From the IMG/VR virus record IMGVR_UViG_3300029957_000005, positions 64,001-128,000 of that record: DNA of 64,000 nt. One strand, written 5' to 3'. The stretch is from a virus. Its lineage: Duplodnaviria > Heunggongvirae > Uroviricota > Caudoviricetes. Both the position numbers and the translations under genes were made by a program. The notes beneath the pieces were generated by a model. The model ran no database searches. It saw only the letters and a program-made list of their open reading frames with translations, and was not told the DNA's origin. Positions within the stretch are counted from its first letter, which is position 1. Every line of letters begins with the position of its first letter. Shown piece by piece: positions 1 through 64,000 of the stretch.

Positions 1-225
1 TCCGTTCATCATGAAGGTGATGAACGGAGTCGGACCAATCCAGGCCACGGCTATCCAGCCTACACTGAGACCATCCACTCGATCGACTACAAATCCTTCA
101 AGGATCAAGATGAACTCAAGGTCTGGCTGAAGAGGTGGGGAAACAATTCCTCCGGACGGAAGTACATCGTCCTGAAGGTGGAACCAGTGGTGGTCGAATT
201 CGAAGCGGTGGTTCGACTAGGCTAG
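1..225 (+). CDS. hypothetical protein, 5'-truncated by the window edge
   Basis: Frame +1 open from base 1 (SVHHEGDERS...VEFEAVVRLG) to TAG at 223-225; not in ORF track. Confidence 0.55.
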   Translation, partial: SVHHEGDERSRTNPGHGYPAYTETIHSIDYKSFKDQDELKVWLKRWGNNSSGRKYIVLKVEPVVVEFEAVVRLG

Positions 226-612
226 GACTGAAGGCCAATTGATGAGCGCAGCGGAGTTGATCTCTGCTGCGCTTTTTGCTGCATCCACTGCATCCTTTGC
301 AGTTAGACGAGCCTTCTCGATCTTGGCTGAAATGCCCTTCCAGATCGACTGGAGATTCAGGATGACTTGGGCCACATCCTCCTTGGTTGGAGCAGTGATG
401 CCGACCTCAGCCAGGATGTGAGGGATCTGATCGTCCGTGATGATGTCTCCGGACGTCACAAGAAGTGCCTCCTCGTACTTTTCCTGATAGGCCATAGCTT
501 GTCCAGTTCCATTCGTGATGAACTGAAGTCTGAAGGCTTCTGCCCCATCGTCGATCGAGACCTTAGCGAGGGTCTTGAGATTGGTTAGGTCCTTCGTGAA
601 GGTTATTTTCAT
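217..612 (-). CDS. tail fibre assembly/chaperone-like protein
   Basis: Likely start MKITFTK (ATG 612, overlaps upstream stop); motif AKVSIDDGAEAFRLQFITNGTGQAMAYQEKYEEA resembles proteins found after alphaproteobacterial phage tail fibres; position after fibre gene. Confidence 0.6.
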   Translation of the reverse strand: MKITFTKDLTNLKTLAKVSIDDGAEAFRLQFITNGTGQAMAYQEKYEEALLVTSGDIITDDQIPHILAEVGITAPTKEDVAQVILNLQSIWKGISAKIEKARLTAKDAVDAAKSAAEINSAALINWPSVLA

Positions 613-1034
613 TCTGCTACAATCTCCTTCTTCCAAGGAAGCCAAGGCCACTGGTTGACTGTGAGAAGATACGTATCAGGGACCGAGAAGGACAGCTCCA
701 GGGAGCCGTCGTTGATTTCATACGGTGTTTCATCAACCTGGATCGTGACGCCCACAGGAACGTTCGAGAGAACTGTCGAATCGACTCCATCTGCCGTGAT
801 GATTTCTTTCGAAACAGCAATTGGGAGACCTATCATCGGAAGAACCATAGGCTCTTCCTTGGTGATGTCGACATAGGCCTTCTTAAGATCCGGTGGAGTC
901 GAAACACCTGTGACATCGACCTTGGAAGAGCCTTCCGGAAAATTCAACATGTGCTGATCGGCATCAATCTCTTCTCCACTGAAGGATCCGAGTATCTTTC
1001 CGGTTGACGTTTCGTATGCTATGAATCTGTTCAT
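609..1034 (-). CDS. tail fibre-associated protein (putative chaperone)
   Basis: 141 aa directly downstream of fibre gene; N-term FIAYETSTGKILG typical of post-fibre genes. Confidence 0.55.
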   Translation of the reverse strand: MNRFIAYETSTGKILGSFSGEEIDADQHMLNFPEGSSKVDVTGVSTPPDLKKAYVDITKEEPMVLPMIGLPIAVSKEIITADGVDSTVLSNVPVGVTIQVDETPYEINDGSLELSFSVPDTYLLTVNQWPWLPWKKEIVAE

Positions 1035-1038
1035 GTTC

Positions 1039-4000
1039 TTACTTTGCGAAGTAGGCGTTCAGGTGCTGAATGTTGTAGACTGTGCAGGAGCCCGTTCCTG
1101 AGAAGCGTCCAAAACCAAGTCTGAAGTTGACCGTGTTCGGAGGTCCCCACATAGCCGGAGGAAGGAGAGAATAGGAAATCGAAATCAACTGATGCGCTCC
1201 AGAAGAAGATGATGTCACATTCAATCCGGACAGGGTGATGACGCCGATGGCCATAGGATCGGTATTGAACCAATATTCGACTGCAAGCTCGAGAACTGTA
1301 GAAGTTCCGGTTGATGTAGAGTATTCGATGACCATGTTTCCAAGGAAAGGTCCTCCGGTCCACGGAATTGACAAGGCTCCCTTGGAGTACCAAGTAGTAC
1401 CGGACGTGGTCTGAGCAGTGAAGTCTTCTACGTAGTATGGCTTGGTGACTGCTTGGTCGGCAATCTTGAGAGTCGTGACGGACAAGTTGGCGATGTGAGC
1501 TGTATCGACCGTGATGGATCCCAAGTTTGCAGAGATGGCCGAGAGATCTGTGACCGACATCTTCGCAGCGGTGATGGCCCCATCGACGATCAGCTCGCCT
1601 CCGATTTTGGATCTGAACTTTGGAGTAGAGAACGCAAATGTCTTGCCGGAAACTGTGTTGGTCTTGTTGATGTAGAAGGCTATACGAGCATAGACGGCAG
1701 TCGCTGGAGTAGTGATGTCGTAGGATCTGTTGATAATACCAGCAGCCGCATTAGAGATCGAAAGATCCTGATATGACAAGTAACCATTGGAAGCCGGATC
1801 GACCGGGGCCGCAGTATAGAAGAACACTCGAACAAGAAGGTTGTTTGGAGTAGTTCCGTCGCACCAGGTTTGGAACGTGAAGTTGTAGAGTTTGCTCGGC
1901 TGGACAGCGAATGGTCGACCATAGCTTTCGTTGGTGTATCCGGATCCGCCGGCTGAAGTAAACAGGACTCCTCTTTCCGCCTGCCAAGTAGATGGAGTCC
2001 AAGTAGCAATAGAATATGCAGCGTCTCCAAGAGTCCAGGAGCCGGTGTCCTTGAAGATGGCGTCCGGAATGAGATTGTCCGAGTCGGCAATGACGAGCTT
2101 ACGAGCAGTGATTGATCCGTCAGCAACCATGTTGCCGTTGAGGACCATGGTCGTCACACCGTTCACGGCACCGACTGCGAACATCTGCTTAGGAGTCTGT
2201 CCGGCGTCCGAGACCTTGAACTTATCGACCTGGAAGACCATCTCCGAAACTGGAGTGGCATTGTTTGCATCCAGAATCAGGCCGTATCCGGCGACGTAGC
2301 CGTTGGCATTGATCTTGACCGTGTACTTGGCGTTAATGGCACCATCACCAGAAACACGAAGGGCCGCCTCAGTTGCGACCGAGGCGTCGATGGTGGTCTG
2401 AACAGTGTTGGCTGCAACTTCGTCAGCGGTCGCAATTCTCAGGACGTGCTTATGGACCAGGATCCTCTTGTTCGCAGCGGTCGGATTGTTCGGAAGGATC
2501 AGGAGAGTTACGTTAGCAAGAGTCTTGCCTCCGGTGGTCGGAGCCGAGAAGAGCTTGGAGCAGGTGTAGCGTCCGTTGGAGGCAGCGGTGAAGTCGGCAT
2601 TCGTGACGAAGTTGAAAGTGGATGTGGTGGTGTCTGTATAAGTCTTGACCAGCTGAATAAGGATGTTGGTGAAAGATCCGGAAACGAGCTCCATCACGCC
2701 TTCGTAGACGTAGTACTGATTGTCGATAGGGACGATCTTAGAAGGAACTGCAGCCGAAGCAAGATTGAGGGTGAAGCTTGTGCTCACAGCCGTAGTAGTG
2801 GTGATGTCCAAGCACTGAGGCGAATAGAGATTGTTCAGGATGTTCTTGGAGATCGTAGCTGAGGTCGAATTGGCAGAGGCCATGCCCGTTGGGAGAGTGG
2901 CCACAGCAGTCCAGTCCATGAAGACCGGATTGAGGGTCATCTGGAGTCCTGGAGAAGCTTGAGCCGAGAGGACTGCATAGGACTGAGCTGTGGTCGCCCA
3001 TCCGGAAGCACTCGCTTCTGAGGTAGCTGCATTGCCTTCTGAGACCGAAGCTGCTCCGGCGGAAGTTGCTGCATTGGTCGCTGAGGTCTGGGAGGCAGCA
3101 GCCCATGACTGAGCAGAGTTTTCGAACGCAGCTGCATCGGCAGCCGAGGTGGCAGATGCCTGGGCCTGGAGATAAGGATAGTTGACGTTGTCTCCGAGGA
3201 CGTAGAAGTACTCGATGTCCGCAACCCAGGACGAAGTGGCAATCGCCGGATAGAGACGAAGAGCCCTGATAGGATCAGGTCCGAACCAATCGTCCGAGAT
3301 GCCTGCCTGTTCGGTGGCATCGAAGTACAGATTGACGACGTTGGCTCCGTTGAGCTGAAGGACTTCCCATGCCTGTGGGCGCATCTCGAAGGAGGCGGAC
3401 ATGGTCGCACGAGTCGTCGTGTTGTAGTAGAGCCAGCAGTCCTTGAAAGGCTGTGTTGGATCAAGAGTGCCGGAGATCCAGGTCATACGGACCATGATCT
3501 TGGAGAAGTGAGTTCCGTCGAAGTCCATGTTCGGGGTCTGGACGTAGCCGTTCAAGGAGGCAACGGTTGCACGGAGCTTGCCGGCACTGTTGGTCAGAGT
3601 TCCGTTGGAAGTGAAGGATCCCGTTCCGGTCGGGAAGGTGAATGTGCCGTTTGTGAGTGGCTCGAGGTAGTGAGCGAAGCGTCCTGCAGCGGTGGCGACC
3701 AGGGAGTTGTTCGAGGAATCGATAGAGAACTGCTGAGATTCATCTCGATAGTTCTGGGCGGCGTCCCTGAAGCCCTGGGCGTCTGATGCATAGCCTTGTG
3801 AGTTGTCGGCGTAGGTGCTTGCAGAATCTTTGAAAGCTTCTGCTGCGTCCCTATACGTTTGGGAAGCAGTTGCTGCAGCCTCCGCGAGGGTCTGGGCTAT
3901 TGCGGCCTGAGTCGAGGCGGTCTGAACTTCAGAGGAGTTAGGTCCGACGAGCTTAAGACCCCAGATTTTGAAGACATCGCCTGGCGTGTCAGAAAGCTTG

Positions 4001-4557
4001 AATGCTAGGCCGGTGGATCCTATCGAGAACCAGTCAGAGACGACCGAGAGATCGAAGGCCACATAGGATCTGGTTCCGGAGGACAGAGCAACAGGATCTC
4101 CGGTCGGAGACACTCCGTAGCCAGTGAAGTCATAGGCATGAGATCCATTCTTGTAGGATCCCTTCTGGGCTGGGACGTATCCGGTGGAAACGAGCTCGAC
4201 CCATGCGATGAGGTGAGTGAACCTCTTGGTGTCGATGGCTAGACCATCGTTCTTGAGGTAGTCCGACGTTCCGGTGGTCCAGAGACCGAATGGCTCAACA
4301 GAATCCGGGACCAGAGTTCCGGTTGCAGAAACCCAGCCATTTGCTGTTCCGTCTGCGAAGAAGGTTGTGTAAGGTGGAGCAGCATCGATGTATTGGTTCG
4401 GAGGAGTTGGAGCGCCTGCTCCTCCGCCACCAGATTCCAGATCCGAGACGGCTACATTGAGCTTGTCAAAAGCAGTCTTGACCGAGTCTCCGACAAAGTC
4501 GGGATCCGGCTTCTCGAAAGGAAAGATTTCACCAATTACTACGGGGTCGAACGCCAT
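1039..4557 (-). CDS. tail fibre / receptor-binding protein (1172 aa)
   Basis: N-term GDSVKTAFDKLN (gp9/gp10-type anchor motif), Ala/Ser-rich helical linkers, beta-rich modules, KYTVKINANGYVAGYGL...FQVDKF (lambda J/DUF1983-like), GAITAAKMSVTDLSAISANLGSI repeat. Confidence 0.8.
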   Translation of the reverse strand: MAFDPVVIGEIFPFEKPDPDFVGDSVKTAFDKLNVAVSDLESGGGGAGAPTPPNQYIDAAPPYTTFFADGTANGWVSATGTLVPDSVEPFGLWTTGTSDYLKNDGLAIDTKRFTHLIAWVELVSTGYVPAQKGSYKNGSHAYDFTGYGVSPTGDPVALSSGTRSYVAFDLSVVSDWFSIGSTGLAFKLSDTPGDVFKIWGLKLVGPNSSEVQTASTQAAIAQTLAEAAATASQTYRDAAEAFKDSASTYADNSQGYASDAQGFRDAAQNYRDESQQFSIDSSNNSLVATAAGRFAHYLEPLTNGTFTFPTGTGSFTSNGTLTNSAGKLRATVASLNGYVQTPNMDFDGTHFSKIMVRMTWISGTLDPTQPFKDCWLYYNTTTRATMSASFEMRPQAWEVLQLNGANVVNLYFDATEQAGISDDWFGPDPIRALRLYPAIATSSWVADIEYFYVLGDNVNYPYLQAQASATSAADAAAFENSAQSWAAASQTSATNAATSAGAASVSEGNAATSEASASGWATTAQSYAVLSAQASPGLQMTLNPVFMDWTAVATLPTGMASANSTSATISKNILNNLYSPQCLDITTTTAVSTSFTLNLASAAVPSKIVPIDNQYYVYEGVMELVSGSFTNILIQLVKTYTDTTTSTFNFVTNADFTAASNGRYTCSKLFSAPTTGGKTLANVTLLILPNNPTAANKRILVHKHVLRIATADEVAANTVQTTIDASVATEAALRVSGDGAINAKYTVKINANGYVAGYGLILDANNATPVSEMVFQVDKFKVSDAGQTPKQMFAVGAVNGVTTMVLNGNMVADGSITARKLVIADSDNLIPDAIFKDTGSWTLGDAAYSIATWTPSTWQAERGVLFTSAGGSGYTNESYGRPFAVQPSKLYNFTFQTWCDGTTPNNLLVRVFFYTAAPVDPASNGYLSYQDLSISNAAAGIINRSYDITTPATAVYARIAFYINKTNTVSGKTFAFSTPKFRSKIGGELIVDGAITAAKMSVTDLSAISANLGSITVDTAHIANLSVTTLKIADQAVTKPYYVEDFTAQTTSGTTWYSKGALSIPWTGGPFLGNMVIEYSTSTGTSTVLELAVEYWFNTDPMAIGVITLSGLNVTSSSSGAHQLISISYSLLPPAMWGPPNTVNFRLGFGRFSGTGSCTVYNIQHLNAYFAK

Positions 4558-4561
4558 ATCC

Positions 4562-4568
4562 TATGTAT
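4562..4568 (-). promoter_or_regulatory. late promoter, 4 nt before tail fibre ATG
   Basis: ATACATA. Confidence 0.55.
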
Positions 4569-4572
4569 TAGC

Positions 4573-6558
4573 CTAGGTGGTGGTCGTTCCATCCCCATTG
4601 TCGGTTCCGTACTGGAATCCTTTGTCGTATCCGTGGAGCTCCCCATCCATTCCGGAGGAGTGGCCTTGAGTCTTCTCACCGTCGAATGGCTTGAAGGTCT
4701 CCATAGCCTTGTCGATCTTGTCCTTGTCCGTGTTCTTGACGTTCTCGGAACGATCTCCGCTGGATGACCCGGCACCTGAAGATCCTTGAGGAGATGGAGG
4801 CGGAGGCGGTCCTCCACCGAGGGCTGCAGCGATTTCGACCACTCCACCGGTATCGGCCCACTGGGCTCTATCGACCTTCGGAGTGGCATTGACTGCAGAA
4901 CCCTGGAGCTTGACCGGACCAGAGGAAAAGATGGTGGTTTCCGAAGCACCAGAGACGATGGTCTTTCCACCGGTGGAGGCAACAGTTGTTGCTCCCTTTC
5001 CGAGGACGTCCATCTTGGCATCCGATGAGACTGCGAAATTCCCCTTGGCCGCTAGAGATGCATTGCCCGCAACACCCACAGAGAGGTTTGCTTCGGTGAC
5101 GATGTTGATGTCCTTGGTGGCTCCGATGTTGACGTTGCCGTCGTGGGCCAGGATGTTGGACGAAGCTGCATTGATGATTGAGTCTCCATCCACAGAAAGA
5201 GAATGGAAGCCCTGGACGATCTCCATCTTGTCGCCGGCTACGGAGTTCGCATCTCCTCCTCCGACCGTCCTGTTCGCATCCCCTCCGACCGTGACGAGCA
5301 TCCTGCCGCCGACGTGGAGATTGTAGTCATTGGACACCGAATGGTTCATATTGCCATTGACTCGAAGACCACAGTCTCCGTTGACGATGATCTGGCACTG
5401 GCCATTGATCAGGATGTGATCGTTGCCCATGATGGCGGTGTATCGAGAGCCGACAACGATGACTCGCTCGGATCCATCGGCCATGATTTCATAGCCGGTT
5501 CCTGTCTTGTGACGCTCTTGGATGCGTTCATTGCCAGGAGTCGAGTCGAATTCCTTGAAGTGACCACCTTCGTATTCCTTGACGCTGTTGTAGGGATACT
5601 GAGGAGATGCCTGGGACGATGGAAAGGAAAAGGCTGCAGCATCAGGCTGGGTACGTGGATGGCCGCTCCCTGATCCGCCTCCTACGCCGTCTGCCGGTCC
5701 TCCAGAATTGTAGGCTTGAGTGAAACCGGTCGAACGATTGATTCCACCCTTGGCGAACATGTTGTAGTAGGAAGCAGTGTCCGTTCCGTAGGCGTCTCGA
5801 TTGTTCTGACCGTTCTTGAACTTGCGAGCTCCACCAGGACCCTTAAGGTGGGCAGCAGCCAGGAAGCCGGCGACTTGATCGGCCGGCATGGACGGATCGA
5901 CCGTCTTGTTCCTCAGGAGGGCCTTGTAGTTTCCGTTGGTGTAGGTGATGAGGCCCTTGTCCTGAACGTTATTGACGTTCGAGAGCCAGGCGGATCTAGA
6001 CGAGACTCCGTCCTTGCCGGTCCAAGCATTTGGATTGCGAAGGGATCTGGTTCCGTATCCGGCCCTAACGTAGCCGAGTCCTCTCAGAGCATCAGCACCA
6101 AACTGCCATCTTCCGCAGAAGCCGATCGTATTGACCGAGGCATAGTTGTTGCCGGATTCTCTCTGTCCGAGGATGTTTCGATAGTTCTCCCAGAGCTGGC
6201 CGCGGACTGGACCCACACCATCTCCTGAACCAGTGGCCGAAGCTCCGGTTGCATCTCCGGTCGAGGCGTCCTGACCTATCTGAGGGACATTGCCGTCGGC
6301 TTGAGCCTTGTCTCCAGAGCCATCGTAGGCAGGAGCAAACTCCAGTCCGGATGGAACGGTTTGATCGGCTTGGTCAGCTATGTCTCGGACGTCCGGCTTG
6401 GACTTGCCGAAGGTAGTTGCAGCCATGTTGACGGAAGAATGGCCGGACTCGGAATAGTTCGGACGCGCGTAGCGAGTTGCAGAATCTTCCAGCCCAAACT
6501 TGAGAGGACCTCCAGCCGCGTTCTTGTTCTTGATGAAGCCACTTAGGTCTACTCTCAT
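4573..6558 (-). CDS. gp5 C-terminal part: lysozyme-fold domain plus beta-helix needle
   Basis: ILGQRESGNNYASVNTIGFCGRWQFG (lysozyme-like); YPYNSVKEYEGGHFKEFDSTPGNERIQERHKTGT and 8-residue VxG repeats typical of T4 gp5 C-terminus. Confidence 0.8.
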   Translation of the reverse strand: MRVDLSGFIKNKNAAGGPLKFGLEDSATRYARPNYSESGHSSVNMAATTFGKSKPDVRDIADQADQTVPSGLEFAPAYDGSGDKAQADGNVPQIGQDASTGDATGASATGSGDGVGPVRGQLWENYRNILGQRESGNNYASVNTIGFCGRWQFGADALRGLGYVRAGYGTRSLRNPNAWTGKDGVSSRSAWLSNVNNVQDKGLITYTNGNYKALLRNKTVDPSMPADQVAGFLAAAHLKGPGGARKFKNGQNNRDAYGTDTASYYNMFAKGGINRSTGFTQAYNSGGPADGVGGGSGSGHPRTQPDAAAFSFPSSQASPQYPYNSVKEYEGGHFKEFDSTPGNERIQERHKTGTGYEIMADGSERVIVVGSRYTAIMGNDHILINGQCQIIVNGDCGLRVNGNMNHSVSNDYNLHVGGRMLVTVGGDANRTVGGGDANSVAGDKMEIVQGFHSLSVDGDSIINAASSNILAHDGNVNIGATKDINIVTEANLSVGVAGNASLAAKGNFAVSSDAKMDVLGKGATTVASTGGKTIVSGASETTIFSSGPVKLQGSAVNATPKVDRAQWADTGGVVEIAAALGGGPPPPPSPQGSSGAGSSSGDRSENVKNTDKDKIDKAMETFKPFDGEKTQGHSSGMDGELHGYDKGFQYGTDNGDGTTTT

Positions 6559-7463
6559 GGTATTGATTTGAAATCTTGGTCCGGAGTTCGTCTGAGGAGC
6601 TTAAGATCCTCGTAGACGTATTTCATCTCTATATACTTCGTATTGGCGACCAGATCCTTGACCTGGGACTTGAGGAGAGTCACACAGGCCGCATAGTCCT
6701 CTTTGTTTCTGACGTAGGTCGAAACGGTCGGAACCTTGACCAAATACTCCTCGAGAACGTAGAGAAGGTTCTTGAGCTGATCGTAGTCCGAGAACCTGGA
6801 CGAATAGACTTCCTCGGTGTGGAAGATCTTGGTCAGGACGGTCTCGCTCACATTGGCCTCAGAATGGAGTACTCGGATCTTTTCGGTATTCGTCCAGAGG
6901 GCTCCATTGGTGATCCAGATCTTCTTTCTGGCGATGTTGGCAGTGATGTAGAAGTCTTCGACTTCCTTCTTCTGACTGTCCTGGATGGTGATCGCATTCA
7001 GGAGCTTGGAGATCACATCGTTGAACAGACCATTCGGATTGAAGTCGATGTTGATGTTCGGGCTGCCTCTGAGCTTCTTCTCGGACTCCGGATAGGAATA
7101 TGAGGTCTTCCTGAAGACGGAGGACAAGGCGGTCCCGAAGAACTTGGAGATGCCTGAATTTCCGAGGATCTTGGATAGCTCGGTCTGAAGACCAGCCTGG
7201 GCCATATTGGCCAGAGCAGTCGGAGACACCGAATTGTTGAAGACGTTCCTGAAGGTCTGACCAGTCTCGTTGATCGATCCGAGGATGGAAGAGAAGTTTC
7301 CGATCTTTGAGAAGTCCAGGCCGTTCATGACCGGACGAACCAGCTCGGTGAAGAAAGGCGGGATGTCGTATGAGGTCATGTCCTCGGTCGGAACGAAGAA
7401 AGGCTTATCGACGTTCTGGTCCGTTGAGCTCGATGAGGTCGAAGTGTCTGCTACATCTGACAT
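6555..7463 (-). CDS. hypothetical protein between the two gp5 halves
   Basis: 302 aa, overlaps both neighbours; no recognised motif. Confidence 0.7.
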   Translation of the reverse strand: MSDVADTSTSSSSTDQNVDKPFFVPTEDMTSYDIPPFFTELVRPVMNGLDFSKIGNFSSILGSINETGQTFRNVFNNSVSPTALANMAQAGLQTELSKILGNSGISKFFGTALSSVFRKTSYSYPESEKKLRGSPNINIDFNPNGLFNDVISKLLNAITIQDSQKKEVEDFYITANIARKKIWITNGALWTNTEKIRVLHSEANVSETVLTKIFHTEEVYSSRFSDYDQLKNLLYVLEEYLVKVPTVSTYVRNKEDYAACVTLLKSQVKDLVANTKYIEMKYVYEDLKLLRRTPDQDFKSIP

Positions 7464-8380
7464 TAAACCGTGATGACCTCAGGCGTAGTCGGCGTAGTTG
7501 GTGTGGCAGGAGCATTTCCACCAGTTGAGGTGGACGGGCGTGGGGTTCCGGTTGGCCACATGATGGCGAAGATCCTGGAAGGTGAAGTTCCAGAGATGTC
7601 TACTCTATCAGAGACATTACCTCCGAGGAGCATGACTCGTCCGCCTTTGGTCCCGACGCAGAAACCTACGTGTCCATCGTTGGAGTTGGCTCCACGGTTT
7701 AGAACCACGATCGCTCCATACTCCAGATTGTCGATCCTGGTAAGGGAGGGCGCCGTAGCAAAGGACTTTGCATTGCCCAAGCCAGTGACACTCACTCCTG
7801 CCTGCTTCAGACACCAGGCGGCGAATGCTGCGCACCAAGGAGTTTCGTCGTTGCGGGCCGTTCCGACTGTGGACAGATACTCAAGGACTCTCGGGTTGTG
7901 TTGTGCTCCCTTGATCTCCTTGGTTCCGACTTCACCACGAGCGATCTGGAGCCAAGAAGGCCCGTCCCCGGTAGGAGTGAAATCTCCAGGAACGCCGATG
8001 TTGTTGTTCGTTCCGTCCTGAATGACGTTCTGACCTCGATCGAGGATGTTGGATGAGGAGCCATCCCCTTCGAGGGTGTTGATGGTTCCCATGACGAAAG
8101 GAACCTGTTGATCAGATCCGTCCAGCCACATTCCGAAGACGATGGATCCGAGCATCAGACCGACTGGAGCATCTCCGACGCCGGACATGGCAGCCTCGGT
8201 GACGGGCATCAGGACGGTAGCCCACGGGAGGGATTCGGTTGGAATCAGTGTGGTGTCCTGGGTGTGGAAGCCATAGACCCTCACACGGACGCGACCGATC
8301 TGAAGTGGATCAGATCGATCTTCTACTACTCCAAACCAGAACTGGGGATTTGTGCCGAAGAACTTTGGGAAGTAGGACAA
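7463..8380 (-). CDS. gp5 N-terminal OB-fold fused to CHAP/NlpC-like cysteine peptidase
   Basis: WFGVVEDRSDPLQIGRVRVRVYGFHT...LPWATVL (gp5 OB); PWLQIARGEVG...DETPWCAAFAAWCL...GHVGF (Cys/His dyad, TIGR02594-like). Confidence 0.85.
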   Translation of the reverse strand: MSYFPKFFGTNPQFWFGVVEDRSDPLQIGRVRVRVYGFHTQDTTLIPTESLPWATVLMPVTEAAMSGVGDAPVGLMLGSIVFGMWLDGSDQQVPFVMGTINTLEGDGSSSNILDRGQNVIQDGTNNNIGVPGDFTPTGDGPSWLQIARGEVGTKEIKGAQHNPRVLEYLSTVGTARNDETPWCAAFAAWCLKQAGVSVTGLGNAKSFATAPSLTRIDNLEYGAIVVLNRGANSNDGHVGFCVGTKGGRVMLLGGNVSDRVDISGTSPSRIFAIMWPTGTPRPSTSTGGNAPATPTTPTTPEVITV

Positions 8381-8383
8381 TGC

Positions 8384-8698
8384 TTACTTTCCCTTCTTCT
8401 GCCTCGCATTCAGCTCGGCGACCTTTGCGTTGTAGTCGTTGATGATCTTGTGGATCGCGCCCATGTTGGCTGCGCAGGTGGCGTTCTTGCCGAGGATCTT
8501 TTCAACGATGGTGTGGACGTCGGCGTTCTTGAGAGGGAAGGCTGGGAGTTCCTTCTTGACCAACTTGGCGCAGACGAAGAGGTTCTCCGGAACCTGGATC
8601 TGTTCGAACTGGCTCTGGATCTGAATCTCTTTGGTCGTATTGCATCCGACCAGAAAGGCCGAGGTCGCTAGAATGATTATGATGTCTCTGAACTTCAT
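8384..8698 (-). CDS. o-spanin lipoprotein
   Basis: Signal peptide with lipobox LVG-C19; 4-nt overlap with upstream i-spanin. Confidence 0.8.
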   Translation of the reverse strand: MKFRDIIIILATSAFLVGCNTTKEIQIQSQFEQIQVPENLFVCAKLVKKELPAFPLKNADVHTIVEKILGKNATCAANMGAIHKIINDYNAKVAELNARQKKGK

Positions 8699-9063
8699 GG
8701 GAGTTGCTTGCTCAATCTATTGAAGAATTCCTGCGTCGACGGAGGCGCGAGGTCATTGTTGTCGGCCGGAAGGTTAAGCTGAAGATCCTTGAGCCTCTCA
8801 AGGGCTGCACGCTCTTCTTGATCCCTCTGATTGAGGGCATCTTCCACGGACTTTGCCTTGGCCTGATAGAGCTCGATCGAGAGATCCTTGGAAGCAATGA
8901 TCCCATTGAGGTTGGTGATCTTCGCCTCGTAGGAGGCGTTCTCGGAGGTCAGGTCGTAGAACTTCCATCCGACAAGAAGTACGGCTAGGATGCCGACGAT
9001 AATCGCCACCCATTTGATGTTGGCCCATAGAGATGCGAAGAGGGATCCAGCGATTGCAAACAT
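8695..9063 (-). CDS. i-spanin
   Basis: Single N-terminal TM helix followed by coiled coil; paired with a lipoprotein gene. Confidence 0.75.
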   Translation of the reverse strand: MFAIAGSLFASLWANIKWVAIIVGILAVLLVGWKFYDLTSENASYEAKITNLNGIIASKDLSIELYQAKAKSVEDALNQRDQEERAALERLKDLQLNLPADNNDLAPPSTQEFFNRLSKQLP

Positions 9064-9070
9064 AACGCAG

Positions 9071-9077
9071 TATCTAT
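9071..9077 (-). promoter_or_regulatory. late promoter, 7 nt before i-spanin ATG
   Basis: ATAGATA. Confidence 0.65.
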
Positions 9078-9081
9078 CTCG

Positions 9082-9318
9082 TCAGGCGGTGGCTCCGCCA
9101 CGCTGCTTTTGAAGAACCTTCTTTGCGCCTTCGTTCAGGTTGTTCCGATTGAACTTCCAGTCGGCGACGTCCTTGAGGTATTCCTCACGGTCCGAGAGGT
9201 TGACCACCTTGCAGCGACGCGGATCCTTCTCGTCCCAGTGAATGATCTCCTGGAAGACCTTGGGGAGGTGATCAAATTCTTTTTGAGTCAAAGGTGGGAA
9301 GAGAGGAAGGGATTTCAT
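9082..9318 (-). CDS. hypothetical protein
   Basis: 78 aa, co-oriented with neighbours. Confidence 0.55.
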   Translation of the reverse strand: MKSLPLFPPLTQKEFDHLPKVFQEIIHWDEKDPRRCKVVNLSDREEYLKDVADWKFNRNNLNEGAKKVLQKQRGGATA

Positions 9319-9341
9319 GAATTCTCCAGATGAACTACATA

Positions 9342-9605
9342 TTACCAGTTGATGACGCAGGACCAGATGATGTCCAACCTCTTGTAGAGGGACGTGCGCT
9401 GCTTGTCATCGCTGAATTCTTGGGTCATTTCCTTCCCCTTCAGGAAGACTTGACCGAACTCGATCTTACCGGCTTCGAGCATGGCGTCGATCTCGTCGTC
9501 GGTGAGCTTCTCCCGATTCTGATAGGTCAGGAGGGCGTCGATGTGACGCTTGGCAAAGATGGTTTCATCCTTGTCGATCCGGATCGCTTTCATCTCAAGG
9601 CTCTC
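9342..9605 (-). CDS. hypothetical protein
   Basis: ORF 9342..9620; internal start near MKAIRID likely, start approximate. Confidence 0.5.
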   Translation of the reverse strand, partial: ESLEMKAIRIDKDETIFAKRHIDALLTYQNREKLTDDEIDAMLEAGKIEFGQVFLKGKEMTQEFSDDKQRTSLYKRLDIIWSCVINW

Positions 9606-9811
9606 CCGGGATCCGGCCAACCACCGTTGTCGTACTTGATCTCGAAGTCACCGCGGACTCCGTTCCACTTCTGGCAGTAGTCGTTGGCTTCGGAGGCCGC
9701 ACCACGGAGGTGCGGCCTCCCATCCTTGTAGATCATCGCTGTCCGGAATGGACCCTTCTCGATCTGGAAGGTGTAGCGATTTGTCTTGCGAGCGACGAAT
9801 TCACGGGTCAT
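9590..9811 (-). CDS. hypothetical protein
   Basis: 73 aa, overlapping neighbours in an operon-like series. Confidence 0.55.
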   Translation of the reverse strand: MTREFVARKTNRYTFQIEKGPFRTAMIYKDGRPHLRGAASEANDYCQKWNGVRGDFEIKYDNGGWPDPGRALR

Positions 9812-9990
9812 GGGTTCTTGCTCCGCAGGTACTTCTCTTCGAGGAAGAGCTGATCGGACTCATACTGTTCGTCGGTCTGAGCTTCCAGCTTGGTGGTGTC
9901 GAAACCAAGGGCTTTACGGAAGGCAATCAGTTCGAGGCGAGTCATTTCGATCCAGTCTCCAATTTCTAAGGAGACTCTATCAAACTTCAA
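9808..9990 (-). CDS. hypothetical protein (true start probably downstream of the promoter at 9974-10003)
   Basis: 60-aa ORF; early promoter overlaps the listed 5' end. Confidence 0.4.
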   Translation of the reverse strand: MKFDRVSLEIGDWIEMTRLELIAFRKALGFDTTKLEAQTDEQYESDQLFLEEKYLRSKNP

Positions 9991-10003
9991 AAGAGATGTA
10001 AAC
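9974..10003 (-). promoter_or_regulatory. early promoter
   Basis: GTTTACA-N17-TAGAGT. Confidence 0.75.
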
Positions 10004-10008
10004 TGGAA

Positions 10009-10647
10009 TTATCGCCAATTTTGAAGAATCATCGGATCTGTCAGCTCGTGAGGCTTTTCCTTCCCGTGGAAGTAGACGATCTTGACTCCGTCCCAACCCT
10101 TGTCCTTGACGTGACACTTGTAGGAAACCACCTGACCAGGGAAGAGATCATCGATGAAGACGTGTGGATAATTTCTCACGTGCTCCATGTCGTTCTCGCC
10201 TTGGTGCTCGGCCGCTATGATCCCCATTCCTTCTGGAACGAGGGCCACTCCGTTGCAGGCTCGAGACGGCCAGAAGGGATCGCGAGGGAGGGCGTATTCT
10301 CCTCCGGCCAGAACGTATTGAGCGAGAAGATCGATGTTCCCTACGACCACCGTGTCGAGCCCTACGAGTATCATAGGACGACTCAGACCATAGGGAAGAA
10401 TACAGTCTCCGTATCCGTTCTTGCCGAGGTTCGGAACGTAGGCCTGCCCGGTGGTGACTGCGTCTTCCTCGAACTTTCGATGACGATCGGTGAAGCAGAT
10501 GAAATCGAATGGAACGTTAAGATTTCTCTTGAACCCTCGATAGAGCTTATCTACCCACTCCTCATTGTACATCTGGGAGAAGTGTTCGGTGGTTTCATTC
10601 GGAGACCAGAGGAGAGTGGCTATCGTAAGCTGCATCAGCTGGCCCAC
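10009..10647 (-). CDS. glycosyltransferase-like protein (GT-A)
   Basis: WVDKLYRGFKRNL...FICFTD, GLDTVVVGNID (DxD-like), KIVYFHGKEKP C-terminal motif. Confidence 0.75.
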   Translation of the reverse strand: MGQLMQLTIATLLWSPNETTEHFSQMYNEEWVDKLYRGFKRNLNVPFDFICFTDRHRKFEEDAVTTGQAYVPNLGKNGYGDCILPYGLSRPMILVGLDTVVVGNIDLLAQYVLAGGEYALPRDPFWPSRACNGVALVPEGMGIIAAEHQGENDMEHVRNYPHVFIDDLFPGQVVSYKCHVKDKGWDGVKIVYFHGKEKPHELTDPMILQNWR

Positions 10648-11141
10648 CTCATTCTGATGTTGCCTTGGAAGGTTCGAGAGATGAGCTTGCCTGATCGAGT
10701 CAGGATGTAGTTCTCCGGAATGTTCTGATGGACCATCGCGTTGGCTGCGACGACTGATCCCTTTCCGATGCGAACTCCAGGCATCACGATTGCGTGGGCT
10801 CCAATGCAGACGTCGTCCTCGATGATGATGGCAAAGGACTTGTTTCCTCTCAAGGCCTCTTCTTCATAGCCGATCTTGTTGGTTGCCGGCCAGACGTCGT
10901 TGACCAGAAGGGAGCCGGGTCCGAAGAAGACTCGGTTGCCGACCTTGAATCCTGCTCCGGCTGCGAACCCAGCTCCAAAGAGACATTCATCTCCGTAGAC
11001 CGATCCATCCAGCATTACGAATGGGGAGACGGAGCAGTTGTCTCCAAGGATTGCTCCTCTGGTGACGGAGGCAAACTGCCAGATCTTAGTTCCGTATCCG
11101 ATCTGGCAGTCTGTGTCGACGTGAGCTTTTGCGTGGATCAT
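10635..11141 (-). CDS. hexapeptide-repeat acetyltransferase (WxcM/FdtC-like)
   Basis: IGYGTKIWQFASV, IEDDVCIGAHAIVMPGVRIGKGSVVAANAMV left-handed beta-helix repeats. Confidence 0.85.
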   Translation of the reverse strand: MIHAKAHVDTDCQIGYGTKIWQFASVTRGAILGDNCSVSPFVMLDGSVYGDECLFGAGFAAGAGFKVGNRVFFGPGSLLVNDVWPATNKIGYEEEALRGNKSFAIIIEDDVCIGAHAIVMPGVRIGKGSVVAANAMVHQNIPENYILTRSGKLISRTFQGNIRMRWAS

Positions 11142-11145
11142 GAGT

Positions 11146-11152
11146 TATTTAT
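11146..11152 (-). promoter_or_regulatory. late promoter, 4 nt before acetyltransferase ATG
   Basis: ATAAATA. Confidence 0.65.
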
Positions 11153-12411
11153 GCGGCGATCTGGTACGGAGTTGCGTCCTGGAATTCTCTCGGAAGGAGA
11201 GGAATCTGGGCGAGACGGTTGTTGGTCTCCCAGTCCTTGACACTCTTGGTCTTGTTGCTCAGACCGATGGTGATCCAGTGCTGGGCGACGTTGATCAAAG
11301 CAGTCACATCTCGAATGCCGGCAGCAAGCTGGTCGGCGACCTTGAAGTAAACCGATGCATACTCCTTCCGATCCTTGTGAGCGAAGACCCATTCAGCATA
11401 GCTCTTACGAACCGCTCGAGTGTCGCTGAGATCGAAGACGTCGAACCCACGGACGGGTCCATCCACGATCAGATCGTCGAAGTTGTCTTCGATGTCCTTG
11501 ATGATGTCTTCGGCATCTCCGGCAGTGAACCATTCGAATTGCTTCACAGCAACCTTGAGCTTGTCCTTGACTTCCGGAGCGGCATTCGAATAGATGTCGT
11601 CCCAGTTCTCCGAGAGGCGAGCGATCACGAAGTGGCGATCCGACTTCATGATGTCGATATAGCGATGCAGACGGACGTAGGCGTCGGCCTTGATCTTGAC
11701 TCGGTGTCCATTGACCAGAGTCACAACCACACCCTCCTGACCTTCCCAGGCACGGATCTCCTCGATCGAGGTTCCATCCCAGACCTTTGGAAGAGGAATA
11801 CCTTCGTAGCCTTGCAGGTTCTTCTCGAGGTGAGTAGCATATTCACCGATGAAGCGATTGCGAATGGCCAAGAGGACCAGACGAGGCTTCTGGTAGTTGA
11901 TCACGATCTTGTTGTCCGGCGACACGAATTCGAAGATCGGAGTGAAGCCGAACTTGACCATGTCGTGGATGAAGTCCTGATAGACTGCATTGGCCGCGAT
12001 GAAGCGCTCGGCCTTGAGGCTGACGTCGGTGATTCCAGCCCGAGTGGCGAGACGCGGACCCTGAGGCAGATCGAGAGCATGGATCATCGATCCGTCCAGC
12101 TTCTCGGCGACCTGGGCTCCGATGTAGTTCATCACATCGATGTCGGTCTCGTCCCGCTCTCCAAGATTGAAGAACTTGTGGAAAGGACGCGAGATGATCT
12201 TCCCGGTGCTCTTGAGGAAGGCGATGCCGCGCGCTTCACGAATGAAGGCGTCCTCGTAGTTCTCGACCGGAGGGAAATTGTTCGGGTTCAGGCTCGAGTA
12301 GTTGAACGTCACATAGTCGCCCTTGTCCGTCTTGTAGTAGGCGGCCGGGTTCTTGGCGATGATCGGCTCGAACTGGTCGATGTGCTCGATGACTGGGAAT
12401 TCGTAGTTCAC
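11149..12411 (-). CDS. rnlA: RNA ligase 1 (T4 Rnl1 family)
   Basis: REARGIAF...SRPFHKFFN, EKLDGS (motif I), FEFVSPDNKIV, QEGVV, RVKIK. Confidence 0.9.
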   Translation of the reverse strand: MNYEFPVIEHIDQFEPIIAKNPAAYYKTDKGDYVTFNYSSLNPNNFPPVENYEDAFIREARGIAFLKSTGKIISRPFHKFFNLGERDETDIDVMNYIGAQVAEKLDGSMIHALDLPQGPRLATRAGITDVSLKAERFIAANAVYQDFIHDMVKFGFTPIFEFVSPDNKIVINYQKPRLVLLAIRNRFIGEYATHLEKNLQGYEGIPLPKVWDGTSIEEIRAWEGQEGVVVTLVNGHRVKIKADAYVRLHRYIDIMKSDRHFVIARLSENWDDIYSNAAPEVKDKLKVAVKQFEWFTAGDAEDIIKDIEDNFDDLIVDGPVRGFDVFDLSDTRAVRKSYAEWVFAHKDRKEYASVYFKVADQLAAGIRDVTALINVAQHWITIGLSNKTKSVKDWETNNRLAQIPLLPREFQDATPYQIAA

Positions 12412-12638
12412 TTCTTGACCCTCGTTTTCTTCGGCTTCAGCTCCTTGAGCTTCGGCTGGATGTAGTTCTCGTCCACGATCTTGAGGACCGCTCCGAGCTT
12501 TGCTTCTCGGTTGACGAAGTGATTGACTGATCCGATGGAGTGGAAAGCGCCTTGAAATGGAAGGTCACGATCTCCGACGCGGAGAGTTCCTTCGACCAGG
12601 ATCATCGTGTCCCGATCGGGAATGCACTTAGAGACCAT
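12408..12638 (-). CDS. hypothetical protein
   Basis: 76 aa, overlap-coupled to neighbours. Confidence 0.5.
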   Translation of the reverse strand: MVSKCIPDRDTMILVEGTLRVGDRDLPFQGAFHSIGSVNHFVNREAKLGAVLKIVDENYIQPKLKELKPKKTRVKK

Positions 12639-12918
12639 CTGTTTCCTTCAGCGAGCTTTGCGGGCGAGATTGGCGGGCGAGATTGGCGATATCAGAGATC
12701 CGCTTGTTGAGACCTTTGAGCTGGAGTCCACGCTGACCGTTCGTCTTCAGACGGAAGGCAACTGCACCGTAGGTGATCTTCTTTCCACCGTTGGCGACGT
12801 TGTATTCGCTGTTCTGATAGGTCAGGAAATCGACTTCGTAGGTGAAACCATTGTCCACGACCTGGACCGTTTCGGTTTCGATGATCTTGATTTCCTTGGA
12901 AAGCATGGGTATCTCCAT
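12628..12918 (-). CDS. hypothetical protein
   Basis: 96 aa, first gene after early promoter 12930-12959. Confidence 0.6.
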   Translation of the reverse strand: MEIPMLSKEIKIIETETVQVVDNGFTYEVDFLTYQNSEYNVANGGKKITYGAVAFRLKTNGQRGLQLKGLNKRISDIANLARQSRPQSSLKETDGL

Positions 12919-12929
12919 TTGTTAGAGAT

Positions 12930-12959
12930 ACTCTATCATCGTCCGGAAGGTTTGTAAAC
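12930..12959 (-). promoter_or_regulatory. early promoter
   Basis: GTTTACA-N17-TAGAGT. Confidence 0.8.
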
Positions 12960-12973
12960 AGCGATTCGACGGA

Positions 12974-13414
12974 TTATCCGAGAAGATACGAAACGATGAG
13001 AACTGCTCCGATCACTCCGATTCCGAGCCAGATCTTCCAGGTCTTCGGTTCCATAATCTCCACGATGTGATCGAAGTTGTTGGCCTCGGTGATGGCAATG
13101 AACTCCTCTTCGTCCAGGTCCAGGTAGCCGATGATCGGATAGTGGTCGTCGGCCTTTCCGTGGATCTTGACGAGGAGGTCCTCTTCGAGGCGGCTGGTCG
13201 TGGTCGCATCCGGAAGGACGGACTTCGAGAACTGGGCCAGGGCATCGCAGAATCCATTTCTAGGAATTCGCGTTCCCTGGCCCGCCTTGCTCTTGAAGAA
13301 AGCGAGCATGTCTTCCTTGGAGTAGAGAGGCAAGATCTTCTTGGCTACATCAACGGTTTCCATCAAAAGTCGCCCGGGGCACATTGAAAACACGGGATGC
13401 CGTTCTCCCTCCAC
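12974..13414 (-). CDS. hypothetical membrane-anchored protein
   Basis: C-terminal TM segment IWLGIGVIGAVLIVSYLLG; start probably internal (METVDV). Confidence 0.55.
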   Translation of the reverse strand: MEGERHPVFSMCPGRLLMETVDVAKKILPLYSKEDMLAFFKSKAGQGTRIPRNGFCDALAQFSKSVLPDATTTSRLEEDLLVKIHGKADDHYPIIGYLDLDEEEFIAITEANNFDHIVEIMEPKTWKIWLGIGVIGAVLIVSYLLG

Positions 13415-13821
13415 ATCTTCACGACCTGGTCTCGATCGTCCACGGCGAAGACCGGATTGTAGCCTTCGGCCAGGATCTCGTCCAGGATTTCCTTCTTGAC
13501 GATGTCGTCCGAACGACGATCCTTGGCCTTGCGCATCCGCAGATCCGGGTGGGTGACCTGGTACTCAGAGAACAGGCATCCGAGGGTCTGCGGCAGGAAC
13601 TCGTCCGAACGACCGGAGCAGTAGATGATCTTGTATCCGAACATGTAGATCATGTCGTGGAGCAGCTTGACGTGGGGCAGAGCCTTGTCCAGGACGCAGG
13701 CTGCGTTGAATGCATCCCAGTTCTTGGGCTCCACCTGGACGTAGCGACGACGATGCTCCACATCGAACAAGGTTCCGTCCAGATCGAACAGGACGCAGTT
13801 GACTGGATATTTCTCGGTCAT
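13363..13821 (-). CDS. HAD-family polynucleotide 3'-phosphatase (C-terminal half of T4 PNKP)
   Basis: FDLDGTL (DxDxT), YCSGR, MRKAKDRRSDDIVKKE, AVDDRDQVVKMWRENGIPCFQ. Confidence 0.9.
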   Translation of the reverse strand: MTEKYPVNCVLFDLDGTLFDVEHRRRYVQVEPKNWDAFNAACVLDKALPHVKLLHDMIYMFGYKIIYCSGRSDEFLPQTLGCLFSEYQVTHPDLRMRKAKDRRSDDIVKKEILDEILAEGYNPVFAVDDRDQVVKMWRENGIPCFQCAPGDF

Positions 13822-14387
13822 GATGCGAATTTCTCCGTGAAGGCTTTCTCGAGAAGGACCTTGGACTCCGAGTATTTGAGGTTCGGACGACCTGGAACCT
13901 TGGCTCTCCAGAAGAGCGAATTGTCTGCATTGTCGCAGAGTTTGACGATGATCGAAAAGATGTCACCGATCGAAATCAGGACCATGATCTTCTCGACGTA
14001 GGTTTCGGCGAGACGGAAGCGAGTCATCTCCTCTTCCGTCAGAAACTTGTCGACATCCGAAGGCCATTCGGAAGGCTTGCAGAGGAGCATCAAGGATCGA
14101 AGCATCGCATGATCGTACTCGAGCTCCTTGGCGACCAAAGGAAGGGAACCAGGAACGTCCTCGATCACATCGTGGTAGAGACCTATGATGAATGCACGAT
14201 CGGCTGCGTCAGGGTTCTCTTCGAGGAACGGATGAAGCATCTTCTGCTGGACGGAGAGAACCACTCCCTCCGCTTCCAGGGCGACGCGATACGGATGCAA
14301 CCAATATGGGGCTTTCAGAGTATCGAACTGTCCCTCGTGATGGTCTTGGATCTGAGAGATGAATCGATTTCTGTCCTTGGGCTGCAT
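13818..14387 (-). CDS. HD-domain hydrolase, RelA/SpoT/Mesh1-like
   Basis: PYWLHPYRVA, GLYHDVIED, IVKLCDNADN match the RSH hydrolase motif order. Confidence 0.7.
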   Translation of the reverse strand: MQPKDRNRFISQIQDHHEGQFDTLKAPYWLHPYRVALEAEGVVLSVQQKMLHPFLEENPDAADRAFIIGLYHDVIEDVPGSLPLVAKELEYDHAMLRSLMLLCKPSEWPSDVDKFLTEEEMTRFRLAETYVEKIMVLISIGDIFSIIVKLCDNADNSLFWRAKVPGRPNLKYSESKVLLEKAFTEKFAS

Positions 14388-14401
14388 CCGGTATTCCTTT
14401 G

Positions 14402-14578
14402 CTATCGGAGGACGGCGAAGTGGAACCCGATCAGGTAACCACCAAGCATTCGTCTCTCGGAGAAGTGGTAGATGGACTCGTCTCCGAATTCCTTGGAAAT
14501 GGAGTCCATCTGCTGGTACGACGTCTGTTTTTCGATGTCATACGGACGGTAGATTTCGATGTACCGCTTGATCTTCAA
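14402..14578 (-). CDS. small hypothetical protein
   Basis: 3' part of track ORF 14402..14695; probable TTG start after GAGGA, start approximate. Confidence 0.4.
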   Translation of the reverse strand: MKIKRYIEIYRPYDIEKQTSYQQMDSISKEFGDESIYHFSERRMLGGYLIGFHFAVLR

Positions 14579-14582
14579 GGTC

Positions 14583-15014
14583 TTATTCCTCGTTGAACCA
14601 CTTCTTGACTTCGTTCCAGTTCTTGAAGGTCTTGGCGTCCCAGTTCCCTTCCCAGGCGACCTGGGGCTTGTTGTGGGACTCGATCGGACGGGCATGACCG
14701 CAGGAAGGGGTGATCCAGTAGAGAACGTTGCTGGTCTCCATGTCGCAGATCGAGAAGGAGTCGTAGAGACGACCGTTCATCGGGCAGTTGTTCTTGAAGA
14801 ACACATACATCGTGTCCTGGTTGATCATGCGGGAGTCGACGATCGACTTCAGACGCTTGACCAGGAGCTGGGTCTTGGCTGCAAGGGAGGTGTCCTTGCA
14901 GAACCAGTCATACCAACCAGCATCGATCTGGGTGTTCCGGTCGTTGCGATTGAACTCACCGGCATCAAAGCGACGGATCAGTTCGCGGATCGAGATGTTG
15001 GTCATGTCAGTTCT
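14583..15014 (-). CDS. hypothetical protein
   Basis: ORF 14583..15041; start near MTNISIRE downstream of promoter 15032-15060; GWYDWFC and NNCPMNGRLYDSFSIC motifs. Confidence 0.65.
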   Translation of the reverse strand, partial: RTDMTNISIRELIRRFDAGEFNRNDRNTQIDAGWYDWFCKDTSLAAKTQLLVKRLKSIVDSRMINQDTMYVFFKNNCPMNGRLYDSFSICDMETSNVLYWITPSCGHARPIESHNKPQVAWEGNWDAKTFKNWNEVKKWFNEE

Positions 15015-15031
15015 CTCCAGTTGATAGAAGT

Positions 15032-15060
15032 ACTCTATCACATCTGGAAAGAATGTAAAC
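15032..15060 (-). promoter_or_regulatory. early promoter
   Basis: GTTTACA-N16-TAGAGT. Confidence 0.8.
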
Positions 15061-15224
15061 TAGCCATTTAGCTGTTTTTTGCCGGTTTCCGCTTTTTTCC
15101 GCTGAAGGATCAATTTGTGATCCGCGGTACCGACCAGCTGCCATCCGAGATCCGAGTAGTAGGTCAGGGTTTCCTCGATTTGCTCCGGAAGGCTGTGCCA
15201 GATGCTGAGTACCTTGAATTCCAT
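15060..15224 (-). CDS. small hypothetical protein (54 aa)
   Basis: Hand-translated MEFKVLSIWH...YYSDLGWQLVG...KKQLNG*; below track cutoff. Confidence 0.5.
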   Translation of the reverse strand: MEFKVLSIWHSLPEQIEETLTYYSDLGWQLVGTADHKLILQRKKAETGKKQLNG

Positions 15225-15225
15225 G

Positions 15226-15420
15226 TCAGAAGATCCTCCAGTTGAGAAAGTCGACCTTGAGGGCCCAGTCCATGGCTTTTGCCATGAGCCAGAACGGAGC
15301 GAAGATGACCTTGAGGATCGAGAAGGTGGCGTTCTGGACCGTGTAGGTCTTGCGTCTGGATATCATCACCAGCTCATGAAAGCCGGCGATCAGGGAGCAG
15401 AGGAGCCAGAGACCGGTCAT
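15226..15420 (-). CDS. small membrane protein
   Basis: Start MTGLWLLCSL (ATG 15420); two hydrophobic segments. Confidence 0.6.
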   Translation of the reverse strand: MTGLWLLCSLIAGFHELVMISRRKTYTVQNATFSILKVIFAPFWLMAKAMDWALKVDFLNWRIF

Positions 15421-15641
15421 GTTTTCTTCCTCTGAATGATCTTGATCCTCCAGCCGATCTTGCTTCCCCAGTAGATGATGCCGAGAAGAATTCCGATCGG
15501 ACCGGCGATCCAGAGAAGGCAGCCTTGGACGAGGTCCTCGGCATCGACCACATCGGTGAGCTTGTAGCGAGTTCCGATGTAGAGCCAAAGACCGATCAGA
15601 CCGGAGACGGCCCAGCCGAGTAAGAAAATGAAGGCGGTCAT
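15417..15641 (-). CDS. small membrane protein
   Basis: 74 aa, two TM segments, ATGA-coupled. Confidence 0.65.
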   Translation of the reverse strand: MTAFIFLLGWAVSGLIGLWLYIGTRYKLTDVVDAEDLVQGCLLWIAGPIGILLGIIYWGSKIGWRIKIIQRKKT

Positions 15642-15910
15642 TCTGTTTCCTTTTCAGGTCCGCGAAGTTGGTATTCGAGATCTTTCTTAAAGACCGGGGT
15701 GTCCCAGTGATAGCTCAGCCACCAGTAGAGGAGTGCACCCCAGGCGATTGGTCCGAACAGGGAGCCGAACACCGTGGTGGCGATGTTGCCGACGTAGATG
15801 GTCTTCTTGTTGGTCATCATGATGTGGATGTTGAAGACCAAGAAGAGGAGGGACGAGAGGAGCCAGAACAGAGTCAGATAGCCGGGCAACATGCTGCTCC
15901 CTTGTTCCAT
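15638..15910 (-). CDS. small membrane protein
   Basis: 90 aa, two TM segments. Confidence 0.6.
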   Translation of the reverse strand: MEQGSSMLPGYLTLFWLLSSLLFLVFNIHIMMTNKKTIYVGNIATTVFGSLFGPIAWGALLYWWLSYHWDTPVFKKDLEYQLRGPEKETE

Positions 15911-16422
15911 TCCTTGAGTGAGATGATGTAGGTGAATCCTTCATCCATGGTCGGAGGTTCGTAGGTCTCCAGCATGTTCTTGAGGACGTAGCCCGGGATC
16001 TGCTTTCCGGCTCTGCTGGCGAGTCGACGCTTCCACTCGCCCGGATCGTCCACGGCGATGGCGTTCAGATCCACTCCGTAGATCTCGTAGCGATACTGAC
16101 GAGCGAGTTGGATGAACCTGGACCTGGAATTCTTGGTCAGGTTCGTTCGATCGATCATCAGAGGAACAGTACCATTAACGAGATGGTAATCAAGCTGGCG
16201 ATTAAACTCAGCAGTTGCAGATTTGATGGTCTCCTTGAAGATCGCGTCGTAGGTCGTACCATTTTCCGTGGCCTCCTTCTCGATGTAGTCATCGGACGAC
16301 AGGACGGTATAGTCCTTGAATCGGTCCTGCTTCCGGAAGGTGGTCTTTCCGGTTCCCGGGAGACCGATCAGTAGGTAAATATGCTTGACCATGTTAGATC
16401 CATTTCGATTTGGCGAAGTCAA
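15874..16422 (-). CDS. P-loop polynucleotide 5'-kinase (AAA_33-like; N-terminal half of PNKP)
   Basis: LLIGLPGTGKTT Walker A, LSSDD, IDRTNLTKNSR, YEPPTMDEGF. Confidence 0.8.
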   Translation of the reverse strand: MTSPNRNGSNMVKHIYLLIGLPGTGKTTFRKQDRFKDYTVLSSDDYIEKEATENGTTYDAIFKETIKSATAEFNRQLDYHLVNGTVPLMIDRTNLTKNSRSRFIQLARQYRYEIYGVDLNAIAVDDPGEWKRRLASRAGKQIPGYVLKNMLETYEPPTMDEGFTYIISLKEWNKGAACCPAI

Positions 16423-16777
16423 CGAAGTCCTTGCGGGTGGAGTCTGCGAGCTTGCAGGCTTCCTTTTCTTTCATCGAGGGTCGAAACTCCTCGTAGACCT
16501 GAACCCAGATCATGTTCGAGATCTGGTAGAGGTAGGCGTTCAGCCAGTGGTGGTAGAAGACGCCCTGCTCGTAGTCCACGTCGATCATCTTGAGGGTATG
16601 TTCAAAGACCCACCAGTGTCGAGCTTCGAACTTCGGCTTGGTGTGAGTCTTGAGATTCCGATCCAACCAGATCAAGGTCTCGGTGAGAACGTCCAAGCTC
16701 GTGTTCTTCTCGATCTTGGTCACCGAGAAGTAGTCACGATCGAACTTGAAGTCCTTGGCGTAATAGTATTCCATCAC
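16394..16777 (-). CDS. hypothetical protein
   Basis: 127 aa, co-oriented. Confidence 0.6.
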   Translation of the reverse strand: MMEYYYAKDFKFDRDYFSVTKIEKNTSLDVLTETLIWLDRNLKTHTKPKFEARHWWVFEHTLKMIDVDYEQGVFYHHWLNAYLYQISNMIWVQVYEEFRPSMKEKEACKLADSTRKDFVDFAKSKWI

Positions 16778-17031
16778 TTGTCCAGTTCGGTCTGGGCGAG
16801 GTCTTTGGCGAGACGGAATTTGTAGTCCGAGTCCCCGGCCATGACCTCGGTGATTTCGGTGAGGGTCTTGTGCATCGAGACTGCACGATCGGCAATCGCT
16901 GCCATCCGCATCAGCTCGACCTTGGCTTCGAGCTTTCCTTTTTCGGATCCGTCCTCGATCACTGCAAGGAGAATGCGAGCTGTGGCTTCCCAGGTCAAGT
17001 CGAAGTTCAGAAAACCGGTTGTCGTGCTCAT
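16774..17031 (-). CDS. hypothetical protein
   Basis: Probable start MSTTTGFLNFD within ORF 16774..17157, start approximate. Confidence 0.5.
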   Translation of the reverse strand: MSTTTGFLNFDLTWEATARILLAVIEDGSEKGKLEAKVELMRMAAIADRAVSMHKTLTEITEVMAGDSDYKFRLAKDLAQTELDK

Positions 17032-17235
17032 GATCTTCTCCTCAGAGTTCGTAGCTGGCTGCGTCGACCGCTTGATAGTCGAACCATTCACCTTCGGCAT
17101 AGACGTAGTAGACTTCTTCGTCGAAGGCTTCGATCTGGACTTCACGACCTGTGGCAATGACTACCACATTCTCACCCATACCGAGTTTCTGGAAGCGTTC
17201 GAAAGTCATCTCGTTTCTCCGATTTTGATGAAAGC

Positions 17236-17264
17236 ATCATATCACAGAGAAACGAGATGTAAAC
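17236..17264 (-). promoter_or_regulatory. early promoter
   Basis: GTTTACA-N16-TATGAT. Confidence 0.7.
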
Positions 17265-17265
17265 A

Positions 17266-17508
17266 TCAATCGAACGAAATCACGAAATATTTTCCGAAAT
17301 CGGCCGGATCATGAAGATCGTAGCCGAAGCAGGCTTCTTGGATCTCTTCGGAGTCGATAGTCATGAGATCCATGTTCGCATGACGTCCGAAGTGGGCAAC
17401 GACCTGCTCTCGGATTTCTTCGAAGGTGATTCCACCGGAGGAGTGGCGAATGTAGAGAGTAGTCTCCGAACTCTCCGGATACCGACGAGTCAGAGCGTTG
17501 TCGTGCAT
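17266..17508 (-). CDS. hypothetical protein
   Basis: Probable start MHDNAL coupled to ligase stop (ORF 17266..17604), start approximate. Confidence 0.5.
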   Translation of the reverse strand: MHDNALTRRYPESSETTLYIRHSSGGITFEEIREQVVAHFGRHANMDLMTIDSEEIQEACFGYDLHDPADFGKYFVISFD

Positions 17509-18677
17509 CAGTTGTCTCGCTTTCCGTCGTGGAAGACCTTGACTCGACCAAACCGGAGCTTCCCGTCCTCGGTGTAGCCTTGGAAGACCACGGTGACTTC
17601 GCACTTGCCTTCGTAGTCGGCACGGTTCTCGTAGATGACTCGATTGCGGAGCATCGAACCAGTGACGGAGGCATCCGAGGTCTTTCCATCAGGGAGCTGA
17701 ACAGTCACCGACTTTGCGGCTCCCTTCCAGTTTCCGAGACCGTCGCGGATTTCGAGGAGAGGGAACTCGGCGTCCATGAAGTCCTTGACCTTGATCAGGG
17801 AGGTGGTCCGCTTGTGTTCGTAGATCGAGCTCGGGTCTCGGATCATGACTCCTTCATAACCCTTCTCGAATTCCTCGTCGTGGACCTTCTTGATCAGTTC
17901 GGCGGTGGCGCCGACCGCTGAGGTGTAGACGAGCTGGATGACGTCTCCGAAGTATCCACCGAACTCACCGAAGAGCTGCTGGAGGAAGGCGACTCGTTCA
18001 CGGAAGGTGGCGGAAGGACGATCGTGGAGGATGACGTCATAGACGTGATACTGAACCTTGTCCCGGATCTCCTGTCGATCCTCCTCGGTCAGCTTCTCGA
18101 TCTTCTTGGTGTTGATCAGGGAGGACAGCTTCTCGAAGTCAGACTTGAGCTCGTGATTGTAGAGCTCACCGTCCAGGGTGATGTTGTACATGTCGAAGAC
18201 TCCGGTGAGCTTCTCCATGATGTGGTCCACCGTCATGAACGGCTTTCCGGAGCGCGAGTGACCACCATCCTCGGATGCGAGGAAGCGATTGCCGTCCAGC
18301 TTCGGCTGATAGGCAAAGTAGTCGGTCGGCTGCTTCTTCTTGAGGTGCTTGACCGAGTCGTAGGTTGCGGCCAGCATCGGAGCAAGGAAGTTGCTCTTCT
18401 TGGCGCCGTCGGCGGTCTCCGAATACTTCCGGCTCAGACGATCGCGATAGACCGACTGGATCTCGAGGTCGGCCTGGGCTTCTGGGGTGGTCTCATTGGA
18501 ACGACCGATATTCTTGGCTTCGGCGTCCCTCCAGTCCGAGGTGACCTTTGCTCCATCCACGAGACCGGAGACAGTTCGGTACTTTCCACCGTTCCTCTCT
18601 GCGTACCAGACACGAAGGTTGTCGTTCTGATCGATGTGATAGAGGTTTGGATAGACTTGATTGATCTGGAGTTGCAT
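17508..18677 (-). CDS. lig: ATP-dependent DNA ligase
   Basis: QPKLDGNR (KxDG), LDGELY, YHVYD, YEGVMIR, LIKVKDFMDAEF; start MQLQINQ (ATG 18677). Confidence 0.92.
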   Translation of the reverse strand: MQLQINQVYPNLYHIDQNDNLRVWYAERNGGKYRTVSGLVDGAKVTSDWRDAEAKNIGRSNETTPEAQADLEIQSVYRDRLSRKYSETADGAKKSNFLAPMLAATYDSVKHLKKKQPTDYFAYQPKLDGNRFLASEDGGHSRSGKPFMTVDHIMEKLTGVFDMYNITLDGELYNHELKSDFEKLSSLINTKKIEKLTEEDRQEIRDKVQYHVYDVILHDRPSATFRERVAFLQQLFGEFGGYFGDVIQLVYTSAVGATAELIKKVHDEEFEKGYEGVMIRDPSSIYEHKRTTSLIKVKDFMDAEFPLLEIRDGLGNWKGAAKSVTVQLPDGKTSDASVTGSMLRNRVIYENRADYEGKCEVTVVFQGYTEDGKLRFGRVKVFHDGKRDN

Positions 18678-18691
18678 GTGGTTCCTTGGGG

Positions 18692-18916
18692 TTAGAGATA
18701 ATCGTGGTTGAAGATCCACATCTCGACTCCGGTCTCCCGTTCGATCTTGGTGGCTTCAATGCGGGCTGCGGTCGAGCTGACGAAACCGTACTCGGCTGCT
18801 TTGGGGAACTTGGCTCGGACGATCTTGCGATCCTCTCGGGCCTTCTTGGAGTTGGTGGCTGAAGCTACGTCGTAGCCCCAATAACGGCATCCTTTGAATT
18901 CTTCACCGACTTTCAT
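18692..18916 (-). CDS. hypothetical protein
   Basis: 74 aa. Confidence 0.55.
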   Translation of the reverse strand: MKVGEEFKGCRYWGYDVASATNSKKAREDRKIVRAKFPKAAEYGFVSSTAARIEATKIERETGVEMWIFNHDYL

Positions 18917-18927
18917 CGAAGGTCTCC

Positions 18928-19146
18928 TTACTTAGAGATCAGAGTGTAGGTCGTGGTCAGTTCGAAGATGGCGACCTGGGAACGCTCCCATCCATCTTCA
19001 TTCTTGATCTTGTCCAACCAGTCCAGGGCGTGTGTGGTCGAGAGGAACTGCTTGGCTTGCTTGATGTCCGGAGTTGCATTGTGCTCGTCGTGTATCCAAT
19101 ACCCTCTGTCTTTTTCTTTGAGGGCTACTGAAGTCTCGGACTGCAT
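18928..19146 (-). CDS. hypothetical protein
   Basis: 72 aa, first gene after early promoter 19177-19205. Confidence 0.55.
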   Translation of the reverse strand: MQSETSVALKEKDRGYWIHDEHNATPDIKQAKQFLSTTHALDWLDKIKNEDGWERSQVAIFELTTTYTLISK

Positions 19147-19176
19147 GATCTTCTCCGATTTCGATGCTACACAATG

Positions 19177-19205
19177 AATCTACCACATTTGAGAGGATTT
19201 GTAAA
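19177..19205 (-). promoter_or_regulatory. early promoter
   Basis: TTTACA-N17-TAGATT. Confidence 0.7.
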
Positions 19206-19278
19206 ATGAAAAGATTCTGGTCCGGCCTTTAACAAAATTACTCCAGGGACTCATTCTCGGTAATTTTATTTCAAGCTC

Positions 19279-19402
19279 TTGAAACAATGTTTCAAAGTAA
19301 TATTGTTTCAAGAATCAGCCGAAATTCAATAGATTATTACCGACGGATTTTATCGTTAGAGAACAATCACTTACAGGTGCTCGAGTAATATTGTTTCAAG
19401 AA
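19279..19402. repeat. TGTTTCAA repeat cluster: palindrome TTGAAACA-A-TGTTTCAA (19279-19295) and 19-bp direct repeat AGTAATATTGTTTCAAGAA (19296-19314, 19384-19402)
   Basis: Read directly; lies in an AT-rich non-coding gap between divergent blocks. Confidence 0.85.
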
Positions 19403-19656
19403 GCCACGAATCTTTGATCGTTTATTATCAGCCAGAATTGGTTAGATAGTCTCGTAATGTCTTTTTTCACTCTTGACGGAGAGCTTCAGCTCGGAGGCAG
19501 AGTGACCGCTGCTTCAGCAGCTGATTCCTTCAACATGAAGAATCAACCTTGGCTTCAGCCTTGAAGCTTCAGCTTCAATCACTACAGAATCTTTAACGTG
19601 TAGCGAGAGAGGGTTCAAATTCTGGATCTGCGATCCATCGGCTCCGCCGGACGTCA

Positions 19657-19663
19657 ATATATA
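19657..19663 (+). promoter_or_regulatory. late promoter, 5 nt before gp48 ATG
   Basis: ATATATA. Confidence 0.65.
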
Positions 19664-19668
19664 GGCAG

Positions 19669-20577
19669 ATGGAAGTCTTCGATCTAACCGGCGCAATCAC
19701 AACACAAGAAGAAACAAAGAGCGATCACTTCTCTGCAACTGAAGTGCCGGGCAATGTCACTTGGACTCAGATCAACGTGATCCAAGTTCGCAACAACACC
19801 ATGAATGGACCTACTGGTCTTCCGGGTATGGAGCAGATCGTCATCCCGACTTCTAAGAACAAGACCATCACTTCGACTCCCGGTGCAATCCCGACTGACT
19901 CAACTGGTTCTGACTCCAAACTGTCGGCTACCACCAGACTCACGTCCTCGATTGCTCTCCCACTTCCGACCAACTTGGTCTACTCTTCATCCAACGACTG
20001 GTCCGAAGAAGAGACCAACTTCCTTGAGAAGACCCTCGGCAAGGTGGCTAACGGAGGGATCCAGTCCGTTGCTGATGCTACCGGGAACATAGCCGACTTC
20101 GCCAAGAACAAGCTGATCAATATGGCCTCCATGACGGCCTTCAAGAAGTATGCTCAGAACTCAGGCTTCGCCGGAAATCCCTACAAGGAAGTCTACTACG
20201 GAGGCATTCGCTTCAGAACCTTCGCATGGCACTGGGAGCTGGCACCGAAGTCCGCTGCAGAAGCCAAGACCATCGAACGTCTTCTCTTCAGCCTCGAACT
20301 CGCTTCCCACCCAGAATTCCTCGGTGAGACCGACTCCTCAGCCTTCTGGATCCCGGACTCCTTTGAGGTTGAGTTCAAGGGCACGAACCTTCCGAAGCTT
20401 CAGCGTCTGGTCCTGACCTCCATGAATGTGGACTACTCCCAGTACGGGCCTAAGTTCATCGCCAATGGAAATCCGGCCTTCATCACCCTGGACCTGAACT
20501 TCATGGAAGTCGACATCCGTACCAAGAAGGAAGTCCGTGAGGCCTACGAAGGTCGCAATCTTCCGGAGATCTTCTAA
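19669..20577 (+). CDS. gp48: baseplate tail-tube cap (gp48-like)
   Basis: NPYKEVYYGGIRFRTFAWHWELAPKSAAEA...VLTSMNVDY...LDLNFMEVDI. Confidence 0.8.
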   Translation: MEVFDLTGAITTQEETKSDHFSATEVPGNVTWTQINVIQVRNNTMNGPTGLPGMEQIVIPTSKNKTITSTPGAIPTDSTGSDSKLSATTRLTSSIALPLPTNLVYSSSNDWSEEETNFLEKTLGKVANGGIQSVADATGNIADFAKNKLINMASMTAFKKYAQNSGFAGNPYKEVYYGGIRFRTFAWHWELAPKSAAEAKTIERLLFSLELASHPEFLGETDSSAFWIPDSFEVEFKGTNLPKLQRLVLTSMNVDYSQYGPKFIANGNPAFITLDLNFMEVDIRTKKEVREAYEGRNLPEIF

Positions 20578-21140
20578 TGTACTTCTCGCTCTTCCCGTCC
20601 CTGATCTATGATGATGCTCTCCTGGTCGATCTGTCCAGGAAGATCAATGCTATAGAGCTGGATGATCCAAAATTCCTCTATGACGAATACATCATCCAGA
20701 ATGGAGAGCGTCCGGATGTTCTCTCGAACAAGTTCTATGGGGTCCCTTACTATCACTGGGTTATTCTGGTCACCAATGGATTGACTCTCAAGACCTGGCC
20801 GAAGTCAGATCGTCGGTTGGACAACTACACCACCGACAAGTATGGAAGCGATCTCTACAAGACGGCCCAGTACTTCGATGATGCCGGCAATCCAGTTCCC
20901 TACTCCTTCCCACTGTCCATTGAGGACTCCAACGGAGACACTCAGAATTTCTGGTTCAACGGGGACGGCTACGGCGTAGTCCAAGGCAACGATGTCTTCG
21001 CAGTCGGAGAAACTGCGACGAGCAAGACCAACTTTGAACTCGAGACAGAATCAAATGATGCAAGAGCCAAGATCAGGATCTTGGACAAGTCCTTCCTAGG
21101 AAGCATCACGGATCTCGCTACGTCTCTACTGGCGGCGTAA
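20577..21140 (+). CDS. gp53: baseplate wedge subunit (gp53-like, LysM-type)
   Basis: YIIQNGERPDVLSNKFYGVPYYHWVILVTN. Confidence 0.85.
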   Translation: MYFSLFPSLIYDDALLVDLSRKINAIELDDPKFLYDEYIIQNGERPDVLSNKFYGVPYYHWVILVTNGLTLKTWPKSDRRLDNYTTDKYGSDLYKTAQYFDDAGNPVPYSFPLSIEDSNGDTQNFWFNGDGYGVVQGNDVFAVGETATSKTNFELETESNDARAKIRILDKSFLGSITDLATSLLAA

Positions 21141-21141
21141 C

Positions 21142-22491
21142 ATGGGTGTAACCCTCAACACAAAGACGTATTCCCAGAAGATTAACCAGTATCCGGGTTA
21201 CTATGAGATTACAAAGTTGGAGCTCACTTCGACTTTCGGCAAGAAGACGGATTTGCTTCCGTTCTTCCTTGAAATGAACCTCTTTGAGGATCTCAACTCA
21301 CCGACCCTCACCGGATCCATCTCCCTTCTCGACACCAAGAACCTGATCAAGAACACTCCGATCATCGGCGAAGAAATCGTGGAGGTTGTAGTTTCGGATC
21401 AGTATGCCAAGATGGACAAGAAGTTCAGGATCTACAAGATCTCGGATCGCAAGCAGCCGAACTACGGCGTTCTGTCCTACAACCTACATTTCTGTTCCGA
21501 GGAGCTCTACATCAATGCCTACCAGAGAGTGTCCAAGGCCTATCAAGCAGTTCACTATGAGGACGCCGTCAAGGACGTCCTGACGAACTATCTCAAGTCT
21601 GACAAAGAGATACTGGTTGGGACCACAAAGCTTCAACAGTCCTTCATCCTCCCGAACTGGTCTCCATTCTTTGCTACAAACTGGATGGCGTCGAGATCCC
21701 AAGACGATGCGTATGTCGGCGGCAACTTCATCTTCTACGAGGATCTGGAGCGCTTCAACTTCGTGGCCGTCGAGAACCTCCTGGACGAAACAAAGAACAA
21801 ACCCTTCGCCGAGGTCTCGATCGATCCGATGAGACCAACAGTGGATGGTCGTATTGCCTATGACTCCCGTCAGGCCAAGGACGTGATGCGCTTCGAGTCA
21901 ATGGAGGTATCCAAGTCTCTAGACGTCCTCGAGAACATGACCTTCGGAATGTACAAGAACATGGTTCGAGTCATCGACGTCGGTGTCCGTGGAACCATCA
22001 CCAAGACCTACGACTACGAAGCTGAGTTCGACTCGGCCGTTCACCTCAAGGGACTGGACGATAAGTCCTTTCCACTAGCCAGCTCCAATCACCTGAATGC
22101 AGCCTTCGACATCCAGATGGAGAACAACGTCTTCATCAAGTCCAAGGGTTTGTTCTCCAACGAGCCGGACGGAGGATTCCAGGTCGAAGATTGGTTCTCA
22201 CCTCGCCTGTCCCAGATGCACCAGATGAACAACTTCGTCATCCGCGGAACTCTTCCCGGTCAGATGGAGATGAAGGTCGGAATGATCGTCAAGTTCAAGA
22301 TGCCGAACCCAGAAAATCTGGACGTCGGTGGTGTGATTGAACCGGACAAGGCGTACTCCGGAAATTATCTGATCACCTCCCTCAGAAGGATCTTCCAGAA
22401 GAACAAGTTCTACTGTGTGGTCGAGATGATCAAGGACTCGATGGCCCTGGACCTTGATGAACTGAGTGGATCCAATGGCACACACCTATAA
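21142..22491 (+). CDS. baseplate hub protein (gp27/contractile-system gpD-like)
   Basis: EMNLFEDLNSPTLTGSISLLD; PGQMEMKVGMIV; YSGNYLITSLRR. Confidence 0.65.
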   Translation: MGVTLNTKTYSQKINQYPGYYEITKLELTSTFGKKTDLLPFFLEMNLFEDLNSPTLTGSISLLDTKNLIKNTPIIGEEIVEVVVSDQYAKMDKKFRIYKISDRKQPNYGVLSYNLHFCSEELYINAYQRVSKAYQAVHYEDAVKDVLTNYLKSDKEILVGTTKLQQSFILPNWSPFFATNWMASRSQDDAYVGGNFIFYEDLERFNFVAVENLLDETKNKPFAEVSIDPMRPTVDGRIAYDSRQAKDVMRFESMEVSKSLDVLENMTFGMYKNMVRVIDVGVRGTITKTYDYEAEFDSAVHLKGLDDKSFPLASSNHLNAAFDIQMENNVFIKSKGLFSNEPDGGFQVEDWFSPRLSQMHQMNNFVIRGTLPGQMEMKVGMIVKFKMPNPENLDVGGVIEPDKAYSGNYLITSLRRIFQKNKFYCVVEMIKDSMALDLDELSGSNGTHL

Positions 22492-22912
22492 GGGCCTCTA
22501 CGAAGTCCAGAATCCAGAGAAGTACATTGGTGATTCTAAGAACGTAGTGTATCGCTCTTCTTGGGAGCTCAAGTTCTCAAAGTACCTCGACCACAATCAC
22601 AATGTAAAGAGATGGGCATCCGAGGAGATGGCCATTCCATACTACTACCCACTGGACGAGAAGATGCATCGCTACTTCCCGGACTACTATGTTGAATTCA
22701 CCAACAAGAAAATCTCGGTCATAGAGATTAAGCCGTTCGCTGAGACAATGCAGCCCATTCTCAAGAAGGGCGGGAACAAGAGGGTCTTTGGAGATCGACT
22801 CGCAACCTACATGAAGAACTGCGCCAAGTGGGATGCAGCCAAGGCTTTCTGTCTGGAGCGAGGTTGGACCTTCCACGTCTTCACCGAGAAGAGCCTAGCA
22901 CTTCTTAGATAG
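22475..22912 (+). CDS. gp4: head completion protein (gp4)
   Basis: YKGLYEVQNPEKYIGD..VVYRSSWE...HRYFPD...IEIKP...KWDAA; ATG at 22475. Confidence 0.92.
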   Translation: MAHTYKGLYEVQNPEKYIGDSKNVVYRSSWELKFSKYLDHNHNVKRWASEEMAIPYYYPLDEKMHRYFPDYYVEFTNKKISVIEIKPFAETMQPILKKGGNKRVFGDRLATYMKNCAKWDAAKAFCLERGWTFHVFTEKSLALLR

Positions 22913-22915
22913 ATA
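22909..22915 (+). promoter_or_regulatory. late promoter, 5 nt before gp25 ATG
   Basis: ATAGATA. Confidence 0.65.
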
Positions 22916-22920
22916 CTCGA

Positions 22921-23301
22921 ATGCCTTTCATCGAGAAATATACCGATCTGGACATGTCCTTCCGAAGGACTTTTAGGAACGACGTCCGTAAGAAGGTCGA
23001 CGAAGAGGCCATCAATCAACACCTGAGACTTTTGATCCTCACCGAACAGGACGAGATCCCATTTGAGAACAACGTCTCCGCCGACGTTCGCAATCTTCTC
23101 TTTGAGAACTACACCGTCCCGGTCCAGGAGGCTCTGTCCTCTACCATCCGAAACATCCTCAAGCAGTATGAGCCTAGAATCACTGTTCAGGACGTCATAA
23201 ATACAGCGAACGGAAACGATCTCGAACTGACTGTAACATACGTCATCAAGCAAACTCGAGTGGTCGGTCAGTTCAAAACGATCCTGAAGAGAGCCCACTA
23301 G
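22921..23301 (+). CDS. gp25: baseplate wedge subunit (gp25)
   Basis: YTDLDMSF, AINQHLRLLILT, YEPRITV. Confidence 0.85.
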   Translation: MPFIEKYTDLDMSFRRTFRNDVRKKVDEEAINQHLRLLILTEQDEIPFENNVSADVRNLLFENYTVPVQEALSSTIRNILKQYEPRITVQDVINTANGNDLELTVTYVIKQTRVVGQFKTILKRAH

Positions 23302-23302
23302 A

Positions 23303-25006
23303 TTGTACCTGCAGAAGCTAGACGCATCCACCATCAAGGATAATTTCCGTGCCTTCCTGAAGACTCAGGACGAGTTCACGGATTACGATATGACTCAGTC
23401 AGGAATGGACTCCCTCCTGACCACCTTCGCTTATGCAATCCACTATGATGCCTATCAGGCCAACTCGTCCAATGCCGAGATGTTCCTGTCCTCCGCCCAG
23501 CTCCGCAAGAACGTCACCGGACGCGCGAAGATGCTCAAGTATCTTCCGAAGAGCAGGACCTCCGCCGTCTCGATCATCAACGTGATCGTGGACGAGCGTG
23601 ATGGACAAACCCTCCCGACCACTCTCTTCATGCCGAAGGGAACGGTCTTTGCCGTCTCGGCTAATCTGACCAAGACCTACTACTTCTCGACTCGTGAGTC
23701 CTATACGGCTTCCAAGGTCGGAACCACTTTCATCTTCGAGGACGTCAAGGTCTACGAAGGCCTCTATTCGAATGCCTACCAGAAGTACGAGAACGGGTTC
23801 ATCTCGACCATTCCGGATCCGAACATCGACACCTCATCGGTAGAAGTCTTCGTCCAGGAGGATCCGAACTCAAGCGTCTTCCAGGACTACGAGAAGGTCG
23901 ACTCCATTCTCAACCTGAGAGGCACCGATCGAGTCTTCTATCTCGAAGAGAACTTCGACGAACTCTATGGGATCTACTTTGGTGATGGACTCCTCGGAAA
24001 GAAAGTTGCTGACAACACCAACGTTCTGGTCACCTTCCAGACCTGCTCTGGACTGGACGGCAACGATCTTTCCGGGTTCTCCTTCGTCAAGTCTCCGTCA
24101 AAGACCGATCCGATCAACTCCGGTCGTGTGACGACCTTCACCAAGGCCTCTTCATCCGGTGGTGCAGAGCGTGAGTCCATCGACTCCATCAAGTTCAATG
24201 CGCCAAAGTACTTCTCGACGCAAGGCGTGATCATCAACGAGGACGCGGCCAACTACGTTGTTCCAAACCTCTACCCGGACATCAAGTCCGTGAACCTCTG
24301 GTCCGGCAAGGGCGTCTCGTTCGGAAAGACCTACATCTCTCTCAACCCATACGAGGACAATCTTACCGACGAACGCATCGCCGAGATCCTTGCCGATCTT
24401 GAGCGCAGACGCATGGTCGTCCTCACTTCCTTGGAGTATGTAGCGCCAACCTATCTGGATCTAGAGATCAGGCTGAATGTATTCTTCGATGGAACCAAGT
24501 CCATTACAGAGATCGAGACCGATCTTTATGAAAGAATACTTGCATATTCCAAGAACAATATCGAGGATTACAAGAAGAGTTTCATTTCTTCGAAGTTCAT
24601 CACCGAGATCACTCCAACTCTTCTTGGCTACGACTTCTCGCTCGGCGTCATCTCTCGTCAGACCGTCTACCCGAACTCCCTGGAGTCCTATGGGTTCAAC
24701 TTCTACAACGAGATCAAGACCCTCGTCTCGAACGACTTCACCTTCCAGGGATCCACTTCGTCCCTGATCTCGGATGGCTCGACCCTCAAGATCATCTCTG
24801 ATACCGGATCGGTCAAGAGAACCAACGCTGGTTCGATCGATCTCTCCACCGGAAAAGGAACAGTCCAGGGAGTGAACATTCAGGCGATCACCGCCAACAC
24901 CTTTGAGATCAAGGCAGAACCAGTCCGTGAGTCCATCTTCGCCAAGGAGAATTCCATCTGCAGGATCCTCGAAGGCGACATCAAGATTAGTTATGAGGTC
25001 CTATGA
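23303..25006 (+). CDS. gp6: baseplate wedge subunit (gp6)
   Basis: FLKTQDEFTDYD, EMFLSSAQLRKNV, GGAERESIDSIKFNAP; TTG start. Confidence 0.88.
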   Translation: MYLQKLDASTIKDNFRAFLKTQDEFTDYDMTQSGMDSLLTTFAYAIHYDAYQANSSNAEMFLSSAQLRKNVTGRAKMLKYLPKSRTSAVSIINVIVDERDGQTLPTTLFMPKGTVFAVSANLTKTYYFSTRESYTASKVGTTFIFEDVKVYEGLYSNAYQKYENGFISTIPDPNIDTSSVEVFVQEDPNSSVFQDYEKVDSILNLRGTDRVFYLEENFDELYGIYFGDGLLGKKVADNTNVLVTFQTCSGLDGNDLSGFSFVKSPSKTDPINSGRVTTFTKASSSGGAERESIDSIKFNAPKYFSTQGVIINEDAANYVVPNLYPDIKSVNLWSGKGVSFGKTYISLNPYEDNLTDERIAEILADLERRRMVVLTSLEYVAPTYLDLEIRLNVFFDGTKSITEIETDLYERILAYSKNNIEDYKKSFISSKFITEITPTLLGYDFSLGVISRQTVYPNSLESYGFNFYNEIKTLVSNDFTFQGSTSSLISDGSTLKIISDTGSVKRTNAGSIDLSTGKGTVQGVNIQAITANTFEIKAEPVRESIFAKENSICRILEGDIKISYEVL

Positions 25007-25851
25007 AGTATCCCGTAAATCTGGACGAGGCTAAGCTACCGCTTCGTCTCATCTTCGGCGTCGAATACATCTTCACGGCAAGCAACCCGATCTTCTTCTC
25101 GACCTCCGAGACACAGATTGTTCTCTATCACAAGTGCATCGGTAATGGAACAACGGAAGTATACTTCGTTCCAGACAAGACCATGGCTTCTGACGACGTC
25201 TGGTTGAACTACGGAACCTCCACGAAGGTTGAGTTCGACTATAATGAGTTCGTTCTAGCCGATCATCAGGTAGACTTTACTCCGGACTACTTCGAGGACG
25301 AGTATCCTCTCTTCGTAAAGCTTCTCGAATACTACCTCCGCTACATCGGTCTTCCGGACCAGCCTTCCGGCTTCATTCACTCTCTCGAGAAGTTCGCCCA
25401 CATCGATGAGACCTTCGATGCGTTTTTGACCTACATGTACGATGAAGTACTTCACTACTTCCCGGCTGATACTGCCGCGGACAAGAAGATCCTTGCCAAG
25501 TACATTGTGGACTTCTATGCAGCGAGAGGCACCGAGGACTCTATTGCCTTCCTGATCTACGTCCTCACCGGACAAGAAGGTTTGATCGTCAAGGGACGCA
25601 ACAACGTCCTGATCGCCTCAAGCAAGGTTCAAGGCAAGATCTCTGATCTCGGAGTAGTTCTCCAGGACAACTACTTCAATTCCCTCTTCGCCTATGCGAT
25701 CTACTTGAGGGATGTGGACTTCAGAAAGTACAAGGACGTCCTGTACAAGTTGGTCAACCCGGACGGATATCTTCCATTCGGTGTGAGCATTCATCAGACT
25801 GTTTCTCTCACGGTGGTGAATACTCCTACGGTCATCGAACCGGTTGCATAA
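25003..25851 (+). CDS. baseplate wedge protein (gp7-like)
   Basis: DFYAARGTEDSIAFL, LQDNYFNSLFAY, LVNPDG; between gp6 and gp8. Confidence 0.65.
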   Translation: MKYPVNLDEAKLPLRLIFGVEYIFTASNPIFFSTSETQIVLYHKCIGNGTTEVYFVPDKTMASDDVWLNYGTSTKVEFDYNEFVLADHQVDFTPDYFEDEYPLFVKLLEYYLRYIGLPDQPSGFIHSLEKFAHIDETFDAFLTYMYDEVLHYFPADTAADKKILAKYIVDFYAARGTEDSIAFLIYVLTGQEGLIVKGRNNVLIASSKVQGKISDLGVVLQDNYFNSLFAYAIYLRDVDFRKYKDVLYKLVNPDGYLPFGVSIHQTVSLTVVNTPTVIEPVA

Positions 25852-25854
25852 ATA
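25848..25854 (+). promoter_or_regulatory. late promoter, 6 nt before gp8 ATG
   Basis: ATAAATA. Confidence 0.65.
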
Positions 25855-25860
25855 TTCTCC

Positions 25861-26580
25861 ATGATCAATCAAATCTCGGCCAGAGTCCTGACCATCGTTT
25901 CGGTCCTGGATGCCATCACATCAGGAAATCTCTTTTCCTTCGCTGCAAAGAAGACGGCATGGCCGGATGAAGACAATCCACCGGCTCCGGCTGATGTGAC
26001 CCTCTCAGCCATCATGGCGGACGTTCTATTCTCCAAGAGGGTCGACAACAAGGACATCAGGTTCCTGGTCCCAAGAGTCAATTGGATCACAGCCACTGCC
26101 TATGCTCTCGGAGATGTGATCATGACTGCAGAGAACCACGTCTATCTCTGCACTACCGCAGGGACGTCACAGACGGCGCCTACGCACGTAACCGGTACCC
26201 AGGTTGAAAGTCCTGGCTCCGTTGGATGGAAGTTCCTAGAAACCGTCTCCCCTGCTGTTCTAACGGTGTATGGCGACTCTGGCTCTTGGACTCCACTATC
26301 CTTCGCCTCCGAAGAGATCTTCTGGACAGCCAAGCCGACCAAGATCAGGATCGCCTTCTCCATTATCGGGGACGAGAACTCTTTCTTCCCGTTGGCCCAG
26401 TCCTATCGAGTGGTTGGTGTCTATGCCAACCCATTCCTGAGAGCCGTTCGCAACAAGATTACGGATTCTTCTGACTTCACAAAGTACGGTGCCCTGTTCG
26501 GCATAAATACGATGACTCCTATCATGAGGACTGCCGATCAAGTCGACCAGTTCGTATTTGACGTAGACCTTCCAGCTTAA
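25861..26580 (+). CDS. gp8: baseplate wedge subunit (gp8-like)
   Basis: WPDEDNPPAP, LVPRVNW, VYLC...PTH...WKFL, YRVVGVYANP. Confidence 0.75.
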   Translation: MINQISARVLTIVSVLDAITSGNLFSFAAKKTAWPDEDNPPAPADVTLSAIMADVLFSKRVDNKDIRFLVPRVNWITATAYALGDVIMTAENHVYLCTTAGTSQTAPTHVTGTQVESPGSVGWKFLETVSPAVLTVYGDSGSWTPLSFASEEIFWTAKPTKIRIAFSIIGDENSFFPLAQSYRVVGVYANPFLRAVRNKITDSSDFTKYGALFGINTMTPIMRTADQVDQFVFDVDLPA

Positions 26581-26588
26581 GAGAAATA

Positions 26589-29500
26589 ATGGCAACCCCA
26601 AGCGACCTCAGATCCCAGGCTCCGTATCTCGACGATTTCGACGAGACCAAGAATTTCCATCAGATGGCGTTCGTACCAGAGCGTGCAGTCCAGGCTCGTG
26701 AGCTCACTGGTCTTCAGTCCATCCTCGGACATCAGATCGGCGTTCATGCAAAGGCCATCTACAAGGATGGAACTCAGGTCATCGGCGGCGTCCTGTCTCC
26801 GAAGAAGATCGTCTACATCAAGATCGATGACGACTTTGGCGGCTTCCCGGTAGTCGTCGAGGAATTCCTCGGTCAGACTGTCATCGAACTGGACGGAACG
26901 GACACCCCAACCGGTAAGGTTGGAACGGTCATCACCGCAAAAAACGACGGATCTCAGAAGTCCATCTTCGTTTCTCCGGATCTTCCGTTCACCGCCGGCA
27001 ACAAGATCCAGATCTCTGGTCAGTCCGTCTTTGCAACCGTCACCGACTCCGGAAACTGCTTCTACCTCGGCCTGAATGCTGGTGAGTTCTTCTACAACAA
27101 CACCTTCATCAACGTCCCACAGCAGGGCATCATCCTTGAGGACTTCAATTCGGCTCCTACCGGAACTGCCGGACTGATCTGGACCTCGGATATCGTCACT
27201 GCCCAGGAAGACAATTCACTCTTCGATCCGGCTCGTGGTGCAACCAACTTCGGCTCCCCGGGTGCAGACAGAATCAGAACCGTCGGAACCCTCGTCTATG
27301 TGGCTGAGGGAGATGTAGCTCCGGATACCTACTCGCCTCTCTACGAGATCCGAGACGGCAACACCAAGACCGAGTCCTCGACCACCATCTATTCCGATCT
27401 GGCCAAGGAGCTGGCACGTCGTACGTTCGACGAGTCCGGCAACTACACCGTCAACCCATTCCAGCTGACCCTCGAGGACGGCATCTACAATCGCATTCGT
27501 TCGGTCTCCACTCTCGGAGTCGTCGAGACCTATGCGGTGATCGACATCCCAGCAACCGGCAAGATCATCGTCGATGGGGATCCAACCTACGACGGCGAAT
27601 ACGACATCGTCGAAATCATCGATGCGACTCACTTCAAGACGTCCTTCACGCCAGCAACTGCTCTCGATGGAACGGCCGGCCTGACCTTCAGGATCGAGTC
27701 CAAGTTCTCTATCGAACTCGGCAAGGGCAAGGCATACGTTCGTGGCTTTGAACTGACCAAGATCGGCACCACCGAAGTTCCGGTCGATCGTGCTCGCGAC
27801 ACGGCCCTCGTAGAGAACTACAATCTCGTTCCGATCCTCGGAAACTACGTCATTGTGACCAATATGGCCGGTGATCTTCCAGTCGGCAACGGCGTCCAGT
27901 CAGTCAACTTCTATTCTGCAGCGGGTGGAACTGGAACTCTGATCGGAACCGGTCGAGTCTCCTTCATTCGCTACCAGTCTGGAACGAACGGCGACACCGC
28001 AGCAAAGTACCGTCTGTACTTCCTGTCCATCGCCATGGGTGCAGGCTATGCCTTTGAGAACGTCCTGTCTGTAAAGACCGGCTCGGGCTTCCTTGCCAAC
28101 ATCGCAACGGACTCCATCGTCTCCGGCAAGACCATCCTGAACTCTTCATCGGCAACGAGCCTTCTCTACGTCATCCCACAGGATGGTGTCGCGACTCTCC
28201 AGCCGGGTGGTTCACCTTCGACCTCCTACACCAGAATCCAGCAGTTCTCCGGAGCAGCAACCGGATCCTCGATTCAGTTCTCGATCGGAGCTGGAACCGG
28301 AGCGTCCTTCTACGGACCAGTCGGAGGAGACTTCGCCGGATCGGATACCGAACTCACCCTCTATCACTTCGTGAACACCACGACCGGTGCGACTCTGAAC
28401 GTAACGAGCTTGATCATCTCCAATGGTGGTCTGACCCTCACGGCAGTCTTTGGATCAGCCGGTGGAAACGTCTCGCTCGTCGCCCCCGTCCAGCTCGCAA
28501 ACACTTCACCGAAGACCAAGACCATTTCGTCCGGAACGACCACCGCCGCCGGAACCGCTCTGGACTCCACGGACACCATCATCCTTGATCACTACGACGT
28601 CAAGAAGCTGAACTCGATCACCAAGAATTCGGTGAACGTCACCGATCGCTTCACCTGGAACGGTGGACAGAACGACCTAACCTATGAGTTCGGATCGGTG
28701 ACTCTCAAGCCAGGTCAGACGCTTCCTACTGGAGGAACGTTCTCGATCAACTACGACTACTACGTCCACTCCGGAACCGGATACTTCTCAGTCGACTCCT
28801 ATCCAGAAGATCGTAAGGACATTCCGTCCTACACCTTCAAGTCCTCTGGAGTCACCATCGATCTGGCCAATGCCATCGACTTCCGTGTTGTTGGATCCAC
28901 CGGCATCATTCCAGTCCCGAACGTTCCGATCTCCTCGGACTACGACTTCTACCTCGCTCGCATCGACGTCGTAGTTCTCTACTCCTCCGGAGACTTCGGA
29001 ATCATCCGTGGTACTCCTTCTCAGAACCCGGTCACCCCGAAGGTTCCAGAAGACGCCATGACCTTGTACTACCTGAACATCCCGCCGTTCACCAAGAATG
29101 GTACGGACACTCAGACCGTCTACAAGGACAACAAGCGCTACACCATGGCCGACATCGGTGTCATCGACAAGCGCGTCACTCGTCTTGAGTACTACACCGC
29201 CCTTTCTCTTCTTGAGATGGACACCAAGAACTCGCCGATCTACGATGAGGCCGGTCTCGAGCGCTTCAAGAACGGTATCCTCGTAGACTCCTTTACCGGA
29301 CACGGCGTCGGCAACGTCTACTCCGGAGACTACAAGTGCGCCGTCGATGAGGACAACAACTACTGCCGTCCTCCATTCAAGATGGACGATACTTCTCTCT
29401 CGGTGTTCTCCAAGACTGCACTTCAGTCCAACGACAACTCCAAGGCTCGCATCGGTGAGGTCATCACTCTTCCTTACACCGAAGAGTCCTTCCTGTTCAA

Positions 29501-31760
29501 CAACATCGCGACCCGTGTCGAGTCGGTCACTCCGTTCCTCGTTCCTAAGAGAACCGGCCAGCTCTATCTCAACCCACCGTCGGACGATTGGATCGACACC
29601 ACCTCGGCTCCTGCCTTGGCTGTCAACCTGTCCGGTGATGCAGACAATTGGGAAGCAATGGGCGCTGCCTCCTACGATACCGTCTGGGGAGCCTGGGAGT
29701 CCGTCTGGACGGGTTCCACCACTCGTGGCAATACAACTACCACGAACACCAATCAGACGCGCACAGGAACTGCTACAACGACTTCTTCCGAACAGATCTC
29801 GGAGTCGATCGGTGAGTACGTTCGCAACGTCAACATCATCCCGAACATGCGAGCTGTTTCGATCCAGGTCTACGGACAGGGACTTCGTGCAAATCGTGAC
29901 CTCTACGTCTTCTTCGAAACCGACAATGTGGCTTCATACGTCACCCCGGTTGCAGGCTTCACCCCAGTCTCCGAAGGCGTCGTCAGAAGCGATGCAAATG
30001 GCGAAGTCAAGTTCACCCTGAACATCCCGGCCGGTGTGTACCGTACCGGCGATCGTATCGTCACGGTCATCGACGACAGCCAGAACATCGTCGACAATGC
30101 TTCGACCTACTCCAAGACCCTGTTCTACTCCTCCGGTCTGAACGTCAACACCCAGGAAACGGTCATCTCGACCCGTATTCCTAAGGTCACCACCGAGACC
30201 ATCACAGAGACAAGAACCACGTCTCAGGTCTCTGTTCGTCCTCAGGTTCAGCAGGAGCGTGGTGGCGGTGGACCTCATGGAGATCCTCTGGCCCAGAGCT
30301 TCTCTGTCTCGGCCGAAGCCTATCCATTCGGAATGTTCCTGACCTCAGTAGACATCTTCATGAGAAGCAAGGCGACCGACGGAGTTCCGATGAGCCTCCA
30401 GTTGAGGCCAATGAACAACGGCTATCCTCACTCCACGGACATCATCCCGTTCTCGAACGTGATCGTTGCTCCATCTGCGATCAACATCCCAACCAACACG
30501 GCAGACATCAACTCCGTCTTGGCTGCGGGAACGAACGTCCTGTTCGATGCTCCTGTCTATCTCGAGCCGGGCAAGGACTACTGCTTGGTCATGCTCTCTG
30601 ACTCCATCGAGTACGAGACCTACGTCGCAACCATGAGCCAGAAGCTTCTCGGAACTGACACCACCGTCATTTCCCAGATCTCTCTTGGATCCATGTTCAG
30701 ATCCCAGAACGGAACCACCTGGACTGCGAACCAGAACGACGACGTCATGATGCGCCTGAACAAGGCCAACTTCTCTCTCGCTGAAGGAACTCTCGTTCTC
30801 AAGAATACCCTTCCGGCAGCCAAGAAGGTCGTCAACCTGTTCAGCCACAACCTGGCTCCAGTCGTATTCTCCGGTGTTGCAGACATCACTTCGACCTACC
30901 AGATCCGCAACACTGGGACCGGACTCCTCTCGAACTCGGCTTCGTACTTCCTCAAGTCCGATACGACTCTTGCCAACGAGGGATACCTCTCGGCAGTTGG
31001 TGACTTCGTCTCCACGCTCAAGTTTAACACGAGCAACAAGGACGTTTCACCTTTCGTGGACACCACCAGAAACTCAGTGGTCCTCGTCCAGAACATCGTC
31101 AACAACCTCGGCCTCTTGAGAACCGGAATGGCTATCACCAATGCCGGCTCCGGATACACCCAGGGGACCACCACCCTTGTTGTCTCAGGTTCTACCGGAA
31201 CAGGAGCTGCTCTGACCCCAGTGATCACCGGTGGTGCACTGACGGACATCATCATCACCAATCCAGGACAGGGATACACCACGACTCCAACGATCACCGT
31301 GGTCGACTCCGGATCTGGGACCAGCGCCACTGTCGAATACTTCGGTGGATTTGAAACCGACCCTCAGAATGGTAATGCTCTGGCTCGCTACATCACCAGA
31401 AACATCACCCTCAAGGATGGGTTCGAAGCGACCTACATCACCGTCCAGGTCGATGTGAATCAGCAGGAAGGAACTGAGGTTCAGTTCTTCTATCGTGCGA
31501 AGTCCGCCGAGGATCCTTCGATCCTGGACGCACATGATTGGGTTCCTCTCAAGAAGTCCGTGAGCAACGTTCTTGTCTCCGGTGATGCAACCACCTTCAC
31601 CGAAACCACCTGGACTCCAGAAGGCATCTCCCTCGAGTACACTGCCGATGGAAACACCTTCACCTCTGCCTCGGCAATCGCCGTCAAGGCAGTCTTCCTA
31701 TCTTCGAACTCGGTAAGAGTCCCGAAGATCAGAAACTTCAGAGCTATCACCTCGGTCTAA
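26589..31760 (+). CDS. large virion structural protein (VrlC/DUF4815-like, 1723 aa)
   Basis: PYLDDFDETKNFHQMAFVPERAVQARELTGLQSIL, FDESGNYTVNPF, KRYTMADIG..DKRV..LEYYT.LSLLE, RFKNGILVDSF, C-terminal PKIRNFRAI. Confidence 0.85.
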   Translation: MATPSDLRSQAPYLDDFDETKNFHQMAFVPERAVQARELTGLQSILGHQIGVHAKAIYKDGTQVIGGVLSPKKIVYIKIDDDFGGFPVVVEEFLGQTVIELDGTDTPTGKVGTVITAKNDGSQKSIFVSPDLPFTAGNKIQISGQSVFATVTDSGNCFYLGLNAGEFFYNNTFINVPQQGIILEDFNSAPTGTAGLIWTSDIVTAQEDNSLFDPARGATNFGSPGADRIRTVGTLVYVAEGDVAPDTYSPLYEIRDGNTKTESSTTIYSDLAKELARRTFDESGNYTVNPFQLTLEDGIYNRIRSVSTLGVVETYAVIDIPATGKIIVDGDPTYDGEYDIVEIIDATHFKTSFTPATALDGTAGLTFRIESKFSIELGKGKAYVRGFELTKIGTTEVPVDRARDTALVENYNLVPILGNYVIVTNMAGDLPVGNGVQSVNFYSAAGGTGTLIGTGRVSFIRYQSGTNGDTAAKYRLYFLSIAMGAGYAFENVLSVKTGSGFLANIATDSIVSGKTILNSSSATSLLYVIPQDGVATLQPGGSPSTSYTRIQQFSGAATGSSIQFSIGAGTGASFYGPVGGDFAGSDTELTLYHFVNTTTGATLNVTSLIISNGGLTLTAVFGSAGGNVSLVAPVQLANTSPKTKTISSGTTTAAGTALDSTDTIILDHYDVKKLNSITKNSVNVTDRFTWNGGQNDLTYEFGSVTLKPGQTLPTGGTFSINYDYYVHSGTGYFSVDSYPEDRKDIPSYTFKSSGVTIDLANAIDFRVVGSTGIIPVPNVPISSDYDFYLARIDVVVLYSSGDFGIIRGTPSQNPVTPKVPEDAMTLYYLNIPPFTKNGTDTQTVYKDNKRYTMADIGVIDKRVTRLEYYTALSLLEMDTKNSPIYDEAGLERFKNGILVDSFTGHGVGNVYSGDYKCAVDEDNNYCRPPFKMDDTSLSVFSKTALQSNDNSKARIGEVITLPYTEESFLFNNIATRVESVTPFLVPKRTGQLYLNPPSDDWIDTTSAPALAVNLSGDADNWEAMGAASYDTVWGAWESVWTGSTTRGNTTTTNTNQTRTGTATTTSSEQISESIGEYVRNVNIIPNMRAVSIQVYGQGLRANRDLYVFFETDNVASYVTPVAGFTPVSEGVVRSDANGEVKFTLNIPAGVYRTGDRIVTVIDDSQNIVDNASTYSKTLFYSSGLNVNTQETVISTRIPKVTTETITETRTTSQVSVRPQVQQERGGGGPHGDPLAQSFSVSAEAYPFGMFLTSVDIFMRSKATDGVPMSLQLRPMNNGYPHSTDIIPFSNVIVAPSAINIPTNTADINSVLAAGTNVLFDAPVYLEPGKDYCLVMLSDSIEYETYVATMSQKLLGTDTTVISQISLGSMFRSQNGTTWTANQNDDVMMRLNKANFSLAEGTLVLKNTLPAAKKVVNLFSHNLAPVVFSGVADITSTYQIRNTGTGLLSNSASYFLKSDTTLANEGYLSAVGDFVSTLKFNTSNKDVSPFVDTTRNSVVLVQNIVNNLGLLRTGMAITNAGSGYTQGTTTLVVSGSTGTGAALTPVITGGALTDIIITNPGQGYTTTPTITVVDSGSGTSATVEYFGGFETDPQNGNALARYITRNITLKDGFEATYITVQVDVNQQEGTEVQFFYRAKSAEDPSILDAHDWVPLKKSVSNVLVSGDATTFTETTWTPEGISLEYTADGNTFTSASAIAVKAVFLSSNSVRVPKIRNFRAITSV

Positions 31761-31762
31761 GA

Positions 31763-31960
31763 ATGCAAACGGTAAAGATCAACAATACTTCAGCCGTAAG
31801 AGACATTCACTCCAAGGCCGTCCTTGAAACCTCCCATGCGGAATATACCGCTCACTTGAGAAGGAGGAACAGGGAAAAAGAGGTGAAGGCTCTTGGAGAC
31901 AAGATGGATAGAATCCTGTCTCTCCTCGCTGAGAAGGGAATCGACCTTGACGGACTATAA
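31763..31960 (+). CDS. small conserved hypothetical protein
   Basis: VRDIHSKAVL motif typical of the small gene after VrlC-like genes. Confidence 0.6.
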   Translation: MQTVKINNTSAVRDIHSKAVLETSHAEYTAHLRRRNREKEVKALGDKMDRILSLLAEKGIDLDGL

Positions 31961-32282
31961 GCTTTTCAACAAGGATGTGATCGTCTACTCCGGACAGGAC
32001 ACTACGATCAAGCTGACTCCGATTGGACTGGACGGATGGAAGTTCGCTCCGGCCGATCTGGACATAGTGGGGTTCGTTTATAGACCAGGAGATGACATCG
32101 GGATCTATAATCAAGCCATCACCATCGTGAATGGAGTCGGTTCGATCCCGTACGATCCCGATCGTCGGTTCGACTATTCCTATAGATATAATCTCTACGT
32201 CATTGATGGCGGCCAGAGGAAACTCTTTCAATTCGGAAATGTGATCTTCAAGAATGAGCATCGAGAGCCCAACGTCGGCTGA
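31893..32282 (+). CDS. hypothetical protein
   Basis: 129-aa ORF; true start uncertain. Confidence 0.5.
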   Translation: METRWIESCLSSLRRESTLTDYKLFNKDVIVYSGQDTTIKLTPIGLDGWKFAPADLDIVGFVYRPGDDIGIYNQAITIVNGVGSIPYDPDRRFDYSYRYNLYVIDGGQRKLFQFGNVIFKNEHREPNVG

Positions 32283-33018
32283 AGAATTCATCAGGCACTG
32301 CAAGGCACGCCTGTCCTTCCTGAAGATCAACATCACTCCGGACCAGGAGAGGATCCTCCTTCAGAGAGCCAAGAAGAAGTTCTTGGACTATCACCGTGAG
32401 TCCACAGACACGGTCTACGTCAAGCAGCAGATTACTCTCCAGGATCTACAGAACGGATACTTCGTCACTCCGAACGAGATCTGGGAAGTACACAATCTCC
32501 TTTCGTATCGACAGGCTCGCTCCTTCTCGAACGACATGATCTACGACATGGAGATCAAGTACTCCCTGTACAACTCCAACAATACCGGATATGCAGCCAC
32601 CGCAGCGGACGGCAATACTTCGCCTCTGATCTCCTATTGGCTCTATCGAATGGACAGTGGACTATATCAGTCCCACTTCAATAGAGACGATCTCTTCCGT
32701 TGGTCAAAAACCTCCAGAAGGCTTGTTGTCGAAGGAAATCCCGGATTTGTAGTTGGGAACTACATCGTCTATGAAGCATCAAAGTCCCTAGAGGATGAAG
32801 AACGCTTCTGGCAGGTAGAATGGTTCACGGACTATATGGTCGAACTCCTCAAGGCTACATGGGGAGAGAACCTGACCAAGTTCGCCAATGTCGAGCTCCC
32901 AGGTGGAATGACACTGAATGGTCAGGCCTTCAAGGATGAAGCCAAGGCTCGCATCGAAGAACTTGAGGAAGAACTCCGCAGCACCTACTCAGACTATACG
33001 ATGATCTACATCTCCTAA
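32254..33018 (+). CDS. gp13: neck protein gp13
   Basis: LKINITPDQ, WGENLTKFANVELPGGMTLNG. Confidence 0.9.
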   Translation: MSIESPTSAEEFIRHCKARLSFLKINITPDQERILLQRAKKKFLDYHRESTDTVYVKQQITLQDLQNGYFVTPNEIWEVHNLLSYRQARSFSNDMIYDMEIKYSLYNSNNTGYAATAADGNTSPLISYWLYRMDSGLYQSHFNRDDLFRWSKTSRRLVVEGNPGFVVGNYIVYEASKSLEDEERFWQVEWFTDYMVELLKATWGENLTKFANVELPGGMTLNGQAFKDEAKARIEELEEELRSTYSDYTMIYIS

Positions 33019-33024
33019 TAGATA
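33018..33024 (+). promoter_or_regulatory. late promoter
   Basis: ATAGATA, 17 nt before ATG 33042, SD AAGGA. Confidence 0.65.
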
Positions 33025-33041
33025 CTACCAAAGGATCCCAC

Positions 33042-33329
33042 ATGAATTACAAGCCATTTGACCCAGTAGAAATCGAGTCTCTTCTCGAGTCCAAGCTTCA
33101 CGAAGCTGCACAGGTAGACACTTCTCCATACGAGACGGTCAACGACGACACTCCGACCGGCAAGGGAACTTGGACGTTCTCGGTGGACAAGTATCCGTCC
33201 CACCCGAATGACTATGGAACTCTTGAGAAGGCCGGCAAGCTGGTCGACATCACCGACGACTACAAGAACGCCGTCGGCCAGGTCAAGAAGCAGTTCCCTT
33301 CAGCCAAGACCATCTATCTCCTTCCTTAA
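33042..33329 (+). CDS. hypothetical late protein
   Basis: 95 aa, own late promoter and AAGGA SD. Confidence 0.65.
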   Translation: MNYKPFDPVEIESLLESKLHEAAQVDTSPYETVNDDTPTGKGTWTFSVDKYPSHPNDYGTLEKAGKLVDITDDYKNAVGQVKKQFPSAKTIYLLP

Positions 33330-33354
33330 GGGAGCTACTTCCGGGAGGTAGACT

Positions 33355-34191
33355 TTGGCACATCCGATCTTTGCAAATTACTTTGACGACGTCGCGAAGA
33401 ATCTCTTCGAGGATCTCGTGGACGAAAGTATCCAGGTCGGCGGCTACGACTGCTACTACCTGCCCAGAGTAATCGACTCAAAGGATAAGCTCCTCAACGA
33501 AATCTTCCTTGCCAACTTCAAGGAGGCCTTCAAGATTACGGTCTTCAGAGAAGAGCTAGGTGGTTTCTTTCCGAACGACTTCCTCATCCAAAAGTTTGGT
33601 CCTGAGTTCTCCGGATCCAATTCCGTCTTCGCAGTCGGCAAGAGGGACTTCACCAACATCGTCGGAGACGAATACCCGATCGAAGGCGGTCTCCTCATCT
33701 TCACGGACGAGAAGCAGATCTACGAGATCAAGAACATCGACACGAGGGATCCTTGGATTTCCGGTGGTAGAATGTACTACTGGAAGATGTCCTGCCTGCC
33801 TTTCTCCAGAGGAAAGAATCACAACTTCTTCGAGGAGGTCAACGATTACATCGATACGGACTCGGAAGAACTGCTCGGCGAGTTCCTGGACAGAACAGAT
33901 TTGTACTCCACCGAATACTTCACGGCAGACTCTATCTGCATCACTGCAGACACAACTCACCACTTGGCATCTGAAGACTTGAGAGAAGGTTACTTCCTAC
34001 CGGTTACGGCCGACAGAACGGACATCAACGCAGCCGATGCTGATTGGACGATAGATATCGATTGGAAAGGCCAGCCTCAGAGCAACGTCGACGAGGCCAA
34101 GATCCCAATTCTCTATCCGGAGTTCGGAAATGGAGCGTTTGGTGATGAGGCCAAGAACTACAGCACGACAAACCCATTCGGGTTCAATTAA
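33355..34191 (+). CDS. gp14: neck protein gp14
   Basis: DLVDESIQVGGYDCYYLPR, PIEGGLL...YEI, NPFGF C-terminus; TTG start. Confidence 0.85.
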   Translation: MAHPIFANYFDDVAKNLFEDLVDESIQVGGYDCYYLPRVIDSKDKLLNEIFLANFKEAFKITVFREELGGFFPNDFLIQKFGPEFSGSNSVFAVGKRDFTNIVGDEYPIEGGLLIFTDEKQIYEIKNIDTRDPWISGGRMYYWKMSCLPFSRGKNHNFFEEVNDYIDTDSEELLGEFLDRTDLYSTEYFTADSICITADTTHHLASEDLREGYFLPVTADRTDINAADADWTIDIDWKGQPQSNVDEAKIPILYPEFGNGAFGDEAKNYSTTNPFGFN

Positions 34192-34200
34192 GGGAAATAC

Positions 34201-34614
34201 ATGTCAGATCCAATCTATGAAGTAGTCAACATCGGATCCGCTCCGAACTCCAAGGATGGTGATACGGCTCGAGTTGCATTCAAGAAGGTCAACGACAACT
34301 TCGACGTTTTGTTCGGTGCCTTCGCCAACCAGGTCTCGCCGATCGACGCCGATTTCAACGCCGTGGCTTCAGGAATCTACTTGGTCAATACTTCCGGTGG
34401 AGTGATCACCTGCACCCTCCCAGCAACACCAGCCGTCTCGACGATCATTCGTTTCATCGACGTGGCCGGTAAGTTTGGAACGAACGCCTTCAAGATCAAC
34501 ACCAATGGAAATCGTATCCAGGGACAGGTTGTTTCGCTGGTTCAGTATACCGACAACTATACCTTCATCGACTTCTTCTATGCATCTCCTTCTACTGGCT
34601 GGATCGTCAAGTAA
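34201..34614 (+). CDS. gp9/gp10-like fibre connector (short)
   Basis: VNIGSAPNSKDGDTARVAFKKVNDNF; YLVNTSGGVITCTLPA. Confidence 0.65.
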   Translation: MSDPIYEVVNIGSAPNSKDGDTARVAFKKVNDNFDVLFGAFANQVSPIDADFNAVASGIYLVNTSGGVITCTLPATPAVSTIIRFIDVAGKFGTNAFKINTNGNRIQGQVVSLVQYTDNYTFIDFFYASPSTGWIVK

Positions 34615-34629
34615 TGGGCATAGAGACAG

Positions 34630-35472
34630 TTGTATAAGTGGCCCTTCTATCACGGACATCTCCGTAAGCTGATCGCCGGATTCGGATCTCTATTCGATGA
34701 CATCCGAGTCTCGACGGTCGACGGGGGTGGAGTGATCAGAAACATCCATGCAGTGCCGATCAGGTACGCAGGCGCAGAACCGACCCTGGTCAATACGGAT
34801 CCTTCCAAGAAGCCGTACAACGAAATCTATCCGAGAATGTCCTTTGAGATCGTCGGCATCTCTCCGGACAAGGATCGCTCCGTCAATCCAAACAATGTGA
34901 TCAACGGCGTTCGAGCTCCTTCCAACTACACCGTGGACTTTGGTCTGTACATCCTGGCCAGGAACATGTCCGATGCCTTCCAGGTGATGGAACAGATCCT
35001 TCCGTTCTTCAACCCGACCCTGACTATCACAATGGTCAATGCTCCGAACAATGGAGTGGTCGACACTCCGATCACCCTCACTGCCGTGTCCATTCAGGAC
35101 GACTACGAAGGAGCAGAGGACAAGGAGAGAAGGATCGAGATCGGTCTTAACTTCACCTGCTATCTGGACTTCTACGGTCCGTCCGGCTCCGCCTATGAAA
35201 TTGCCCTGGCTCAGTTCATCGATCCAGCGTACAAGAGACCAGCAGATGATCCGACTCTCTGCTCTCCTCCTCGTTGGCCGATCAACACCCCAGGCCAGAA
35301 GAACCGCATCGAGAAGATCTTTGTGGATTTCTACACCAACAAGGTGGACTACTGCGCTTCAGCCTTCGACGGCGATCCATCCAACCTTCCACCGGACTCC
35401 CAGGTCGTGGTAGAAGCAACTGCCCAAGAGATCTTCAATTATGACAAGTACGGCACCCTCCCTACTGACTGA
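34630..35472 (+). CDS. gp15: tail sheath stabiliser/terminator gp15
   Basis: FYHGHLRKLIAGFGSLFDDI, PRMSFEI, QVMEQILPFFNP. Confidence 0.9.
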   Translation: MYKWPFYHGHLRKLIAGFGSLFDDIRVSTVDGGGVIRNIHAVPIRYAGAEPTLVNTDPSKKPYNEIYPRMSFEIVGISPDKDRSVNPNNVINGVRAPSNYTVDFGLYILARNMSDAFQVMEQILPFFNPTLTITMVNAPNNGVVDTPITLTAVSIQDDYEGAEDKERRIEIGLNFTCYLDFYGPSGSAYEIALAQFIDPAYKRPADDPTLCSPPRWPINTPGQKNRIEKIFVDFYTNKVDYCASAFDGDPSNLPPDSQVVVEATAQEIFNYDKYGTLPTD

Positions 35473-35884
35473 AGAAGTTTCCGTCGTTGAGATGGACGGT
35501 CTTGTGAATTCCCTCAACAAGGTCTTCGCCCGCTACGGAGTAGTCGTGAAGTTCATGTCCCACTTCAGGGATCGACTAAACGATGCCAGAAACAAGAACC
35601 CGATCACTCGTCAGACCATGATCGAAATGTTCAACAAGCTCCTCCTCGCAGCTAATCTCAAGAAGCTTGGAGCCATGAAGAACGGCCAAGAAGGCGTAAT
35701 GGTGTACAAAAGCACCAATTTTGTGTATACTCTAGATAAGCCTTCTGGGTCAAAGTTTGCCCAGCTAAGGTTCATCACAGCTATGGACAAGGATCGCTTT
35801 CAGTCTAATTCGTCTTCGGACTTCTATTTGAAGCTTGAGTCCTTCTCAGATTTCTACAGGAGGCTCGATGCCAACAGGACGTAA
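35441..35884 (+). CDS. hypothetical protein
   Basis: HFRDRLNDARNKNPIT motif; start uncertain. Confidence 0.6.
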   Translation: MTSTAPSLLTEEVSVVEMDGLVNSLNKVFARYGVVVKFMSHFRDRLNDARNKNPITRQTMIEMFNKLLLAANLKKLGAMKNGQEGVMVYKSTNFVYTLDKPSGSKFAQLRFITAMDKDRFQSNSSSDFYLKLESFSDFYRRLDANRT

Positions 35885-36332
35885 GATTGCTTTCCTTCTC
35901 CCGACCGACAGAACACAACGTCGTCTGGAAGGTGTAGCCAAGAGATTTGGACTCAACATCGGCAGAGACTTCGATGGACGTCCAGTCACCCACTTCGAAT
36001 TCCACATGACTCTCCTCTATTCGGTAGAGGACAATCTCGACTACCCGAACGTGACCATGCCTCTCGGCCACATCCTGAATGTGAACGGAGCCGTGATCAC
36101 CACACTCGGGAATGCAGTAGTTCTCAAGACCACCAAGAACCCGAAGCTCCTCCAGGTGCGAGACAATCTGATGAAGAACATCGGAGGAACGAGCCCGTAT
36201 GATGGCTTCATTCCTCACGTCTCTCTATCCTACGATCCGGTCGACATAGATAGGTTCGAAGAGCCTGTTCCCTTCTGGTACAAAAGACTCCAGTTCGACA
36301 GGATCGTAGTAAAGAACTCAGACTCGTCATGA
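35835..36332 (+). CDS. 2H phosphoesterase, Acb1 (T4 57B)-like
   Basis: Two HxT/S motifs: FEFHMTLLYS and FIPHVSLSY. Confidence 0.75.
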   Translation: MSPSQISTGGSMPTGRKIAFLLPTDRTQRRLEGVAKRFGLNIGRDFDGRPVTHFEFHMTLLYSVEDNLDYPNVTMPLGHILNVNGAVITTLGNAVVLKTTKNPKLLQVRDNLMKNIGGTSPYDGFIPHVSLSYDPVDIDRFEEPVPFWYKRLQFDRIVVKNSDSS

Positions 36333-36820
36333 ACAACATCGTAGATGCAGATCCCTCAATAATCGAGATCCTGAAGGAAGGGGACGGGAGAGACAAACCG
36401 TCCTCTATTGTTGAGGCAAACTATTCGTCCTCGGCCCTTGTCGATAGAGAGCTTGAAGTCCCTTCGGAAGCCGAAGAGAGAGTCAAGGTCGAAGTCGAAG
36501 GCAATCTTCGTAAGATCATCGAGTACGGAAGCGAGGCCATCAAGGATCTCGCTGATCTGGCATCGTCATCCGAACATCCCCGTCCGTACGAAGCATTCTC
36601 CTCCCTCCTCAAGTCGGTGGTCGATGCTAACATGGCCCTCCTTGACGTAAGGAAGACGACTGGGTCGATCCTCCAAAAGGGGAAGAGAACCAGTGAAGAA
36701 ACTCCTGTGGAGACCAAGGAGGACGTCATGAAGGCCACCGTCGGCGAGTTCATGAAGGAGATCAACCGCCACAAGAGGACTCAAGGCGGGAACATAATCG
36801 ACGTGGAGCCAAATGCTTAG
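36329..36820 (+). CDS. gp16: terminase small subunit gp16
   Basis: LADLASSSEHPRPYEAFSSLLKS; directly precedes gp17. Confidence 0.8.
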   Translation: MNNIVDADPSIIEILKEGDGRDKPSSIVEANYSSSALVDRELEVPSEAEERVKVEVEGNLRKIIEYGSEAIKDLADLASSSEHPRPYEAFSSLLKSVVDANMALLDVRKTTGSILQKGKRTSEETPVETKEDVMKATVGEFMKEINRHKRTQGGNIIDVEPNA

Positions 36821-38501
36821 AGAATGGACTCAGGAAGACGTCGATCGAGTCATCGTTGATCCTACACCCTATACCGTCTTCGACAAGCTAGGCCGCAATC
36901 CAAAGATCAAGAGGAACGGAGTCACCACTCACTGGACTCCTGAGATGCGAAGAGAGTATCTCCTCTGTGCGACCGACATCGAGTACTTTGCCAAGAAGTA
37001 CGTGAAGATCATCAACCTGGACAAGGGTAAGATGAACATCGATCCGTATCCTTACCAGGTCAACATGTGGAACACCTTCCAGAGGCAGAGATTCTCGGTC
37101 GTGCTCGCTGCTCGTCAGAGCGGTAAGTCTATCGGCTACGTCGTCTTCCTCCTACATCAGATCATCTTCAACCAAGAATACAAGATCGCCCTCCTGGCCA
37201 ACAAGGGCGCCACTGCGAGACAGATCCTAGGGCGTGTGACTCTCTCACTCGAGAACCTCCCATTCTTCCTCCAGCCAGGCACAAAGATCCTGAACAAGGG
37301 ATCCATCGAGTTCGAAACCGACTCCATCATCTATGCTGCCTCCACCGGTAAGGACGCCATCCGCGGTGACTCCGTGAACATGGTTGTTCTGGACGAGTTT
37401 GCATTTGTGGACAACGACACCGAGTTCATGACCTCAACCTATCCGGTCATCTCGGCTGGTACGACAACCAAGATCATCATCGTCTCCACCGCCAACGGCA
37501 TCGGCAACCAGTTCTACAAGATCTGGAATGGGGCCATCGACAAGCGCAATGCTTACTTCCCGATTCGAGTCGATTGGTGGGAAGTTCCTGGTCGTGATGA
37601 GGCCTGGAAGAAGGAAACCATTGCGAACACCTCCGAGCTCCAGTTCGCCCAGGAGTTTGAGAACAACTTCATCGGTGCTTCCAACACCCTGATCTCGCCA
37701 AATGCGATCGTCAACATCGTCAAGAAGCCACCGATTTTTGTCCTGGAAGATCGAAGCCTCAATGTCTACGAGAAGCCAGAAGAAGAGCACAAGTACATCA
37801 TCACCGTGGACGTGGCAAAAGGAAGAGGACAAGATTATTCGACCTTCAACGTCATCGACATCTCTACCAATCCGTTCAAGCAGGTGGCGGTCTTCAGGAA
37901 CAACAAGATCTCTCCACTCCTGTTCCCGACTATCATTCTCAAGTATGCTCAGGCATACAATGAAGCTTTGGTCATCATCGAAGCAAACGACCAGGGAGCA
38001 CTTGTCTGCTCTGGTCTTCTTTACGATCTAGAGTATGATCACGTCTTCGTAGAGAACAGAGGCAAGAATACTCTCGGCGTCGAGATGACCAAGAGGGTCA
38101 AGGCCATCGGCTGCACCAACTTCAAGGATCTTGTGGAGCAGTCTAAGCTCGAGATCGTTGATGAAGAGACAGCCTTCGAGATCTCCTGCTTCGTCGAGAT
38201 CAAGAACTCCTACGGTGCGTCCAACAACAACCACGACGACTTGGTCATGAACTTCGTCCTGTTCTCCTGGTTCATCTCGACGGACTTCTTTACCCAGTAC
38301 CACGAAGAGGCCAAGAAGCTCTATGACTTCCTTTACGTCGAGACCAAGAGCGACATCGAGTTCTCGGTTCCGCCTTTTGCTATCTTCGACGACGGTGTGA
38401 TCATCAAAACCTTCGATCGATACACCGAGGAGGAAGTGGATTTCTTCGACAACAGCTTCCTGAATCATTCGGCTATTCTTGGATTCACCGATCCCTGGTG
38501 A
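36813..38501 (+). CDS. gp17: terminase large subunit gp17
   Basis: ARQSGKS Walker A, VLDEFAF Walker B, VDVAKGRGQDYS, HDDLVM; uninterrupted. Confidence 0.97.
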   Translation: MLREWTQEDVDRVIVDPTPYTVFDKLGRNPKIKRNGVTTHWTPEMRREYLLCATDIEYFAKKYVKIINLDKGKMNIDPYPYQVNMWNTFQRQRFSVVLAARQSGKSIGYVVFLLHQIIFNQEYKIALLANKGATARQILGRVTLSLENLPFFLQPGTKILNKGSIEFETDSIIYAASTGKDAIRGDSVNMVVLDEFAFVDNDTEFMTSTYPVISAGTTTKIIIVSTANGIGNQFYKIWNGAIDKRNAYFPIRVDWWEVPGRDEAWKKETIANTSELQFAQEFENNFIGASNTLISPNAIVNIVKKPPIFVLEDRSLNVYEKPEEEHKYIITVDVAKGRGQDYSTFNVIDISTNPFKQVAVFRNNKISPLLFPTIILKYAQAYNEALVIIEANDQGALVCSGLLYDLEYDHVFVENRGKNTLGVEMTKRVKAIGCTNFKDLVEQSKLEIVDEETAFEISCFVEIKNSYGASNNNHDDLVMNFVLFSWFISTDFFTQYHEEAKKLYDFLYVETKSDIEFSVPPFAIFDDGVIIKTFDRYTEEEVDFFDNSFLNHSAILGFTDPW

Positions 38502-38514
38502 AAAGAAGACCTGA

Positions 38515-38521
38515 ATAGATA
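38515..38521 (+). promoter_or_regulatory. late promoter (sheath)
   Basis: ATAGATA, 30 nt before ATG, SD AAGGAG. Confidence 0.7.
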
Positions 38522-38551
38522 CTTCAGAAAAGTTCTAAGGAGAAAGCTTTA

Positions 38552-41050
38552 ATGGCATCGTTCCACGTATCCCCAGGCGTCATCGTAGTTGAGAACGACT
38601 ACTCGAACATCGTACCTGGCATCTCAACTTCAGCAGGTGCAATCGCAGGATCCTTCCAGTGGGGTCCAGCAAACCAGGTCGTGACCGTCTCTGACGAGAA
38701 GGGACTTGCTAACGTATTCGGACCGCCGGATGACGACACCTACAAGACCTTCCTCGTTGCATCCGACTTCCTCACCTACTCCACTCGCCTCGAAACCGTT
38801 CGTGTCGTCGGAAATGACGCTCGTAACGCCGTCTCTGGTGGAACGGGTTCTGGTCTGACCGTCGACGTCACGACTGTCAACGGCGATATCTCCTCGGTTT
38901 CCATCAACGTAGGTGGAGCGGACTACCGTCTCGGTGACCTGGTCATCGTCGCTGGTGGTATCTCCTCCGGCATCTACAAGGTCATCAACGTCGACGAAAC
39001 CGGCGCAGTCACCGGCCTCGATGTAGAAACCGTTGGTGAAGGCTATGCTCCAGGAACTGCAGTTGCGACCACCGTCCAGCCGGCAGTTCTCGTCCGCAAC
39101 CTCGAAGAATTCGAACACTACGGAACCCTTCCAGAAGTCCTCGGCAAGTACCCAGGCGCCCTCGGAAACTCCTTGGTCTTCAGCTCCGTCAAGGCATCTC
39201 AGTTCGACAACTGGGCGTTCGCAAACCGCTTCGTAGTTGCTCCTGCAGCAGACGTCAAGGTCTTTGCAGCAGACGGTAAGACCCAGTCCTTCGCATACGG
39301 TGGAGCAATCCCAGACGACACCGAAGTCGCCGTCAACGGAACCAAGCTCGAACTCGGAACCGATCCGGGACGTTGGTCCATCAACGGAACCAACATCGCT
39401 ATCGTCACCGACAGTGAAGTCTTCACTCCTACCGTTCCAACGAATGAATGGGTTCTCGACAACGAGTTCGGGATCTCGACCGAAGGATACAAGGTCGAAG
39501 TCGCTTCCGTCGAACAGACTCTCTACGCAGGTGAAGGCGATGTTCCAGTCGGCCAGTACCGTCTCGTAGGAAACAACCTCAAGTACGGTGTCAACACCGT
39601 CAACCTCAACGGTAACTCTGTCACCACGATCTTCACTCTCACCGGAGTCACCGGAGTTATTGCCGGATCTCCGATCGGAGCAAATGCTCGCATCTCGGTC
39701 GATGGCGTCACCAAGACTATCATCGCCGGTGTCCCAGCAAACAACACCCAGGTCAAGGTCACTGAGACTGGTGGAAACACCGTTGTCACCTTCTTCTCTG
39801 CCCCAGGCATCGGAAGAGGAAACATCAAGGTCGAGTGGGGCTTCGGTCAGGCTGCAATCACGGTCACCTACGGATATCCGAAGGCTGGTCCTGACTCGGT
39901 CAAGGTCTTCAACAACCAGACCGAAGTTCATGCAGTCGTCTACGATGCCGACGGTAAGTGGACTGGTGAAGCAGGTTCCCTCATGGAGCGCTTTGAGTTC
40001 TTGTCCCTGACCCCAGGAGCAGTCTCATTCGATGGATCGACTGCCTACTACGTTGACGCAATCAACCGTAGGTCCCAGTACGTTCGTATCGGACAGCCGT
40101 TCTTCGCACACGGAACCAAGGTTCTCAGCGGAGGCATCAACGACAACAAGTTCGGAGCAGCATCCGGAGTCACCCCCGGCATCTACCAGACTGGCCTCAA
40201 GCTGTTCCAGAATGCAGAACAGCTCGAGATCTATCACCTGATCATTCAGGACCAGACTCCTGCCTCCTGCTTGTTCGCTCTCCAGAACATCGCTGAGTTC
40301 CGTCACGACTGCGTTGCTTACTTCTCGCCTCCGATGGATGCAGTTGTCAACAACAAGAACCGTGAAGCCGACGACTCAATCATCTTCAGAAACTTGCTCG
40401 GCTCTTCGTCCTACTACCACATGGACGGAAACTGGTCCTACAAGTACGACACCTACAACGACAAGTTCCGTTGGATCCCATGCGCAGGTGCTTCAGCAGG
40501 TTGCTACGCCCAGACTCACTATCTGTTCGATGCCTGGATCTCCGGAGCAGGACTCAACAGAGGACGTATCAAGAACGCTGTCAAGCTTGCCTGGAACCCA
40601 GACAAGACGAACAGAGACAAGCTCTACACGAACAACATCAACCCGATCACCACGTTCCTCGGTGAAGGACCTGTTCTGTACGGAGACAAGACTGGACAGA
40701 CCAAGGCATCTGCATTCGACAGAATGAACGTCAGATTCCTCTTCATTGTCCTTGAAAAGTCGATTGCAAATGCATCTCGTTACTTCCTGTTCGAACAGAA
40801 CGACGAGTTCACCCGTAATCGCTTCAAGAACATGGTCATCCCGTTCCTCAGAACCGTCCAGGGTCGTAGAGGTATCGATGAGTACGAAGTTGTCTGCGAC
40901 ACCCGCAACAACACTCCGGACGTAACGTCTCGTAATGAGTTCATTGCAGACATCTACATTCGTCCGGTCTACTCGATCAACGGCATCACCCTGAACTTCA
41001 ATGCGGTTTCTGGTAACGTCACGTTCAACGAGCTTATCAGCCAGGTCTAA
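38552..41050 (+). CDS. gp18: tail sheath protein gp18 (832 aa, with insertions)
   Basis: SPGVIVVEND, FQWGPANQ, RDKLYTNNINPI, AFDRMNVRFLF, FEQNDEFTR. Confidence 0.95.
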   Translation: MASFHVSPGVIVVENDYSNIVPGISTSAGAIAGSFQWGPANQVVTVSDEKGLANVFGPPDDDTYKTFLVASDFLTYSTRLETVRVVGNDARNAVSGGTGSGLTVDVTTVNGDISSVSINVGGADYRLGDLVIVAGGISSGIYKVINVDETGAVTGLDVETVGEGYAPGTAVATTVQPAVLVRNLEEFEHYGTLPEVLGKYPGALGNSLVFSSVKASQFDNWAFANRFVVAPAADVKVFAADGKTQSFAYGGAIPDDTEVAVNGTKLELGTDPGRWSINGTNIAIVTDSEVFTPTVPTNEWVLDNEFGISTEGYKVEVASVEQTLYAGEGDVPVGQYRLVGNNLKYGVNTVNLNGNSVTTIFTLTGVTGVIAGSPIGANARISVDGVTKTIIAGVPANNTQVKVTETGGNTVVTFFSAPGIGRGNIKVEWGFGQAAITVTYGYPKAGPDSVKVFNNQTEVHAVVYDADGKWTGEAGSLMERFEFLSLTPGAVSFDGSTAYYVDAINRRSQYVRIGQPFFAHGTKVLSGGINDNKFGAASGVTPGIYQTGLKLFQNAEQLEIYHLIIQDQTPASCLFALQNIAEFRHDCVAYFSPPMDAVVNNKNREADDSIIFRNLLGSSSYYHMDGNWSYKYDTYNDKFRWIPCAGASAGCYAQTHYLFDAWISGAGLNRGRIKNAVKLAWNPDKTNRDKLYTNNINPITTFLGEGPVLYGDKTGQTKASAFDRMNVRFLFIVLEKSIANASRYFLFEQNDEFTRNRFKNMVIPFLRTVQGRRGIDEYEVVCDTRNNTPDVTSRNEFIADIYIRPVYSINGITLNFNAVSGNVTFNELISQV

Positions 41051-41072
41051 TAGAGAAGGATAGGAAACTAAC

Positions 41073-41669
41073 ATGGTTCAGAATTTTCACCTAAAGAACT
41101 TCATGGCCGTAATGAAGGATGGGGCTCGTCCCAACCAGTTCTACGTGGACTTGTCCCTCCCGGCTGCTCTTATCGGAGCCATTCCGAATGCGTCCCTCGC
41201 AGAAAGCAGAATGAAGTTCTTCATCAAGGCTACTTCGATCCCGGCCATGACGATCGGGAACGTCGACCTCAACTTCAGAGGCGGACAGTACAAGCTTCCT
41301 GGAGACAAGACTTTTGCTGATTGGCAGATTACGGTCATCAACGATACTGACTATCTGATCAGAGATGCTTTCGAGCGTTGGAACGATCTGATCGTCGGCA
41401 ACGTCGATCGTGACTCGGCAGTTGAAGACGACCCGTCGGCCTACATGTCCAACGGAACCGTTGCTCAGCTCTCGAGAAACGGCAACACCCTCAAGACCTA
41501 TCTCATGACGGGTGTGTGGCCTGCTGAAATCGGAGACATTGCTCTCTCGACTGATTCCGAAAATCAGATCGAAGAGTTCACCGTCACGATGAAGCTTCAG
41601 TGGTGGGAGTCTTCGACCTCCAGAAACAATACTTCTGGAGAAGTCTTCGGACTGACCCAGGGACTCTAA
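41073..41669 (+). CDS. gp19: tail tube protein gp19
   Basis: GARPNQF, KLPGDKTFADWQITVINDTD, GVWPAEIGDI. Confidence 0.93.
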   Translation: MVQNFHLKNFMAVMKDGARPNQFYVDLSLPAALIGAIPNASLAESRMKFFIKATSIPAMTIGNVDLNFRGGQYKLPGDKTFADWQITVINDTDYLIRDAFERWNDLIVGNVDRDSAVEDDPSAYMSNGTVAQLSRNGNTLKTYLMTGVWPAEIGDIALSTDSENQIEEFTVTMKLQWWESSTSRNNTSGEVFGLTQGL

Positions 41670-41692
41670 TCTTCATCTTCCCTGATCAGGGC

Positions 41693-41699
41693 ATAGATA
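41693..41699 (+). promoter_or_regulatory. late promoter, 4 nt before portal ATG
   Basis: ATAGATA. Confidence 0.65.
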
Positions 41700-41703
41700 A
41701 GAT

Positions 41704-43386
41704 ATGAAGCAGCCCAACACATTCTCTTTCAATCGTCTTCTTGATCGATTTGGAATTGCAATCAACAGAAAAAGAGAATTTGCGGATGAGAAAGCTCTTC
41801 CGCAATTTTCCCAGCCTGAGAACGATGATGGCTCTGTCATCATCCCGTTCCAGGACGGCAACGAAGGCGTATTCAATTACCAGCTGGCGATCGATCCAAA
41901 GATCTCGTCCGAAGCCGCCCTCATCAATCACTATCGCCAGGTAGCACTATTCAATGAGCCGGATATGGCCATCCAGGAAATCGTCCAGGATGCTATCGTC
42001 CAGGACGATGTGCGCCCGGCCGTCGAAATCAATCTCGATCAGATCGACAACAAGGACCTTCCGAAGGCGACCAAGGTCGAAATCGTTGAAGAGTTCCATG
42101 AGATCCTCAGGATGCTCAAGTTCAACATCAAGGGAGGAGACATCTTCCAGAGATGGTACGTAGACTCCCGCATTGTTTATCACAAGATGGTTGACCCGAA
42201 CAAGCTTTCTGAGGGTGTTCAGAAGCTAAAATTCTTGGATCCTAGAAAGATCCGTAAGATCAAGGAAGTGGAACAGAAAGTTGACGAAAACAGAATCATT
42301 CGCTACGAGACTAAGGATGAGTATTTCCTATACTTTGATACGCCTTTTGGGTACGACTCCACTTACGGAGGCTACTCTAACGTCACTCTCAATGCTCTCG
42401 ATCGCAACTCTTTCGTAAACAATAACAACACGGCCGTCAGGATCAACAAGGATTCGATCGCCTATATTACGTCAGGTCTGACCGATCCTTCGACCGGAGT
42501 GACATACGGATATCTTCAGAAGGCACTACGTCCTTTCAACCAGCTCCGCTGGGCAGAGGACTCCATGATCGTCAATCGTATCGCCAACTCCGGTGAAAAG
42601 CGCATCATCTACGTTGACGTCGGCCGCATGTCTCCTAAGAACGCTGAACGTTACATGAACAACATTCAGCAGAAGTACAAGAACAAGATGACTTACGACG
42701 CCGTCACCGGTGGAATGAAGTCTGACCCTCGTGTCATTTCTGTTCAGGAGAACATCTGGCTTCCTCGTATCGATGGCAACAAGACTACCGAGATCCAGCC
42801 GATCAATTCGACTACCAACTTCTCGGACATCGATGACGTCGAATACTTCAAGGACAAGCTCTACAACTCCCTTCGTGTTCCGCCGGCTCGCTTCAAGACC
42901 GATGGCATTCAGATGGTTCTGGGACAGCAGACCAACGTTTCCCAGGAGGAGCTGAAGTTCTCCAAGTTCATCAACAAGCTTCGTAAGCAGTTCTCCTTCT
43001 TGTTCCTGGACGTCCTCAGAACCCAGGTCGTCCTCAAGGGGATCATGACCGAGGACGAGTTCGATGAAATCGTTGATGAGATCGACTTCAACTTCATCGA
43101 GGACTCCTACTACACCGAGGCCAAGGATCAGGAACTTCTCCTGTCCCGTATTGCTGCGGCCAAGGAAGTCTCAGAGTTCGTCGGCAAGTGGATGTCCAAT
43201 CTGGACGTTCGTAGAAACATCCTCAAGCAGACCGACGAAGAGATCGACGAGATCGACAAGCAGATCAAGATCGAATCCACAATGGCCCAGTATCAGGATC
43301 CTGATGAGGACGACGAGAATGGATCCGACGGAGGCGACAAGGACTCCTTCGGTGACTCGGCTCTTCCGAAGCCCAAAACACCTTAA
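41704..43386 (+). CDS. gp20: portal protein gp20
   Basis: WYVDSRI, GYLQKALRPFNQLRWAEDS, IWLPR, YNSLRVP. Confidence 0.95.
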   Translation: MKQPNTFSFNRLLDRFGIAINRKREFADEKALPQFSQPENDDGSVIIPFQDGNEGVFNYQLAIDPKISSEAALINHYRQVALFNEPDMAIQEIVQDAIVQDDVRPAVEINLDQIDNKDLPKATKVEIVEEFHEILRMLKFNIKGGDIFQRWYVDSRIVYHKMVDPNKLSEGVQKLKFLDPRKIRKIKEVEQKVDENRIIRYETKDEYFLYFDTPFGYDSTYGGYSNVTLNALDRNSFVNNNNTAVRINKDSIAYITSGLTDPSTGVTYGYLQKALRPFNQLRWAEDSMIVNRIANSGEKRIIYVDVGRMSPKNAERYMNNIQQKYKNKMTYDAVTGGMKSDPRVISVQENIWLPRIDGNKTTEIQPINSTTNFSDIDDVEYFKDKLYNSLRVPPARFKTDGIQMVLGQQTNVSQEELKFSKFINKLRKQFSFLFLDVLRTQVVLKGIMTEDEFDEIVDEIDFNFIEDSYYTEAKDQELLLSRIAAAKEVSEFVGKWMSNLDVRRNILKQTDEEIDEIDKQIKIESTMAQYQDPDEDDENGSDGGDKDSFGDSALPKPKTP

Positions 43387-43389
43387 ACT

Positions 43390-43396
43390 ATAGATA
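43390..43396 (+). promoter_or_regulatory. late promoter
   Basis: ATAGATA, 25 nt before ATG 43422. Confidence 0.7.
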
Positions 43397-43421
43397 GCAA
43401 CGAATAAGGATCCATTCCAGC

Positions 43422-43880
43422 ATGAAGATCAGTCAGAAGAACTTTTCCACTTTCCTCGCCGGCAAGCTCGATGAAGCTGCTTCCACGAAGACCAAGAAGA
43501 ATCAGATCATCAAGGAGTCCTCGGACTCCTATCCGCCGGAGCTATCAAAGATCCCAGACTCTCTGAGCAATGCTTGTAAGACAGCTCGAGTCATGATTGC
43601 TGGCTATGCCTCCATGATTAAGGACGCAGTTGCGAACAAGTCCGGAACAAAGGTAGAAGTTCGCGACGGTGAATCTCTCTCGTTTGGTTGGAACAACATG
43701 GGTGAAACCATCGTGACCACTGAGCTGACCTTTTACGTTCCACTTGGAACCCACACGGCCCAGGAAATCGAGTCCTACATTCCTCCGAAGATCGCCAAGA
43801 TCATCAATTTCAGAAATCCAAATGTCAACGGGAACTACGTTTTCTCGGTTTCATTCAAGGCTTCGATCTACAGAAAGTAA
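43422..43880 (+). CDS. hypothetical late protein (possible prohead core/internal protein)
   Basis: Between portal and protease; late promoter plus SD; N-term NFSTFL..LDE and IKE-S motifs. Confidence 0.6.
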   Translation: MKISQKNFSTFLAGKLDEAASTKTKKNQIIKESSDSYPPELSKIPDSLSNACKTARVMIAGYASMIKDAVANKSGTKVEVRDGESLSFGWNNMGETIVTTELTFYVPLGTHTAQEIESYIPPKIAKIINFRNPNVNGNYVFSVSFKASIYRK

Positions 43881-43887
43881 TTTTCGA

Positions 43888-44514
43888 ATGATGAAGCTCC
43901 TCTCAGAAGACGTTAACTCACGGGTTGAACTGCTCACCGAGCAGACTGACCAGGGTAAGCAATTCTACATCGAGGGCATCTTCGCCCAGGCAGATCTGGT
44001 CAACGGCAACGGACGCATCTATCCATCCAGCGTCCTGATGCCGGAGGTAGAAGCCTACATCGCATCACACGTCAACACCGGCAGAGCACTTGGTGAGATC
44101 GAACATCCGGAACGTCCGAACGTCGACCTCAAGGAAGCCTCCCACATGATCACCGAACTTCGCATTGAAGGTTCGAACGTCATCGGTAAGGCAAAGCTCC
44201 TCAAGACCGATCGTGGCGTTCTCGCTTCCAAGCTCCTCGAGTCCGGAGTCAATCTTGGTGTCTCTACCAGAGCACTCGGATCGGTGACCACCAGGGACGA
44301 CGGGATCGACGAGGTGGACAATGACTTCAGACTGTTCGCAGTCGACATCGTACATACCCCTTCCGCCCCGGACGCGTACGTCAAGGGCCTTCTTGAATCA
44401 GTTGATTGGATGATCGATAAAGCCTCAGGCAAGATCACCAAAATCGATCGCAAGAGACTAGAAAAGATCATCCTAGAGCGTAAGCTTCATCTACTGAAGA
44501 AAATTTTGCTCTAA
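43888..44514 (+). CDS. gp21: prohead protease gp21
   Basis: YIEGIFAQAD..NGNGRIY, ALGEIEHP, GVSTRALGS, DIVHTPSAPDA; start at ATG 43888. Confidence 0.93.
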   Translation: MMKLLSEDVNSRVELLTEQTDQGKQFYIEGIFAQADLVNGNGRIYPSSVLMPEVEAYIASHVNTGRALGEIEHPERPNVDLKEASHMITELRIEGSNVIGKAKLLKTDRGVLASKLLESGVNLGVSTRALGSVTTRDDGIDEVDNDFRLFAVDIVHTPSAPDAYVKGLLESVDWMIDKASGKITKIDRKRLEKIILERKLHLLKKILL

Positions 44515-44515
44515 T

Positions 44516-44522
44516 ATAGATA
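44516..44522 (+). promoter_or_regulatory. late promoter (gp22)
   Basis: ATAGATA, 25 nt before ATG, SD TAGGAG. Confidence 0.7.
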
Positions 44523-44547
44523 GAACGAATTAGGAGAAAAATTCACA

Positions 44548-45930
44548 ATGGCAAAGAAGCTGAAGTCCGTAATGGAAGCTGACAACGAGATCAATGACAT
44601 CGAGGATCTCCTCAAGGGCCAGGAGCCTACGACCGTCCGTGACGGCAAGGACATCTTTGGTGAGTCTGAAGACGACGACAAGAAGGACGATGACGTAGAA
44701 GTCAATGAGTCCGACGATGACGACGATGAAGACAAGAACGATGTGAACGAAGCAGAGATCGAAGACGTCATCGACGCTTCGGACAAGGTCCTCAATGCCA
44801 TTGGGAAGAAGGACTCCAACGAAGGTACCTCCGGTGGAGATGAAACCATCGATGAAGGCGACGAGTTCTGCGTCGGTGACGACAACTCAGACGAGATCTT
44901 CGAAGACGAAGAGGCTGATGCTGAGAACGCAAGAAACAAGAAGGTCTCTGAAGCCAAGAAGCTGAAGGAAGCCAAGGACGCGAAGGCAGCCAAGAAGCTC
45001 AAGGAAGCTAAGGCAGCCAAGAAGGCAGCCAAGCTCAAGGAAGCTGAAGACGACGATGACGACAAGGATGACCTTGACGAATCTGAAGACGATGACGACG
45101 ATGACGACAAGGTCAACGAGTCAGACGACGATGAAGATGACGACAAGGACATGAACGAGTCCGACGATGATGACGACGACAAGGATGATGACAAGGTCAA
45201 CGAGTCGACGCTGTCTCCGAAGGAGCTTAAGATCGTCATGGAAGCTCTCAAGATCCCGGCTTCTGCGAAGAAGGAAATCAAGACCATCTTCGAAGCTATG
45301 GTCAAGAACAAGATCAAGGCTCAGAAGTCTCTGATCGAAGCGAAGTCTGAAAAGAAGGTCGCTAAGATCCGTGAAGAGCTGATCGAAGGCGTCGACCTTT
45401 ATGCCAAGGAAGTTGTGACCAAGTGGAAGGCAGCTAACAAGCCAGTCTTCGAAAACCAGGTCAAGCTTGCTCGTCTCGAGGAAGGCTTCCACAAGCTCGG
45501 TGAGATCTTCAAGGCCCTCGGTCTTGAGTCCAGCCTCAATGAGTCCGCAGTTGCTGCAAAGTACTCGACTCTGACCACCAAGTACAACGCACTTCTCGAG
45601 CGCAATCAGAAGCTCGAGTCCTACGTCGAAAAGATCCACGTTCGTGAGCTCTATGAGGCATGTGTCTCTGGTCTGTCCAAGAACCAGAAGCGCAAGTTCA
45701 TCTCTCTCGCAGAGACGCTGGAATACGATACCGTCAAGGATCTCAAGGAGAAGCTTGACGCAATTAAGAAGCTCTTTGTAGAGAAGAAGGTCTACGAAGA
45801 TGACGAACTTGAAGACAAGACTGTGAACGAGGAGTCCTTCGACGACGAAGGCGTTCTTTCACCAGATGAGAACGACATCGGCGACAACGATGCCCTCGTA
45901 TCTGAATCAGTCAAGCTTTTGATGATTTAA
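44548..45930 (+). CDS. gp22: prohead core/scaffold gp22 with long acidic N-terminal extension
   Basis: C-half EGVDLYAKEVVTKW..ANK, GLSKNQKRKFISLAE; N-half D/E-rich repeats. Confidence 0.85.
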   Translation: MAKKLKSVMEADNEINDIEDLLKGQEPTTVRDGKDIFGESEDDDKKDDDVEVNESDDDDDEDKNDVNEAEIEDVIDASDKVLNAIGKKDSNEGTSGGDETIDEGDEFCVGDDNSDEIFEDEEADAENARNKKVSEAKKLKEAKDAKAAKKLKEAKAAKKAAKLKEAEDDDDDKDDLDESEDDDDDDDKVNESDDDEDDDKDMNESDDDDDDKDDDKVNESTLSPKELKIVMEALKIPASAKKEIKTIFEAMVKNKIKAQKSLIEAKSEKKVAKIREELIEGVDLYAKEVVTKWKAANKPVFENQVKLARLEEGFHKLGEIFKALGLESSLNESAVAAKYSTLTTKYNALLERNQKLESYVEKIHVRELYEACVSGLSKNQKRKFISLAETLEYDTVKDLKEKLDAIKKLFVEKKVYEDDELEDKTVNEESFDDEGVLSPDENDIGDNDALVSESVKLLMI

Positions 45931-45936
45931 TATATA
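45930..45936 (+). promoter_or_regulatory. late promoter (gp23)
   Basis: ATATATA, 25 nt before ATG, SD CAGGAG. Confidence 0.7.
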
Positions 45937-45961
45937 GCCGAGAAGACAGGAGAAAATAAAA

Positions 45962-47251
45962 ATGTCAGGCAAGAACGCAAACCGTATCCTTCAGGAAAAC
46001 TTGATCAAGAAGTGGAAGCCAGTTCTTGAGTCTTCGAACGCTCCCAAGTTCAAGAACCGCCAGCGCATGGTCGAAACGGCTATTCTCCTCGAGAATCAGC
46101 TGAAGGCGATCAAGTCCGACAAGGCGATGCTCTCTGAAGCAACTCCTACCAACGTCACCGCCGGCGTTGCAAAGTGGGACCCGGTACTGATCGCAATGGT
46201 TCGCCGTTCCGCTCCGTCCCTGATCCACAACGAGATCCTCGGTGTTCAGCCGATGACTGGACCAACCGGTCTGGCCTTCGCTCTCCGTGCTCGCTACACC
46301 AGCCAGTCTGGTGCTGAAGCTCTCGGACTCTCTGAGCCGAACTCCGCATTCTCCGGAACCGGAACCCAGGCCGTCAACGACATCTTTGCTCAGGCAGGCT
46401 CCCCGCTTGCTGACACCATCGATCGTGGTCAGGGTGTTGTAACTGCAACCGGCGAAGGTGACATCTCTGCAAAGATGGCGTTCACCGTCGACAAGATCTC
46501 GGTTGAAGCGAAGACCCGCTCGCTCATGACCAGCTGGTCCGACGAAACGACTCAGGACATGCAGGCGATCCACTCCATGGATCCTGAGACGATCCTCGCC
46601 GACATCCTGTCAACCGAACTCGTCGCTGAAATGAACCGTGAACTCGTCCGTACCATCTACACGGTCGGCAAGTACGGTGCACAGACCCACACCGCTACCC
46701 CAGGTGTCATCGACATCAACACCGACTCCGACGGCCGTTGGTTCGTCGAGAAGTACAAGGGCTTGATGCTCCACCTGAACTTCGACGCCAACCAGATCTT
46801 CACCGAGACCCGTCGTGGTCGTGGTAACTTCCTGATCGTCTCCCAGGACGTCGCAACCGCACTCGGTGAGTCCGGTAACCTGGACTACGCATCGGCCATC
46901 TCTGATGGAACCGGCGTCCAGAACGACATCGCTAACTCGACCTTCGCAGGTATTCTCAACGGCCAGTTCCGTGTTTATATCGACCCGTACATGGTCGGCC
47001 AGTTCGCGATCATCGGATACAAGGGAGCAACTGAGCTCGACGCAGGTCTGTTCTATTGCCCATACGTTCCGTTCTACGTCCGCAAGACGATCGACGAGAC
47101 GTCCTTCCAGCCGAAGATGATGTTCAAGACCCGCTACGGTGTCGTCGCGAATCCATTCGTCCTGAAGAACGACGGAACCCCAGACGGTGCGACGATGACT
47201 CGCAACCTGAACCCATACTACCGCAAGGTAAAGATCACCAACCTGATCTAA
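45962..47251 (+). CDS. gp23: major capsid protein gp23
   Basis: KKWKPVL, GVQPMTGPTGL.FALR, EMNRELV, DAGLFYCPY, FQPKMMFKTRYG. Confidence 0.97.
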   Translation: MSGKNANRILQENLIKKWKPVLESSNAPKFKNRQRMVETAILLENQLKAIKSDKAMLSEATPTNVTAGVAKWDPVLIAMVRRSAPSLIHNEILGVQPMTGPTGLAFALRARYTSQSGAEALGLSEPNSAFSGTGTQAVNDIFAQAGSPLADTIDRGQGVVTATGEGDISAKMAFTVDKISVEAKTRSLMTSWSDETTQDMQAIHSMDPETILADILSTELVAEMNRELVRTIYTVGKYGAQTHTATPGVIDINTDSDGRWFVEKYKGLMLHLNFDANQIFTETRRGRGNFLIVSQDVATALGESGNLDYASAISDGTGVQNDIANSTFAGILNGQFRVYIDPYMVGQFAIIGYKGATELDAGLFYCPYVPFYVRKTIDETSFQPKMMFKTRYGVVANPFVLKNDGTPDGATMTRNLNPYYRKVKITNLI

Positions 47252-47270
47252 TCCATCAGGAAGTGTTCAA

Positions 47271-47300
47271 AGAAAAGGCCGGAGAAATCCGGCCTTTTCT
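47271..47300. terminator. bidirectional intrinsic terminator after gp23
   Basis: AGAAAAGGCCGGA-GAAA-TCCGGCCTTTTCT, 13-bp stem between convergent genes. Confidence 0.9.
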
Positions 47301-47306
47301 GCATTC

Positions 47307-47675
47307 TCAATCTGATAGGCTCTCGTAGTCCAGAGGAGTCTTCCAGACGTTCCGTCCGTGATATCTCGAAGCGAGCTGCTTGAGCTTCCTGAGGGACGTC
47401 ATTCGGTTGAAGAGATGAGCAGGGCGCTGGAACTTGACTCGACTGAAGTCAGGCCATCCATCCTTGTCTCGGTGGTAGTAGGTCTTCATCCCGTCCGTGG
47501 ACCATTCAGGCGATCCGACGTAATCCGTGACGTGCTCAAGATCCTTGAGAGGGGTGAGATGAATGTGGAGCCCACAGCAGATCCAGAGGGCCTTGTCGTC
47601 GATGATCCGGACGATGCGACCGTAGAACCGGTACATGTCGACCTTGTTGGTCATCACAATGCTATTTCGCTTCAT
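47307..47675 (-). CDS. hypothetical protein
   Basis: 122 aa, converges on gp23. Confidence 0.55.
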   Translation of the reverse strand: MKRNSIVMTNKVDMYRFYGRIVRIIDDKALWICCGLHIHLTPLKDLEHVTDYVGSPEWSTDGMKTYYHRDKDGWPDFSRVKFQRPAHLFNRMTSLRKLKQLASRYHGRNVWKTPLDYESLSD

Positions 47676-47871
47676 GGACCACCTTGGTTGCAGGATGCAG
47701 GCCTCGAGCGACTTCGTCCATCACTCCGAGGCTCGGGAAAGCAAGCCATATCTCCAGTGCTGTACAACCTATCACCCTGGACGTCAGGATCGCCGCCTGG
47801 ATGTACTCGAGCTGGAAGCCTGAGTCTCTACACACCCTGATGTAAAGCTGCTGAATCTGCTCCTTCGTCAT
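47662..47871 (-). CDS. hypothetical protein
   Basis: 69 aa, ATGA-coupled. Confidence 0.55.
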   Translation of the reverse strand: MTKEQIQQLYIRVCRDSGFQLEYIQAAILTSRVIGCTALEIWLAFPSLGVMDEVARGLHPATKVVHEAK

Positions 47872-48359
47872 GAGTTCATGAAGGCTGTGTGCAGCTCTTC
47901 AGCTTTCTTTTTGACGTCGGTTTCGGTGTAGAGAGGTTCGTAGTTCCTGAACCGAAGGTCCTGTTCGTTCGGAGGAGTGGTGGTCGTGTACCATTCATGC
48001 TTGGCATTGTCTCCGTGACGATGCTCCGGCTTGTACTCCCACCTCCAGGCGAATGGACGCTTGTTCTTTTCTCCGTAGAGATCTCTGGTCACGATCTTGG
48101 CGTGGATGACCTCGGCTCCGGTCCGAATGACCTTCGGAGGTTCTGGATCTACACACCACTTGCCGACCTGATGATCGTACGAGAGATAGATGTCCTCCAC
48201 CTTGGCTTCACGGGCGATCTCCAGCTCGAGGTCCCGACGGAGCACATTGATCGGCTCCCACCACTTGTCTCCGTAGACGTACTTGAGATTGACGTCGGAG
48301 TCGTGGCCGGTGAGGATCCGGAGGGCGTTGGAGGCTCGGGACAGGAGGGACTCGGTCAT
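47868..48359 (-). CDS. hypothetical protein
   Basis: 163 aa, ATGA-coupled. Confidence 0.6.
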   Translation of the reverse strand: MTESLLSRASNALRILTGHDSDVNLKYVYGDKWWEPINVLRRDLELEIAREAKVEDIYLSYDHQVGKWCVDPEPPKVIRTGAEVIHAKIVTRDLYGEKNKRPFAWRWEYKPEHRHGDNAKHEWYTTTTPPNEQDLRFRNYEPLYTETDVKKKAEELHTAFMNS

Positions 48360-48658
48360 TTCGTCAGTTCCTGGGCAACTTTGAGGGCTCTGGAAGCTAG
48401 TTTCCTAGCTCGTCCGAAATTCACATCATCGTGATTCCTGTGCAGGGAGATCTCGTCGAAGTACTGGTCCTCGATCGTCCGGATCCAGGAAGGAACGGCA
48501 TCGACCGTGCAGACGATGATGTCCACGATGGAGCGACAGTCCACATCCGGACCCTTCTCGACCTCGAAAACGATCAGTCGGACTTCGTATCCTTCAGCAA
48601 AGAAGGACTCCCTCTCCATGATCTTCTCGAGCATGATTTCTTTGGTGTAGACGAACAT
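48356..48658 (-). CDS. hypothetical protein
   Basis: 100 aa. Confidence 0.55.
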   Translation of the reverse strand: MFVYTKEIMLEKIMERESFFAEGYEVRLIVFEVEKGPDVDCRSIVDIIVCTVDAVPSWIRTIEDQYFDEISLHRNHDDVNFGRARKLASRALKVAQELTK

Positions 48659-48662
48659 CGGA

Positions 48663-48950
48663 TCACCCTATGAAGATGCAGTTGGAATGGATGGAGACTC
48701 GGATCTTGACACCCTTCTCTTCGAAGATGTCGCCGATCAGCTTGTGAACTGAAGCGACGGCGACATCAATAGAGACGGGAACGTAGGCGGACATGTCCGA
48801 ATATCCACGGAAGGAACCTTCACCGTCCGGGATCACCGTATAGAGATCGGTGGCAAACCGGAGGTAGGACCGACGACCCTTCCGATGCTTCTTGATGCAA
48901 GCGATCGTTTCCTTCTTGGTCAGGTAGAGGGTCTGGATTTCTTCGGACAT
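48663..48950 (-). CDS. hypothetical protein
   Basis: Probable start MSEEIQ after promoter 48976-49004, start approximate. Confidence 0.55.
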   Translation of the reverse strand: MSEEIQTLYLTKKETIACIKKHRKGRRSYLRFATDLYTVIPDGEGSFRGYSDMSAYVPVSIDVAVASVHKLIGDIFEEKGVKIRVSIHSNCIFIG

Positions 48951-48975
48951 CGTCAGTTCCTCAGTTGATAGGAAC

Positions 48976-49004
48976 ACTCTACACTATTCGAAGGCTTTGT
49001 AAAC
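48976..49004 (-). promoter_or_regulatory. early promoter
   Basis: GTTTACA-N16-TAGAGT. Confidence 0.8.
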
Positions 49005-49433
49005 CGGCTTGTACTGGGTTTTCCGCTGGCTCTTCCAATTCTTTTCGTTTCCGCGGTTTTTGGATTCCCAGCGATCGTAGACCGAAGACTCGATCTCCAC
49101 TCCACGGAGGAACTCCTTGTTGATCAGGAGGAACTTGTGGCGAGGAGGACGCTGTCTACGGCCACCACGGCGCCAACGACCGGTGATGTTCGGAACGGGA
49201 CCACAACGGAAGACGTAGTCCTTCTTCTTGCGGAAGCGATAGTGGAGGCGAGAACGGTACTCCTGGAAGGCCTTCTCGACGATCTCGGTCTCGACGCGCT
49301 GGTGGGAGTAGGTGTAGTAGACGCGGAGATTGTGGGCACGACCAGTGATGTAGTGGTAGTGATAGTAGGACGCGACGTCCTCGAGGGACTCGAAGGTCCG
49401 ACGATCTCCGAAGAAAAAGATGGTGTGGTACAT
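48984..49433 (-). CDS. basic hypothetical protein
   Basis: 149 aa, Arg-rich; TAGGAG SD. Confidence 0.6.
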   Translation of the reverse strand: MYHTIFFFGDRRTFESLEDVASYYHYHYITGRAHNLRVYYTYSHQRVETEIVEKAFQEYRSRLHYRFRKKKDYVFRCGPVPNITGRWRRGGRRQRPPRHKFLLINKEFLRGVEIESSVYDRWESKNRGNEKNWKSQRKTQYKPVYKAFE

Positions 49434-49507
49434 TTGGCTCTCCTAGGTTAGTTACCTAAAAGAACTGATCTCCGTCGTACATAGTACTTCATCTCCATTG
49501 CTGGATC

Positions 49508-49537
49508 TATCTACTCTTTCTCGAAGGGTTTGTAAAC
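49508..49537 (-). promoter_or_regulatory. early promoter
   Basis: GTTTACA-N17-TAGATA. Confidence 0.7.
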
Positions 49538-49678
49538 CGGCTTCTCGTTGATTTCTCGGATTTTTTCGAAGAGGGTCTTGATGCCTTCGACCAGGTACTT
49601 CTCGGAGACATCGGTCTCGATAGTCAGGCCTGGACGGAGGAGAGGGCTTCCGACGATGATGCGATAGGTGTTGTTCAT
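49509..49678 (-). CDS. small hypothetical protein (~55 aa)
   Basis: Hand-translated MNNTYRIIVG...KPVYKPFEKE*; coordinates approximate; not in track. Confidence 0.45.
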
Positions 49679-49908
49679 TTGACTTGTCCTTGGAAGTCCT
49701 CGGTGCTCTCACGGTCCCATCCGAAGACCTTGTACTTGAGGTGATTGCCGATGGAGCCAGCAGCTGCACAGTGAGCCTTGTCCACTCCGTAGGTGGTCAC
49801 GTGCTCGATCCCGTCGTCTCCGACCTTGCGAGCATAGATGATCACCTGATCGTAGCCGTAGGTCTTGGCGATGTCCTTGCCGGCTGAGATTGGGATTGGT
49901 TTAGTCAT
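49675..49908 (-). CDS. hypothetical protein
   Basis: Start MTKPIPIS within ORF 49675..49965; YGYDQVII...EHVTTYG motif; start approximate. Confidence 0.55.
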   Translation of the reverse strand: MTKPIPISAGKDIAKTYGYDQVIIYARKVGDDGIEHVTTYGVDKAHCAAAGSIGNHLKYKVFGWDRESTEDFQGQVK

Positions 49909-50123
49909 GCTGCGTCCTTCCATCTTACGAAGTTTCCGTAGAGAGCTGGAAAATTCGGATACCACTGCTCGAGTCTTTGAATGATCTCGGTCTGATAGTT
50001 CCGGAGGTGGTGATGTCCGTGGTCCCGATTGTATCTCAGGAGGGCTCGCCTCTTGATGTATTCTCCAAAGCAGGCCTCTTCGTCGCGTCTGTTGTTCAAT
50101 CGATGTCCTCTCCGAGCTTCCAC
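49905..50123 (-). CDS. hypothetical protein
   Basis: 72 aa; similar in character to the next ORF (YI..(R/K)AL.(R/K)YN...LE..(Y/F)P.FP). Confidence 0.5.
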   Translation of the reverse strand: MEARRGHRLNNRRDEEACFGEYIKRRALLRYNRDHGHHHLRNYQTEIIQRLEQWYPNFPALYGNFVRWKDAA

Positions 50124-50389
50124 CTCAGGAACTTGATGTGAGCATCGGGGAAATCCGGAAACTCGCGTTCGAGACAGGCTGCAGCTTTATGATGGTAGCG
50201 CTCGAAGTATTCCATTCGGCGCTCGAAGTTGTACTTCTCTAGAGCCTTGTGACGAATGTACTCGTTGAAGGCAAGGGACTTCTGGTAATTCTTGATCTCT
50301 TCTTCAGTCACGCTTCGATCTCCTTGTACCGGACTGCTCCGTACATGTCCACTGCGAAGTCGGTCTGAAGATAGGCCCTGGCTCCGCAC
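50096..50389 (-). CDS. hypothetical protein (likely paralog of 49905..50123)
   Basis: EYIRHKALEKYN...LEREFPDFP...FLRWK vs EYIKRRALLRYN...LEQWYPNFP...FVRWK; start probably near 50311. Confidence 0.55.
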   Translation of the reverse strand: MRSQGLSSDRLRSGHVRSSPVQGDRSVTEEEIKNYQKSLAFNEYIRHKALEKYNFERRMEYFERYHHKAAACLEREFPDFPDAHIKFLRWKLGEDID

Positions 50390-50553
50390 TTGAGAGGTGG
50401 ACCATCCATGAACCTTGCGGGCCCGAGGGTCACGACTTCCTGACAGTACCAGATGTCTCCGCCAGGGAATTCGACTCGATACATCGGACGGTTCTTTCCG
50501 TCCTTCCGATTCTTGGCGATGATGTTCTTGTTGACGTTGATTCTGATCGTCAC
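50308..50553 (-). CDS. hypothetical protein
   Basis: IRINVNKNIIAKN...PLKCGARAY. Confidence 0.6.
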   Translation of the reverse strand: MTIRINVNKNIIAKNRKDGKNRPMYRVEFPGGDIWYCQEVVTLGPARFMDGPPLKCGARAYLQTDFAVDMYGAVRYKEIEA

Positions 50554-50723
50554 AGCTTTCGGATCTCCTCGGAGACCACGTCGTCGATCAGGCAGATCGA
50601 TTGATGAAGCGTCTTGCCGACCCAGGTATTTCCATCCATGAGCAGTCGACGAACCACGGACAACGCCCGGTTCTTTTCAAGACGACGATCTAGCTTCTTT
50701 TGTTCTTCTTCGGTCATGAGCGT

Positions 50724-50753
50724 ACTCTACTCCTTTTTTGATTTCGTGTAAAC
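50724..50753 (-). promoter_or_regulatory. early promoter
   Basis: GTTTACA-N17-TAGAGT. Confidence 0.8.
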
Positions 50754-50763
50754 AGGGAAAGGC

Positions 50764-50770
50764 ATAAATA
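50764..50770 (+). promoter_or_regulatory. late promoter (head-spike island)
   Basis: ATAAATA, 20 nt before ATG, SD CAGGAG. Confidence 0.7.
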
Positions 50771-50790
50771 TCTCTGATTCAGGAGAAACC

Positions 50791-51075
50791 ATGGACAGAT
50801 TTAAAGCACAAAGAGGAGCCATCGACTCCGTTGCATTCGACGCATTCACTATCACAAGAGTGGACGCAACTCCTCTTGCCCAGCCGACCAGAGCAATCTA
50901 CGTCGGGACCGCAGGAAACCTTTCGGTCAAGATGGTCGGATACGATGGAGATGATCCGTCGGACAATCCGGTAGTTCTGTTCAAGAACCTCCAGGCAGGT
51001 CAGATCCTCCCAATTCGAGCAGCATACGTCATGCTCACCGGAACTACTGCGGACGACCTGGTCGGACTGTTCTAA
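50791..51075 (+). CDS. head-spike base protein (RcGTA Rcc01079-like)
   Basis: AFDAFTIT..D...L.QPTRAIYVGTAGNLSVKM...V.FKNLQAGQILPIRA..V..TGTTADDLVGL; late promoter and CAGGAG SD. Confidence 0.75.
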   Translation: MDRFKAQRGAIDSVAFDAFTITRVDATPLAQPTRAIYVGTAGNLSVKMVGYDGDDPSDNPVVLFKNLQAGQILPIRAAYVMLTGTTADDLVGLF

Positions 51076-51078
51076 ACC

Positions 51079-52194
51079 ATGAACCTGACTCTCGGCCTTT
51101 CGCTCACGTCTTCGACGATCCTTAGGGCCGGGACACCGGATCCTCTCAAGTATTCTCTGGACTTCCAGAATGCGGTCTACAAGGGGGATACACTGACTAA
51201 CATGCTCGGTGAGGCAGGAAACTATGTTGGAGGTCTCTATGAGAGAGAAGACAACGGAAATCTAGTCTCAGTCGCTGCAAATCAGGTTCAGATCACTTCC
51301 AATGGACTTGAGGTCTGGCAGAACAGAACCAACGCTGCATTCCAGTCCAGGGATCTTACCAACGCCACTTGGACGAAGACCGGAGTCACGGTTGCTAGAT
51401 CCACAGGTCGAAATGGTTCCGCGAACCAGGGCTCACGAGTCACAGTGGTCAGCGCCGACGGAACGGCTGAATTGCCAGTCACCACAGAGACCATCAATAA
51501 CTTCATCGGAGCCGTGGACATCAAGAGAGTCTCAGGAACCGGTGGAGCTTCGATGACCGTGGACGGAGGCGCTACCTGGGTCGCCTTGACCGGAGTTTCG
51601 ACCTCATGGCAGAGACTCAGAATTCCGACTCAGAACCTCGCAACGCCGAAGGTCATGTTCAAGTTCGACACAGCCGGCGACGTCTTCGATATGGACTATG
51701 TCACCTGCCAGTCCGGAACAATCCTCGGACCTCGTATTGCGACCACAACGGCCAGAGTCAATTGCCCTCAGAACCGTGCCACCTGCTTGAACAAGCCACC
51801 GCTTCGCGACTTCATCAAGGGTGGAGCCTACACGGCCTTCTGGAAGGGCAAGATGGACGCAAACGGAGGAAGAGGTATCTTCGTCTCCGATGCGAACTTC
51901 AACTGCTCGGTCCAGGCTGATGGATCTATCTCCTGGGGAACTGCATCAAAGCCTGCAGGCACCTTTGCCTTCGGTGTGGATCAGACCGTCTGCATTTCCA
52001 GGGACGCCGCAGGAGTGTCTCGCATCTCTGTGAACGGTGGAGCTATTGCTACCGGGACGGTCGGCTCCCCTGCAGCCCTGACCCACTTTGATATTTCAAC
52101 CAATGGCGCCGGAGCATTCAACATCGCAGGAGTGGTCAGAAAGATCGCTTTCTACACGCCTCTGACCGACTCCCAGATGATGACTCTAGCCTAA
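51079..52194 (+). CDS. head fibre with carbohydrate-binding/LamG-like domains
   Basis: N-term MNLTLGLSL (cf. Rcc01080-type N-terminal peptide); RTNAAFQSRDLTNATW; C-terminal ConA-like beta-sandwich. Confidence 0.6.
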   Translation: MNLTLGLSLTSSTILRAGTPDPLKYSLDFQNAVYKGDTLTNMLGEAGNYVGGLYEREDNGNLVSVAANQVQITSNGLEVWQNRTNAAFQSRDLTNATWTKTGVTVARSTGRNGSANQGSRVTVVSADGTAELPVTTETINNFIGAVDIKRVSGTGGASMTVDGGATWVALTGVSTSWQRLRIPTQNLATPKVMFKFDTAGDVFDMDYVTCQSGTILGPRIATTTARVNCPQNRATCLNKPPLRDFIKGGAYTAFWKGKMDANGGRGIFVSDANFNCSVQADGSISWGTASKPAGTFAFGVDQTVCISRDAAGVSRISVNGGAIATGTVGSPAALTHFDISTNGAGAFNIAGVVRKIAFYTPLTDSQMMTLA

Positions 52195-52566
52195 TCTTTC
52201 GATGTGGACTCGGGCAGTTCCGGACTGAACCATCCCGATCTTCTTCGCAGCACCGTAAGAGAGATCGATGATCCTCCCTCGGACGTGCGGCCCACGATCG
52301 GTGACGACAACAACCACAGACTTTCCATTCGTTGCATTGGTGACACGTAGTTTCGTCCCGAAAGGGTAGGTCCGATGGGCCGCAGTGAGTCCATTCGGAT
52401 TGAACCGACTTCCGGAAGCGGTCTTACGACCTGCAAGTTCGTGCCCATAGTATGAGGCAACTCCAATATTTGATCCAGTGTGATGGATCGGTTTCTTCGC
52501 CTGGGCTTGGTTCACAAGACTCAGCGTAAGTAGGCCTAGGAAGCCTAACACTTTCCTTCTCTGCAC
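52186..52566 (-). CDS. rlpA: RlpA-like lytic transglycosylase (DPBB)
   Basis: GVASYYG..LAGRKTASG.RF....LTAAHRTYPFGT...VTDRGP...RIIDLS; N-terminal signal with RR. Confidence 0.9.
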   Translation of the reverse strand: MQRRKVLGFLGLLTLSLVNQAQAKKPIHHTGSNIGVASYYGHELAGRKTASGSRFNPNGLTAAHRTYPFGTKLRVTNATNGKSVVVVVTDRGPHVRGRIIDLSYGAAKKIGMVQSGTARVHIERLG

Positions 52567-53012
52567 TCTATTCCTTCTCTTAGGTTTGTCAACAATCGGC
52601 AGAACTCTCGTTCCGTTAGGACGGTCTGAGAGACGTCGGAGTTGCCTATGGAATGAGTCAGGACGGCGTCGCGCGTAGCCAGGAGGGCTCGCTTGAAGGA
52701 GTCATTAGTTCCTAGTGCGTCGAACGCTCGCTCTAACAGAGCTCCATAGGCAACCGATCGACGCATCATCGGTTCGCCCTTCCACCACAAGGTCTGAACT
52801 TTCTTCCAGGCCTTGTTTCTCTTCTGTCCGCGACGCTTGGCCATCAGGCCTGTGAGCTTGCAGACTTCTTCTTGAATGTGCACCTTGTCGAACTTCAGGC
52901 TCTGAAGGAAGCCCTCCATGCTGGCGCACTGAACTCCATCGATCACGAACGGATGGGGAGAGAAGTTCGATAGGGCTCCGGCAGGCCACCCGGCTTTCGA
53001 TCCGATGTCCAT
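52545..53012 (-). CDS. NADAR-family protein (T4 gp30.3-like)
   Basis: WPAGALSNFSPHPFVIDG...MEGFLQSLK...TLWWKG...LTHSIG...TVLTEREF. Confidence 0.8.
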   Translation of the reverse strand: MDIGSKAGWPAGALSNFSPHPFVIDGVQCASMEGFLQSLKFDKVHIQEEVCKLTGLMAKRRGQKRNKAWKKVQTLWWKGEPMMRRSVAYGALLERAFDALGTNDSFKRALLATRDAVLTHSIGNSDVSQTVLTEREFCRLLTNLREGIECREGKC

Positions 53013-53013
53013 G

Positions 53014-53367
53014 TCAGGCTGCCATCTTGTCTACGAAGGCTTCCAGATTTTCGACGAGGGCTTTTTCTTCCTCTTTCATGATCTCGTCGAAGGTCGGACC
53101 CTCGAACAGGTAGACCGTGGCGTGTCCGTTGAAGAAGGACGGATGACCGATCTCTCCACGAACGTGCTTGAAGGTCTCGAGATCGAACTCGAACCAGTCT
53201 TCGGAGTAGTATTCGATCCTGGTTCCGAGGGCGATGAACACCGCCATTCCCTGGAGGATGACATCAGACTCGGACGGGGACTTCGGGTGATCAGGAATCA
53301 CGATCAAGTTCGGGAACACGAAGCAGTTTCCCTTGTCGTCCTTGAATGCTTTGGTCTTGACGATCAT
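53014..53367 (-). CDS. hypothetical protein
   Basis: 117 aa. Confidence 0.55.
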   Translation of the reverse strand: MIVKTKAFKDDKGNCFVFPNLIVIPDHPKSPSESDVILQGMAVFIALGTRIEYYSEDWFEFDLETFKHVRGEIGHPSFFNGHATVYLFEGPTFDEIMKEEEKALVENLEAFVDKMAA

Positions 53368-53765
53368 GCTGCTTCTTTCTTGATGTGGCGATAGCGATAC
53401 TTGATGACGATACCGAGGAGTGTATCTCTTTCCACCTCGGTTGTAAACCCTTCAGGCGCTTCCGGAGGATCCACGAAATCGTTGAGGTGGACCCAGTCCG
53501 TGAATGGATCAGGAGCCGGAGGTTCGATCAGATCCTTGAGAAGATAGGCGACCGGATAGCCTCCCCAGAACGGACCTTCTTCCTCTGGAACGAGGGCATC
53601 GAGCTTGTCCATGGCGTCCGAAAGAGCATCGAGATTCTCGCGTTCCACGGTGATCACCGGCTCCGGTCCGAGGGTGTGGTCCTCACAGGAGTCGTCCATC
53701 AGGATCCAGGCTTGATGAACCACGAGCCACAGGGCGTCGTACTGTTCTTTGGTCAGCTTCTTCAA
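53364..53765 (-). CDS. hypothetical protein
   Basis: 133 aa, TTG start overlapping upstream stop. Confidence 0.55.
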   Translation of the reverse strand: MKKLTKEQYDALWLVVHQAWILMDDSCEDHTLGPEPVITVERENLDALSDAMDKLDALVPEEEGPFWGGYPVAYLLKDLIEPPAPDPFTDWVHLNDFVDPPEAPEGFTTEVERDTLLGIVIKYRYRHIKKEAA

Positions 53766-53932
53766 TCTCGTGGGACCTTCTTCTTTTGGGATGCGAACGA
53801 CTTGGCTCGCGAGTTGACTTCTTCTGGACTCAACTTGGAGTCAGAGAGATACTTCTTCCAGTTTCGGTAGGCAGCCTTCTCCTTACGAGTCGGCTGCCTC
53901 TTCCGATCGACTGAGGACCAATCGATCTCCAT
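53762..53932 (-). CDS. small basic hypothetical protein (56 aa)
   Basis: Hand-translated MEIDWSSVDRKRQPTRKEKAAYRNWKKYL...VPRD*; fills the gap exactly. Confidence 0.55.
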   Translation of the reverse strand: MEIDWSSVDRKRQPTRKEKAAYRNWKKYLSDSKLSPEEVNSRAKSFASQKKKVPRD

Positions 53933-53934
53933 CG

Positions 53935-54465
53935 TTAGGCCGCGAGTGCAGCTTTGATGTCGGCAAGACGGGCGTTGACCTTATCGTCGACCATCTTGTC
54001 GATGGCTTCGTTGGTCAGACGGGTGATGCGCTTCTCGATCCGATCCTCGACCGAGTAGTCCGCGACGATCTTGTCGACGGCGTTCTGGATCGTGGTGGCG
54101 AAGGCGATCGAGAGTTCTGCTGCAGCATTGGCCATCAGCTTGTTCTTCTCGGTGGCGACGGCTTGATTGAGCTTCTCGCGAACCTCGGTCTTGAGGGTCG
54201 GGTTGTAGTACGGACCTGGATCCACGATCGAGGAGTTCAGGGCCTTCTGGATCAGGTTGGAGAAGTTGGCATTTGCTTGGGTGGCAGCGACTGCTTCACG
54301 GAAGAGCTCCGGACCGCATTCGGCGATGACCTTCTTGAAGTCCTTCTCGAAGATGCGACGAGCGACCTCGGCGAGGACCGCTTGCTTGAGTTCGAGGGAG
54401 AACTCTGGATCCTTGTCGATCAGGTCGTGGAGGGCTTGGCGATTGAGGGAAATGGAAACAGTCAC
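53935..54465 (-). CDS. helical hypothetical protein
   Basis: 176 aa, GTG start after AAAGGA. Confidence 0.65.
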   Translation of the reverse strand: MTVSISLNRQALHDLIDKDPEFSLELKQAVLAEVARRIFEKDFKKVIAECGPELFREAVAATQANANFSNLIQKALNSSIVDPGPYYNPTLKTEVREKLNQAVATEKNKLMANAAAELSIAFATTIQNAVDKIVADYSVEDRIEKRITRLTNEAIDKMVDDKVNARLADIKAALAA

Positions 54466-54476
54466 TTGGGTTCCTT

Positions 54477-54797
54477 TCAGAGGATCTGAGTTTTCTTGTT
54501 CTTCGGCTTGTCGTAGACCGGAATTCCGAACGACTGTCCGACCATAGCATATGCGCCGTGGTGCTGAACTCCAGAGATGTAGTCCGGCGAGTATTCGGTC
54601 GGCCAGAGGCAGACCACCGGAACGAACTTACCTGGCTCGGGTGAGACGACGAACATCTGCATCCCACCAGGAATCTTGGCGAGAACGTCGTTGGCTGCTT
54701 CCCAGGTTGGATACCAAGGAGCACCTTTCATGTCGATGAGGTGCCTCTGGCGGGTCATGTCCGGGACGAATTCCTGATGCTTCGGTTTCCTGATCAT
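54477..54797 (-). CDS. hypothetical protein
   Basis: Start MIRKPK downstream of promoter 54823-54851. Confidence 0.55.
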   Translation of the reverse strand: MIRKPKHQEFVPDMTRQRHLIDMKGAPWYPTWEAANDVLAKIPGGMQMFVVSPEPGKFVPVVCLWPTEYSPDYISGVQHHGAYAMVGQSFGIPVYDKPKNKKTQIL

Positions 54798-54822
54798 GGT
54801 CGTTCTCCGTTTGGATTGGCCT

Positions 54823-54851
54823 ATTCTACACAGGCCTGCGGAGAAGTAAAC
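54823..54851 (-). promoter_or_regulatory. early promoter
   Basis: GTTTACT-N16-TAGAAT. Confidence 0.75.
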
Positions 54852-54853
54852 AC

Positions 54854-55051
54854 CTATTTCCCAGGTTCCATCCAATCCTGCCATTTTGGGTATTTCTTCT
54901 TCCCACAGGTGCAGATGCCGTAGCTTGTTCCGATCTTCTCATCCCAAGCGACCGTGGAGAAGGAGTGACCTCCGAACCAACAGAGGATCTTCATCCATCC
55001 TCGGTTCCGGCCGTACCAGGTGTGTCTCCACGGTCCCCAGGGGTTCATCAC
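54854..55051 (-). CDS. small Cys/His-containing hypothetical protein
   Basis: LCWFGGH...CTCG. Confidence 0.5.
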   Translation of the reverse strand: MMNPWGPWRHTWYGRNRGWMKILCWFGGHSFSTVAWDEKIGTSYGICTCGKKKYPKWQDWMEPGK

Positions 55052-55452
55052 TTGAGCAGCTCTTCCTTGAGTTCCGGATGTTCTTCCAGAAGTTTCTTGA
55101 GCGCGTCCTTCTTTTCGAAGAGGACCTTGGCGTCTCGCTTGATCTTGGCTTCGGCCTTCTTCAGACGCTCGTCCTCTCGACGCTTCTCGATGGCGTCCAC
55201 TTCCTTCTGGAGCTCGGCCCGGAGGGACAGGATCGTTTGCTTGACCGGAACCTCGTCCTCGATCACGATGTATGGAGTCTGTCCATTCCCGTATTTGGCA
55301 GGATCCATCCTGGCGAGCCGGAAGATGTTGTCCCGGAGGAAGAAATACTCCTGCTCCGTGACCTCCTCCCAGTCGGTGATGCCGATCGAGGTTGATCTCT
55401 CGTCGTAGTCTCCGTAGGAGGCCAGGAGAATCTTGACTTTGAAGGTCCGCAT
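55048..55452 (-). CDS. hypothetical protein
   Basis: 134 aa, coiled-coil C-terminus. Confidence 0.6.
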   Translation of the reverse strand: MRTFKVKILLASYGDYDERSTSIGITDWEEVTEQEYFFLRDNIFRLARMDPAKYGNGQTPYIVIEDEVPVKQTILSLRAELQKEVDAIEKRREDERLKKAEAKIKRDAKVLFEKKDALKKLLEEHPELKEELLK

Positions 55453-55697
55453 CAGATCTTGCTCTCGATCAGGCGAGCGAGGAGCTTCGGCGTCACGACT
55501 CCGGTTTGTTTCCTGGTCGGGACATCATAGATGTCGTGGAGGGTCATGTTGCAGCCGCAGTGGCAGTAGTCGTGGACTTCCACGGTCTCGCCGATCTCCT
55601 GGTTCAAGAAGGCGCCGATGCCCTTGATCTTGGTGTGGGTCCGGCCGACGGTGTATTCGTAGGTCTTTCCCTTGACTTCAATCTTTCTGTACGACAC
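55452..55697 (-). CDS. hypothetical protein
   Basis: 81 aa, CHCGC motif. Confidence 0.55.
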   Translation of the reverse strand: MSYRKIEVKGKTYEYTVGRTHTKIKGIGAFLNQEIGETVEVHDYCHCGCNMTLHDIYDVPTRKQTGVVTPKLLARLIESKI

Positions 55698-55834
55698 TGA
55701 CTTTTACTCCTGGATGGTCCTTCTGGACGATGATCTCGATCTGTTCTCGGGTCAGAAAAGACCCCATGTATCCGTAGCAGTCTTGATACTGCTCCCAGTC
55801 CCCATCGAACATGTCGTCGACGAGGATGTGAAAC

Positions 55835-56617
55835 TTATGATGCATTCTGTTCTCCAATCAGGACCGGGCGATTGATGTAGGTCTTCTTGACCTTGTCCTC
55901 TCCGGTCTCGTAGTGAAACTTGACGGTGAACTTGATCCGGCACTTTCCTTCCGGAAGATCCGTCTTTCCCTTGTGGGTCAGGATCTGATCACTGAGCTTG
56001 ATGGTGTACTTGAAACCCATGAAGAAACCCTGTTCCTCCATCCGGTTCCGATAGAGAACTTCCACGTCCTCCTCGTAGCGCTTACCGATCTCACCGAAGT
56101 GAGCAGACTTCAGATCCTCCTGACGACGCTCCTCACGACGGACCTCCCGCTTGGCGAGAAGATCACGGGACTGGGCGATACCGGAGGCGATCGAACACAG
56201 GGTGCTGAAGACCGGATCCAGTTCCTTGGCGAGCTGATCAGTCAACCAGAGGATGTAGGAGTCCGGGAGTTCCTCGATCTTCATCCCTTTGTTCTTCCCG
56301 AAGGGGATGATTCCTTCTTCGATCGACTCGATGTTCTGAGTGTCACGAACCGAAAGCTTCCCACGACGCTTGAAGACCTCATCGACATCGCATCCGGAAA
56401 AGACGACGGAGCAGGTGTCACCACCGATCCGGCTCTGGAGATTGTCGGCGTATTCCTGGGCGAGGCGCTCAGCTTTGTCGAAGTCCGTCGAGAGGTTCTT
56501 GATGTAGCTCTCGATGGAGTAACCATTCACTGTCCTCCAGGTCCGGAGGGTGAACATGGCTTGAAGATCACCGGTCGAAATGAATACGCTGATGTGCATC
56601 TTGTAGTCGGCGGTCAT
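55835..56617 (-). CDS. hypothetical protein with PFGK.KG...P..Y..W motif
   Basis: IPFGKNKGMKIEELPDSYILWL; start near MTADYK after promoter 56643-56671. Confidence 0.65.
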   Translation of the reverse strand: MTADYKMHISVFISTGDLQAMFTLRTWRTVNGYSIESYIKNLSTDFDKAERLAQEYADNLQSRIGGDTCSVVFSGCDVDEVFKRRGKLSVRDTQNIESIEEGIIPFGKNKGMKIEELPDSYILWLTDQLAKELDPVFSTLCSIASGIAQSRDLLAKREVRREERRQEDLKSAHFGEIGKRYEEDVEVLYRNRMEEQGFFMGFKYTIKLSDQILTHKGKTDLPEGKCRIKFTVKFHYETGEDKVKKTYINRPVLIGEQNAS

Positions 56618-56642
56618 CGGAACGTTCTCCAATTGTGAGAAC

Positions 56643-56671
56643 ACTCTAAACCAGATCGGAAGACTTGTAAA
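56643..56671 (-). promoter_or_regulatory. early promoter
   Basis: TTTACA-N17-TAGAGT. Confidence 0.8.
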
Positions 56672-56680
56672 TACGGAAAA

Positions 56681-56884
56681 TTAGGACTGGAAGAAGATTC
56701 CGTCGATTTTGTGTGGACCTTCGGATTTCGTGTAATTTGAAGGCCATATCTCTCGGCCTTCGGCGTCCGTGACGCAGATGTCTCGGAGAGGACGATCGTC
56801 CATCATGGATCCTCCGGTCACTGCGATGTCTCCGAACTTGGCCTCGATCTTATCGAGGACTTCTCTGAGTTTCGATATCTTCAT
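56681..56884 (-). CDS. hypothetical protein
   Basis: Start MKISKL after AAGGAG, start approximate. Confidence 0.55.
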   Translation of the reverse strand: MKISKLREVLDKIEAKFGDIAVTGGSMMDDRPLRDICVTDAEGREIWPSNYTKSEGPHKIDGIFFQS

Positions 56885-57070
56885 GATTGCTCCTTTAGAG
56901 TTCAAACATCGGCCAGGTGAGCTTCCTCACTGAAGCACTTCATGGCCTGTTCTCCGATGTCCTCGTAGATCTCGTCCCAGATGTCGTCATCAAGATCCAT
57001 GTCGAAGCCTTTACGATCTCCGAGAGCCTGGTCATAGATGAACTTACCGACTTTCCATTCTTCACTGCGC

Positions 57071-57262
57071 TTAGACATCAACGAATTTCCATCCTTTTTC
57101 TTTTGCCCATGCAGCTGCCTGCTTTCGGGCGTCCTTCTTGTGTTCCCATCGATCCAAGGATTCCCATGGGACACTAATTCCGATCGTCAGGGACTTGAGC
57201 ATCCGAACCGGGACCCAGGCATTCCCATCCAGAACCACGAACACCGAGTCCGAGTAGATCAT
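57071..57262 (-). CDS. hypothetical protein
   Basis: 63 aa. Confidence 0.5.
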   Translation of the reverse strand: MIYSDSVFVVLDGNAWVPVRMLKSLTIGISVPWESLDRWEHKKDARKQAAAWAKEKGWKFVDV

Positions 57263-57498
57263 CGACGCTGTTCAGCCCAACGGACGACCAGGGCAATGTT
57301 TCGACTCACGGCTTCACGGTTCTTGTGGAAGGCTGAGTAGATCGTATCCCGGTTCGAAGGCCGGGTCGGATAGCTGTAGACGTGGATGGCGCAGTCGTTG
57401 TGAGTGGCAAACCACTTGGACTTCTGCTCGAAGTCGACTCCATAGGGAAGGAGGTCCTTGTCCAGGGAGATGCGTTCAAAGGTGCTGTGATACTTCAT
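57259..57498 (-). CDS. hypothetical protein
   Basis: Start MKYHST within ORF 57259..57546. Confidence 0.5.
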   Translation of the reverse strand: MKYHSTFERISLDKDLLPYGVDFEQKSKWFATHNDCAIHVYSYPTRPSNRDTIYSAFHKNREAVSRNIALVVRWAEQRR

Positions 57499-57848
57499 GC
57501 TGCACTCTTCGGATGAACATAGCGGATGCCTTCGGCTCGAGCCCAATCACGACCTTCGTTCTCGGCGCCTTTCGAGGTCTCGTACTTCCCGAACCCTGTC
57601 TGCCAAGGCTCCCAGAAGCCGTCGGTGTTCCAGTAGATGTGGACGGCAGTCCATCCGGAGATCGACTCATAGATCGTGATGTACTCGGACTTGTCGTTCG
57701 CGTTCAGGAACTCGCGGATCGCCAGGACGGTCTCGTCCTTGTCGGCGAAGTTGCTCCCACCTTGGTGGACGCTCCCAGGAGCGATGGCCGAATAGAGTCC
57801 GATCAGCTTTTCTTCCGCTTGACGCAGAAGGGCAATTGCTTCTTTCAT
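57495..57848 (-). CDS. hypothetical protein
   Basis: 117 aa, ATGA-coupled. Confidence 0.6.
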   Translation of the reverse strand: MKEAIALLRQAEEKLIGLYSAIAPGSVHQGGSNFADKDETVLAIREFLNANDKSEYITIYESISGWTAVHIYWNTDGFWEPWQTGFGKYETSKGAENEGRDWARAEGIRYVHPKSAA

Positions 57849-58624
57849 TGAATGTCCTCGATTGCTTCTATGAGTTTGAACAAGTCCGCGGCGTAGAAGC
57901 CGGCGGCGTTCATGCAGTTGGTCTCGATGATCTTGAGTCCCTCGTCCGTCCTGCAGACGTCAAGGACGTAGGCCTGGGCGTACCCTGGATTCAGGGCTAT
58001 CATCCACTCCACGAATTCGCGAGCGTCCTGGTCGATCTCCTCCCGATAGAGGACACGACCACCCATCTTGTAGAGGGACGAAGTGATCAGTCGATCCTCG
58101 ACGATCCAGTTCCTCCACTCCTTCTGGATGTGGTGAGGTTCTCCGATCATCATGAGGGTGTCCGGCTTCAGGGAGCCTTGGATGTATTCTCCGGGCAGGA
58201 GGTTGTTCACGTTCCGAGCCATCTCTGTCAGCTCGTCCGAGGTCATCACGGTCCCGGCGATCTCCTTGGAGTCCTCCACCGGACGAACGAACCAGAGATC
58301 ATCTCCGTCCAGGGCCAGGAAGCCGAGTTCTCGAACGGTGAGGGTCTTGCATTCGGCTCCATTCAGGAGGAAAGGAATCCACGGCTTCTCGTAGAGGAAC
58401 GGTCGAAGCTCGAAGACGCCTGGCTTGAGATCGTGATCCCGGGCGTAGTGCCTCAGGGAATAGGAGCCGAACATGACCACTCGGTCCGGGTCTTGAATGA
58501 TAGGCTCTGGGAGGAGGTCACCGACGAATGGGACCACCTTGTGGGTCGAGTATGGGAGGCCGACTCTCTCAAGGATGTCGGCCAGCTTGTCGGTGTCCTC
58601 ATAGGACTGTAGGATCCACTGCAT
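57845..58624 (-). CDS. ATP-grasp domain protein (DUF4343/R2K-like)
   Basis: WFVRPVEDSKEIAG, IQKEWRNWIVEDRLITSSLY, AYVLDVC...LKIIETNCMNAAGFY. Confidence 0.8.
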   Translation of the reverse strand: MQWILQSYEDTDKLADILERVGLPYSTHKVVPFVGDLLPEPIIQDPDRVVMFGSYSLRHYARDHDLKPGVFELRPFLYEKPWIPFLLNGAECKTLTVRELGFLALDGDDLWFVRPVEDSKEIAGTVMTSDELTEMARNVNNLLPGEYIQGSLKPDTLMMIGEPHHIQKEWRNWIVEDRLITSSLYKMGGRVLYREEIDQDAREFVEWMIALNPGYAQAYVLDVCRTDEGLKIIETNCMNAAGFYAADLFKLIEAIEDIQ

Positions 58625-58633
58625 CAGAAGCTT

Positions 58634-58978
58634 TCAGAATGAGAAGTCGAAGAAGTGATTTCGGTGGTTGATCCCGAGCTTCGGGCTCTGGGTTTCGTTG
58701 AGGTTCCAGCGCTTGGTCTTCTCGTTGAAGTGGACCAGCTCCCAGGCTTCCTTGGTCTCGTTCCGACGGTAGACGAACTTGCGTCCTTCCGGATCCGGAG
58801 TGCAGTCCCAGGTCTGGGAGTCGGACATTCCATTGGAGTCGACTCGGACTGCACTGTCCTCCTGGACGATGACGAAGGTGGTCTTGTCCGTGGTCACTTC
58901 GACCACGGTGGCTGCGTGACGATCGGTCCACCAGTAGAGGGTGGCTCCGGATCCGACTGCTGGGATCACTGTGGTCAT
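58634..58978 (-). CDS. hypothetical protein (paralog A)
   Basis: GATLYWWTDRHAATVVEV; C-terminal RNHFFDFSF. Confidence 0.7.
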   Translation of the reverse strand: MTTVIPAVGSGATLYWWTDRHAATVVEVTTDKTTFVIVQEDSAVRVDSNGMSDSQTWDCTPDPEGRKFVYRRNETKEAWELVHFNEKTKRWNLNETQSPKLGINHRNHFFDFSF

Positions 58979-58982
58979 GTTC

Positions 58983-59357
58983 TCAGACCTCCGTGAGTTT
59001 GACGTTCTGGTTCGGAGCAGGATCGAGACGGAACTTCTTTCCTTCGAAAGAGATCACGTCACCGAAGGCGAGACCGAGCTTGGTGGTCTTGACCTTGGGA
59101 CCGTTGTGGAGGACCACTCCGAGACCGAAGGCATAGTAGAGCTCGTGACCGAGGCTCTTGGCACGTTCGACTCGGGCGACCGGATCGTCACCGCGCTTCT
59201 TGGCGTAACCTTCGACCGAACCGATCTGGAAGAAGTGATAGAGATCACCGTAACGGGCGGACTTGAAGGCGATACCGAATTCTTCACCATCCACGAACTC
59301 GTGGTCCTTACCTTCGATGATGGTGTAGGCTGGGTAGTCGGCGAGGATCTTGGTCAT
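58983..59357 (-). CDS. hypothetical protein
   Basis: 124 aa after promoter 59389-59416 and GGAG SD. Confidence 0.65.
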   Translation of the reverse strand: MTKILADYPAYTIIEGKDHEFVDGEEFGIAFKSARYGDLYHFFQIGSVEGYAKKRGDDPVARVERAKSLGHELYYAFGLGVVLHNGPKVKTTKLGLAFGDVISFEGKKFRLDPAPNQNVKLTEV

Positions 59358-59388
59358 TTCAGTATCTCCGTTCCAGTTGATAGATCAG

Positions 59389-59416
59389 AGTATAAACTGA
59401 TTCCTGCAGGAGTAAA
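59389..59416 (-). promoter_or_regulatory. early promoter
   Basis: TTTACT-N16-TATACT. Confidence 0.7.
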
Positions 59417-59532
59417 TACGGAATTTGCGCATTCCCGCACTTTTCTGATAGGAACCATTTTCCTGAGGAAAAGAGAGATCCTACTCCGCCTATCCGCCGC
59501 CTGTCATACTTCCTGTCGGAGGTGTAGCTCTC

Positions 59533-59898
59533 TCAACCGAAGATCCGATAGACCTCTTCCTTGGGAACTCCGGTCAGACGACAGGCGGACTCGATTGCGT
59601 CCTCGATCCGATGACCTCCCCAGATGTCTCCGGGAACCTGCTTCTGGCGGTTGACCAGAAAATTGAAGAGAGTCGTGATGTCGTCGACGCGATCGATCTT
59701 GGCGATCTGGGTCTGATCGAGAATGGTGAAATAGGACTTCATCCATCCATTCGGAAGTCCGCGGTCATCCTTTTCGACCCAATAGCTCTTCGGATGCTCT
59801 GGATCGTCTTCTAGATTGTAGATCTTTCCGACTGTCCAGGCACCCTCGGTACCTCCCTTCGGCATCTTTCCGTCGATACCCATGAACACAGCGTACAT
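59533..59898 (-). CDS. hypothetical protein
   Basis: Start MYAVFM within ORF 59533..60030, start approximate. Confidence 0.5.
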   Translation of the reverse strand: MYAVFMGIDGKMPKGGTEGAWTVGKIYNLEDDPEHPKSYWVEKDDRGLPNGWMKSYFTILDQTQIAKIDRVDDITTLFNFLVNRQKQVPGDIWGGHRIEDAIESACRLTGVPKEEVYRIFG

Positions 59899-59899
59899 C

Positions 59900-60238
59900 T
59901 CAGTCTTCCTTCTTTTCGTTTGAAACCAGGCACATCGGGCGATAGCGCTTGCGATCTCCCATACCCAACCAGCTCGGCATCTCGTCGATGGCTTTCTGGC
60001 ACTCGTCCTCGGTGCGATAGAACTTGTCACCGTGGGAAACGTGGGCGATGCTTCCGGCTGAGTTGTTCATCGAGAGGTACATCACCCAGATCTCGTCCGG
60101 GAGAGGAGCGAGCTTCGGAGGCTTGGGCTTCTTGATCCTCGGAGTCCTCTGTCTCTTGGGCTCCTCGCGGTGCGGGCAGTAGGTCATTCCACACGACGAG
60201 GGGTCAGGCTCTCTCAAACACCAGGCGCACTGTTTCAT
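59900..60238 (-). CDS. hypothetical protein with N-terminal CxxC/CxxxC motif
   Basis: Start MKQCAWC within ORF 59900..60367, start approximate. Confidence 0.5.
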   Translation of the reverse strand: MKQCAWCLREPDPSSCGMTYCPHREEPKRQRTPRIKKPKPPKLAPLPDEIWVMYLSMNNSAGSIAHVSHGDKFYRTEDECQKAIDEMPSWLGMGDRKRYRPMCLVSNEKKED

Positions 60239-60248
60239 TTTCGGCTCC

Positions 60249-60443
60249 TTAGCGGTTCTGCATCCAGACGGCTGCTTCGAACTTCGACATCTCGCGGTTG
60301 ACCCACTTCTTGAAGGGATGCCGCTGACCAGGTCCGGGTTCGTTGTCGTTCTCACACATGGCTTCACCGGACTGGCGGAACTGGCAGTGCATTCCCTTAC
60401 GCTCGGCTTCCGTGCGATTTGAAAAGTGCTGCTGGTTTCTCAT
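60249..60443 (-). CDS. hypothetical protein
   Basis: 64 aa after promoter 60477-60505. Confidence 0.5.
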   Translation of the reverse strand: MRNQQHFSNRTEAERKGMHCQFRQSGEAMCENDNEPGPGQRHPFKKWVNREMSKFEAAVWMQNR

Positions 60444-60476
60444 TTCCGTAACTCCAGTGCATTTCTTATGTTTTCC

Positions 60477-60505
60477 ACTCTATACTGATTCCTCGGGATG
60501 TAAAC
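60477..60505 (-). promoter_or_regulatory. early promoter
   Basis: GTTTACA-N16-TAGAGT. Confidence 0.8.
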
Positions 60506-60510
60506 AGCAA

Positions 60511-60540
60511 AAAGGAGAGAACCGAAAGGTTCTCTCCTTT
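60511..60540 (-). terminator. intrinsic terminator
   Basis: AAAGGAGAGAACC-GAAA-GGTTCTCTCCTTT 13-bp stem; T-run follows on minus strand. Confidence 0.85.
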
Positions 60541-60562
60541 GAAGGGACTTCTCCGCTTCCCG

Positions 60563-61027
60563 TTACCTGGCGGAGAAGTCGTAGAATTGATCTCGAACAC
60601 CGATGACCAGGGCGGGGAAGTTCCGGGCGGTGACGACTCGACCGTTTTCGTTGATCTGGGCTCCGACCCAGCGACCGTTCTTGAAGCGGTAGGTGTAGGC
60701 TCGACCGTTCGGGTTCGCTTGATAGTCGTAGTGCTGGTCGAAGCTCGGACCGTTCTTGTCCGTTCGCTTGGCGACGTCTTCCTGGACCCGGATCATCGAG
60801 ACGTTCTTGAACTCGGTGACCTCGACGATGGTCGCGGCATGTCGGTCCTTGTAGTAGCAGAGGGTGGCACCCATTCCGACGAGGGGTTCGACTCCATGGA
60901 CCGAGAGAAGCATGGCATTCGAGACCGTGTTCTTGGTCGGCTCGAAGACGAACTTCCGGGCAGGCTCCTTCTGAGAGCGAGAGGTCTTGCGGTTCGAATT
61001 GTGCTGAGTCAGTGCGTTCATGATCAT
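60563..61027 (-). CDS. hypothetical protein (paralog B)
   Basis: GATLCYYKDRHAATIVEV; C-terminal RDQFYDFS. Confidence 0.7.
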   Translation of the reverse strand: MIMNALTQHNSNRKTSRSQKEPARKFVFEPTKNTVSNAMLLSVHGVEPLVGMGATLCYYKDRHAATIVEVTEFKNVSMIRVQEDVAKRTDKNGPSFDQHYDYQANPNGRAYTYRFKNGRWVGAQINENGRVVTARNFPALVIGVRDQFYDFSAR

Positions 61028-61077
61028 TACTCCTTACTGGTTGATGATGATAGGCTACTCACATATTCACAATTCAT

Positions 61078-61106
61078 AATATAATGCGTCCCCCGGGATT
61101 GTAAAC
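61078..61106 (-). promoter_or_regulatory. early promoter
   Basis: GTTTACA-N16-TATATT; -35 box sits in the loop of a CCGGG/CCCGG hairpin. Confidence 0.7.
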
Positions 61107-61140
61107 CCCGGAGGTGCAAAAAATTTTGGAAGGTTAATTT

Positions 61141-61389
61141 TCAGTGAAGGGTCGGCTTGTCCGGAAGCAGGGCAGTCCGGATGAAGTTCCGACCGAGGGA
61201 GATCCAATTTGCTGAGGAGATGGAATCAAAGGAGTCTATGAAGACCCGTGTGCGCACGCAGCGCCCCTCGTCGTCGTCGTAGGTCATCTCGTAGAAGCCG
61301 ATAGGATTGTAGTCAAGGAAGAAGTGAGGGCAGTCAACGCCCTCTATAACAGCCGCAGAAGTATGCATCCAAGTCCCCGTAAAGCCCAT
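61141..61389 (-). CDS. hypothetical protein
   Basis: 82 aa downstream of tmRNA. Confidence 0.4.
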   Translation of the reverse strand: MGFTGTWMHTSAAVIEGVDCPHFFLDYNPIGFYEMTYDDDEGRCVRTRVFIDSFDSISSANWISLGRNFIRTALLPDKPTLH

Positions 61390-61399
61390 TTTGATGTGA

Positions 61400-61750
61400 T
61401 GGTTGGTAACAGAATGTTTCTACCTTTTTTCCAAGGTTACGTACACTGGAAAAGTGGGCCCGTTGGGTAAAAAGGTGGAGCCCATACCCCTGAAGGTTAC
61501 GCCGCTAGGGCTACGCCTTCGTATGAAACGTTGTCGTTTGCATTTACAGTTTTGGCCGTGATGAAGGTACTTGCCATGCCTAGTCGCGTTCTTCTCTACC
61601 TGTGCCAATCGAGCCTAGTTCACCCCCATCAGAAACAGTGTTCAGAGGACCAGTTCCCTACATCCGTCGATATAGACCTACCGTGGTCATGACACTGCTT
61701 TTGGTGGAGGTGGCGGGAGTTGCACCCGCGTCTTGACACCTCTCAAGTCG
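61400..61750 (-). ncRNA. ssrA: circularly permuted (two-piece) tmRNA
   Basis: Minus strand order: acceptor piece ...GGTGTCAAGACGCGGG-TGCAACT-CCCGC-CACCTCC-A-CCA (ends 61702); 74-nt intervening segment; coding piece GGGGGTG-AACTAGGCTCGA-TTGGCAC (starts 61627); G3:U70 pair; helix TTGGCAC/GTGTCAA; tag ORF present. Outer ends approximate. Confidence 0.93.
61497..61541 (-). other. tmRNA tag reading frame (A)ANDNVSYEGVALAA*
   Basis: GTAAAT-GCA AAC GAC AAC GTT TCA TAC GAA GGC GTA GCC CTA GCG GCG TAA. Confidence 0.93.
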
Positions 61751-61752
61751 AC

Positions 61753-61779
61753 ATTATACGACTATCGAACTTTATCTAT
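61753..61779 (-). promoter_or_regulatory. candidate tmRNA promoters: late-type ATAGATA (61773-61779) and TATAAT (61753-61758)
   Basis: Both immediately upstream of the acceptor piece. Confidence 0.5.
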
Positions 61780-61936
61780 TCCACGACTCCTCTGGAGGAC
61801 CTTCTTTCAATTCATCACCGCTTTTTGCTAGCATTTACGGATCAGAACCGGCCGTCCACCTCCACTCCTGCAGGAGCTTCATAGGCAGGCATCACACCCG
61901 CGGTGCATTGAAGGCCCACCAGAGGAGTCGTGGAAT
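61778..61936. repeat. 18-bp perfect inverted repeat closing a ~160-nt structured element
   Basis: ATTCCACGACTCCTCTGG (61778-61795) / CCAGAGGAGTCGTGGAAT (61919-61936), intergenic. Confidence 0.85.
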
Positions 61937-61943
61937 TAAACGA

Positions 61944-62135
61944 TCACCAGCCTACGCTGGTGTCGTACTTCTCGACGAGACCGTCGATCTCCGGCTTGCG
62001 GGTCAGAGGACCTTCAATCCGGACTGCATCACCCTGCTTGGTCGCACGAATCACGACTTCGGTCCCACGGTACATTTCGATGAGGGCATGAAAATTGGCT
62101 TCCGAAGTCTCGATGTAGCGAACGTAGTTAGTCAT
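61944..62135 (-). CDS. hypothetical protein
   Basis: 63 aa after promoter 62169-62197. Confidence 0.6.
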   Translation of the reverse strand: MTNYVRYIETSEANFHALIEMYRGTEVVIRATKQGDAVRIEGPLTRKPEIDGLVEKYDTSVGW

Positions 62136-62168
62136 TGATCTGCATCCCTCACTGATTTGATAAGAAGC

Positions 62169-62197
62169 ACTCTAAACTGATTCTAGGAAATGTAAAC
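62169..62197 (-). promoter_or_regulatory. early promoter
   Basis: GTTTACA-N16-TAGAGT. Confidence 0.8.
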
Positions 62198-62204
62198 TGA
62201 AAAA

Positions 62205-62429
62205 TCACCAGGAATGGACGGGATCCGACTCATTCACATTTTCAGGCCCCATATCTCCGAATTGGGCCGGAGGAGTCAGGATCTGATCGAGAGTCATGAT
62301 TCTGTAGAGGCCGCCTGGACCGAGCATCGAGTGATAGACTGTTCCATCTTTCTCACGACGGGAGCCCACCAGGCTCCATCCCTCGGTCTTCCAGGCAGTC
62401 AGTATTTCGTTTGGGATAAAGTCAGACAT
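62205..62429 (-). CDS. hypothetical protein
   Basis: Start MSDFIPNE (ATG 62429) overlapping upstream stop. Confidence 0.5.
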   Translation of the reverse strand: MSDFIPNEILTAWKTEGWSLVGSRREKDGTVYHSMLGPGGLYRIMTLDQILTPPAQFGDMGPENVNESDPVHSW

Positions 62430-62535
62430 CGAGGTACGAAAGCTCTCTATCAAGCTGGTGGAGGTAGTTGGTCACCTGAACCGCGAGGAGTCCCCAGGCG
62501 ATGATGGCGATGACGATGAGGATCTTCTTGAACAT
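62422..62535 (-). CDS. 37-aa single-TM protein
   Basis: Hand-translated MFKKILIVIAIIAWGLLAVQVTNYLHQLDRELSYLDV*; GGAG SD. Confidence 0.5.
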   Translation of the reverse strand: MFKKILIVIAIIAWGLLAVQVTNYLHQLDRELSYLDV

Positions 62536-62588
62536 GGTCTTGATCTCCGTTGATGAGACCAGTATAATTTGAACGGGTTAACTAAAGG

Positions 62589-63287
62589 TTAATTCAGGTT
62601 TCGGACGATGAATTCTTTCGAACCGAGGTTGTTGGTGATCCAGATGATCTGGGAGGTCTTGACGATCTTATCGAGGATCACGGCCTGGTCGGTCTTGGTT
62701 TTGTTGATGTGAGTGATCCATTCTTGGTCCTGCTTCAGGGAGTGGACTAGATCGTCTCCATCCGTGACGTATGACCTGTTGAGAGAATAGATGTCGTAGT
62801 AGTCTGGGTTCTTGAGCTCCGGATGCTTGTCGTTCTTCTTGTAGATCTTGCTTCGAAACTTGACGAAGCCGAATTTCTGATAGTCCTTATAGGCCTTGGC
62901 GATTTCGGCGTCCGTGATCGGGGTGTGGATCAGATCCTTCTCACCGTTCGCGGTTCTCAGACCTGCAAAACCTTCGGCAACTTTTCGATCGTCCGTCCAC
63001 GAGGACAGGAACTTATTGGCCGCGTTGAACTTGGATCCTACTGTCTCGCCTCGATACAGACGAATGGTCGAACCTAGAGTCTTTCGAATAGGAGCAAAGA
63101 CCGACTCTATCTCCTTGGCTATCGCATCGTTGTTCCGAATGGAGTTCTCTAGAGCACCTCCGACCCACTGAGATCTTTCCCAGGAGGAGATTGCATCCTT
63201 AGCCTCGTCGGACAGGGAGTTCCAAGCCTTCTTGGCCTGTCCGATGTAGGCCATCTCATTCATGAACCTCGCGAATGAGCCAGGCAT
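62589..63287 (-). CDS. putative ADP-ribosyltransferase-fold protein
   Basis: IRLYRG ... LSSWTDDRKVAEGFA ... KEFIV in R-S-E order. Confidence 0.5.
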   Translation of the reverse strand: MPGSFARFMNEMAYIGQAKKAWNSLSDEAKDAISSWERSQWVGGALENSIRNNDAIAKEIESVFAPIRKTLGSTIRLYRGETVGSKFNAANKFLSSWTDDRKVAEGFAGLRTANGEKDLIHTPITDAEIAKAYKDYQKFGFVKFRSKIYKKNDKHPELKNPDYYDIYSLNRSYVTDGDDLVHSLKQDQEWITHINKTKTDQAVILDKIVKTSQIIWITNNLGSKEFIVRNLN

Positions 63288-63455
63288 TTAGTACTTCGTG
63301 AATTTGGAACGGAGGAATGCAGAGAAAGACTCGTCATACTTCCCTTCACCTATCTTGATTGACGGATTGATCGCCATGTGGGCTGGCTTCTTCTCGTTTC
63401 TCTCGAGGCCTGTCGGGGACTTGCGGAGCTTCTGCTCCTTGAGATTCTTCTTCAT
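63288..63455 (-). CDS. small basic late protein (55 aa)
   Basis: Hand-translated MKKNLKEQKL...ESFSAFLRSKFTKY*; late promoter 5 nt upstream; TAA abuts the next ATG. Confidence 0.6.
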   Translation of the reverse strand: MKKNLKEQKLRKSPTGLERNEKKPAHMAINPSIKIGEGKYDESFSAFLRSKFTKY

Positions 63456-63460
63456 GCGGA

Positions 63461-63467
63461 TATCTAT
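63461..63467 (-). promoter_or_regulatory. late promoter, 5 nt before ATG 63455
   Basis: ATAGATA. Confidence 0.65.
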
Positions 63468-63521
63468 AGACCGGACGATTCAAGGCCCGAGTAATGATCT
63501 CGAGCAAGTTCGGTACGATAA

Positions 63522-63596
63522 TGGTGCGGGTGGAGGGACTCGAACCCTCGTCCCTGGAGTGGCGCTCCAAGATAATAACCTCTATACTACACACGC
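63522..63596 (-). tRNA. trnG: tRNA-Gly(GCC), atypical
   Basis: GCGTGTG...TTGGA-GCGCCAC-TCCAG...GAGGG-TTCGAGT-CCCTC-CACCCGC-A-CCA; encoded CCA. Confidence 0.75.
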
Positions 63597-63624
63597 AGTT
63601 GTTGACGATTGTCCTTTACGAGAA

Positions 63625-63716
63625 TGGCGGAAGGCATCGGTCTCGATCCGAACACCTCTTCCCGAGGTGCGATACGCTTAGCAGGCGGTCCCGGAGCCCC
63701 GTCCGGTTTACCTTCC
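63625..63716 (-). tRNA. trnS: tRNA-Ser(GCT)
   Basis: GGAAGGT acceptor, CTGCTAA loop, long variable arm CACCTC/GAGGTG, G73, encoded CCA. Confidence 0.82.
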
Positions 63717-63998
63717 TTTTGTCTTCTTGGTCACAGCCTTGGCACGATACACGGGCTTCCTGACCATCACGGTCTCACGTCTGATGGTTCCATCTCCACA
63801 GGAGCAGGGAACCCAACCCTCGGAACGATGCGCATCAGCGGACTCCAGATATGATCCGGTTCCTCCGCAGACTCCGCAGGATCTCCACTTGGATTTCGGG
63901 AGTTCGCGTGTCTCATAGAGGGCAGGCTTTATCATCACTGGTCTTTCGTAGACCGATCTCTTCACCATGGTGGCGAATATCTTCCAATCCTGCTTCAT
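63708..63998 (-). CDS. Zn-finger protein (CxxCxGxG / CxCxxG, DnaJ-type)
   Basis: CGVCGGTG...VPCSCGDG; may extend beyond the window. Confidence 0.55.
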   Translation of the reverse strand: MKQDWKIFATMVKRSVYERPVMIKPALYETRELPKSKWRSCGVCGGTGSYLESADAHRSEGWVPCSCGDGTIRRETVMVRKPVYRAKAVTKKTKGR

Positions 63999-64000
63999 AA

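What the first reader, a model, noticed from the sequence alone, without database searches (positions are those of the whole stretch)
50764..52194. GTA-type head-spike module as a plus-strand late island in a T4-like myophage
Seen: 94-aa ORF with a RAIYVG..G.L...V.F.N..AG.ILP.RA..V..TGTTA.D.VGL pattern followed by a 371-aa ORF starting MNLTLGLSL with sugar-binding-like domains; own late promoter; opposite strand to all neighbours. Established: in the Rhodobacter gene transfer agent, Rcc01079 forms the vertex base and Rcc01080 the head fibre that binds capsular polysaccharide. Inference: this phage decorates its capsid vertices with GTA-like spikes for capsule adsorption, implying module exchange between GTAs/siphoviruses and T4-like phages.
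Basis: partly seen in the sequence, partly recalled or inferred. Interest (0 to 1): 0.72.

Follow-up and report, generated by a model that had tools for sequence, protein, structure and literature searches.

The report
Capsid-corner spike genes in T4-like phage
An uncultured T4-like phage carries a two-gene cassette for a small "socket" protein and a sugar-binding fibre that plugs into it. This is the same kind of capsid-corner spike solved on the Rhodobacter gene transfer agent, so it is a new host platform for a known, widely swapped module and not a new kind of system.

Summary
ORF1 (50791-51075, 94 aa) and ORF2 (51079-52194, 371 aa) form a plus-strand pair among minus-strand genes, behind an ATAAATA late-promoter-like motif.

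ORF1 is a clear member of the RcGTA Rcc01079 head-spike-base family:
- NCBIfam NF048002 scores 80 bits against a cut-off of 28.
- The predicted fold matches PDB 6TB9 at TM 0.84/0.94, rmsd 1.2 A.

ORF2 has the features of a fibre:
- It starts with five alternating hydrophobic residues, like the five-point-star anchor of Rcc01080.
- A disordered linker follows, then two lectin/CBM-like beta-sandwiches, one weakly matching the "head spike fiber" domain.

The anchor recurs in 28 of 44 distinct genes directly after spike-base genes, against 0.8% of background start sites.

The fibre body is 55-63% identical to proteins of podophage-type contigs and Mesorhizobium prophages. It keeps the anchor only where a spike-base gene precedes it.

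The phage has one gp23-type capsid gene and no gp24.

The most likely function is a vertex spike on gp23 pentamers for reversible polysaccharide adsorption. Virion location and ligand are untested.

The module is known to be phage-borne and mobile. This scan has noted it on other DNA, including unchecked notes on other T4-like phages.

The parts
50764..50770 (+). ATAAATA late-promoter-like motif, 20 nt upstream of the ORF1 start
   Evidence: Searches show the motif class is about 4- to 6-fold enriched and co-oriented with late structural genes. GGCATAAATAT is conserved upstream of the base gene in L006, and TATAAATA lies upstream in L144.
50781..50785 (+). Shine-Dalgarno AGGAG, 5 nt before the ORF1 ATG
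   Evidence: Read directly from the sequence.
50791..51075 (+). ORF1, 94 aa: head-spike base protein (Rcc01079/GhsA family), a small jelly roll with an N-terminal arm (M-D-x-F ... D12)
   Evidence: NF048002 scores 80.2 bits against a cut-off of 28. PDB 6tb9 gives E 6.9e-6 with the single sequence and 2.8e-15 with a profile. The model has pLDDT 93.9 and matches 6tb9 at TM 0.84/0.94, rmsd 1.2 A.
51079..51108 (+). ORF2 residues 1-10, MNLTLGLSLT: predicted five-point-star anchor (M1, L3, L5, L7, L9)
   Evidence: The anchor is described in PMC7296036. The strict five-position pattern is met by only 2 of 3162 possible start sites in the whole genome. The four-position version is enriched 28/44 against 131/16754 after spike-base genes.
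51109..51138 (+). ORF2 residues 11-20: flexible linker
   Evidence: pLDDT is below 50 for residues 1-17.
51247..51768 (+). ORF2 residues about 57-230: inserted beta-sandwich that includes the 'phage head spike fiber' domain match (residues 81-227)
   Evidence: NF048003 scores 29.6 bits, E 8.9e-7, below the cut-off of 36. Twenty of 34 family members match it, best E 3.6e-23. VIA gives Z 14.2 to a Pa193 tail-fibre chain over residues 57-230.
51769..52194 (+). ORF2 residues 231-371 (together with strands at residues 21-55): ConA-like/LamG lectin jelly roll, the probable glycan-binding tip; the end coordinate includes the stop codon
   Evidence: VIA gives Z 16-17 to the arabinan-binding domain of AbnA and to CBM40 modules. 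AFDB cluster matches are mostly LamG or ConA-like proteins. Distant homologues carry PF13385.
45962..47251 (+). gp23-type major capsid protein, the presumed docking platform (pentamers at the vertices)
   Evidence: PF07068 gives E 4e-116. It is the only Gp23-family gene in the 163 kb genome, so no gp24 paralogue was found.

Best explanation
The two genes encode a capsid-vertex spike. ORF1 is made late in infection and forms pentamers. These sit on the five-fold vertices of the gp23-type head, held by their N-terminal arms. This phage has no gp24, so the vertices should be gp23 pentamers. One copy of ORF2 plugs its first ten residues into the five hydrophobic pockets of the pentamer, using five hydrophobic side chains at alternate positions. 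A flexible linker lets the two-domain lectin-like body swing free. That body binds a host surface polysaccharide and gives the particle a first, reversible hold on the cell before the tail fibres engage. The host is probably Mesorhizobium or a close relative. Shown here: family membership and fold of ORF1; the anchor motif and its statistical link to spike-base genes; the lectin/CBM-type folds of ORF2; the late-type promoter motif; purifying selection. Inferred: pentamer formation, docking on gp23, the ligand and the host.
For: ORF1 belongs to the family by three measures: NF048002 at 80.2 bits (cut-off 28), 6TB9 Rcc01079 at E 6.9e-6 / 2.8e-15, and fold TM 0.84/0.94 at rmsd 1.2 A. A second solved relative is the 'Spike Base Protein' of the podophage Carin-1 mature capsid, 8CJZ, so both solved members sit on capsids. 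Rcc01079 Glu12, which coordinates a cation with the capsid protein, aligns with D12 of ORF1. D2 and F4 of the arm are kept in 49 and 40 of 62 homologues. The ORF2 N-terminus fits the published anchor IALGLGLGL. The same kind of motif opens the downstream gene in phages immuto, RcapNL and P8625 and in 28 of 44 distinct IMG/VR modules, against 0.8% of background starts. There is also a natural experiment. The ORF2 body is 63% identical in a P22-like contig, where a spike-base gene precedes it and the anchor is present. It is 55-61% identical in two Mesorhizobium prophages, where the upstream gene is not a spike base and the anchor is absent. In the cultured T4-like Flavobacterium phage immuto, the module directly follows gp23, where T4 has gp24. 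That genome also has a single Gp23-family gene. Late-promoter-like motifs are conserved upstream of the base gene in three diverged loci. dN/dS is 0.12-0.17. ORF2-family matches occur in 7 of 202 Mesorhizobium species genomes, against 0 of 301 genomes sampled from the order.
Against: There are no virion data: no proteomics and no structure for any T4-like phage with this module. The base has only been seen on small HK97-type (RcGTA) and podophage capsids. gp23 carries an extra insertion domain, and nobody has shown the arm can dock on it. ORF2 scores below the curated cut-off of the head-spike-fibre domain model (29.6 against 36). A shared lectin fold does not prove sugar binding. The host assignment rests mainly on who carries related fibre bodies, and the alignment used for that test is itself rich in Mesorhizobium sequences. 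PHROG 12296 labels the ORF1 family 'tail fiber protein', although that is an annotation and not a measurement.
Confidence: 0.72

Rival explanations
1. The pair is a tail or baseplate accessory fibre, as the PHROG name 'tail fiber protein' suggests, and not a head decoration.
For: PHROG 12296 matches at E 2.3e-17 and is labelled tail fiber. In the siphophages RcapNL and P8625 the pair lies at the end of the tail-fibre gene block.
Against: Both solved family members are capsid-vertex proteins (6TB9, 8CJZ). The fibre anchor has five alternating hydrophobic positions, which fits a pentamer. Tails and baseplates are three- or six-fold, so the only five-fold sites in a tailed phage are capsid vertices (established knowledge). 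In immuto and in a Mesorhizobium T7-like prophage, the module or the fibre lies among head genes.
Confidence: 0.07
2. It is a genuine head spike, but its role is not host-capsule adsorption. It might, for example, adhere to environmental or plant-root polymers (a Hoc-like role), stabilise the capsid vertex, or block superinfection.
For: The ligand is unknown. The folds are generic lectin/CBM types. In RcGTA, loss of the spike lowers transfer only about three-fold (PMC5026251), so the role is accessory.
Against: The only tested members act in adsorption to the host capsule (PMC5026251 and PMC7296036). The fibre body is shared among unrelated phage types linked to one bacterial genus. It also evolves faster than gp23, at 78% against 95% amino-acid identity. 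Both are the pattern expected of host-recognition cassettes.
Confidence: 0.15
3. The cassette is a recently acquired passenger that is expressed but cannot assemble on a gp23-type capsid.
For: It is an isolated opposite-strand island. Among about 2500 gp23-bearing isolate records, only the immuto phages gave a match.
Against: The cassette is kept at the same site in diverged relatives with dN/dS 0.12-0.17. It has its own conserved late-type promoter motif. The capsid-binding arm residues are conserved. It recurs independently in another T4-like lineage.
Confidence: 0.05

Closest known systems
RcGTA head spike: base Rcc01079 (GhsA) plus fibre Rcc01080 (GhsB), PDB 6TB9/6TBA/6TSU/6TUI (Westbye 2016; Hynes 2016, PMC5026251; Bardy 2020, PMC7296036)
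   Same: The gene order and tight coupling are the same. The base belongs to the same family, with 34% identity and rmsd 1.2 A. The fibre N-terminus has the same alternating hydrophobic anchor. A flexible linker leads to a glycan-binding-type body. The fibre family shares the NF048003 domain.
   Different: The carrier is a 163 kb lytic-type T4-like myophage with a gp23 capsid and no gp24, not a small HK97-type GTA head. The base has a loop about 9 residues longer (residues about 50-60). The fibre body is a ConA/LamG jelly roll with an inserted sandwich, and ORF2 itself is below the NF048003 cut-off. Expression appears to come from a T4-type late promoter motif rather than from GafA/CtrA control.
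Spike base protein of Cobetia marina podophage Carin-1, mature capsid, PDB 8CJZ chain h (d'Acapito 2023, cited in PMC13730344; the paper itself is not held)
   Same: It is a small capsid-borne protein of the same fold, and it shows the family at work on a true phage. Profile E is 1.2e-6 and TM is 0.67/0.72.
   Different: It is more distant at 21% identity, and it sits on a podovirus capsid. I could not read what, if anything, is plugged into it.
Flavobacterium phage vB_FspM_immuto gp065/gp064 (NC_055915), annotated 'tail fiber protein' and 'hypothetical protein'
   Same: This is a T4-like myophage with a single Gp23-family gene. Its spike base scores 81 bits on NF048002. The next gene starts MYIGLGISL.
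   Different: The module directly follows gp23 on the same strand. The fibre is 546 aa and unrelated in its body. The host is a Bacteroidota bacterium. There is no published functional or structural statement that I could find.
T4 Hoc/Soc and gp24 (head decoration and vertex proteins of T4)
   Same: These are accessory proteins on the outside of a gp23-type capsid, and gp24 defines the vertices.
   Different: There is no sequence or fold relation. Hoc and Soc bind hexamers and interfaces, not the five-fold axis. gp24 is a gp23 paralogue and is absent here.

Membership tests
Spike base protein, RCAP_Rcc01079 family (NCBIfam NF048002, equivalog) | Whole-protein score above the curated cut-off | tested here: met
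   80.2 bits against a cut-off of 28, E 1e-22, covering residues 2-93 of 94.
Spike base protein, RCAP_Rcc01079 family | Single small jelly-roll domain of about 85-95 aa that superposes on the solved chain | tested here: met
   The model has pLDDT 93.9. Foldseek to 6tb9 gives E 8.6e-7, TM 0.84/0.94, rmsd 1.2 A over 94 columns.
Spike base protein, RCAP_Rcc01079 family | N-terminal capsid-binding arm with an acidic residue matching Glu12 | tested here: met
   D12 aligns with E12 of Rcc01079. D2 is kept in 49/62 homologues, F4 in 40/62, and D/E at the aligned column in 31/62. The role of Glu12 is taken from PMC7296036.
Spike base protein, RCAP_Rcc01079 family | Forms a pentamer on the five-fold capsid vertex | not testable with these tools
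No virion data exist.
Head spike fibre (Rcc01080/GhsB type) | N-terminal peptide with five hydrophobic residues at alternate positions, encoded directly after the base gene | tested here: met
   M1, L3, L5, L7 and L9 are present. The gene starts 3 nt after the ORF1 stop. Only 2 of 3162 start sites in the genome fit the strict pattern.
Head spike fibre (NCBIfam NF048003, 'phage head spike fiber domain') | Domain score above the curated cut-off | tested here: not met
   ORF2 scores 29.6 bits against a cut-off of 36, although E is 8.9e-7 over residues 81-227. Twenty of 34 aligned family members match the model, best E 3.6e-23. Homology of this domain is therefore likely, but ORF2 is not a member by the curated rule.
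Head spike fibre (Rcc01080/GhsB type) | Binds host capsular polysaccharide | not testable with these tools
   There is only fold-level likeness to CBM40, CBM22, LamG and an arabinan-binding domain.
T4-type late gene | TATAAATA-type late promoter upstream | tested here: inconclusive
   The exact octamer is absent from the window. ATAAATA lies at 50764. The ATANATA class occurs 20 times against 4.9 expected and is co-oriented with structural genes. L144 has TATAAATA upstream of its base gene. There are no transcript data.
Phage tail fibre (PHROG 12296 label) | Location on the tail | not testable with these tools
   The label is an annotation. Both solved relatives are capsid proteins.

The most novel reading that the evidence does not exclude
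The Rcc01079-type base is a universal 'socket' for HK97-fold capsid pentons, including the much larger gp23-type heads that lack gp24. Any protein that acquires a ten-residue alternating-leucine plug can then be displayed at the vertices. In this phage clade, the socket displays a receptor-binding cassette that also circulates among T7-like and P22-like phages of Mesorhizobium. The head spike would therefore both predict the host of an uncultured T4-like phage and show that head-borne adsorption organelles are exchanged across all three tailed-phage morphotypes.
Probability: 0.5. Interest if true: 0.6.

Novelty: new member of a known kind. Interest (0 to 1): 0.48.

Why it matters
T4-like heads are among the best-studied capsids, and their known decorations (Hoc, Soc, gp24) do not include vertex fibres. 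A spike of the RcGTA kind on a gp23 head would mean that adsorption by T4-like phages can start at the head as well as at the tail fibres.

Two practical points follow:
- Database labels of 'tail fiber protein' for this family look misleading.
- A spike-base gene followed by a gene whose product opens with alternating hydrophobic residues is a simple, testable rule for finding head-borne receptor-binding proteins. Sharing of the fibre body can also hint at the host of uncultured phages.

The finding does not reveal a new mechanism.

Tried and rejected
- **Complex prediction.** I folded 4 copies of the base with ORF2 residues 1-40. The result was no verdict (score 0.15, mark 0.32). A pentamer could not be submitted because the limit is 4 copies. 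This counts neither for nor against binding.
- **DNA search.** blastn of the locus against isolate phages found no match.
- **ORF2 protein searches.** tblastn against isolate phages found nothing. PDB sequence searches, single and profile, gave nothing relevant beyond a weak tail-fibre gp17 hit at E 0.0076. Pfam and PHROGs gave no family.
- **Scans of genome contigs.** The scan with alignment A1 failed for lack of a usable pattern. Scans with A2 and with ORF2 found no relatives. The A2 profile found nothing in 301 genomes sampled from the order, nor did ORF2 in the one Mesorhizobium genome that holds a spike-base homologue.
- **Upstream genes in the Mesorhizobium prophages.** I tested whether the 86-aa and 92-aa genes upstream of the prophage fibres are spike bases. 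They are not.
- **Loose anchor test.** A loose alternating-hydrophobic test over all start codons of the genome was too permissive (148 of 3162), so I replaced it with a stricter pattern.
- **Literature.** The Carin-1 cryo-EM paper (PMC10134823) is not held. Searches for 8CJZ and for ghsA/ghsB/head spike found no report of such spikes on T4-like phages.

Full report
**What is in the sequence**

ORF1 (50791-51075, 94 aa) and ORF2 (51079-52194, 371 aa) lie on the plus strand with 3 nt between them. Every plausible gene from 47307 to 50717 and from 52186 to about 56644 is on the minus strand.

The window belongs to a T4-like myophage. It encodes a gp23-type major capsid protein (45962-47251), portal, prohead protease, scaffold, sheath, large terminase, baseplate wedge and a gp30.3 homologue. 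The record is a 163,358-bp uncultured virus genome estimated 93% complete. Its capsid protein is only about 50% identical to those of the nearest isolates, Pelagibacter phage HTVC008M and Methylophilales phage Melnitz.

Two related metagenomic contigs, L006 and L007, keep the same plus-strand island at the same place. Against L006, ORF1 and ORF2 are 76-78% identical with dN/dS 0.17 and 0.12, while gp23 is 95% identical. Both are therefore real genes under selection that evolve faster than the capsid.

**Promoter**

The exact T4 late consensus TATAAATA is absent from the window. ATAAATA occurs five times against 0.77 expected. The wider class ATANATA occurs 20 times against 4.9 expected. All copies share the orientation of the local genes, and they are concentrated before structural genes.

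The copy at 50764-70 lies 20 nt before the ORF1 ATG and is followed by AGGAG. The same GGCATAAATAT context stands before the base gene in L006. A canonical TATAAATA stands before the base gene of a more distant relative, L144. Late expression is thus plausible but not shown.

**ORF1 is a head-spike base**

- It scores 80.2 bits on NCBIfam NF048002, 'spike base protein, RCAP_Rcc01079 family', whose cut-off is 28.
- It matches the solved RcGTA chain over its full length at E 6.9e-6. A profile of 62 homologues raises this to 2.8e-15.
- The AlphaFold model (pLDDT 93.9) superposes on 6TB9 with TM 0.84/0.94 and rmsd 1.2 A.
- The next best structure, and the only other significant one, is the 'Spike Base Protein' of the mature capsid of podophage Carin-1, 8CJZ.

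Both solved members therefore sit on capsids. Bardy et al. (PMC7296036) describe the base as a pentamer on the capsid pentons. It is held by its N-terminal arms and by a cation shared between Glu12 and a capsid aspartate. ORF1 has D12 at the aligned position, and the arm residues D2 and F4 are kept in most homologues.

The family is large, with 936 clusters at E <= 0.001 and at least 522 IMG/VR contigs. PHROGs labels it 'tail fiber protein', which the structures contradict.

**ORF2 is a fibre with the plug**

In RcGTA, residues 2-10 of the fibre (IALGLGLGL) form a five-point star. Its alternate (iso)leucines enter hydrophobic pockets of the five base subunits, and the rest of the fibre is flexible. 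ORF2 begins MNLTLGLSL, with M1, L3, L5, L7 and L9.

The ORF2 model (pLDDT 89.1) is disordered for residues 1-17 and then folds into two beta-sandwiches.

I tested whether the plug is a general feature of the module:
- The gene after the base starts MYIGLGISL in phage immuto, MGLGLGIGLGL in RcapNL and MIGLGLDLSL in P8625.
- Among 44 distinct modules from IMG/VR, 28 have at least four hydrophobic residues alternating with polar ones at the N-terminus. Among other start sites in the same loci the count is 131 of 16,754 (odds ratio about 220).
- In the whole genome of this phage, the strict five-position pattern is met by ORF2 and by one unlikely GTG frame out of 3162 possible starts.

**A natural experiment on the plug**

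The ORF2 body has close relatives in other phage types.

| Relative | Identity to ORF2 | Context | Upstream gene | N-terminus |
|---|---|---|---|---|
| P0007 | 63% | P22-like contig (P22 portal) | 98 aa, a spike base (50.6 bits on my profile) | MSRLGIGLGI, anchor present |
| P0008 | 61% | T7-like Mesorhizobium prophage, between scaffold and capsid genes | small gene, not a spike base | no plug |
| P0009 | 55% | second Mesorhizobium prophage | small gene, not a spike base | no plug |

The plug therefore goes with the socket and not with the fibre body. That is what a physical plug-and-socket pairing predicts.

**The fibre body**

Foldseek and VIA matches are almost all carbohydrate-binding modules and lectin jelly rolls. 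They include the arabinan-binding domain of AbnA and sialic-acid-binding CBM40 (Z 16-17), CBM22, LamG, and C-terminal domains of Klebsiella phage tail spikes.

The aligned ranges suggest two parts. A ConA-like domain is built from residues 21-55 and 231-371. An inserted sandwich spans residues 57-230, which on its own resembles a Pseudomonas phage Pa193 tail-fibre domain. The same two-domain body ends many larger LamG, SGNH-esterase or beta-helix proteins in AlphaFold DB.

The inserted domain matches NCBIfam NF048003, 'phage head spike fiber domain', at E 8.9e-7. It scores only 29.6 bits against a cut-off of 36. Twenty of 34 aligned relatives match that model, the best at E 3.6e-23. Homology to the GTA fibre domain is likely, but ORF2 is not a member by the curated rule.

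**Where would it sit on a T4-like head?**

The genome has a single Gp23-family gene and so no gp24 vertex paralogue. It is established for T4 that gp23 can replace gp24 at the vertices in bypass mutants. Many T4-like phages outside the T-even group also lack gp24 (my own knowledge, not checked here). The five-fold vertices should then be gp23 pentamers, which are the only five-fold sites in the particle.

The one cultured T4-like phage with the module is Flavobacterium phage immuto. It places the module directly after gp23, where T4 has gp24, and it also has a single Gp23-family gene. Two unchecked first-stage notes of this scan (e1-5375409, e1-5375428) describe similar pairs right after gp23 in other T4-like phages. 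Docking on gp23 remains an inference.

**Host and exchange**

All named sources of ORF2 relatives are Mesorhizobium. The family profile hits 7 of 202 Mesorhizobium species genomes and none of 301 genomes sampled across the order. The profile is rich in Mesorhizobium sequences, so this test is partly circular.

The body is shared by a myophage, a P22-like contig and a T7-like prophage. This shows cassette exchange across morphotypes. It gives no direction, and GTAs have no special role.

Hynes et al. 2016 (PMC5026251) already concluded that rcc01079 and rcc01080 are of phage origin and often exchanged. They noted RcapNL and RcapMu homologues, which PMC8601537 repeats. Isolates with a base gene include sipho-, podo- and myophages.

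**Verdict**

This is a well-supported new member of a known module, on an unusual platform. The scan has already described the same module on other DNA, including T7-like and P22-like phages and Rhodobacterales GTA loci. I found no paper reporting it on a T4-like phage. The complex prediction gave no verdict and is not used as evidence.

Noticed in passing
window 52186-52566 (-): A 126-aa protein has a signal-peptide-like N-terminus and a DPBB_1 / RlpA-like lytic transglycosylase domain (E 1e-25). It converges on ORF2 and overlaps its last 9 nt. It is conserved at the same place in L006, although the gene caller there missed it.
   Followed up: partly
whole genome G000 (window 45962-47251 for gp23): There is only one Gp23-family gene in the 163 kb genome, so no gp24 vertex paralogue. 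The same holds for the complete genome of Flavobacterium phage immuto.
   Followed up: yes
L005:9741-11134 (Mesorhizobium T7-like prophage); L143:7723-9134: Close relatives of the ORF2 body (55-61% identity) lack the plug. Each follows an unrelated, beta-rich 86- or 92-aa protein with no family match. In L005 the pair lies between the scaffold and capsid genes. This could be a second, undescribed type of socket for the same fibre.
   Followed up: partly
L144:4143-8053: The closest base outside the clade (51% identity) also sits in a plus-strand island among minus-strand small genes, behind TATAAATA. It is followed by an 815-aa protein with a GDSL/SGNH esterase domain and a partial plug (MLGLRLGGMGVG). 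A 393-aa ORF2 relative with no obvious plug comes next, so this may be a three-part spike.
   Followed up: partly
window 50938-50970 (ORF1 residues about 50-60): ORF1 has a loop about 9 residues longer (GYDGDDPSDNP) than Rcc01079 and most family members. A minority of homologues share it. Its position on the pentamer is unknown.
   Followed up: no
window, 20 sites (e.g. 38515, 41693, 43390, 44516, 45930): ATAGATA/ATAAATA/ATATATA motifs precede sheath, portal, protease, scaffold and gp23 genes. All are co-oriented with those genes, at 20 sites against 4.9 expected. This phage's late promoter seems to be ATANATA and not TATAAATA.
   Followed up: partly
window 50791-52194 against L006:9713-11119: Synonymous divergence of the spike genes (dS 0.9-1.3) is two to three times that of gp23 (0.43) between the same two phages. 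This could reflect codon constraint on gp23 or a separate history of the cassette.
   Followed up: no

Follow-up and report, generated by a model that had tools for sequence, protein, structure and literature searches.

Does the gene at the downstream end of the tRNA array of a T4-like phage specify a ribosome-rescue RNA of the phage's own, made of two pieces, and does its sequence lead back to a host chromosome or to other viruses? We addressed these questions in a window of 64,000 nucleotides, which corresponds to bases 64001–128000 of the virus record IMGVR_UViG_3300029957_000005 (163,358 bp, about 93% complete). The source genome is that of an uncultured, deep-branching T4-like myovirus, and the phage is lytic. 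Genes for a gp23-type major head protein, portal, scaffold, tail sheath, large terminase, and baseplate wedge and hub are found in the window. The best capsid matches among cultured phages are Pelagibacter phage HTVC008M and Methylophilales phage Melnitz, with only about 50% identity. The only closer relative in IMG/VR, G001 (154 kb with terminal repeats, 31.6% G+C), shows 75% capsid identity and has the same module of a conserved block followed by a tRNA array, with 28 tRNAs. No tmRNA gene was found in G001, this nearest phage relative, and because G001 does without one, the tmRNA is an accessory and dispensable gene in the phage lineage.

All 24 tRNA genes of the whole genome lie on the minus strand at genome positions 127522–134683. 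The tmRNA gene, at genome positions 125406–125794 on the same strand, forms the downstream end of this array, with one 232-codon ORF between it and the nearest tRNA. RNA-repair genes with Pfam support are also present within the window, namely a T4 Rnl1-type RNA ligase, a PNKP phosphatase domain, and a P-loop kinase. An earlier interpretation made from the letters alone, here called the sequence-only reading, had described the locus as a phage-encoded permuted tmRNA, taken from an alphaproteobacterial host and dependent on SmpB, AlaRS, and RNase P of the host. That the gene is encoded by a phage is borne out by the virus record, the T4-type structural genes, and the 24 same-strand tRNAs upstream. 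The same reading had seen no smpB in the window, and a PF01668 profile search of the 163-kb phage genome, which detected the control genomes, gave no match either. Because the phage has no smpB, host SmpB would have to serve, and the reliance on it was fairly assumed.

The gene was recognized by independent programs. ARAGORN predicted a permuted tmRNA at window positions 61406–61794 on the minus strand with the tag ANDNVSYEGVALAA, and Infernal matched the Rfam model RF04321 (tmRNA_permuted) over its entire length (model positions 1–213 of 213) with 119.2 bits against a gathering threshold of 47 (E 1e-22), a match reproduced in a whole-genome search. RF01849 (alpha_tmRNA) scored best of the tmRNA clan models, with 75.9 bits against a gathering threshold of 50 over model positions 40–270 of 355; four lower overlapping clan matches were dropped, and the terminal parts of the model, positions 1–39 and 271–355, are unmatched by the phage gene. 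A structured pattern for the tmRNA element had one match in the window and none in 100 shuffles. ARAGORN and Infernal were the check that the sequence-only reading had suggested, and the T-arm, acceptor, CCA, 74-nt segment, G3:U70 pair, helix-2 strands, and tag it had listed are all present on the minus strand where it had placed them (Table 1). The gene reaches past the interval 61400–61750 assigned to it, as the first helix begins at 61763. The accompanying warning about a spurious ORF was justified, too, since mechanical ORF calling lays ORFs across the tmRNA gene.

The order of elements is circularly permuted: the T-arm, the acceptor 3' strand, and CCA precede the acceptor 5' strand, with a 74-nt spacer between them. 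The two-piece tmRNA of this Caulobacter type in Alphaproteobacteria reportedly goes back to Keiler, Shapiro and Williams in 2000. Identity elements for AlaRS can be read in the sequence as a 7-bp acceptor stem with G3:U70, A73, and CCA. Helix 2 links both pieces by three segments in the Rfam alignment, and unconstrained co-folding of the two proposed mature pieces recovered the inter-piece acceptor stem together with the T-arm. The tag frame comprises 14 codons; it opens with an alanine resume codon and closes in frame at a stop, after a hydrophobic degron (...ALAA).

Table 1. Features of the permuted tmRNA locus in window coordinates, listed in the direction of the minus strand.
Feature	Position	Strand	Basis or remark
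Late-promoter-like motif ATAGATA	61773–61779	minus	Immediately precedes the first tmRNA helix
Acceptor piece, at least 62 nt	61702–61763	minus	Rfam alignment, ARAGORN 3' tRNA domain, sequence
Helix-2 strands of the acceptor piece, AGUCG and GUGUCAA	61763–61759; 61739–61733	minus	Rfam alignment, sequence
T-stem GCGGG/CCCGC	61729–61725 with 61717–61713	minus	Sequence
T-loop UGCAACU (TGCAACT in DNA)	61724–61718	minus	Sequence
Acceptor 3' strand CACCUCC	61712–61706	minus	Sequence
Discriminator A (A73); encoded CCA	61705; 61704–61702	minus	Sequence
Intervening segment, 74 nt	61701–61628	minus	Between CCA and G1; closed hairpin
Acceptor 5' strand GGGGGUG	61627–61621	minus	Gives G3:U70; sequence, Rfam, ARAGORN
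Alpha-type D-loop analogue AACUAGGCUCGA	61620–61609	minus	Sequence, Rfam, ARAGORN; form shared by alphaproteobacterial and viral genes
Helix-2a strand UUGGCAC	61608–61602	minus	Pairs with GUGUCAA 61739–61733
Helix-2c strand CGACU	61586–61582	minus	Rfam alignment
Candidate pseudoknot 1, AGG/CCU and UGGC/GCCA	61581–61579 with 61567–61565; 61576–61573 with 61556–61553	minus	Pseudoknot scan
Tag frame: resume codon GCA, ANDNVSYEGVALAA, stop UAA	61541–61497	minus	ARAGORN; Rfam alignment stops at UAA
Post-tag H-type pseudoknot	61455–61489	minus	GGGUA/UACCC stacked on UGGGCUC/GGGCCCA
3' trailer of the coding piece	61406–61454	minus	Hairpin at about 61453–61427; gene end 61406 by ARAGORN

The spacer, whose ends had been noticed to pair, folds as a closed hairpin with a dG of -26.3 kcal/mol (z -2.8) and is predicted by analogy to be cut out of the precursor. 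Its 74 nt fall within the range of viral relatives (50–107 nt), whereas chromosomal spacers are mostly shorter than 60 nt. Candidate pseudoknot 1 (3+4 bp) ends 11 nt before the resume codon and by itself does not stand out from shuffles (p 0.2); its UGGC/GCCA stem was seen again in the relative L192 and, by eye, in L183. The score of the pseudoknot after the tag was equalled in only 1 of 200 shuffles, and the relatives L003, L175, and L005 have pseudoknots of like layout 7–9 nt past the stop codon, with different sequences. Taken over its full length, the 3' trailer region does not exceed shuffles in stability. The leader and the 3' trailer, which pair in the terminal parts of the alpha model, form only a patchy duplex of -17 kcal/mol here. 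A search for a terminator 3' of the tmRNA gene gave nothing convincing, only weak consensus matches inside other features.

Upstream of the gene, the motif ATAGATA resembles a late promoter. The window has 20 copies of the form ATANATA (mostly ATAGATA), roughly four times the 4.9 +/- 2.1 found in shuffles, and most copies are located 5–35 nt upstream of late genes on the same strand, including sheath, portal, scaffold, and capsid. By its sequence and position, the copy in front of the tmRNA is likely the late-type promoter of this gene. A transcript from it would begin at or just before 61763, and the 5' end of the acceptor piece might then be the primary end of the transcript. No glutamine riboswitch of the kind found in Melnitz was detected in 60400–64000 at E <= 1. 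An 18-bp inverted repeat upstream of the tmRNA forms a rod-like element that is real and unique; the idea that such a rod is common to phage tmRNA loci was rejected, as the inverted repeats of other loci are at most 13 bp.

The body of the gene is that of the chromosomal alphaproteobacterial tmRNA (RF01849): both have the order of acceptor piece, spacer, and coding piece, G3:U70, and an encoded CCA, as well as a D-loop analogue (GAAnnAGGnUCGA in the chromosomal genes), helix 2, a tag starting with ANDN..., and a tag end in ...LAA. The sequence-only reading had regarded the deviant T-loop as part of this alphaproteobacterial form. The D-loop analogue, the resume context, the ANDN...ALAA tag, and the helix-2 layout indeed belong to it, but the T-arm does not. 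Parsed chromosomal alphaproteobacterial tmRNA genes have a GGCRGnn T-loop in 171 of 172 cases, 119 of them being genes from matches to a permuted-order pattern and 53 from an even genome sample. The pattern combined the permuted order, the GAACUAGGCUCGA D-loop form, and the ANDN tag start, and matched at least 120 bacterial contigs, nearly all from Alphaproteobacteria; among the matches listed, the loop was GGCAGUA, GGCGGUA, or a near variant in 119 of 119, and never UGC.... The even sample of the class had a permuted tmRNA over the cut-off in 146 of 151 genomes. We took the 30 best-scoring and 40 lowest-scoring of the 146, of which 53 could be parsed, and found GGCRGnn within a near-invariant CCGGG/CCCGG stem in 52. 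In the lone exception, the genome has a normal copy as well, and the deviant second copy lies 3.4 kb from a large-terminase gene and hence in a prophage.

The T-arm of the phage gene, GCGGG-UGCAACU-CCCGC, lacks both the alpha-specific stem and the GGCRGnn loop, although the gene has the alpha-type D-loop analogue GAACUAGGCUCGA and the ANDN tag start, and UGCAACU is better viewed as a viral signature. A pattern with the permuted order, the alpha D-loop, and a T-loop of the U(G/U)CRANY type matched 49 viral contigs in IMG/VR. The 26-base T-arm and acceptor string of the phage gene recurs in 11 other IMG/VR contigs, nine of which have permuted tmRNAs. When the two sets were pooled with two contigs from metagenome-assembled genomes (MAGs) included, UGCRAnU was present in 53 of 54 parsed genes, a count to be read in the light of the patterns themselves, which already demanded a loop of the U(G/U)CRANY type. 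Among 185,579 bacterial species genomes, the same pattern found only these two short MAG contigs (Caulobacteraceae and Terricaulis), at least one of which looks chromosomal. The T-arm pattern plus the exact tag codons, a narrow probe that found one viral contig, had zero matches in bacteria. Cultured phages show both loops, as Melnitz and Phosso have the alpha type and HTVC008M has UGCAAUA. The G at T-loop position 55 is off the tRNA consensus, though Elusimicrobia and candidate-phyla bacteria have it too in their chromosomal one-piece tmRNAs. The permuted tmRNAs with UGCRAnU thus appear to constitute a virus-associated group, a grouping made here from sequences and not a published family, and we found no mention of such a viral versus chromosomal difference in the phage-tmRNA literature cited.

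Was the gene taken from an alphaproteobacterial host? This claim stands, at most, as distant ancestry. No chromosomal donor of the phage tmRNA was found among the 185,579 bacterial species genomes, and G001 is without the gene. In a tree of 193 unique mature-part sequences, from which the T-arm columns had been removed, viral and chromosomal labels are strongly clustered, and the phage gene is nearest to viral genes, with 69% identity or less. Because its nearest relatives are viral and at most 69% identical, a recent capture from a host chromosome is not indicated. Support in the tree is weak, the sequences being so short. When all UGC-type genes were forced into one clade, the constraint was not rejected (p-AU 0.66), and the constrained tree was likelier than that from the free search. 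Judged from these sequences, we consider the phage gene to be alpha-type by descent, yet placed within the virus-associated UGCRAnU group. As for the 26-base string, we also tried it as a probe for a donor and discarded it: its bacterial matches are all one-piece tmRNAs (Elusimicrobia, Saccharibacteria, Berkelbacteria) with unrelated tags, and the likeness to these bacteria appears to be convergence of the tRNA-like end, not kinship.

HTVC008M has the D-loop AUAUAGGUUUGA, which is common to a low-G+C alphaproteobacterial genome with a normal GGCGGUA T-loop. Because this odd D-loop occurs together with a normal T-loop, the loop might have been converted repeatedly after capture. A further-reaching proposal is that the UGCRAnU phage tmRNAs are a virus-adapted lineage, or the outcome of recurrent adaptation after capture, in which an altered T-arm changes the dealings with host factors and makes the RNA a specialized takeover tool in place of a spare host component; we regard this proposal as doubtful. 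The T-arm change that it refers to consists of U54/A58 restored, G55 kept, a variable stem, and a long spacer, and the host factors that it names are SmpB, modification enzymes, and RNase R.

Conservation among the viral genes bears on whether the RNA works. All 38 unique genes of the viral group have G3:U70, and the tags of the group are in frame and end in ...AA. Pairs 1–3 of helix 2a are paired in 36–38 of the 38 unique genes with 2–7 standard pair types and compensatory changes. Acceptor pairs 5 and 6 and T-stem pairs 1 and 2 also vary by compensatory changes in these genes, but gene extraction had demanded acceptor and T-stem pairing, so that only the helix-2a covariation is independent. 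As G001 has no tmRNA orthologue, covariation was assessed at the level of the family. The phage gene itself has all determinants intact: G3:U70, A73, CCA, the 5-bp T-stem with a 7-nt loop, the D-loop analogue, the resume context, UAA, and ...ALAA. Considering this evidence from sequence comparison, we estimate a probability of roughly 0.8 that the locus encodes a working two-piece tmRNA that would use RNase P, 3'-end processing, AlaRS, and SmpB of the host.

How might such an RNA operate during infection? The circularly permuted ssrA gene, as the last element of the phage tRNA module, would be transcribed as one precursor, probably from its own late-type promoter. By analogy with Caulobacter, host RNase P would cut 5' of G61627 and host 3' processing would trim the upstream piece to the CCA at 61702, thereby releasing the 74-nt hairpin. 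Both RNAs could be held together by the 7-bp acceptor stem and helix 2, as their pairing in the sequence and the co-folding suggest. Host AlaRS would charge the RNA via G3:U70 and A73, and host SmpB would bring it to ribosomes that have stalled on an mRNA that is broken or has no stop codon. Translation would restart at GCA and append ANDNVSYEGVALAA, a normal degradation tag of the ...ALAA kind. The likely gain for the phage would be that ribosomes stay available when late translation is heavy, host transcription and the host's supply of ssrA having collapsed; alternatively, they might be kept free when host nucleases cleave mRNA.

The gene could instead be a passenger, acquired along with tRNA genes or through recombination and now neutral or decaying, with no use in infection. 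The tRNA module of G001 exists without it, its RF04321 score of 119 bits is rather low among those of alphaproteobacterial genes (84–171 bits), and pseudoknot 1 is weak, all of which would suit such a fate. A decaying gene is, however, difficult to reconcile with a sequence in which no determinant is damaged, with dozens of viral contigs that retain the architecture, compensatory changes, and intact tags, or with a late-type promoter motif exactly 5' of the gene, and we judge the passenger explanation improbable.

Another conceivable use of the RNA is as a decoy or competitor, which titrates host SmpB or outcompetes the host tmRNA so that trans-translation is redirected or damped. There are precedents for this idea: a phage RNA cut down to the tRNA-like domain, of the mycobacteriophage DS6A type, has been reported to inhibit tmRNA, perhaps by SmpB titration (PMC4131195; PMC11915505), and the authors of the Lacusarx study considered the tmRNA of a phage as a possible countermeasure to host tagging (PMC5648845). 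The lack of smpB in the phage is in line with it, and the virus-typical T-loop, unlike the chromosomal alpha form, could shift interactions with host factors. A decoy needs no coding part, however, and here the resume context, the 14-codon frame, the stop, the ...ALAA degron, and the post-tag pseudoknot are intact, with tags conserved over the viral group, which makes this role decidedly improbable. Scarcely tenable is the explanation that the tmRNA is not phage DNA and derives from the host flank of a prophage, a piece of an attachment site, or a chimeric assembly. Integration into tmRNA genes is common, and prophages can contain fragments of such genes (PMC9004378; PMC4383910), but we set these readings aside because the gene has its full length, some 38 kb separate it from the contig end, phage genes lie on either side, G+C is even along the window, the tRNA array is on the same strand, no integrase was found in the 163-kb genome, and the T-loop is of the viral, not the chromosomal, type.

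With a working two-piece tmRNA as the preferred reading, the gene can be placed among known systems. Phage-encoded permuted tmRNAs are already known, and the gene of the source phage is a new, rather divergent member. Their rarity had been overrated in the sequence-only reading. Buchholz et al. (2022), who described the two-piece tmRNA of Melnitz, counted 53 of the two-piece type in 402 phage genomes that carry a tmRNA, and 17 of 47 Melnitz-like contigs with a permuted one (PMC9004378); the tmRNA database of 2025 holds 79 phage sequences (PMC11915505), and the Sphingobium phage Lacusarx has 24 tRNAs and one tmRNA (PMC5648845). We confirmed permuted tmRNAs over the Rfam cut-off in five cultured phages, Melnitz, Mosig, HTVC008M, CcrPW, and Phosso; those of CcrPW and Phosso are unannotated in their records. 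No experimental role for any phage tmRNA was found in the phage-tmRNA literature cited.

Closest in kind are Melnitz, Mosig, and HTVC008M, which are T4-like myoviruses with a permuted tmRNA of an alpha-type body and no reported phage smpB, just as the source phage. The T-loop of HTVC008M, UGCAAUA, is also UGC-type. Sequence similarity between the tmRNAs of these three phages and that of the source phage is confined to the tRNA-like core. Melnitz differs in having the chromosomal alpha T-loop GGCAGUA, a 142-nt spacer, and four tRNAs, whereas the tmRNA of the source phage ends a 24-tRNA array. For the Melnitz tmRNA, a glutamine riboswitch and a position behind an early promoter have been reported (PMC9004378), in contrast to the late-type motif and the lack of a riboswitch here. 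CcrPW (Caulobacter), Phosso (Sinorhizobium), and Lacusarx (Sphingobium) are, like the source phage, large and tRNA-rich with permuted tmRNAs, but they belong to other families (siphoviruses and jumbo phages). The CcrPW gene lies within a tRNA array, between tRNA-Cys and tRNA-fMet, and that of Phosso combines an alpha T-loop with a 410-nt spacer. Mycobacteriophages of the Bxz1 group and Bacillus phage G likewise carry phage ssrA without phage smpB, but their tmRNAs are one-piece and unpermuted, and their hosts are unrelated (PMC4131195).

In summary, only two points are fresh, the virus-associated T-loop subclass and the likely late promoter directly 5' of the gene. The 24 tRNAs, the RNA-repair genes, and the tmRNA together suggest a kit for sustaining translation late in infection or when RNases of the host attack. 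A well-resolved two-piece tmRNA, in a genome that also has RNA-repair genes and 24 tRNAs, agrees with the view that large phages bring along their own means of maintaining translation. As nearly all permuted tmRNAs of viral contigs have a T-loop that the chromosomal alphaproteobacterial genes lack, the host can be told from the type of tmRNA less reliably than assumed, and UGC-type tmRNA matches among metagenome bins may point to viral or prophage sequence. The difference in the T-loop offers a concrete feature for work on the role of phage tmRNAs.

Directly upstream of the circularly permuted tmRNA gene of the studied phage lies a perfect inverted repeat of 18 bp, extended to about 30 bp, which occurs a single time within the window and closes a rod-like hairpin of about 170 nt with a predicted folding energy of -79.8 kcal/mol (z -6.2). 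The hairpin had no match in Rfam, and its inverted repeat was not found at other viral tmRNA loci. It may terminate or insulate the upstream transcript, or serve as an RNase III site.

The motif ATANATA was found at 20 sites in the window against 4.9 +/- 2.1 expected, a four-fold enrichment, and most of these copies read ATAGATA. The motif mostly precedes late structural genes by 5-35 nt and is probably the counterpart in this phage of the T4 late promoter TATAAATA.

The window encodes an RNA-repair set: its RNA ligase is of the T4 Rnl1 type (PF09511), the phosphatase domain of PNKP (PF25109) occupies an ORF of its own, and the kinase is of the P-loop type (AAA_33). An ATP-dependent DNA ligase is encoded in addition. 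The functions of PNKP appear to be divided among separate genes. An ORF for an ATP-grasp protein of the R2K clade is located in the variable stretch that separates the tmRNA from the capsid gene. Three tRNAs of the array (Lys-UUU, Cys-GCA and Lys-CUU) are 86-90 nt long, unusual for their isotypes, and may owe the extra length to introns or extra arms. The 28-tRNA array of the closest relative (G001, 31.6% G+C) includes a predicted suppressor tRNA with the anticodon UUA, reading UAA, a possible indication that a stop codon has been reassigned.

Features identified in the studied phage and in the compared loci
Feature	Sequence	Position	Strand	Remark
Rod-like hairpin	Window	61771-61941	-	Arms 61778-61795 and 61919-61936
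ATANATA, example sites	Window	38515-38521, 41693-41699, 44516-44522, 45930-45936	+
ATANATA, example sites	Window	61773-61779, 63461-63467	-
RNA-repair set and DNA ligase	Window	11149-12411, 13363-13821, 15874-16422, 17508-18719	-
ATP-grasp protein, R2K clade	Window	57845-58624	-	PF14243, 1e-18
tRNAs Lys-UUU, Cys-GCA, Lys-CUU	Whole virus record	128415-128501, 129399-129484, 129492-129581		Just past window end
Predicted suppressor tRNA (UUA)	G001 (IMGVR_UViG_3300044475_000188)	47982-48056
Permuted tmRNA	Sinorhizobium phage Phosso, L223 (PV764938.1)	349596-350198		Above Rfam cut-off
Permuted tmRNA	Caulobacter phage CcrPW, L226 (MH588545.1)	140753-141047		Above Rfam cut-off
Second permuted tmRNA, UGC-type	L298 (G122:C5:278500-298499)	about 10055-10313	-	Prophage
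Large terminase next to UGC-type tmRNA	L298	13701-16373	-
One-piece tmRNA	L004 (IMG/VR contig)	7213-7521	-
One-piece tmRNA	L008 (IMG/VR contig)	2855-3160	+

Permuted tmRNAs are also present in the cultured phages Phosso and CcrPW, whose GenBank records leave them unannotated; the spacer from CCA to G1 in Phosso, about 410 nt, is far above every other spacer in the comparison. An alphaproteobacterial genome (locus L298) carries a prophage-borne second permuted tmRNA of the virus-associated UGC-type, with the tag ANDNSPVAMAA. The large terminase at this locus gave a weak LAGLIDADG-like match (E 2.4e-4, under the Pfam threshold), possibly representing an intein.

The one-piece viral tmRNAs of two IMG/VR contigs, L004 and L008, encode the tags ANDNVELVPTAIAA and ANDNVEFVPAAIAA, respectively. 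At the 3' tRNA-like end both are identical in sequence to the studied permuted gene, so that one-piece and permuted forms of tmRNA with near-identical ends both occur in viruses.
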